Shown here in pieces: positions 1 through 28,798 of a DNA stretch of 28,798 nucleotides. The notes beneath the pieces were generated by a model that was not told the DNA's origin, did no database searches, and saw nothing but the letters and a program-made list of their open reading frames with translations. Made by a program: the position numbers and the translations under genes. This stretch comes from a virus (taxonomy: Duplodnaviria > Caudoviricetes). Where the stretch lies: positions 1 to 28,798 of IMG/VR virus record IMGVR_UViG_3300030372_003021. The stretch is one strand, 5' to 3'. Each line of letters begins with the position of its first letter. The stretch's first letter is position 1.

Positions 1-130
1 CCTTTCTCTCCACCCTCCCAATAGATTGGGGGTTGTGGGGGTACTCCCCTAGCCCAGGGGGAAGAGGCATTTAGGGAATTCCCTCACCAGGAAAAGGGTT
101 CTCTACTTTGTAGTTATTCTACCTAGTCCA

Positions 131-162
131 TTTGTAAGTTTACCCAAACTATTATATATTAG
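131..162 (+). promoter_or_regulatory. Bacteroidetes-type promoter upstream of ORF 180
   Basis: TTTG (131-134), 20-nt spacer, TATATTAG (155-162; one change from TAnnTTTG), then A-rich leader. Confidence 0.6.
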
Positions 163-179
163 CGAATCAAAAAAAAATT

Positions 180-356
180 ATGGATAGAGAAAAAACAAGA
201 AAAAGATTTATGAAGTGGTATGGCACTTTAAAAGCTAAACAAAAAAAAGAAGTAGTTGAAATGATGTATAAAACATTTACTAATAAGTTTGTAAAAGAAC
301 TTGATGAACTTATGAAATATTATGAAGAAAGAAAAAGAAGTGAAGTTAGTAACTAA
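180..356 (+). CDS. Hypothetical protein, 58 aa (MDREKTRKRFMKWYGTLK...), not in ORF track
   Basis: ATG 180 to TAA 354-356, A-rich leader, downstream of a promoter. Confidence 0.7.
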   Translation: MDREKTRKRFMKWYGTLKAKQKKEVVEMMYKTFTNKFVKELDELMKYYEERKRSEVSN

Positions 357-492
357 AGGAACTGACGAATTAATGTTCGGTTGGAAGTTACCACCTGTGT
401 ACTTATCATCAAAGGTGGCTAAGAAGTATTATGAGAAATATGGTACTGAAATTAAAGGGGTTACTTTGACCTCAAATAAGCCCCTTGTTTGA
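340..492 (+). CDS. Hypothetical protein, 50 aa (GTG start; VKLVTKGTDELMFGWKLPPVY...), not in ORF track
   Basis: Overlaps 3' end of ORF 180; ends TGA 490-492 inside the iteron-like repeats. Confidence 0.5.
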   Translation: MKLVTKGTDELMFGWKLPPVYLSSKVAKKYYEKYGTEIKGVTLTSNKPLV

Positions 493-575
493 CCTCTAAC
501 AAACCCCTACTTAGGGGTCAAGGATAGGGTTAAAGATAAAGATAAAGATAATATATATAGTTTATATAATTTTTA
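456..575. repeat. Iteron-like repeats + (AAAGAT)3 + AT-rich tract; candidate replication origin
   Basis: TTTGACCTCAAATAAGCCCCT (465-485) and TTTGACCTCTAACAAACCCCT (488-508), inverted AGGGGTCAA (513-521), then AAAGAT x3 and a nearly pure A/T tract. Confidence 0.55.
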
Positions 576-583
576 TATATTTG
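576..583 (+). promoter_or_regulatory. Bacteroidetes -7 promoter element upstream of terS
   Basis: TATATTTG = TAnnTTTG ending 13 nt before the terS ATG; no clear -33 TTTG. Confidence 0.5.
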
Positions 584-596
584 TGCAAAGTCAAAA

Positions 597-1070
597 ATGA
601 AAAGACTACCAACAGAAATAAAGAAGCAAAGAGGTACACTTCAGAAGCATCGTGAAAACGAAAACGAACCAAAGCTACCTTGTGTTATTCCACCGATCCC
701 TACTTGGCTATCTGAAGATGGTCAAAAAGCTTTTGCTGAACTAAGCACTTTGCTTCACGATATGTCGGTGCTGACTCAGGCAGATGAGTTAGCTTTGACT
801 TTACTTTGTGATGCTTACAGCGAATATAAAAATGCTAAACAGATTGTAAACGAACTGGGTGCAACTGTTGAGATAATATCAAGAGAAGGAAACTCAAAAC
901 CAACTATAAGACCTGAAGTTCAAATAGCTAATCAAGCTTTTGTTAGAGTCTTTCAACTACTTAAAGAATTTGGATTAACTCCTTCGAGTAGAGCAAAGGT
1001 AAATGCTATTGAAAATTCTACCAACACACCTGATGTTAAAATAGAAAACTTCTTCAATAGTGGCGAATAA
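597..1070 (+). CDS. terS: Terminase small subunit (P27 family)
   Basis: PxWL motif and C-terminal EFGLTPSSR; directly upstream of and overlapping terL. Confidence 0.92.
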   Translation: MKRLPTEIKKQRGTLQKHRENENEPKLPCVIPPIPTWLSEDGQKAFAELSTLLHDMSVLTQADELALTLLCDAYSEYKNAKQIVNELGATVEIISREGNSKPTIRPEVQIANQAFVRVFQLLKEFGLTPSSRAKVNAIENSTNTPDVKIENFFNSGE

Positions 1071-2643
1071 TCTTCACAGAATAAACAAGACTAAATACTT
1101 TTTTGATGAGAAGTCAGCGAAGAGGGCTTGTGACTTTATACAAACTTTTTGTAAACACACAAAAGGAGAATTAGCAGGTCAACCATTTGTGTTAGAGCCT
1201 TGGCAAATAGAAATCATTGAAGCTATCTTCGGTTGGAAATCTAAGAAAACTAAACTCAGAAAATTTAGACAGTGTTTTATTTTCATTCCTCGTAAGAATG
1301 GAAAGACTACTATGATGGTTGGTATAGCACTCTATATGCTTTTTTCTGATGGAGAGAAAGGAGCTGAGATTGTATCGGCTGCTGCTGATAAAGAACAAGC
1401 AAGGTTAAGTTTTTCGATAGCTAAACAAATGGTTTTACAAGAACCTAATCTTATTAAAAGAGCAGGTACTTATCGTGACTCAATTACTTACGATAAGGTT
1501 GGATCGTACTACAAAGTTATTTCGGCTGATGCAGATACTAAGCACGGACTAAACCTCTCTTGTTGTTTACTAGATGAGATTCACTCACACAAAAATCGTG
1601 ACCTCTACGATGTGTTACTTACATCTATGGGTGCTAGAAAAGAACCTCTTATGCTAGGAATAACTACAGCAGGGGCAGGTAATCAGAAAGACCACATATC
1701 GAGAGAGCTTTATGACTATTCTAAAAAATTAATTGATGGTTCTATTGAGGACGATTCGTTCTTGGCAGTTGTTTATGAGGCTGATGAAAGTGATGATATT
1801 TTTAGCGAAGAGGTTTGGAAGAAAGCAAATCCTGGCTATGGTACAATTATCAAAGAAGAATATATGAGGCAACAAGCAACTAAAGCTAAGAATGAGCCTT
1901 CATACGAAAATACGTTTCGTAGACTTCACGCTAATCAATGGGTTGTAAATGAGACTAAATTTATTTCTGATTCCAAGTATATGGCTTGTGATGGTGAAGT
2001 AAACAAAAGTTATCTTAAAGGTAAGCCTTGTTTTGCAGGATTAGATTTAGCATCTACTAGAGACATCACTTGTTTAGCATTATTATTTCCTGATGAAGAG
2101 GGTGGTTACGATGTAATTAACTACAATTTTATACCTGAAGAAAACGCTAAGAAGAGGTCGCAAAGAGATAAAGTAAATTATGATAAGTGGGAAAGAGAGG
2201 GGTACGTTATTTATACTCCTGGAGATGTAACAGATTACAATTATATTAAACAAAAAATTCGTGATTTAGGAGAGCTGTACGACATACAGATAGTTGCTTA
2301 CGATAGGTGGAACTCGTCACAACTTGTAATTGATTTAATGGAAGAAGGTTGTCCTATGATTCCTGTAGGTCAAGGATTTAAAACTATGTCTCCTGCGACT
2401 AAAGAATTTGAAACACTAATACTTAGTGGTAAGATTCGTCACGCAGGAGACCCAGTACTTAGATGGATGATGAGTAATGTTGTTCTTACTTACGATCCCG
2501 CAGGTAACGTAAAACCGAACAAAGCAAAAAGTAATGAAAAAATTGATGGTATCGTAGCTTGTATTATGGCACTATCAGAAGCAATGGAAAACAAGAATAA
2601 GGGTGGCTCAACTTACGATGACAAAGAAATATTTTTTATCTAA
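1060..2643 (+). CDS. terL: Terminase large subunit (HK97-like cos type)
   Basis: LEPWQ, Walker A PRKNGKT, Walker B LLDEIH, ITTAG, nuclease GLDLAST and KIDG motifs. Confidence 0.97.
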   Translation: MANNLHRINKTKYFFDEKSAKRACDFIQTFCKHTKGELAGQPFVLEPWQIEIIEAIFGWKSKKTKLRKFRQCFIFIPRKNGKTTMMVGIALYMLFSDGEKGAEIVSAAADKEQARLSFSIAKQMVLQEPNLIKRAGTYRDSITYDKVGSYYKVISADADTKHGLNLSCCLLDEIHSHKNRDLYDVLLTSMGARKEPLMLGITTAGAGNQKDHISRELYDYSKKLIDGSIEDDSFLAVVYEADESDDIFSEEVWKKANPGYGTIIKEEYMRQQATKAKNEPSYENTFRRLHANQWVVNETKFISDSKYMACDGEVNKSYLKGKPCFAGLDLASTRDITCLALLFPDEEGGYDVINYNFIPEENAKKRSQRDKVNYDKWEREGYVIYTPGDVTDYNYIKQKIRDLGELYDIQIVAYDRWNSSQLVIDLMEEGCPMIPVGQGFKTMSPATKEFETLILSGKIRHAGDPVLRWMMSNVVLTYDPAGNVKPNKAKSNEKIDGIVACIMALSEAMENKNKGGSTYDDKEIFFI

Positions 2644-3118
2644 GAATGAGATAATAGAAAAAGAGTACAACTCTATTAAAGAGATTTGCACTAATGTTCT
2701 TAGAAGCAATAAAGACCTTAACCTTCTTGATGACTTAGTACAAGAGGTTTGTTTAATTCTTCTTAATCAAAGTGATGAATCTGTACAAACTATCTACGAA
2801 CAAGGTTACTTTAAATTTTATATAGCTAGAGTAATTACTAATCAAGTATTCTCTAGCACTTCACCATTTCACAAGAAGTACAGACAACAAATTCCTTTTA
2901 TAGATATTGACGATACCGAAGAATATAATCCTTTAGCTGACAAGATTTGGCTTGATATACAGCACCTACTTACTAAAAAAGAAAAAAAAATAGTTGAGTT
3001 AAGGTACGTTTACAATTTAAAAGTGACTGATATAGCTAAGACAATGGGTGTTTCTACAAGGCAAATTTACAAGTACATAAAAGGGATTACAGGTCACTTG
3101 AAAAAAAAATATAAATAA
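2603..3118 (+). CDS. Sigma-70/ECF-like factor, putative late transcription regulator (exact start uncertain)
   Basis: Region-2-like DDLVQEVCLILL...FYIAR and region-4 HTH LTKKEKKIVELRY...VTDIAKTMGVSTRQIY. Confidence 0.8.
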   Translation: MAQLTMTKKYFLSKNEIIEKEYNSIKEICTNVLRSNKDLNLLDDLVQEVCLILLNQSDESVQTIYEQGYFKFYIARVITNQVFSSTSPFHKKYRQQIPFIDIDDTEEYNPLADKIWLDIQHLLTKKEKKIVELRYVYNLKVTDIAKTMGVSTRQIYKYIKGITGHLKKKYK

Positions 3119-3182
3119 AAGGTTCACAAAAACACCTTTTCTATATATCTATATGGATAAGGTATATTAAATTACTAGGGAT

Positions 3183-4439
3183 TTGGCAAACATATTAGAT
3201 TTTTTCAGAAGAAAACCACAAGTACAACCTAACCAAGAGGAAAGGTTTTACAACACAAGTTTATATGGGAACGCTTCAATAATGGGCAACTCATCTAATC
3301 AACCAATTTCAAAAGAACGTTCTTTACAACTATCAACAGTTTGGAGTTGCGTAAAAGTAATTTCTGAAACAATAGCTTCTCTACCTATCTCGTTATACGA
3401 AAAAGATGCAGATAATAAAAGATATATCTTATCTGACAATCCACTTCACTCTTTAGTAGGAGAGCAACCTTCAACTCTCTACAATTCTTTCAGCTTTTTT
3501 GAAAGAGCTTTAGTAGACCTTTGCCTCGATGGGAATTTCTTTGCTTATATAGAGAGAAATAACGGAGGTCTACCTACTCAAATAATCCCTATCCAATGTG
3601 ATGATGTAAGTGTCTATGTATCGCCTGATGGTAGAGAAGTTTATTATGAAATAGAACAAAACGAAACTATACCTTATCCAATTACTGGTAAAGTAACTTC
3701 AGAGAATATGATTCACGTTAAGGGATTATCTTGTGATGGAGTTATGGGTAAGTCACCGATACAGAGTGCAGCAGAGTCTTTAGGTATATCTTTATCTATC
3801 GAACAATTTGCAGGTTCGTTTTTTAAAAATGGAGCATCAGTAGGTGGAATTCTTAAACATCCAGGAACTTTAAAACCTGAGACTGCTAAGAGATTACGAG
3901 CTAGTTGGAATCAAACTTATAGTGGTTCTATTAATGCAGGTAAAACTGCAATTTTAGAAGAAGGAATGGACTTTTCTCCACGACAGATTCCTAATAATCA
4001 AGCTCAATTCTTAGAGACTAGACAATATCAAATTAGTGATATTTGTCGTGTTTTTAGAGTACCTAACCATCTCGTAAACGACCTCAGTAACGCTACCTAC
4101 TCTAATATTGAGGCACAGCAAATTGACTTTGTGGTACACACTATTACTCCTTGGATTAAGCGTATTGAGATGGCTTTAAATCAAAAGTTAATTCCTTTTA
4201 ACAAAAAAGGCTCACAATATTTTAAATTCAATTTAACTGCCCTTCTAAGAGGTGACTCTAAGTCAAGAGCAGACTATTATAGAACACTTGTAAACATTGG
4301 TGTTATTTCACCTGATGAGGTTAGAGCTTTTGAAGATATGAACTCTATGGGCGGACCAAGTGAAAATGTTTATATGCAAAGTAATATGATGCCTTTAGAT
4401 AGTTTAGGCGAATCAACAACAAGAAAAAATATAGAATAA
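3183..4439 (+). CDS. Portal protein, HK97 family
   Basis: VWSCVKVISETIASLP, GNFFAYIER, MIHVKG, QFLETR, YSNIEAQ, SPDEVR motifs; TTG start. Confidence 0.96.
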   Translation: MANILDFFRRKPQVQPNQEERFYNTSLYGNASIMGNSSNQPISKERSLQLSTVWSCVKVISETIASLPISLYEKDADNKRYILSDNPLHSLVGEQPSTLYNSFSFFERALVDLCLDGNFFAYIERNNGGLPTQIIPIQCDDVSVYVSPDGREVYYEIEQNETIPYPITGKVTSENMIHVKGLSCDGVMGKSPIQSAAESLGISLSIEQFAGSFFKNGASVGGILKHPGTLKPETAKRLRASWNQTYSGSINAGKTAILEEGMDFSPRQIPNNQAQFLETRQYQISDICRVFRVPNHLVNDLSNATYSNIEAQQIDFVVHTITPWIKRIEMALNQKLIPFNKKGSQYFKFNLTALLRGDSKSRADYYRTLVNIGVISPDEVRAFEDMNSMGGPSENVYMQSNMMPLDSLGESTTRKNIE

Positions 4440-4440
4440 T

Positions 4441-4713
4441 ATGGCACTAAATCAAGAACAAAAAGAAAAAAAGAAATTTTTAGTTAAAAAAGGTTCTTTT
4501 GCTGAATCAGTTTCATATAATGATAGTGTGGATTTAAGTGAAGAAAAAGCTGAGTTATATATAGGTACAGGTGGTCACATAAAAGTAAATTTATTTGGTG
4601 GTTCAACTGTTACTTTTAAGAATGTACCTTCGGGGACATATTTACAAGGTATTTTTGTTACTAGAGTTTACAAAACTGATACAACTGCAAGAGATATAGT
4701 AGCGATTTACTAA
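4441..4713 (+). CDS. Putative head spike base/decoration protein (RcGTA Rcc01079-like)
   Basis: LYIGTGG-x-IKV...VTFKNVPSG...VTRVYKTDTTARDIVAIY matches the recalled family pattern. Confidence 0.7.
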   Translation: MALNQEQKEKKKFLVKKGSFAESVSYNDSVDLSEEKAELYIGTGGHIKVNLFGGSTVTFKNVPSGTYLQGIFVTRVYKTDTTARDIVAIY

Positions 4714-6243
4714 GTGGCACTAAAAGATATAAATACTACCCCTACTGAAGGAATGAGAGAAGAAGCTCGTAAGGGCTTAGAATGGAGAAAAGAATATGGT
4801 CGAGGTGGAACTCAAACAGGAGTTTCTCGTGCTAGAGATATAATCAATGGTGATTTAAGTATCTCAAGTATTAAAAGAATGTTTAGTTTTTTTAGCAGAC
4901 ACGAAAATAACAAGGCTAAACACTATTCTGCTAAAGAAAATGATGGTGGTCCAACTGCTTGGAGAATAGCTTGGGCATTATGGGGAGGAAACGCAGGATT
5001 TAGTTGGTCTAAGAAAAAGGTTAAAGAGATAGCTAGAGAAGAGGAAAACAGAATGAAAGTAGGTACAATGATAAATGATGGTATAGAATTACCATTGTAC
5101 GATTCTAAAGAAGAAGCTGAAGCACAAGCAAAAAAGCTAGGTGGTGTTGGTTCACACGAACACACTATGGATGGCAAAACATATTATATGCCTTTTGAAA
5201 ATCACGAACAAGCAAAGGAAGTGATGAGTAAAGTCAATGACAATATGCAATATAAAGACGAAGAAGAAGAAGAAGATGAAGATAGAGCTTTGACAGGTGC
5301 AGTAAAAAAAGGTTTACAAAAAAAGGCAGATGACCATAATGAAAAAGTAGGTAAGAAGAATATTTCTTGGAACGCTAAAGTAACACCTGCTAAACTAGGT
5401 AAAGTATTTAATAGAGGTATTGGTGCTTATAAAACAAATCCTGGTTCAGTAAGACCTAGTGTAAAGTCACCAGAACAATGGGCATATGCTAGAGTTAATT
5501 CTTTTCTTTATGCGATGGAGAAAGGTAAGTTTCGTTCAGGTAAACACGATACTGATTTATTACCAAGTAATCACCCTGTGAAGAAAAGTATGAAGGAAGA
5601 AAAAAATAGTTATAATATGGAAAATAAAGAAATAAGACTATATAGAGCAGAATATCAAGTCACAAAAGACGAAGATAAAGATGAGAAAAGAGTTAGTGGA
5701 TATGCTGCTTTATTCGACACAGATAGTAGAGATTTAGGTTTTAGAGAAACTATATCTACTGATGCTTTTGATGGTCGTTTAGACGATAATGTAATCTTAA
5801 CTTTTAATCACGATCCAAACTTAATATTGGATAGAAATATGGGTGGTACTTTAAAACTATCTGTAGATGAAAGAGGGTTACGATACGATGCTACTTTACC
5901 TAACACAACAACTGGTAATGATGTAGCAGAATTAATGAAACGAGGTTTACTTTATGAATCTTCATTTGCTTTTACAGTAGAAGAAGATGATTGGAGTAAA
6001 GACGGAGATATAACAAGAAGAGAAATTAAAAAAATTGGTCGGCTTGTTGATGTTTCTATAGTTGGTGTTGGTGCTTATGCTAATACTGATGTTGCACTTC
6101 GTTCTAAAGAAGCTTTCGAGACGGAAGCAACTGTAGAAGAAACCCCTCAAGTGGAAGAAGTGGAGCAAAAGGTTGAGGAATCATTTGATGATTCAAAGTT
6201 AAATTTATTAAGTAATGAATTAAAATTAAAAAAACGAATATGA
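4714..6243 (+). CDS. Prohead protease (HK97 family) with ~300-aa multi-module N-terminal extension
   Basis: C-terminal GYAALF, FNHD, LSVDERGL, SSFAF, DVSIV..AY motifs; between portal and capsid. Confidence 0.9.
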   Translation: MALKDINTTPTEGMREEARKGLEWRKEYGRGGTQTGVSRARDIINGDLSISSIKRMFSFFSRHENNKAKHYSAKENDGGPTAWRIAWALWGGNAGFSWSKKKVKEIAREEENRMKVGTMINDGIELPLYDSKEEAEAQAKKLGGVGSHEHTMDGKTYYMPFENHEQAKEVMSKVNDNMQYKDEEEEEDEDRALTGAVKKGLQKKADDHNEKVGKKNISWNAKVTPAKLGKVFNRGIGAYKTNPGSVRPSVKSPEQWAYARVNSFLYAMEKGKFRSGKHDTDLLPSNHPVKKSMKEEKNSYNMENKEIRLYRAEYQVTKDEDKDEKRVSGYAALFDTDSRDLGFRETISTDAFDGRLDDNVILTFNHDPNLILDRNMGGTLKLSVDERGLRYDATLPNTTTGNDVAELMKRGLLYESSFAFTVEEDDWSKDGDITRREIKKIGRLVDVSIVGVGAYANTDVALRSKEAFETEATVEETPQVEEVEQKVEESFDDSKLNLLSNELKLKKRI

Positions 6244-7514
6244 AAAATTCGATTGAAATTCGTCAAGAGAGAGCAGAGCTTATTGGAAAAGCTGATACTT
6301 TATTAAACTTGGCTAAAGGTGAGACTCGTGACTTTACTGCTGACGAGCAAGTATCATACGATGATATGATGACTAACATTGACAAACTAGCTAAAGACAT
6401 TGAGGTAGTTGAACGTCAAGAAAAATTAAACGCTGAAGCAGCTTCTATTCCTGTTTCTCACGCAACTCAAAATGTTTCTGATTCTAAAGAATTACGAGCA
6501 TTTTCTTTTGTAGATGCATTTAACGCTGCTAAAAGTGGTCGTGTTGAAGGTCTTGTTCGTGAAATGGATCAAGAGGCTCGTAACGAGAACCCTTCTCAAA
6601 ACTTTAAAGGTGTGGCTATACCTCACTCTGCTTTGGAATCTCGTGCAAACACAGCTTTAACACCTAACTCTCAACCAGTAGAGGTTAAATCTTTCGTAGA
6701 TGATATGTTTGCTGCTTCTGTATTAGTTGGAAATGGTGCTACAATGTACACAGGTGTTTCTGCTTCTCAAAAAATTCCAATCGTAGCAGGAATTACTGCA
6801 GGTTTTATTCCTGAAAATGGTTCTTCAGCCCAACCTGCTGCAGGTACTATCGGTGGTGGTCAATTAAACCCTCACACTATTGTTGCTGCAACTAATGTTT
6901 CTAACGCTGCTTTAGCTCAAAACGCTTCTATAGAGGCTGCTTTCAGAAGAAACTTTGCAACAGCTATTATGGCTCAATTTGAAAAGAACTTGTTAGTAAG
7001 TGGAAATGCTGCTCAAGGTCCTGAGTCAATATTTGAAGATGGTGTTCCTTACACTTCAGGTACTCAAGCTTGGACTAGCTCTACAGCTTTAGCAACTGTT
7101 CAGTCTATGTTTAGCAAAATGATTTCTCAGTCAAACGATGTAAACAAGCCTTCAGTTAAATTATTATTGAATGGTGATGCTTACGCTGACTTAGCTGCTC
7201 AAATTGCTGCTAAAGATGGTTCTGCTTTCAATGCTGCTTCTATGAACTTAGTTGATAGAACTGTTCTTAACATTCCTTACGCTATTTCAGATAACGTAGG
7301 TTCTGACGGAAACTCTGCTTCAAGAGCAAGAGCTTTAATGTTGGATATGGAGAAAGTTCACTTAGCTATGTTTGGTGGTCTTGATATTTTGGTTGATCCT
7401 TACTCTCAATCTTTAAGTGGTGGTACTTCTTTGGTACTTTCTACTTTACTTGATGGTTTGATTGCTCAATCTTCAGGAAAAGAAGCTGCTGTTAAATGTG
7501 TAGCTCCAGCATAA
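6240..7514 (+). CDS. Major capsid protein, HK97 fold with N-terminal delta domain
   Basis: N-terminal coiled coil, FGGLDILVDPYS motif, position after protease, followed by terminator. Confidence 0.9.
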   Translation: MKNSIEIRQERAELIGKADTLLNLAKGETRDFTADEQVSYDDMMTNIDKLAKDIEVVERQEKLNAEAASIPVSHATQNVSDSKELRAFSFVDAFNAAKSGRVEGLVREMDQEARNENPSQNFKGVAIPHSALESRANTALTPNSQPVEVKSFVDDMFAASVLVGNGATMYTGVSASQKIPIVAGITAGFIPENGSSAQPAAGTIGGGQLNPHTIVAATNVSNAALAQNASIEAAFRRNFATAIMAQFEKNLLVSGNAAQGPESIFEDGVPYTSGTQAWTSSTALATVQSMFSKMISQSNDVNKPSVKLLLNGDAYADLAAQIAAKDGSAFNAASMNLVDRTVLNIPYAISDNVGSDGNSASRARALMLDMEKVHLAMFGGLDILVDPYSQSLSGGTSLVLSTLLDGLIAQSSGKEAAVKCVAPA

Positions 7515-7531
7515 TAGATTAAATTAATTAG

Positions 7532-7563
7532 AAAGGTGAAAGGGGTAACTCCCTTTCCCTTTT
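7532..7563 (+). terminator. Intrinsic terminator after capsid gene
   Basis: GAAAGGGG-TAAC-TCCCTTTC stem, outer AAAGG/CCTTT pairing, T tract. Confidence 0.75.
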
Positions 7564-7582
7564 ATAATATTTATACAATAAG

Positions 7583-8257
7583 ATGCCACACGATTATTTG
7601 CACAATATATATAACTTTGAAAACTACGAGTATCTAAACCCTAGTCAAAACAGATATGGGAATTTAGAGCTAACAGAAGCTGCAACAACTCAAGTTGTTA
7701 CAACTGCTGAGTTAAAGTCTCAACTTAGAATTGATACTTCTGATGAGGACACTTTGTTGGCTACATATATAAGTGCTGCGACTCAAATGGCTGAACACTA
7801 TTGTAACAGACATTTTATTACAGCTGCGTACAAACTTTGGTTTAAAGAATTACCATCTAAATTTAGTTTATATTATCCTGATGTATCATATACCTTTACA
7901 GGGTCTAATCAAGATGGTTTGTACTCTTTAGTTCAATTACCTGATAATAGTTACGCTTATCAATCAAGTTCTAATACAAATTGGTATTCAGATAGAAGTC
8001 AAAACCCAGTTGTTGTAAACATTAAAACAGCACCTACACCTGTTAAAACTTTTGAAGAAAGTAGTGGTAATTTATTTGTTCCTTTTTATTTTCAATTTAA
8101 AACTGGTATGGGTGATGTTGCAAGTGATGTTCCTGATGCCATTAAACAAGCGATTAAATTAATTGCAAGTGATATGTATTATTTCAGAGAGGATCGCAAA
8201 AGAGCTTTTCCTATGGCTTCTGAGATATTACTACAACCTTATAAATGCTATTTATAG
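7583..8257 (+). CDS. Head-tail connector (HK97 gp6-like)
   Basis: ELKSQLRID..ED.LL..YISAA...AEHY and VPDAIKQAIKL...Y..RE motifs. Confidence 0.88.
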   Translation: MPHDYLHNIYNFENYEYLNPSQNRYGNLELTEAATTQVVTTAELKSQLRIDTSDEDTLLATYISAATQMAEHYCNRHFITAAYKLWFKELPSKFSLYYPDVSYTFTGSNQDGLYSLVQLPDNSYAYQSSSNTNWYSDRSQNPVVVNIKTAPTPVKTFEESSGNLFVPFYFQFKTGMGDVASDVPDAIKQAIKLIASDMYYFREDRKRAFPMASEILLQPYKCYL

Positions 8258-8260
8258 TAT

Positions 8261-8635
8261 ATGGCTTTTATTGCAAAAATAAAAGCAGGGGAGTTTAACC
8301 AAAGAATTAAGTTAAAGTCCATATCTTCAAGCCAAGATGCTTTTGGAGGAATTTCAAACGCTTATTCTGTTCAAGCTACAGTTTGGGCAAATAAAAATGT
8401 TAAGACCCTTAGAGACATCGAAGAGAAGTTTGAAGGAGACGAATTACAATCTTATGGTCGATTTGTTTACACTATAAGATACTCAAGTGAGACAAAAGGT
8501 ATAAAAGCTAATTGGATTATTGAGGAAGTAGAGACTAGCGATATATACGAGATATTAGGTTTCGTTATAGACCCTAGAAAAGAGTTCATTGAAGTTTTTG
8601 TAAAACAAGATTTACCAACAGCTTCACCAGTATAG
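8261..8635 (+). CDS. Head closure / head-tail adaptor (SPP1 gp16-like)
   Basis: AGEFNQRI, DAFGG, TVWA, YTIRY motifs; synteny. Confidence 0.85.
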   Translation: MAFIAKIKAGEFNQRIKLKSISSSQDAFGGISNAYSVQATVWANKNVKTLRDIEEKFEGDELQSYGRFVYTIRYSSETKGIKANWIIEEVETSDIYEILGFVIDPRKEFIEVFVKQDLPTASPV

Positions 8636-8637
8636 TT

Positions 8638-9165
8638 ATGGCTAAAGCAAAGGATAAAAAGAACGAGATAAGAATCGAGGTTCGTAATATTCAAGATGTT
8701 CAACGTAGGTTGAAAAGACTTGGTAAGACGGCTAGAGAGTCTCGTACAGCCATAAATAAAGCGTTGAGACCTGCTGCTAATATGTTAGCTAGAGGTATTC
8801 AAAAAGCCTATCAAGATGAGTTTAAATACGAGACAAGAGTAGGTGATAAAGTTTTTAAAAGAAAAAGAAAAGCAGGTAGAACACCAACTTGGAAAACGAT
8901 TGGTATAATTACTGCTAGAAAATCAAGACAACCAGGCTTATTTGTTGGTCCTATAAAACGTAAAACTACTCCTATAACAGTGAAAGGAAAGGATAGTTAC
9001 AATTTAGCTGCGATGCAAATTAAAGGTAATAGCATACCACAAGCCCCTAGACCAAATGTCTTTGAGGCTACAGCTACTAAAATGGAAGAAAAAATATATT
9101 TACAAGCTGAAAGCGATTTAGATAAGTTGGTAGAAAAAATGATTAGACAAGCAGGTTTAAGATAA
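8638..9165 (+). CDS. HK97 gp10-like neck/tail completion protein
   Basis: Basic protein with KALRPAA and APRPN.F motifs; synteny. Confidence 0.65.
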   Translation: MAKAKDKKNEIRIEVRNIQDVQRRLKRLGKTARESRTAINKALRPAANMLARGIQKAYQDEFKYETRVGDKVFKRKRKAGRTPTWKTIGIITARKSRQPGLFVGPIKRKTTPITVKGKDSYNLAAMQIKGNSIPQAPRPNVFEATATKMEEKIYLQAESDLDKLVEKMIRQAGLR

Positions 9166-9168
9166 GAT

Positions 9169-9579
9169 ATGTTTGCAGTAATAGGACAAAAAATAGTAAC
9201 AAGATTAGAATCCAGAACAGCTTTTATCGCAGCTAATGGTCAAAACAAAGTTTTTCCTGTGATAATACCACAAGGTGTATCTTACCCTTGCTCTACGTTT
9301 GAAATAACTAATGTATCGAACTTTTTATCTAAAGGTAGTTCTCTTAACTCGTGTGATGTATCAATTCGCATCGCTTGTTTTGCAGACGCATATCTAACAA
9401 CATATTCACAAGCCAAGGCCGCTGTAGAAGCCTTAGACTTGTACGAGGTGACTTATACTGAAGATAGTGTAAGCTACACAGCGAAATTCAGATTTCTTGA
9501 TTTAGACGATGACTATTTCAAGACTCCTGAGAAATTCTACAAAAACGTAAATTTTAACTGTCTAATAATTAAAAATTAA
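9169..9579 (+). CDS. Tail terminator protein
   Basis: VFPVIIPQG..YP motif, size, position before tail tube. Confidence 0.7.
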   Translation: MFAVIGQKIVTRLESRTAFIAANGQNKVFPVIIPQGVSYPCSTFEITNVSNFLSKGSSLNSCDVSIRIACFADAYLTTYSQAKAAVEALDLYEVTYTEDSVSYTAKFRFLDLDDDYFKTPEKFYKNVNFNCLIIKN

Positions 9580-9585
9580 AATAAA

Positions 9586-9987
9586 ATGGCAATTCAAAAC
9601 GCAACAGACGTAGTTTTAAAAATAACTACAGCCGATGGTTTAGAAGCAGTAGCTCACGCTACATCAGCATCACTATCTGTAAATATGGATCTTCGTGATT
9701 CTACAACAAAATCTTCAGCTGGGTGGCAAGAAAACTTAGGTGGTCTTAAATCTTATGAATTAAGTGGAGACGCTTTTGTTGATATAGCTTCACCAACAGG
9801 TGCAGACATAGAATCATTGTTTACAGTTTATGAAGCAAGAACAGCAATAACTTGTACTTTTGGTTTAACAGGAATGTTATACACAGGTACAGCACTTATC
9901 ACTTCAATCTCAATAGACGCAGGTGTAGAAGAAAACGCAACTTATTCAATATCTTTAACTGGAACAGGAGCTTTAGTACAATCTTAA
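9586..9987 (+). CDS. Major tail tube protein (TP901-1-like, minimal)
   Basis: TSASLS...D.T.K.S.GW.E.L.GLKS and G.A.ITS.S..A..E..ATYS.SL.GTG motifs. Confidence 0.9.
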   Translation: MAIQNATDVVLKITTADGLEAVAHATSASLSVNMDLRDSTTKSSAGWQENLGGLKSYELSGDAFVDIASPTGADIESLFTVYEARTAITCTFGLTGMLYTGTALITSISIDAGVEENATYSISLTGTGALVQS

Positions 9988-10011
9988 TATTAACTTTTAA
10001 ATCCAAAAATT

Positions 10012-11721
10012 ATGGCAATTCAAAACGCTTCGGATTTATTGGTTTATGCTAAGACGACTGACCCTGCTAAACAAAAGACTAGGATTAGAGTATTGACTAC
10101 TGACCCTATGACACTAGCTGATGGTGAGACTACAGGTCGTCTTAATGTTAGTAATGCTACAGATGATGGAGGCGTTGTACGAGATAATGTTACAACAGCA
10201 GCAGCATCTAATACAGGTACATCTGTAATGGCTGAACTTGTTACTTTGTTAACTAACGCTACAATGGATTATGATGATATTAGTGGCTCAAATCAAACAG
10301 ATGGTAATTACATTTACAGAGATTTTGAAAATGGTGCTGTTGGATTAGTACCAACTTTACAAATTACAGATGGTACAGTAAGTCCTATCGGAACACTTAA
10401 TGAGGATGCTATTATAATTGAAATAGTTACCCCTGGCTCAAGTGCAATATTTGACCCTGTAGCTTTTAGTACATCAGCTTCGTTTAGCACTAATATGGAT
10501 TTAAGAGATGTAACCAACAAAGATTCAAACGGATGGTCTGAGTCTTTGGGTGGTTTAAAATCTTTTGAGGTCTCTACTGATATATTACAATCAATAAATC
10601 CCGATGTACCTTTAGATGGTACTGATTTCTTCGATAAACTTAAAAATAGAAGTTTAGTCGATTTAAGTTTCTCTGATAGAATTAGAAACATTATTCGCAC
10701 TAACCTTACTCAAAGTGGGGTTGATGGGTTTTTGTTAGGTGGTTTAACACAAACTAACTTACAAACTGATCCTTTTAGTGGAAGTACAGCTAGTAAATTA
10801 GTTACTGGGGCATCTACTACTAATAAATATCTTGGTTATACTATAGATGCTACTAGAGTAGAAAACAAAAAAGTTAATTGGTCGTTTTATGTTAAAGGTA
10901 GTGGTAGTACAACTCAAGCTAGTTTCGCTTTAAGTAATTCTAGTATAGTAGGAGCTTCTACAGTAACAAAGATAGAGGGTCAAGGTACTATTGCCTTTGT
11001 AGCAACTAGTTATTATAAAATAACAGGATTAAGCACATCAGCTTGGACTAGAATATCTTTTCAAACAGATACAATAAATTTATCAGGTAGTTCAACTTTT
11101 TCTTTTTACATCTATCCAGGATTATATTCAGCTCAAGATTCAGATGAAATTTTTACTTCATCTTGGCAAATTGAATTATCACCTGAAGCAACTAATTATC
11201 AAGACCCTACCGATATTACTCATTGGCAAGGTAACGCACTTGTATCTAGTTTAAGTTTTGATGCAGGAGTTGAGGATAATTTAACTTGTTCGGCTACATT
11301 TACTGGAACTAGTAATGTTTATCCAAATGGACTTGGTCCTGAGTTGATTGCAGATACAAGTTTTGATGACCCTAGTTATTGGAGTGTTAGCCCTGGTACA
11401 GCAGGTACTAGTGTTGTAGAAGATGGTTATGGTAAAATTCTTTCAACAGGTGCAAATTCAGATATTAGTAAAGATTTAAACTTGTATGCAACACCAGGCG
11501 ATTATTTTTTATTAACATACACTATACATACAAGCACAGATGGTGAATTAGCTATACACGATGGTTGGGATAATTCAACTGAATTTGATTTAAAGATACC
11601 ATCAACAGTAGGAACACATAAAGTTTTATTAAAACCAGGCGACAATAGTTTAATAATTAAAAGAGCCGCAATTCCGACTACAATTTGGCTAAGTTCAATA
11701 TCACTAAAGAAAGTTTTATAA
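10012..11721 (+). CDS. Second tail tube paralogue with two inserted domains and a C-terminal domain
   Basis: aa 1-16, ~148-222 and ~403-439 align colinearly with the 133-aa tube protein. Confidence 0.85.
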   Translation: MAIQNASDLLVYAKTTDPAKQKTRIRVLTTDPMTLADGETTGRLNVSNATDDGGVVRDNVTTAAASNTGTSVMAELVTLLTNATMDYDDISGSNQTDGNYIYRDFENGAVGLVPTLQITDGTVSPIGTLNEDAIIIEIVTPGSSAIFDPVAFSTSASFSTNMDLRDVTNKDSNGWSESLGGLKSFEVSTDILQSINPDVPLDGTDFFDKLKNRSLVDLSFSDRIRNIIRTNLTQSGVDGFLLGGLTQTNLQTDPFSGSTASKLVTGASTTNKYLGYTIDATRVENKKVNWSFYVKGSGSTTQASFALSNSSIVGASTVTKIEGQGTIAFVATSYYKITGLSTSAWTRISFQTDTINLSGSSTFSFYIYPGLYSAQDSDEIFTSSWQIELSPEATNYQDPTDITHWQGNALVSSLSFDAGVEDNLTCSATFTGTSNVYPNGLGPELIADTSFDDPSYWSVSPGTAGTSVVEDGYGKILSTGANSDISKDLNLYATPGDYFLLTYTIHTSTDGELAIHDGWDNSTEFDLKIPSTVGTHKVLLKPGDNSLIIKRAAIPTTIWLSSISLKKVL

Positions 11722-11750
11722 ATCAATTTAAATTAAAAAGGTAACAAAAA

Positions 11751-12050
11751 ATGAAAAAGGTAGAAATAGGTGGTCAGAAACGACCAATTAGATTTAGTTA
11801 TTTAGCTTTAAAAGACATCTGTAACGATTGTAAGTTAAAGTTAAATGAAATGGACAAGTTAGGAACAGAGATAGACCACGTTGGTATTATCGCTTACTAT
11901 GGTCTAAAATATGGTGCTAAGAAGAACGGAGAAGAGTTTAAGTACAAAGTTCGAGATATTGAACAATGGATAGACAATGAAGATTTCGGTAAGATAAATG
12001 AAATATTTGAAGCGTTTCAATTAGACCAACCTCAGAAAAAGGGAAAGTAG
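11751..12050 (+). CDS. Tail assembly chaperone (lambda G-like)
   Basis: Between tube and tape measure; ends in slippery G-GGA-AAG-TAG. Confidence 0.85.
   Translation: MKKVEIGGQKRPIRFSYLALKDICNDCKLKLNEMDKLGTEIDHVGIIAYYGLKYGAKKNGEEFKYKVRDIEQWIDNEDFGKINEIFEAFQLDQPQKKGK
12041..12047 (+). other. -1 programmed ribosomal frameshift site GGGAAAG
   Basis: Same heptamer as lambda G/GT, correctly phased; -1 frame open to 12421. Confidence 0.9.
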
Positions 12051-12421
12051 AAGAGGGAGAGGAAATTATTGATGAAGAGACAGGTGAAGTAGATTGGGAT
12101 AAGTTAGAAGAAGTTGGATTGGGAATGTTGGGGTTAAGTGATGAAGAATTATATGATTTGACCCCACGTTCCTTAGACAACAAAATAAGAGGTTTTAGAA
12201 AGTACAATGAACAGCTTTCTCAAAACAGATGGGAACAGACTAGAATGATAGTACACAGTTGTATAGTGCCTCACTCAAAACATCGACTTAAACCTAAAGA
12301 ATTAATGCCTTTCCCTTGGGATAACAAAGTTAAAATTAAAAAAGATATTGCTAGTAAAGAGCAAATCGCTGAGGTTCTTAAAAGATACAAACTAATAGAA
12401 CCTAAAAAAATCAAAGTTTAA
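12041..12421 (+). CDS. Tail assembly chaperone T part, expressed as G-T fusion (11751-12421)
   Basis: -1 frame GKVEEGEE... is continuous with ORF 12119-12421 (LYDLTPR, WEQTR, PFPWD). Confidence 0.85.
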   Translation, partial: GKVEEGEEIIDEETGEVDWDKLEEVGLGMLGLSDEELYDLTPRSLDNKIRGFRKYNEQLSQNRWEQTRMIVHSCIVPHSKHRLKPKELMPFPWDNKVKIKKDIASKEQIAEVLKRYKLIEPKKIKV

Positions 12422-12422
12422 A

Positions 12423-14600
12423 ATGGGTGGAGTAAAAACTATATCGATAATTGTAGCTGCTAATATCAAAGGCTTAGAGGCAAGTCTTGGTAAAGCAAAT
12501 AAATCAATAGTGGGTTTTGCTTCTAACGCAGCTCGTATTGGTTCGACACTTACTTTTGGTGTTACAGCACCTTTAGTTGCTATGGGTAAATCAGCCTTCG
12601 ATACATTCTCTCAGTTTGAGAATAGTATGATGAAGGTAAACACAGTAACTGGTGCTACTGCCGAAGAGTTTAAAATGCTCACAGCCGAAGCTAAACGATT
12701 AGGTGCAACTACTCAATTTACAGCCTCTCAAGTAGCTGACTTACAATTAATTTTAGGTCGTAAAGGATTTGATCCTAAAGCTATACAAGGAATGACTAGC
12801 TCTATACTAGACCTTGCCTTAGCTACTGGAGAAGATTTATCTTTAGCATCTGAAGTTGTATCTAAATCTATAAATGCTTTTGGATTAGAAACAGAGCAAT
12901 CAGCAAGAGTAGCGAATACATTAGCTAGTGCAGCTGCAAATTCATCAATGCAACTTAGCACTTTTGCAACTGCTTTTGCAAACGCTGGTGCTTCTGCAAG
13001 TTCAGTAGGTGTAGATATAGAAGAATTATCTGCTATGATGGGTGTTTTGATGGATAATGGTATCAAAGCAAGTAAAGCAGGTACAGGTCTTAATGGTTTG
13101 TTTATTAGATTAAAAGAAAATGGTATTTCTTTATCAAGTACCTTAGACTTTTTATCACAAGGCGAATTAACATTAGAAAGAGCAACAGATCTTGTTGGTA
13201 GAAACTTTAGTAAGCAGTTATTAATATTAGCTAAGAATAGAGATGCAGTAAAAGATTTAACTACTGAATTTAAGACAAACACTACTAGGTTAAATGAAAT
13301 GGCAGATGCGATGAGTAAAACTACTGTTGCAAAAGTTAAAAAAATGCAATCGGCAATAGAGGGTTTAAACTTAGAATTAGGTGCTTTACTTTCTGATAGA
13401 ATTATGCCTCTTATAAAACTTTTAACTAATTTAGCAAATAAATTTAGTGGCTTAGATGATAAAACTCAAAACGTTATTGTAACTGTAAGTTCTGTTGCAG
13501 CAGCTATAGGTCCACTAGCTTTGATAATAGGTGGTTTAGGTGGAGCTTTAGTAGCAGGACTATCAGCGATGGGTGGTTTTATAGCAGCAGCAGCACCAGT
13601 AGTTCTTGTTGTTGGGGCAATAGTTGTTATAATAGATAAGTTAATTTTAGTCTTAGGTATTTTAGGTCAAGCTGTTATAGATAATGGTAAGGCATTAAAA
13701 GATAGATTTAAAAATTTAGCAAACTCTATAGGTAATTTTTTTATTAATATGTTTAATAAAACAGTTACTAAGTTAAGGGATATAGCTGCTAAGTTTGGTA
13801 TAACAATATTTGAAAATTTTAAACCTGCAGAAGAATTAACTATTATACCTGATAATGAATTAAGTAAATTTGCTAAGTTTTCAGATAGTTCTTCAAAATT
13901 TTTTAAGACATACAAAGACTTTAAGAGTAGTGTTGGTGAAGGAATAATGGGTGTGTTTGATTTTGGATTTGAAGGTTCAAGCGGAGGTGAAGCAACACCT
14001 ACACAAGAACCTAAAACACGATCCCTTCAAGAAGCTTACGATGCTATATTTGGCGAAAACGCTTTTGCAGCATATCAAGAAGATATTAGATTAAAACAAG
14101 AGCAACTAGCATCAGCTCAAAGATGGACTAATTCACTTAATAGTTTAGCTGTTAGTTTATCGGAAAACTTTGCTCAATCATTTGCAGATACTATTTTAAG
14201 TGGTCAAAACTTTTTACAAGGTCTAGGTCAAATATTTAAAGATTTAGCTAAACAAATTACTTCGATGATAATTAAAGCACTTGTCCTAAGTGCTATACTT
14301 TCTTTAACTGGACTTGGTGGTACAGCAGCAGCTCAGAAAAAGTTTGGACAAAATCAAGGATTTAAAGATATATTAGGTGGTATGTTCGGTGGAGGATTTG
14401 CTAGTGGTGGTCAACCACCTTTAGGTAAAATCAGTCTCGTTGGGGAACAAGGACCAGAATTATTTGTTCCAAACTCACAAAAAGGAACTATAATTCCTAA
14501 TGGAGGTTTTGGTGGTTCGACTACACCTGATGTAAGAATATCGGGTGATGATTTATTAATTGTATTTGATAGAGCTAACAGAAGAAAAGCTAGAAGGTAA
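12423..14600 (+). CDS. Tape measure protein (TP901 family core)
   Basis: AKRLGATTQFTASQVA, LDLALATG, GIKASKAGT core; C-terminal FASGG...VGEQGPELFVP. Confidence 0.95.
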   Translation: MGGVKTISIIVAANIKGLEASLGKANKSIVGFASNAARIGSTLTFGVTAPLVAMGKSAFDTFSQFENSMMKVNTVTGATAEEFKMLTAEAKRLGATTQFTASQVADLQLILGRKGFDPKAIQGMTSSILDLALATGEDLSLASEVVSKSINAFGLETEQSARVANTLASAAANSSMQLSTFATAFANAGASASSVGVDIEELSAMMGVLMDNGIKASKAGTGLNGLFIRLKENGISLSSTLDFLSQGELTLERATDLVGRNFSKQLLILAKNRDAVKDLTTEFKTNTTRLNEMADAMSKTTVAKVKKMQSAIEGLNLELGALLSDRIMPLIKLLTNLANKFSGLDDKTQNVIVTVSSVAAAIGPLALIIGGLGGALVAGLSAMGGFIAAAAPVVLVVGAIVVIIDKLILVLGILGQAVIDNGKALKDRFKNLANSIGNFFINMFNKTVTKLRDIAAKFGITIFENFKPAEELTIIPDNELSKFAKFSDSSSKFFKTYKDFKSSVGEGIMGVFDFGFEGSSGGEATPTQEPKTRSLQEAYDAIFGENAFAAYQEDIRLKQEQLASAQRWTNSLNSLAVSLSENFAQSFADTILSGQNFLQGLGQIFKDLAKQITSMIIKALVLSAILSLTGLGGTAAAQKKFGQNQGFKDILGGMFGGGFASGGQPPLGKISLVGEQGPELFVPNSQKGTIIPNGGFGGSTTPDVRISGDDLLIVFDRANRRKARR

Positions 14601-14603
14601 ATT

Positions 14604-17600
14604 ATGGCATACGGAAAGTACAGAGATTCTCAAATAAAAGGCGAGGCAGGTACAACTTGGTACGTTGAAATTTGGAAAAAAAGCTATTCAGGTAGTAGTA
14701 CCGATATAAATCTTCAAGGTGAGGGTTTTGAGGTTAAATGGACTGGCCAAGGTGGCACAAGAAATAGACAATTTTTAAATTCAGAATGTATTGTAAGTTT
14801 TTATGCTGAAAATAATGTTGATGAGGCATTTATATATGATGTATTTCAAAAGGGTGATAAAGAGTATTTTATTAGAATATATAAAAATAGTGTAAGTAAC
14901 GCTAACCTTTGGTGGTTTGGATGGGTGCAACCATCATTTGATACTTTATCTAACGAGCCTTTTCCTTATCCAGTTAAAATAATTGCTACCGATTCTATAG
15001 GTGTTTATAAAGAAAGAGAAGACGATACTTTATCAACATCTACTTGGAATAAAGCTTATAGGATAAATAATCATATAAACGATTTTGGTAGCACAATGTC
15101 TTTATTTGACCATTCATCTGCAAACGAATCTCCAATACCACAAAACCATAAGTGGTTTAAGACGGGAATAGATTGGTTTAGAGATGGTGAAACTTACGAA
15201 GCTAACGACCCTTTTTATTCTTACTATATTACAAATGCAGCATATAGAGGTGATGTTGAAAAAAAACCTTTAAAATACAAAAAGTACGATGTGCTAAAAG
15301 GTTCTTTACAAACATTTAATACTATAGGTTTTTTAAGTAATGGTAATTATTATTTTATTCAACCAAATAATAAAATAGCTACAAGTGGCTTAATAAAAAC
15401 ATACAATTATTTAGGCACAGACAATGAAGTAGCTTCAGGTGGTAATATAGCAGATGAAAATGTAAATCTTACTATAGACCAATCTGCTAATTATATTTTA
15501 GCAGGTTCAACAATTACTTTTGACCCAGTTTTAAAAAGTGTAACTTGTGATTTTATAAATGGTGAGTCTACATTTTTTGTTCCTGATGATGCAGATTTAA
15601 CAACTGGTTTTACAGCAGGTTTACTACAAGGAGACACTGATGAGCAAGGCTCAATGTCTATAAATTTCGCAGCAACTCATAAAGAAGTTTTTAACAGAAA
15701 TCAATTAAACTTTCCAAGTTCATCTTACGATTTAGTAAACGCAGGACACAAAACAACAGCTCAGTTGCAAATTAAAATCGGAACAGGAGCGGATACAAGA
15801 TATTTAAGACAAGGTGCAGGTATTTTAGAGTGGGGTACAGATACTACTGTACACACAATGACTTTAGTTAGAGGTAAAAGTGCTAATGGATCGGGCACTA
15901 TTTTAAATAATGCAGATAGTGATTATGTAGATATTAGTACAATAAGAAATATAGACGAAATAGGTGACAATTTATCATTATCAAGTGCAGAATTTCGACC
16001 TTGTAGAGTACAAAGAGTTGGGGATGCATACATAGCAGAAACTGCTATAAAATTTGCAGGTTCATTTCCTGTACCATTAGTTTCAGGAGAAGTAGTTATT
16101 ACTCTTACTGCTACAAATGAATATACTCCTTACTATTATCAATATCCAAGTAACCCATCTTGGGCAGTCAATTCTGGTGGTACAACTTATCAAAATCAAA
16201 CACCATCTACAGTTACTAGAACAACTAAATCAGGGTCTTTTTATGGTATCAATACTGCTAGTATTACAGTAGCAGGATATAATGCATTAGCTCTTGGAAA
16301 TCAAGTTGGGTTGACTTTTACTACTAATCAATCTAATAATGATGCTTTTGAAAATTTAGATTTAGGTGAAATTGAAGTAGGTCAAACTACTTCAGGTTTA
16401 GCAAATTCTCAAAATGCAATTTTTTCTGTTCAACACAATACAGGTACTGATGCTGACCCTGTGATGTTTACTTCAACACAAGGTTTTAGGGCAAATGATA
16501 CTGGTGATTATTTAAATATTTTACAACTATTAACAAGAGAATTTTTACAATTACAAACAGAACCTTTAGAAATACTACAAGCAGATGTATTTAGTTCAGA
16601 TATATCGCCTATTAAAAATTTAAAATATTCAATAAATAATGATGGTGTATTTAAGTACTATCAATTTTTAGGAGGTACATTTAAAGCTCAAAGTGAAACA
16701 ATGAGCGGTGAATGGTTTAAAATAAGTACAAGTGCTAGTGTTACAGTAGGTAGTCCTGATGGTATAAATGCAGGTAGAGCTATGTCACCTTCTTCGTTAG
16801 GTGTATTAAGTTCAGGTGAAAATATTAATAGTAAGATAATATTAAATCAAATAAACGAAAACAGTTTAGGTACAACAAACGCAGCGATACAATCAGGTAC
16901 AGCTACTACACAAATTACATTAGTAGATAATACTAGGGCTAAAATATATAGTGGTCAAAAAATACAAATCACTTATGCTGATGGTTCAAACTCTCTTACA
17001 TTAACAGCTTCTAGTGATGTTGCAACAAGCTCAAAACAAATACCTGTAACTTCATTTACTCCTGAATTAGATTATCCATTAGGCTGTATAGTTAGCCCTT
17101 TAGTTTACGACCTAACCAATGTAATTACAGGAGGCGGTGGAGGTAGCACGAGTCCAGGAGGATCAGATACACAGGTTCAGTTTAATGATGGAGGGTCTTT
17201 TGGTGGTACTGATTTAATGACTATCGGTACAGATAAAGTTACATTTACAGGTAATGTTGAAATACAAGGCTCAAATGAAAAAATAAAGTTAAATAGTGGT
17301 GGGGATATTATTTTTGATGATGATGTAAACGGAGGGTCAGGAAGTGGAGGTATATTGTACAGAGATTCAGGAGGGGGCTTAAAATTTGCTTTTGTAATTC
17401 ATCCAACTAATATAGTTACAATATGTAACAGAGCCTCAAATGGCGAAGTACAAATTAGAGCAAACACATCATCAGCAGGAGCAGCGGGTGAGTTAACTAT
17501 AGCGACATTTAAAGATACGTCTGTTGACTTTTTAAATGGAGCTGAACTAAGAGGAACGAACATAGGTAACATATTTGACACAGCAGCTTATTTAACGCCT

Positions 17601-17966
17601 ATTGATTTTAGCATTAGTAATAATACAGGTTTAGCACCATATACTAAAGATACTTCGGATGGAGCAACAGCAGCAATAAATTCTGCAACTTCATCAATGT
17701 TTGCCTCTTTTCAAATACCAATCGGTTATGAGGCTACTCACGTTCAAGTAAATGGAAATTCAAGTTCATCAACTTTCAATGTTTATGTTTGTAATATATC
17801 TGATGCTACAGTTTCAGCCTTAACAAGTTCTCCAAGTGTTGGAACAAATCAAGCATTATCATCAGCTCAATCAGGTTTACTTGGTAGATATTTAAGTATA
17901 GAATTTACTCCAGGAGCTACTAATAGAACAATCTATGGAGCTAAAATAACATTATCAAGATTATAA
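14604..17966 (+). CDS. Large tail tip protein (hub plus fibre/receptor-binding region)
   Basis: Directly after TMP; S/T/G-rich beta-like C-half; fibre motif PGGSDTQVQFNDGGSFGG. Confidence 0.75.
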   Translation: MAYGKYRDSQIKGEAGTTWYVEIWKKSYSGSSTDINLQGEGFEVKWTGQGGTRNRQFLNSECIVSFYAENNVDEAFIYDVFQKGDKEYFIRIYKNSVSNANLWWFGWVQPSFDTLSNEPFPYPVKIIATDSIGVYKEREDDTLSTSTWNKAYRINNHINDFGSTMSLFDHSSANESPIPQNHKWFKTGIDWFRDGETYEANDPFYSYYITNAAYRGDVEKKPLKYKKYDVLKGSLQTFNTIGFLSNGNYYFIQPNNKIATSGLIKTYNYLGTDNEVASGGNIADENVNLTIDQSANYILAGSTITFDPVLKSVTCDFINGESTFFVPDDADLTTGFTAGLLQGDTDEQGSMSINFAATHKEVFNRNQLNFPSSSYDLVNAGHKTTAQLQIKIGTGADTRYLRQGAGILEWGTDTTVHTMTLVRGKSANGSGTILNNADSDYVDISTIRNIDEIGDNLSLSSAEFRPCRVQRVGDAYIAETAIKFAGSFPVPLVSGEVVITLTATNEYTPYYYQYPSNPSWAVNSGGTTYQNQTPSTVTRTTKSGSFYGINTASITVAGYNALALGNQVGLTFTTNQSNNDAFENLDLGEIEVGQTTSGLANSQNAIFSVQHNTGTDADPVMFTSTQGFRANDTGDYLNILQLLTREFLQLQTEPLEILQADVFSSDISPIKNLKYSINNDGVFKYYQFLGGTFKAQSETMSGEWFKISTSASVTVGSPDGINAGRAMSPSSLGVLSSGENINSKIILNQINENSLGTTNAAIQSGTATTQITLVDNTRAKIYSGQKIQITYADGSNSLTLTASSDVATSSKQIPVTSFTPELDYPLGCIVSPLVYDLTNVITGGGGGSTSPGGSDTQVQFNDGGSFGGTDLMTIGTDKVTFTGNVEIQGSNEKIKLNSGGDIIFDDDVNGGSGSGGILYRDSGGGLKFAFVIHPTNIVTICNRASNGEVQIRANTSSAGAAGELTIATFKDTSVDFLNGAELRGTNIGNIFDTAAYLTPIDFSISNNTGLAPYTKDTSDGATAAINSATSSMFASFQIPIGYEATHVQVNGNSSSSTFNVYVCNISDATVSALTSSPSVGTNQALSSAQSGLLGRYLSIEFTPGATNRTIYGAKITLSRL

Positions 17967-18034
17967 ATAGGGAGATTGATTGTAGTGTATCTTTTTGCTA
18001 CCTTTTCGATAGACTACTTTCACTCCCTTTATTT
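17965..18034 (+). ncRNA. Extended intergenic hairpin between tail and lysis genes
   Basis: GGGAG/CTCCC, TGA/TCA and GTAGTGTATC/GATAGACTAC stems around a pyrimidine-rich loop. Confidence 0.55.
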
Positions 18035-18057
18035 AAAACAAAATAATAAAACTAAAA

Positions 18058-18285
18058 ATGCAAGTTACAATAGGAATAATAGAGGTAATAATATCAGTTA
18101 TTGTATTGTTATCTACTGGTGTTGGAGTATGGACTAATCTTCAAACTAAGGTAACTAAACTTTCTTCTAGGGTATATCACTTAGAGCAATCTGATAACGA
18201 ATTAAAGATTATCTTAGCAGATATATCGACTAAATTACACAAGATAGAATTATTGTTAGCTGCTAATCAAATTAAAGAGAAGTGA
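18058..18285 (+). CDS. Single-TM coiled-coil protein, holin/lysis accessory candidate
   Basis: Hydrophobic aa ~3-25 then heptad pattern; upstream of endolysin. Confidence 0.6.
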   Translation: MQVTIGIIEVIISVIVLLSTGVGVWTNLQTKVTKLSSRVYHLEQSDNELKIILADISTKLHKIELLLAANQIKEK

Positions 18286-18515
18286 CTAAAGAAATACAAG
18301 ACCAAACTTTTGTTATTAGTGTAAGAAACTTTATTGCTATAGGTGCGGCTAGTTTATTACTTGTTGGAGAGTATTTAGTTTTACAAAACGATATTAATGA
18401 AGCTAAGAGTTTACCTAAAACCGAAGTAAGTAAAATAGAATTTGACTTTACTAATAAGAAGTTGCAATATCAAATTGATGCTTTAAAAGAAGAATTAGAA
18501 TCACTAAAAAAGTAG
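18282..18515 (+). CDS. Single-TM coiled-coil protein in lysis cassette
   Basis: FIAIGAASLLLVGEYLVL segment; GTGA overlap with upstream gene. Confidence 0.6.
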   Translation: MTKEIQDQTFVISVRNFIAIGAASLLLVGEYLVLQNDINEAKSLPKTEVSKIEFDFTNKKLQYQIDALKEELESLKK

Positions 18516-18520
18516 TATAA

Positions 18521-18988
18521 ATGAGACTAAGTAAAAATTTTGTGTTATCGGAAATTACTAGAAGTAACACAGCCAAAAGACTTGGAATAGATAATGAGCC
18601 AACAAAAAAAGACTTGGAAAATATCCAAAGACTTATTACAAATATTTTACAGCCTCTTCGCAACCATCTTGGTCCTATCAGGATTAGTAGTGGTTATCGC
18701 AACAAGGAACTCAATCGTGCTATTGGTGGAAGCAATAAGTCACAGCACAGCAAAGGTGAGGCACTTGATATACAATTTTGGAAAGATGGTCAAATGTGTA
18801 ATAAAAAAGTTTACGACTGGATTATAGATAATGCAGTTGAGTTTGACCAAATGATAAATGAATTTGACTTTTCTTGGATTCACATATCTCTTAAAAAATC
18901 TAAAAACAGACGAGAAGTATTAGAGGCTTACAAAGATAAGGATGGAGACACACAATACAGATACGCACCTGATATAATTACATTATGA
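18521..18988 (+). CDS. Endolysin, peptidase M15 family
   Basis: LSKNF.LSE, SSGYR, SQH..GEA.D, WIHIS Zn-peptidase motifs. Confidence 0.92.
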   Translation: MRLSKNFVLSEITRSNTAKRLGIDNEPTKKDLENIQRLITNILQPLRNHLGPIRISSGYRNKELNRAIGGSNKSQHSKGEALDIQFWKDGQMCNKKVYDWIIDNAVEFDQMINEFDFSWIHISLKKSKNRREVLEAYKDKDGDTQYRYAPDIITL

Positions 18989-19377
18989 TAAAAAATATTC
19001 TTAAAAGTTTAGTAGGACAAGCTTCTACTATTATAGACGATGTAGTAACAACTGACGAAGAACGTTTAAAACTTAAAAATGAGTTTGAGAAAGTTATACA
19101 AGACCACGAAAAGGAAATGTTTGCTCTTGAGGTTCAAGACAGAAGTAGTGCTAGAACAATGTTTATGGACGATAGCTTTATACAAAAGATATTGGCTATC
19201 ATTTTTACTTGTGCTTATTTTCTTATATCTTACTTTATGTTCAAGTGTTTTATAACAAATACTTTAGAGCTTTCAGATTACGAAATAGGTTTTATTAGCA
19301 CAGTATTTGGTGCTATGTCAAGCAAAGTAAATACCATTATTGATTTCTTCTTTGGTGGTTCATCAAAATCTAAATAG
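18985..19377 (+). CDS. Holin-like membrane protein (resembles GTA 3TM-holin type)
   Basis: IIDDVVTTDEER, DRSSAR, two C-terminal hydrophobic segments, FFFGGS end; ATGA overlap with endolysin. Confidence 0.7.
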   Translation: MIKNILKSLVGQASTIIDDVVTTDEERLKLKNEFEKVIQDHEKEMFALEVQDRSSARTMFMDDSFIQKILAIIFTCAYFLISYFMFKCFITNTLELSDYEIGFISTVFGAMSSKVNTIIDFFFGGSSKSK

Positions 19378-19673
19378 TGCCTTGGCTTCCTAAAGGCAGA
19401 GATAGACGCTCTAAGGCTGAAAAAAATAGGTCTTGGGGTGGAGATACTTCGTTCTATAGAAAATACGCTTGGAGGAAGCTAAGAAAGGTTGTATTAGACA
19501 AGAACCCTTTGTGCGTTTATTGTTTAAATAATGATATGGTTAAACCTGCTGATGTAGTCGACCACATTGTACCTATCAAACAAGGTGGAGCTGAGTTAGA
19601 CGAATCTAATTTACAAGGATTGTGTCACAGTTGCCACAATAAAAAGACATATTATGAAAACAGACAAAAATAG
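19377..19673 (+). CDS. HNH endonuclease (HK97 gp74-like packaging cofactor)
   Basis: FY...WRKLR, PLCVYC, VDHIVP, NLQGLCHSCHNKK. Confidence 0.92.
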   Translation: MPWLPKGRDRRSKAEKNRSWGGDTSFYRKYAWRKLRKVVLDKNPLCVYCLNNDMVKPADVVDHIVPIKQGGAELDESNLQGLCHSCHNKKTYYENRQK

Positions 19674-20049
19674 ATATAGGAGTAAATATGAAGAAGATGT
19701 TTGTTCTAAATTGCGTAAAAGTAAAATCCCTTTTGAGTATGAAACTATTAATCTTTACTACGAGATTTCCGAACAGCGAAAATATATACCTGATATTATA
19801 CTCCCAAACGGAATTGTTATTGAATTAAAGGGAAGGTTTACCTCTAAGGATCGGAAGAAGATGTTACTGGTAATAGAGCAACACCCTGAATTAGATATAC
19901 GAATGGTCTTTATGAGACCTAACAATAAGTTAAATAAGAATAGTCGCACAACTTATGCCCAATGGTGCGATAAGAATAATATAAAGTGGGCTAACAAATA
20001 TATACCGACAGAATGGATAAGAGAGACAAGAAAACACCCGAAGAGATAG
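19654..20049 (+). CDS. T7 endonuclease I-like junction resolvase
   Basis: YRSKYE, FEYE, YIPDIILPNG, IELKGRF...DRKK, QHPELDIRMVF, TTYAQWC. Confidence 0.9.
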   Translation: MKTDKNRYRSKYEEDVCSKLRKSKIPFEYETINLYYEISEQRKYIPDIILPNGIVIELKGRFTSKDRKKMLLVIEQHPELDIRMVFMRPNNKLNKNSRTTYAQWCDKNNIKWANKYIPTEWIRETRKHPKR

Positions 20050-20114
20050 CTGAAGAAATCTTTGGAAATTGGATAGTGGATTCTACAGAAGAAGAGCAAG
20101 GAGAGGACGGCTAG
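20013..20114 (+). CDS. Small acidic protein, 33 aa (MDKRDKKTPEEIAEEIFGNWIVDSTEEEQGEDG)
   Basis: Fills the gap to the convergence point; TAG 20112-20114. Confidence 0.5.
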   Translation: MDKRDKKTPEEIAEEIFGNWIVDSTEEEQGEDG

Positions 20115-20129
20115 TCCTCTTTTTCTTTT
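20098..20129. terminator. Terminator at the convergence of the two arms, possibly bidirectional
   Basis: AGAGGAC-GGCTA-GTCCTCT stem followed by TTTTCTTTTC; purine tract on the other side. Confidence 0.65.
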
Positions 20130-20404
20130 CCTAAATTTTCTATCTCTAGGTCAAGCATCTTTCTGTTGTGGTTACCACTATCAATAGGCTTAGTCATATT
20201 CCACTCGTATTGAAACGGCTTACTTTCCTCAAGCTCGATTAACTTTTGTAAATACACAGCTAAATCCATCGCTTCTTCTTGAGCGTGTTTAAGCCAATCT
20301 AACTTACTTAAATCTTCTCGCTCCATCGTAGTGCCATATTTCTTTTTGCCCACGTCAGAACGCTTTAAAATCTTAAAACAAACTTGTTCTTCTATACTAC
20401 TCAT
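20111..20404 (-). CDS. Conserved phage protein, possibly MazG-like all-alpha NTP pyrophosphatase
   Basis: GKKKYGTT...WL.HAQEEAMD.AVY acidic helix pattern. Confidence 0.5.
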   Translation of the reverse strand: MSSIEEQVCFKILKRSDVGKKKYGTTMEREDLSKLDWLKHAQEEAMDLAVYLQKLIELEESKPFQYEWNMTKPIDSGNHNRKMLDLEIENLGKEKED

Positions 20405-20415
20405 AATCTCTTTGG

Positions 20416-20607
20416 TTAAAACTTTCCACTTACAGTTCCGTTTGGCTTCTTTATAATACCTCCAAATCCATTATTCTCCTTTACACGATCCATATGCTCA
20501 TCGCAACAAATCGCTTCGGGACTAACTACCTTATCATCAACTACCTTAATTGAATAACTTGATAGCTCTTTAACTTCTTCGCACTTATTACATTTAAACT
20601 TTGCCAT
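20416..20607 (-). CDS. Small zinc-ribbon protein (FmdB-like), start revised to MAKFKC
   Basis: CNKC...CC...M; the longer start at 20664 would run through a terminator and promoter. Confidence 0.65.
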   Translation of the reverse strand: MAKFKCNKCEEVKELSSYSIKVVDDKVVSPEAICCDEHMDRVKENNGFGGIIKKPNGTVSGKF

Positions 20608-20615
20608 AACACTCG

Positions 20616-20646
20616 CTAATTTACAAAAAAAAAGGACATCTACAAG
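20616..20646 (-). promoter_or_regulatory. Bacteroidetes-type promoter for 20607/20404 genes
   Basis: CTTG (20646-20643), 19-nt spacer, TAAATTAG (20623-20616) on - strand. Confidence 0.5.
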
Positions 20647-20657
20647 TAGACATCCTC
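20625..20657 (-). terminator. Strong intrinsic terminator
   Basis: GGATGTCTA-CTTG-TAGATGTCC followed by ~9 T on - strand. Confidence 0.85.
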
Positions 20658-20708
20658 TTTCCATTTTTAACCAAAAAACTTACTAATTATGCAAAAAAAT
20701 CGTAAGAA
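20625..20708 (-). ncRNA. Candidate antisense small RNA (~85 nt)
   Basis: Upstream TATATTTG (20720-20713), 5' hairpin CTTAC/GTAAG, single-stranded TTTTTTGGTTAAAAA, terminator. Confidence 0.55.
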
Positions 20709-20711
20709 TGG

Positions 20712-21143
20712 TCAAATATACAAAACTTTTCCTTTATCATATTCTAAAAAAGTAACATACTTATAAACAAAACTTTTCCTACCAAAGTCAGTAGATTCGG
20801 GCATTGTCCTCCAAAACCAGTTACTTATTTTAGTTTTGTTTAAATTAAATACTAATACAGAATCACAATCAAAGAAATTAATGTACAATCCTTGAGCTGC
20901 TTTTTCATTTTTAGTCTTTCTTAATATCCTTTCGTACTTGTGCATCTCTAGTATTAATCCTTCAGGATATTTACTCTTAGCTGTATCTAAAGTAAAATTT
21001 CTTTGCTTCATCTCGCAATAGAACTTCCTTGCATCCCACTCGTAGGTAAAATCCCAAAAATCATACTTTCCCCCTGAAGGGACACAATTAATTTTATACT
21101 TACTAGCGAATCGGTCTAACAAGTTTAGTTCTTTTTCAGTCAC
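20712..21143 (-). CDS. PD-(D/E)xK nuclease-like protein
   Basis: YDFWDF...FYCEMKQR catalytic pattern. Confidence 0.65.
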   Translation of the reverse strand: MTEKELNLLDRFASKYKINCVPSGGKYDFWDFTYEWDARKFYCEMKQRNFTLDTAKSKYPEGLILEMHKYERILRKTKNEKAAQGLYINFFDCDSVLVFNLNKTKISNWFWRTMPESTDFGRKSFVYKYVTFLEYDKGKVLYI

Positions 21144-21471
21144 TTTTATTTAATTTAGTTAATATATCTAACTCTTGCTTGAGTTCTATAACAGCATTAG
21201 CCATCTCCATTTCATTGGCATTGGCTAAAAACTTTTCTCTTTTATAAGCCATCATTTGTGTGTGTACCCAAGTAAATGCTAACGCACTTTCCTCGAACAC
21301 CTTTAATCTAGGCTTTAACTTCTCAGCTTGAGGGTGTCCCTCGAATTGCTTATACATCTTTAACACCTCGCTTTGATGTGCTATAAACTTATCGAGACTA
21401 TTCATCTCGTCTAAATTCGGGTCGGCTTCTCGCAATAGATTAATTGCTTTCATTGTAATTTGATCAGGCAT
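21136..21471 (-). CDS. Hypothetical helical protein
   Basis: Tightly packed ORF in operon. Confidence 0.75.
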   Translation of the reverse strand: MPDQITMKAINLLREADPNLDEMNSLDKFIAHQSEVLKMYKQFEGHPQAEKLKPRLKVFEESALAFTWVHTQMMAYKREKFLANANEMEMANAVIELKQELDILTKLNKSD

Positions 21472-21474
21472 AAT

Positions 21475-22134
21475 TTAAAGTATAGTTAATTGGTTAGATT
21501 GATTTGATTTATGTATGTTTAATGCTGTTTCTAATATTGTTTTACCTGCTTCGTAATCTACTAGGTTTCTTGCTATTTTTAAAATTAATTTTTTTCCTTT
21601 ATATTTTGTAAAATCGTAATCGTGAAAAGTAGACCAAGTTTTTAAAGATTCGGTATTTCCATTTTTAGCATCACCAAAGTTTTTAACTCTTCCATTTAAA
21701 TTATTAGGTAATCTAAAATTAGTCCAGTACAAATGTCTATCTCGTTTTTTTGGATTAAACATAGGTTCATAGTAAGGTATTACATTTTCAATTACATATT
21801 TATTCTTACAATGATGTTCTAAAAATATTATTTCCTCATATAGTTTCATATCAGGATAAACTGGTTTTTTACCATTAGCACCAAAACCCCAATATCTAGC
21901 CCTACTATGTGTAGGGCAAGGTGGACTACTCCATATAAAATCAAATTCTTGATAATGATCTAATAAATATTGATGTGCATCAGCTACAATTACTTTATCA
22001 TTTGGGAATCTCTCTTTATATAATTTAGCTAATTCATTATCTAATTCAACTGCTGTAACTTCAATATCTTCTTTTACTTCGTTCCACTTGTATCGGTTTC
22101 CACCAAGACAAGCATATAAATTTAATATCTTCAT
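21475..22134 (-). CDS. Orphan C5-cytosine DNA methyltransferase (short)
   Basis: Motif I LNLYACLGG, motif IV SSPPC, motif VI IENV, R.R, C-terminal ARNLV. Confidence 0.85.
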   Translation of the reverse strand: MKILNLYACLGGNRYKWNEVKEDIEVTAVELDNELAKLYKERFPNDKVIVADAHQYLLDHYQEFDFIWSSPPCPTHSRARYWGFGANGKKPVYPDMKLYEEIIFLEHHCKNKYVIENVIPYYEPMFNPKKRDRHLYWTNFRLPNNLNGRVKNFGDAKNGNTESLKTWSTFHDYDFTKYKGKKLILKIARNLVDYEAGKTILETALNIHKSNQSNQLTIL

Positions 22135-22136
22135 AA

Positions 22137-23069
22137 TTAAAATATATCGTTAGTTGGTCTTTTGATTATCGTTTCTTGTATCGGATCAATTAAAGTTCCG
22201 TTCTCATTAAGGTATCTAAACCTACGCAAACTATAAGAATAAAACAAACAGACAGGTGTAAGTTCAGGTGTGGGTACTCCGACTAACTTCTGAAACTTAA
22301 TTTTCTGTGCGTGTATCTCAGTAACATTCCACTTCTCACTTTGTGGGTTACGATGAAATACAAGAAAGTTATCTGCCCTATTTCCAAACATAGCACCAAA
22401 CTCTACATCACTCATATTAGGAGCAGGTCGAGTACCATCTTCGTTTCTTCTTCTGTTAGCTGCTGTTCCTGGATGAACCACTAAGTAGAACATTACATTG
22501 TGCCTTTTAATAAACCTTCTTACATTACTTAAAGCATCGTAATAGTAATCGTACTTACTCATCTTTGGTGGTGCTTTTAAATCGTTTAAAGGGTCTATAG
22601 ATATGCCATCTATCTCAACTACTTGCAAATACTCTTCAAACGATTCTAACACCTCATCTACAGTTGGTGTCTCTTCAAATGTAAGTACAGTAAAATGCTC
22701 ATAAGCCCACTCGATAGCTCTAAGGTAATTGTCTTGACTGATCCTATCGCTAAACTCTTTATCGGCTGTCTTACCACAATACATCTCAGCTATATCTATC
22801 ATCAAGTCACCGATAGGTTCGTTCTCAGGACAATACATAAGCCACTTGTAATTGTAAAGCTTAGAAGCCATCATCATTAAAAAAAGTTGTGTAGTGGTTT
22901 TTCCAATGTTAGCGAATCCAGTCATTATAGTTAGCTCACCTTTACGGAAAGTGTAGTGAGGGTCTAAAGGTTTAATACCAGTAGTAAGACCCTTTGTGTA
23001 ACCATTAGAGTAAATTTCTTTACAATAATCAGTTACCTCTTGTTTGGAGGTCACTTTATAAAGAGCCAT
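22137..23069 (-). CDS. SF4 (DnaB/T7 gp4-like) helicase, motor domain only
   Basis: GELTIMTGFANIGKTT Walker A, ISIDP Walker B, LVVHP, NRAD. Confidence 0.9.
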   Translation of the reverse strand: MALYKVTSKQEVTDYCKEIYSNGYTKGLTTGIKPLDPHYTFRKGELTIMTGFANIGKTTTQLFLMMMASKLYNYKWLMYCPENEPIGDLMIDIAEMYCGKTADKEFSDRISQDNYLRAIEWAYEHFTVLTFEETPTVDEVLESFEEYLQVVEIDGISIDPLNDLKAPPKMSKYDYYYDALSNVRRFIKRHNVMFYLVVHPGTAANRRRNEDGTRPAPNMSDVEFGAMFGNRADNFLVFHRNPQSEKWNVTEIHAQKIKFQKLVGVPTPELTPVCLFYSYSLRRFRYLNENGTLIDPIQETIIKRPTNDIF

Positions 23070-23070
23070 T

Positions 23071-23697
23071 CTAGTTCTTCATAGCATTTAATTGACCTCC
23101 TAAGTAATCAGGATCGGGCTTATCTTTTTTATTCCTTGAAATCCACCCTGAAGCTGCCATCTTCCAATCCTTCATAGGGTTCTTACCTACGTTCCATCCT
23201 TGGGACTCGTAGAAGTAAAAGAACCTTTCAGCTTCCCTTTTGTTGCTACCTTTTTCTAGGAAGTATGTAATAACTTCTTGGGTGGACTCAGGAATATTTC
23301 TTCGACTATTAACAGGTTCTGTTAAACTAATCTTATTGTTAGGAAAGTCTAAACTAATATCGTTTTCATTCAATATTTTTAATATAGACTTATGTACTCT
23401 GTTATTAGGATTAAGTTTGTTACCATATTGAAACTCTATAAAGCCAGTAAGAAACCATCTGCCATTACCTAGAACGCAAATTCTCGGTTTGTTTAAGTTT
23501 ACATTATCTAAGAATGATTGTACATTAATCTCGTTACCTATCAATAATTCAAACATTCTTTTATTCGGTTTGAATATACCTGCGTGGTCACAATTATCGC
23601 AAACGTAAATCCAAAATAATTTATCTGCTAAGGATAGGTCTAAATACCAATCCTCATTCCATTTCATTGTTTCTGTAAATCTCTTTGCCATTTTCAT
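23071..23697 (-). CDS. Replication initiator / replisome organiser
   Basis: N-terminal AKRFTET.KW...CDHAG...FIEFQYG; C-terminal FF.FYES.GW.VGKNPMKDWK.A...W; upstream of helicase. Confidence 0.75.
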   Translation of the reverse strand: MKMAKRFTETMKWNEDWYLDLSLADKLFWIYVCDNCDHAGIFKPNKRMFELLIGNEINVQSFLDNVNLNKPRICVLGNGRWFLTGFIEFQYGNKLNPNNRVHKSILKILNENDISLDFPNNKISLTEPVNSRRNIPESTQEVITYFLEKGSNKREAERFFYFYESQGWNVGKNPMKDWKMAASGWISRNKKDKPDPDYLGGQLNAMKN

Positions 23698-23714
23698 TGG
23701 TTTTTTCTTTGGTT

Positions 23715-23774
23715 AAAAAAAAAGTAGAGGAGAGTAAAACCGACGACCAAATCAAAATCTAACTCCCCTCGTAC
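23715..23774 (-). terminator. Terminator/attenuator hairpin just upstream of initiator gene
   Basis: GAGGGGAGT...ACTCTCCTC stem followed by T9, 17 nt before the ATG. Confidence 0.65.
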
Positions 23775-23934
23775 AAGAACAACCTAGCCGTATTGCTTAA
23801 AACTAGGATTTGAATATGTAGCACTCACGCAGCCCACTCTCGTTATTATAAAAGGTTCTCAGGTTTGGTTTTTGCAATATCGCACTCTGTAGCTGAGATT
23901 ATAAGGGTTTAACAGTTAATCACCCACACCTTTA
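23772..23934 (-). ncRNA. Two adjacent multi-stem RNA structures
   Basis: AAAGGT/ACCTTT enclosing GGGT..ACCC and TCTCAG/CTGAGA; ACGAGAG/TTCTTGT enclosing TGAGTG/TATTCA and CCTAGTT/GGCTAGG. Confidence 0.5.
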
Positions 23935-23938
23935 TTAA

Positions 23939-24301
23939 TTAAAATGGTAAATCTTCCGTTTTGTGAAATCCATCAGCAGAAGCTGTCTCTGTTACAGGAG
24001 TAGTAGATTCAGTAATCTTCTCACTTACTACTTTCCACGCACCAAGATCCGTGTACCATTTGTTGTTAAATTCTCTTGCATTAATATTAAAAAATACCTC
24101 TACAACTTGACCAACTCTATTGTAAGTCATAAAGTTTGTTGTTTTCTCTTCACCAAATACTGTGAAGTAAACATCTTTAGGGTACTCACCTTCTGTGGTG
24201 ATAACAAACCCTAACTTTTTCCATTCCTTTCCCGCTTTTGACGTTCCAGTTTCTAGTTTAGCGATTTTTGTAATCTCGCCTTTTAAAGATAAATCTCTCA
24301 T
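23939..24301 (-). CDS. DUF3127-like OB-fold ssDNA-binding protein
   Basis: GTSKAGKEWKK, YPK, REFN.KWYT.L.AW motifs; C-terminal EDLPF SSB tail. Confidence 0.85.
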   Translation of the reverse strand: MRDLSLKGEITKIAKLETGTSKAGKEWKKLGFVITTEGEYPKDVYFTVFGEEKTTNFMTYNRVGQVVEVFFNINAREFNNKWYTDLGAWKVVSEKITESTTPVTETASADGFHKTEDLPF

Positions 24302-24329
24302 CCTTTTCTTTGTTTAGTTAAAATTAAAA

Positions 24330-24566
24330 TTAAAATTGCTCATAATATTGGTCTACGACCTTTAAAAAAAAATCTCTTGCTTGAGGTGTTTTATTCATTT
24401 CATCAACACATAATCCTACAAGTGGACTAACTTCCTCGTGGTAATTAATGTGAAATCTAATTTGAAACTCATCTTCGTTATCTGTTGATACTACAGATAC
24501 TATTATACTCTCATCTGTTTCCTCTTGGATCGTCTCGTGACAAACGTCTATTCTATCTATCTTCAT
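24330..24566 (-). CDS. Hypothetical acidic protein
   Basis: Overlaps upstream gene in operon. Confidence 0.7.
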   Translation of the reverse strand: MKIDRIDVCHETIQEETDESIIVSVVSTDNEDEFQIRFHINYHEEVSPLVGLCVDEMNKTPQARDFFLKVVDQYYEQF

Positions 24567-24972
24567 TGTATAGTTTTTCTAATTTTTCTATTTGTTCTAT
24601 TTGTGATAAATCAGATGTAATCACTTGTTTTATCTTAGACTTTATTGTACTGTGCCTATTATAAACTAATTTTTTATTTATCATAGCAAATAACTGGTTA
24701 AACATAAAGTCTTGTTTCATTAATATTCTAAACATTTTGACTGAGTGCATCACAGTAGCGTGGTCACAATTAGTAAGTGTACCAATTTCTGCTAAAGGTA
24801 ACTTTTTATCTTGATAAAGCAAGTACCTTAATGAGTGCCTAGCGTAAACTAAATTTCTATCTCTACATTTACTTAACATATCATCTTTAGTAACATTCCA
24901 ATATAAACAAATATCAGGAAGTGCTTTCTCTAACTTTCTTATTCCATAATCAGTAGCTACTCTTCTTCTCAT
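24553..24972 (-). CDS. Stand-alone DnaA C-terminal (domain IV) HTH protein
   Basis: SKCRDRNLVYARH...LAEIG....DHATVMHSVK. Confidence 0.85.
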   Translation of the reverse strand: MRRRVATDYGIRKLEKALPDICLYWNVTKDDMLSKCRDRNLVYARHSLRYLLYQDKKLPLAEIGTLTNCDHATVMHSVKMFRILMKQDFMFNQLFAMINKKLVYNRHSTIKSKIKQVITSDLSQIEQIEKLEKLYNEDR

Positions 24973-25712
24973 AATTCTTCGTGTATTACTTTAGTTTTTG
25001 GTTGGTTTAACATCTCCAGTAAGCTAACGTACTCTTGCCTACCTTGGTCAATAAAATTCTCAGTACATCTAAATATACCTACTTGATAAGGTTCTTGTGT
25101 CTCTACTACAATGAACACAAACTCTTTTGCTCCGAAGCCGTCTAAATAGAACGCAGCTTGTCTGTGGTAATTGTACCTGTAAGCACTCTTTCTAAATTCA
25201 CTTACTGGCTTAGAGGTAGTCTTTATATCTACTAACATATCACCTCCATCAACAACTATATCGGCTTTTCCTTTACACTTTCGCATCGTGTTAAAGTCTA
25301 TCCAACACTTCGGTACTTCCTTCTCAGAGTTATCTAAAATAGATTTAACCTCATCGATCCTGGACAACTTGTCCCGAAGATTCAAAGCTAAATTATACTG
25401 ATCCATTCCGATTACAATACCTTCTCTTTCCTCCATCTTAATCTTCCAAGCTTTATTTAATTTACTCGCCATCGACTTAGTTGGTTCAGGTCTATCTTCA
25501 GGATTAATTACAACAAACTTACGTTGAAACTCTTTAGGTTCTAATATAAGTGTGTGAACTAAATTTCCAAACCTTAAAGCAGGTGAGTCGATTGTACCTC
25601 CACGCTTCATCATCTCGTAGTACTCCCACCCTTTTTTTAAGTAACCTAATTGAGAGTTAGTAGTGTACTCCCAGTCTCCGTAGTATTCTTGGTCAGTCTT
25701 AAATGTTTTCAT
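24969..25712 (-). CDS. RecE/exonuclease VIII-like PD-(D/E)xK nuclease
   Basis: FGNLVHTLILEP, KGKAD, VDIKTT, YHRQAAFY, FIVVE..EPY. Confidence 0.88.
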   Translation of the reverse strand: MKTFKTDQEYYGDWEYTTNSQLGYLKKGWEYYEMMKRGGTIDSPALRFGNLVHTLILEPKEFQRKFVVINPEDRPEPTKSMASKLNKAWKIKMEEREGIVIGMDQYNLALNLRDKLSRIDEVKSILDNSEKEVPKCWIDFNTMRKCKGKADIVVDGGDMLVDIKTTSKPVSEFRKSAYRYNYHRQAAFYLDGFGAKEFVFIVVETQEPYQVGIFRCTENFIDQGRQEYVSLLEMLNQPKTKVIHEEL

Positions 25713-25798
25713 TATTTTTTATCTTCTAATGTTAAAGATAAATACGCTATATAACTCAAAATAATTAGTATTACTAATAATGGTATATACATCTCCAT
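25712..25798 (-). CDS. Single-TM microprotein, 28 aa (MEMYIPLLVILIILSYIAYLSLTLEDKK)
   Basis: TAATG overlap with the nuclease start; hydrophobic helix. Confidence 0.6.
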   Translation of the reverse strand: MEMYIPLLVILIILSYIAYLSLTLEDKK

Positions 25799-25800
25799 AA

Positions 25801-25953
25801 TTACTTTAGTTTATCAATTAATTTATTTACACTATCGTTACTTTCAAATAGCCAAGCAAAAATACTTCCTACAATGTGAGTTACAAAACAAACCCAAATC
25901 CACCAAGGAGCTTTAGCTACTACTAATATCCATAGAATACAAATTAGTAACAT
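25801..25953 (-). CDS. Trp-rich two-TM protein, 50 aa (MLLICILWILVVAKAPWWIWVCFVTH...)
   Basis: TGATG overlap with upstream stop; fills gap exactly. Confidence 0.7.
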   Translation of the reverse strand: MLLICILWILVVAKAPWWIWVCFVTHIVGSIFAWLFESNDSVNKLIDKLK

Positions 25954-26441
25954 CATAATCCTATAGATTGTAAGTTTAATTCAATTCTCTCTCTTTGCTT
26001 GTCAGTCATATTGTACTTAATAAGAGCTTGTTCTACTTGAGTAGCTTTACCATTCTTGATAGCATCTAACATACTCGTTTCGATTTCCTTTGTCATAGTT
26101 TGTCTAGTCGGTTTCTTATCTCTAATCCGCAAAGCATCAACTACATCACCAAAAGCTTTAACACCTTTCTCTACATACAATGTAACCTGTACTCCTACCC
26201 AATCTTCAATCAATCCACTTCCCGCTACTTTCTCTATTGCTCTTGCATTAGTTCGGTTAAGTATCATTCCTTTATCAAACTCCTTAAAGTAAACTACAAA
26301 GCAATCTTCTTTTCTACCTTGTTGTCCAGTAACCTTCTCTTGAGATAGCTTACTAACTGTAACTACAATCTCTTTTTTACCATCTAACGAATACGATCCA
26401 AGGTATTCGTAATTAAATTGTTTCTTCCAATGTCCCTTCAT
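25953..26441 (-). CDS. Conserved phage protein, putative ssDNA-binding/annealing partner of the exonuclease
   Basis: HWKK...YLG, MILN.TN, IEDW.G..V.LY, ALRIR pattern; position near RecE-like gene. Confidence 0.55.
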   Translation of the reverse strand: MKGHWKKQFNYEYLGSYSLDGKKEIVVTVSKLSQEKVTGQQGRKEDCFVVYFKEFDKGMILNRTNARAIEKVAGSGLIEDWVGVQVTLYVEKGVKAFGDVVDALRIRDKKPTRQTMTKEIETSMLDAIKNGKATQVEQALIKYNMTDKQRERIELNLQSIGL

Positions 26442-26445
26442 TTGT

Positions 26446-26718
26446 TTATTTTTTATTTACTTGATTAATTGTGTTTTCTTTTATTGCATAAATTAAATCT
26501 GTAATAGCATCATAAACTATTTCTAAATTTTCGTCATCAATCAAATCAGTTTGTGACTTGATACTATTCTCGTAACTACGAGCTGTGTTAAGTAGTCTAT
26601 TAAACCACATCTTTGTTTGAGCCTTGTGCTTACCTTTCAAGTTATATAATTGCTCGTTAAAGCTCTTAAAAGTAGCTACCAAAACTATTAAATCTATTTG
26701 TTCTTCTTTGTTTAACAT
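26446..26718 (-). CDS. Hypothetical protein
   Basis: ORF in operon orientation. Confidence 0.75.
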   Translation of the reverse strand: MLNKEEQIDLIVLVATFKSFNEQLYNLKGKHKAQTKMWFNRLLNTARSYENSIKSQTDLIDDENLEIVYDAITDLIYAIKENTINQVNKK

Positions 26719-26774
26719 ATAAGGAGGGGCGGTATATAAACCTAAATTATATTATCTTCAAAATGGAACTTTCA

Positions 26775-27062
26775 CTAATGACTTTTCTTTTTTACTTGTG
26801 CCTCATATATACACTTAGTAATACAATTAATCATATCAGTAAAGTGCTTAGAACAATTAAAATTACTTTGCTCTCGACCACTCTCCATAATTAAAGTATA
26901 TCTGATTCGAGGTGGATTGCCTCCATCATATTCGGTTGGGTAATATGCTAACGATAACTTAACATCGTAACACTTCTCTTCGTTGTTTAAGTTCCAACCA
27001 GTTATTAACATCGGTCGAACTTGCTTTAGTAGATTTTCTTGTTCTTTACTCATTTCAAGCAA
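26775..27062 (-). CDS. Hypothetical protein, first gene of leftward operon (ATG at 27053 is an alternative start)
   Basis: Directly downstream of consensus promoter. Confidence 0.7.
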   Translation of the reverse strand: MLEMSKEQENLLKQVRPMLITGWNLNNEEKCYDVKLSLAYYPTEYDGGNPPRIRYTLIMESGREQSNFNCSKHFTDMINCITKCIYEAQVKKKSH

Positions 27063-27094
27063 TTTAAATTAATTTTAGTTTTTTGGTTCGAAGG

Positions 27095-27125
27095 CAAAGA
27101 TATAAACATTTTTTTAATTTTCAAA
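27095..27125 (-). promoter_or_regulatory. Consensus Bacteroidetes promoter driving the leftward arm
   Basis: TTTG (27125-27122), 19-nt spacer, TATCTTTG (27102-27095). Confidence 0.85.
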
Positions 27126-27342
27126 CCTACCCCACAAAATAAAAGCGTATTACTAAATGGACTAAAAATTACATAGGAGGGGAGGGGTTGAGGGTAGGAG
27201 ATAGGCAAAATCGGTGAAATTGAAAAAAATCGATAGGGTAGGAGTTTTCGACTGACTTTATGACATTTGCAAATTTTGAAGCATTTTTTTAGAAATTATT
27301 TTTAAATTAAATTGCGCGTATTATTAACCAAAACACAAAAAA

Positions 27343-27807
27343 ATGAAACCAACAAAACACATTAAACAACTAGCCGAAAAGCTGACAAACGAAGATTTAA
27401 AAGAACATTTAAATTTTTATTCTCAACACATCGCACACGCTTTTGAGAAAGAAAACACAGAAGAAGCAAAAGAGAAATATTTTAATTCTACTTATAAAGA
27501 AAGATTAAACCAATTAAACGACATTAAAAAGGCTTTATATAATGGCTCTTTTTATATGCGTGTGGATTCTGTGTCTAAGTCGGGAATGAGTCGAAAAATA
27601 CAATTTGCTTATGTAAAGAATAATAAAATAGTAAGTATTAGAGACAAGAAAATTTTAAATTTAGCAGGATGCGACAAGAACGGTAAAATTTCGGGGTGTG
27701 GAATGGATATGCTTTTCCACTCTCAATACACACTATTTATAAACTTGCATAAGAATTATAAAAAAGCGAATTATCAAAAAAAACTTAAACAATATTTAAA
27801 TTACTAA
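27343..27807 (+). CDS. Conserved phage early-region protein of unknown function
   Basis: SVSKSGMSR.I...GCGMDM.FH motif pair. Confidence 0.8.
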   Translation: MKPTKHIKQLAEKLTNEDLKEHLNFYSQHIAHAFEKENTEEAKEKYFNSTYKERLNQLNDIKKALYNGSFYMRVDSVSKSGMSRKIQFAYVKNNKIVSIRDKKILNLAGCDKNGKISGCGMDMLFHSQYTLFINLHKNYKKANYQKKLKQYLNY

Positions 27808-27811
27808 AATT

Positions 27812-28153
27812 ATGATCTACGAAGCAAAACAAACCACAATTAAAAAACGCTTTTTGTTTGGGAGTAAACAAGAAGTTAAGAAATACACTTTTGACAATTA
27901 CAATGATTGTTTAATCTTTTGTTTAGATGAACAAATACCCTTTTTTAATTGTCTTATAGGCGAGGGAATGACAACCAAAAGAAAAACCTTTAAAAATTAC
28001 TATTCATTAGAGGAATTTAAAAAGGTGGCTTTAAAGAATCCTTTATTCTTTTTAGGTGTACACGATGCGAGCAAAGCAAATATAAATACATACTATTTTT
28101 ACCTTGTTAAATCTCATTTAAATAAGTTATTAAAACTTAATACTATAAAATGA
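27812..28153 (+). CDS. Hypothetical protein
   Basis: 4 nt after upstream stop. Confidence 0.7.
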   Translation: MIYEAKQTTIKKRFLFGSKQEVKKYTFDNYNDCLIFCLDEQIPFFNCLIGEGMTTKRKTFKNYYSLEEFKKVALKNPLFFLGVHDASKANINTYYFYLVKSHLNKLLKLNTIK

Positions 28154-28329
28154 TGATAGGAACAAATCAAGATTATAAAAACTTTTTAAAGTGGTTGAAT
28201 AGTGATAATGTCATCATACTTAAAAAGGGTGTTTATACTTGCCAATGTATTCAATACACAAAGCGTTTTACATTTAGCGAAATCTATAAATATTATTTAA
28301 AGGAATATTGTAATTTTTACGAACGATAA
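28150..28329 (+). CDS. Hypothetical protein, 59 aa (MMIGTNQDYKNFLKWLNSDNV...), not in ORF track
   Basis: ATGA overlap with upstream gene; followed by terminator. Confidence 0.7.
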   Translation: MMIGTNQDYKNFLKWLNSDNVIILKKGVYTCQCIQYTKRFTFSEIYKYYLKEYCNFYER

Positions 28330-28351
28330 ACCAACAATAATAAATACTATT

Positions 28352-28379
28352 AAAGCCCACTTTTAAAGTGGGTTTTTTT
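28352..28379 (+). terminator. Intrinsic terminator ending the right-end cassette
   Basis: GCCCACTT-TTA-AAGTGGGT followed by T run. Confidence 0.85.
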
Positions 28380-28798
28380 ATTGGCTTAATGTTTACCTAG
28401 TGGATCAGATTAAATAAGCTTAAATACAACATAAAACAAATAAAACTATTTAGAGATCTTTTAAGCTCTTTTTTTTGTCTCTAATATACAAATACCTTAC
28501 TCAATTAAGTAAGGGTAGTATATACGCCTCAAATCGCCTTAAAATACATCGTGTTGCTTTCAATAATACACACATATATCATATATCAAATAAAATATAA
28601 TCAACTGACATAAAAATAATTTATTTTTTTTTAGCTCGTTTTCGTGTCAGTTTTGACGGATTTAATACAATCGCACCAGAACAAAGCTTAATCGCATACA
28701 ATCCCTTACCACGCATACAATACAGTCTATTTACCAGTAAAAATATTTTTTTTCTTGTATAGGGGTCTTTTTATCACAAAACTTTTAACACAGAAAAC

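Follow-up and report, generated by a model that had tools for sequence, protein, structure and literature searches.

A candidate small RNA of a tailed phage with predicted pairing to the leaders of its putative replication initiator and other early genes

It is unexplained how replication is controlled in small Bacteroidota phages that lack a recognisable repressor, and a short leftward stretch in what appears to be one such phage raises the question of whether an RNA could do so. The window, by which we mean the whole stretch of DNA that was analysed, is a 28.8-kb tailed-phage record (IMGVR_UViG_3300030372_003021; 28,798 nt) with a GC content of 33%. Two relatives, L013 and L030, span the junction of its two ends, so that little of the phage genome seems to be missing. 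The related contigs are IMG/VR records, and the labelled RNA runs that contain the region are marine. From the TAnnTTTG boxes, the A-rich leaders without a Shine-Dalgarno sequence and a methylase that is shared with Flavobacterium phages we infer a Bacteroidota host. No repressor, antirepressor or integrase family was recognised among the 42 window proteins or 60 of the 99 listed proteins of relatives, and integrase, HTH_3 and resolvase were each found in 0 of 5 relatives that are 38-83% complete; the preliminary description of this DNA had likewise seen no recognisable protein repressor. In a search for prophages or hosts, a single-protein scan of GTDB genomes gave no initiator relatives; of the 53 loci from an alignment scan, L081 alone was close. 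This locus is a family member on a 25.9-kb phage-like contig binned in a Porticoccaceae MAG, probably wrongly, to judge from its TAnnTTTG box.

Our results favor, with a probability of roughly 70%, the reading that the stretch is the gene for an ~85-nt trans-acting RNA, which would pair with the leaders of the predicted initiator and of other early genes and block their translation while late genes are spared. This reading best explains a conserved box, fold and terminator, a lineage-specific complementarity to early leaders and the lack of the own-lineage seed word in late leaders. The promoter element, the hairpin with its anti-start, the seed, the terminator and the four leader matches of the preliminary description were all found in their places (Table 1). 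The box overlaps the last codons (Tyr-Ile) and the TGA stop of the upstream gene, and from its position at -12 to -5 relative to the start in Bacteroidota promoters (PMC9723704) we predicted the +1 at about 20709-20708. The 85-nt RNA that would result has, in the predicted fold, a 5' hairpin whose loop contains CAU, a 16-nt open seed and the terminator; with the seed open this fold scored z=-2.9, and 4 of 200 shuffles were equally good. Opening costs are 0.7 kcal/mol for the seed and 4.1 kcal/mol for the 5' hairpin, whose stability compared with shuffles is modest (z<-1 in 9 of 16 lineages; -0.4 in the lineage of the window). When upstream bases were added, as in a read-through mRNA, TTTGACCA was able to pair with the seed; a seed-hiding hairpin of this kind was rejected, as the TTTGACCA arm is missing in most relatives.

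Table 1. Coordinates of the putative small RNA gene, its surroundings and its predicted targets in the window.
Feature	Position	Strand	Basis or remark
-7 promoter box TAnnTTTG (TATATTTG), Bacteroidota primary sigma	20720-20713	-	sequence; predicted
Predicted ~85-nt small RNA (hairpin, open seed, terminator)	20709-20625	-	fold prediction
5' hairpin	20706-20679	-	anti-start CAT (CAU in RNA, in loop) at 20691-20689
Open U-rich seed, complementary to early leaders	20680-20663	-	fold and co-variation
Intrinsic terminator	20662-20625	-	16-pair stem, 9 U
Probable second promoter box TAAATTAG after terminator	20616-20623	-	would serve genes 20607 and 20404
Upstream gene, likely PD-(D/E)XK nuclease	20712-21143	-	ESM Atlas lead PF24579 at 0.96
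Terminase-portal-protease-capsid-tail-lysis block	597-20049	+	late block
Leftward early block (exonuclease, SSB, predicted initiator, helicase, DNA methylase)	27053-20111	-	
Right-end genes (n=3), first gene	27343-27807	+	
Early leftward promoter (TTTG, 19 nt, TATCTTTG)	27095-27125	-	sequence
Main target: leader and start of predicted replication-initiator gene 23697/23691-23071	23691-23719	-	upstream of helicase
Target: leader of gene 27053-26775	27077-27088	-	directly after early leftward promoter; 12/12 match
Target: leader and start of 111-aa gene 21471-21136	21461-21497	-	second-best window; co-varies, p=5e-5
Candidate target (weak): leader of gene 20404-20111	20408-20421	-	match real, two G-U
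Candidate target (weak): leader of DnaA-domain-IV-like gene 24972-24553	24993-25003	-	AACCAAAAACT present
Candidate target (weak here): leader of first right-end gene 27343-27807	27324-27333	+	10-nt match

In 41 of the 45 distinct flanks downstream, the terminator U-run is followed immediately by another promoter-like box (TAnnTTTG in 27, TAnnTTAG/TTGC in 14), which suggests that the swappable genes downstream of the element probably have their own transcript. Assembled contigs of seven public RNA runs (X1-X7) cover the region patchily, bridge the ends of the element and may include DNA, and transcript starts are not visible in such contigs.

Which leaders could this RNA reach? Among 5740 windows over both strands of the genome the best three distinct sites were the leaders of genes 23697/23691, 21471 and 27053, with the initiator leader first, where the match at 23719-23705 comprises 15 pairs including one G-U and the duplex reaches -26.1 kcal/mol. 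The initiator function of this gene is predicted from its position and from its C-terminal part, which matches an annotated replication initiation protein at 51%. Net pairing energies were -13.8 kcal/mol for the initiator, -16.5 for gene 21471, -11.5 for gene 27053 and about -9 for the weak targets. The promoter ahead of gene 27053, the first leftward gene, was placed by the consensus of PMC7366714, and the leaders of the orthologues of this gene co-vary with the RNA (p=5e-5). Of the targets named in the preliminary description the initiator and this first leftward gene stood, while the 20404 leader was borderline (family co-variation p=0.06, or 0.054 with lineages merged) and the 27343 leader was weak, its duplex of -12.1 kcal/mol being no better than those of late genes in the window; the positional counterpart of 27343 in relatives, the family OG33, does co-vary (p=3e-4). 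The target 21471 and the candidate 24972, the overlap of the box with the upstream stop and the likeness to FopS/GibS discussed below had not been mentioned. The 24972 family showed no co-variation (p=0.22). Its member in the window (24553-24972) is a stand-alone DnaA domain IV-like protein (PF08299 above cut-off), is conserved in the family (OG9, 46 copies) and could bind origin boxes of host or phage. The early bias of the AACCAAA motif held: of 18 early or non-structural genes, 5 have it no more than 40 nt from the start, with 24972 as the fifth, whereas all 24 late genes lack it there (Fisher p=0.010). Shuffled leaders gave a mean of 0.41, and none of 3000 shuffles reached 4.

We found 80 IMG/VR loci whose upstream gene has 55-99% protein identity to that of the window, and the element lies behind this gene in all 80; together with the window these 81 loci hold 51 distinct element sequences. 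None of the cultured phages carry the upstream gene. The box reads TATATTTGA in 80 of the 81 loci; the exception, TATCTTTGA, replaces Ile by Leu and still fits TAnnTTTG. At other gene ends, by contrast, TGA is the stop in only 71 of 497 cases and TAT and ATT make up 63% and 40% of their codons. The element is also kept in four phages without a match to the upstream gene (L159-L162), and in the three that were inspected (L159, L161 and L162) a -33 TTG and TAnnTTTG precede it. By this comparison the upstream gene is not required for the element, and the invariance of the box against codon and stop usage, together with its persistence without the gene, points to a cassette rather than just a 3' tail. 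Hairpin, seed and terminator are kept with differing letters in 50 distinct folded elements, with stem sequences specific to the lineage, and CAT is present in 48 of the 51 distinct elements. Some RNAs (L161:3092-3196 and L162:9114-9228; lineages 3 and 4) have two seed copies or a second CAU in the seed, and such a second CAU pairs with the initiator AUG where present.

These data bear directly on the possibility that no separate RNA is made and that the early operon simply ends in this stretch as its 3' UTR, which would act in cis by pairing with leaders of its own mRNA. In favor of this, the element closes the leftward early operon and shares its strand with the leaders of the initiator, 27053 and 21471; read-through into it is to be expected, and one FopS member is 3'-derived (PMC11697453). 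Yet a box that is held constant against codon and stop usage and persists without the upstream ORF is hard to reconcile with this, the mean unpaired probability of the seed falls from 0.78 (49 elements) to 0.53 in read-through folds, and the co-varying leaders include that of OG33, a gene on the opposite strand (p=3e-4). We therefore consider a purely cis-acting 3' UTR improbable.

In a model search of the kind proposed in the preliminary description, the family's own model gave a single match in the window. In 121 Bacteroidota genomes this model, which had no base pairs, gave only weak matches (24 genomes, at most 20.7 bits compared with at least 32 for members), and the eight of these that were inspected were mostly the terminator alone. 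Among 28 distant initiator loci a like element, with box, anti-AUG, U-rich seed and terminator, was found only in L178 (5697-5780), L181 (2003-2097), L185 (~4195-4265) and L094 (~100-200). Their seeds match the early leaders of the respective phage; in L178 and L181 the element sits after a holin-like gene, and the one in L178 carries GUGUUUUCAUGG, which is closer to FopS. This type of element seems to be widespread, and the family studied here is a clear case of co-variation.

An argument for trans-acting pairing comes from comparing lineages. Genes in the 81 loci were called by script and clustered, the RNAs were grouped into 16 lineages, and each RNA was paired with start regions of its own and of other lineages; three mis-called initiator starts were dropped, and the initiator was assessed in 14 lineages. 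Averaged over these 14 lineages, the RNA pairs with the initiator of its own lineage at -22.2 kcal/mol and with those of other lineages at -14.7 kcal/mol (p=5e-5). The own initiator ranked first in 10 of 14 lineages, and in 7 of 8 when related lineages were merged; by whole-body energy the clade 4 lineage ranks 10th. The residual for the initiator was -6.89 kcal/mol, as compared to -0.84 to +0.53 for controls from the same loci (the terminator, the reversed RNA and three upstream coding segments), for which 2 of 20 tests fell under p=0.05 (0.038 and 0.010). Six of 30 gene families passed Bonferroni correction, and all six are early, whereas the late families tested were null. These are the initiator, the first leftward gene, the 21471 family, the exonuclease family and two families absent from the window, OG33, which is early in the rightward, opposite-strand transcript, and OG30, a methylase with a co-varying leader.

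The same pattern was visible in the seed words themselves. Early leaders held AACCTAAA in 16 of 160 cases in the own lineage and 5 of 660 in others, AACCAAAC in 11 of 80 and 11 of 740, and AACCAAAA in 41 of 378 and 18 of 442, and none of the three occurred in a late leader of the own lineage; the enrichment failed for AACCAAAT (0 of 66) and ACCAAAAC (p=0.1). By eye, the seed-leader pairs are UUUUGGUU with AACCAAA(A/G), UUUAGGUU with AACCUAAA, UUUUAGUUUCUAG with CUAGAAACUAAAA and GUUUGGUU with AACCAAAC, and double changes occur at seed columns -1, -3 and -4. Altogether the seed 8-mer of the own lineage was found in 68 of 816 early or unassigned leaders, in none of 445 late leaders and once in antisense. 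On the initiator tree, seed and leader class, labelled after viewing the data, agree in 41 of the 47 rows. The remaining rows are five conflicts and L078, which lacks a seed class; the duplex of the L078 RNA extends into the coding region of the initiator and contains four G-U pairs. For eleven loci found later (8 distinct RNAs), mostly from lineages already seen, and likewise for L161 and L162, pairing with the own initiator was in every case stronger than with the median training leader. The complementarity also reaches the AUG and the early codons, with a mean z of about -1.1 to -1.7 in the target families versus about 0 in late ones. In effect, nature has performed a compensatory-mutation experiment, in which each of several seed types has its counterpart in the initiator leader of its own lineage; cognate and non-cognate combinations that reporter tests could use are thereby already at hand.

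Leader matches could in principle also stem from AT-rich composition alone, the element then being a plain terminator preceded by a U-rich tail, or a short gene on the plus strand; the genome has only 33% GC, and the reverse complement of the element in the window resembles a leader plus ATG with a 25-codon ORF. Composition controls and the non-cognate comparisons, however, show no such effect, and the plus-strand mini-ORF was rejected since its length ranges between 2 and 47 codons in the relatives and its frame is not constant. The tracking of seed words and the own- versus other-lineage pairing largely refute this explanation, which we regard as extremely improbable.

Could the complementarity instead reflect a DNA word that both sites share? 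A bias towards G-U would tell this apart from RNA pairing, and it was null in two forms (0.33 vs 0.34 and 0.23 vs 0.25) and a trend only in a third (14:3 vs 174:89). Nor did a distance-based partial Mantel test single out the seed (r=0.11 for RNA against leader, 0.22 for the terminator control). The shared word could be bound, as DNA or RNA, by a phage protein such as the initiator or the DnaA-domain-IV-like protein; the copy in the element, which is inverted, would then be an extra site or decoy, with no RNA-RNA pairing at all. Besides the mostly null G-U tests, this would fit with the word following promoters (27088), with AACCT repeats before the initiator in one lineage and with the presence of a helix-turn-helix candidate. 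It accounts poorly for the single orientation of the leader copies (68 sense versus 1 antisense, a skew that leader composition would partly explain), for the location of the only inverted copy, which is flanked by a promoter box and a terminator and lies open in the fold, and for complementarity that covers the AUG and early codons, also in L078. We infer RNA pairing rather than a shared word from the anatomy of the element, this orientation and the extension over the start codon, and find the protein-site explanation very improbable.

How would the RNA act? The predicted RNA resembles FopS/GibS of B. thetaiotaomicron (Rfam RF04319), short RNAs with a primary-sigma promoter, a CAU anti-AUG, a U-rich ...GGUUAA seed and an intrinsic terminator that pair at translation starts of SD-less mRNAs (PMC11697453; promoter and consensus context in PMC7366714), as is predicted here. 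FopS-10 blocks susC translation by pairing next to the start codon (PMC11697453). In the phage, RNA made from its own host-sigma promoter would nucleate through the open U-rich seed on an A-rich leader ~5-30 nt before the AUG, the weak 5' hairpin (4.1 kcal/mol) would then unzip, and the anti-AUG part would extend across the start codon and block ribosome loading, as for FopS. Since one host sigma would serve both the RNA and the early mRNAs, a stable RNA would accumulate with time and genome copy number and thereby act as a delayed, dose-dependent brake on the initiator and on early-gene output. Late genes would escape, possibly driven by the phage's own sigma factor. An ECF-type sigma-factor gene (2618-3118, + strand; TIGR02937 above cut-off) lies between terminase and portal and is possibly the late-gene sigma.

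The likeness to FopS has limits. The element carries the features of the R1' consensus (PMC11697453), the anti-AUG and ...GGUUAA before the terminator, and its sequence holds a TAnnTTTG box of the primary-sigma type. The FopS model aligned over the full length of the element, but at 16.5 bits (E=3.9) where the gathering cut-off is 56 bits; it gave no match at E<=5 in eight other loci and none over the cut-off in five genomes. The 5' part of FopS is single-stranded, whereas a 5' hairpin of modest stability is predicted across the phage family; FopS exists in 12-15 chromosomal copies and the phage element in one, the family's own model giving a single match in the window; and the phage seed diverges between lineages, unlike that of FopS. 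FopS is associated with binding of RbpB and with repression of host SusC mRNAs, and the predicted targets here are the phage's own early genes. One FopS copy was noted in a Bacteroides phage, and the portion of that paper available to us describes no phage target for it (PMC11697453).

The resemblance of the seed to R1' raises the question of whether the RNA is real and chiefly silences host mRNAs with A-rich leaders, a FopS-like takeover with the phage matches as a side effect, since an anti-AUG with a U-rich sequence could pair with many SD-less leaders. Selection towards the host would not, however, lead each lineage to mirror its seed changes in its own early leaders while its late leaders show no such match, and we hold host silencing as the chief role to be very improbable. 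The RNA is probably a phage self-regulatory sRNA, and anti-start RNAs of the FopS type would then act not only in the metabolism of gut Bacteroides but also in phages that regulate themselves.

What would such self-regulation serve? A role in lytic timing or copy number has, in our judgment, somewhat less than an even chance, and a role in dormancy or superinfection immunity is unlikely; as no integrase was found, a brake on lytic replication is likelier than lysogeny. The multi-target antisense RNA of the preliminary description gained support from conservation and lineage-specific complementarity. Plasmid antisense RNAs of the R1 CopA type act as a copy-number brake on rep translation and their sequence defines specificity groups. 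They are cis-encoded and fully complementary to one target, whereas the phage RNA would be encoded 3 kb away from the initiator, pair imperfectly and have several targets.

Phage RNAs that pair at phage translation starts include c4 of P1/P7, sar of P22 and OOP of lambda (PMC12197685; OOP also bioRxiv 2024.10.31.621285), and the sequence specificity of c4 underlies the heteroimmunity of P1 and P7 (PMC12197685). Here too the sequence-specific pairing differs between related phages, in that the predicted RNAs pair on average better with their own than with another lineage. In contrast, c4 and sar each act on a single antirepressor, in phages that have protein repressors, and OOP is cis-encoded, while the phage element matches several scattered leaders, the initiator above all, and no repressor or antirepressor was recognised among the proteins covered (42 in the window, 60 of the 99 listed for relatives; HTH_3 in 0 of 5 incomplete relatives). 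The Rfam comparison suggested in the preliminary description returned no family at the gathering threshold in the window, c4 included, and c4 was not among the six weak matches in 20500-20850. Judged from sequence, the element would work like FopS/GibS and have a role like that of c4, yet is a member of neither, given the 16.5 versus 56 bits for FopS and the lack of an Rfam match for c4. The lambda PreS and VP882 VpdS RNAs are trans-acting phage sRNAs of 50-90 nt tied to replication (bioRxiv 2024.10.31.621285, PMC12197685); they are Hfq-dependent and promote replication, partly via host mRNAs, whereas the RNA described here is predicted to repress its own initiator. The literature searched, judged by title and beginning of abstract and with few subscription journals among it, describes no such RNA in a Bacteroidota phage, and the words 'Bacteroid' and 'Flavobacter' are absent from a 2025 review of phage sRNAs.

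A bolder version would make this one sRNA the immunity system of these repressor-less, integrase-less marine phages. It would silence the initiator together with the first genes on each of the two early transcripts, hold the phage in a damped carrier state and block incoming phages with the same seed; seed-leader pairs would diverge into RNA-defined immunity groups, a general logic of Bacteroidota phages enabled by SD-less leaders. The divergence of seeds and leaders is as expected from immunity groups, and also as expected from drift with compensation, and we regard this version as doubtful. RNA-defined superinfection groups in marine phages are directly testable.

Further features of the window were observed along the way. 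A hairpin at 20098-20124, between the converging late and early blocks, scores as a terminator on both strands. A further TATATTTG box (28077-28084, - strand) lies antisense inside gene 27812-28153 and could be an antisense promoter or arise by chance. In the late block (+ strand), the prohead protease (4714-6243) has extra N-terminal DUF3721 and DUF5824 domains, and the adjacent tail-tube-family genes 9586-9987 and 10012-11721 begin with identical first 17 bases; the latter encodes 569 aa, with its tail-tube match at residues 133-190. The slot between the helicase and gene 21471 (21475-22134, - strand) varies by relative and holds DNA methylases, Mom-like or PAPS-reductase-like genes.
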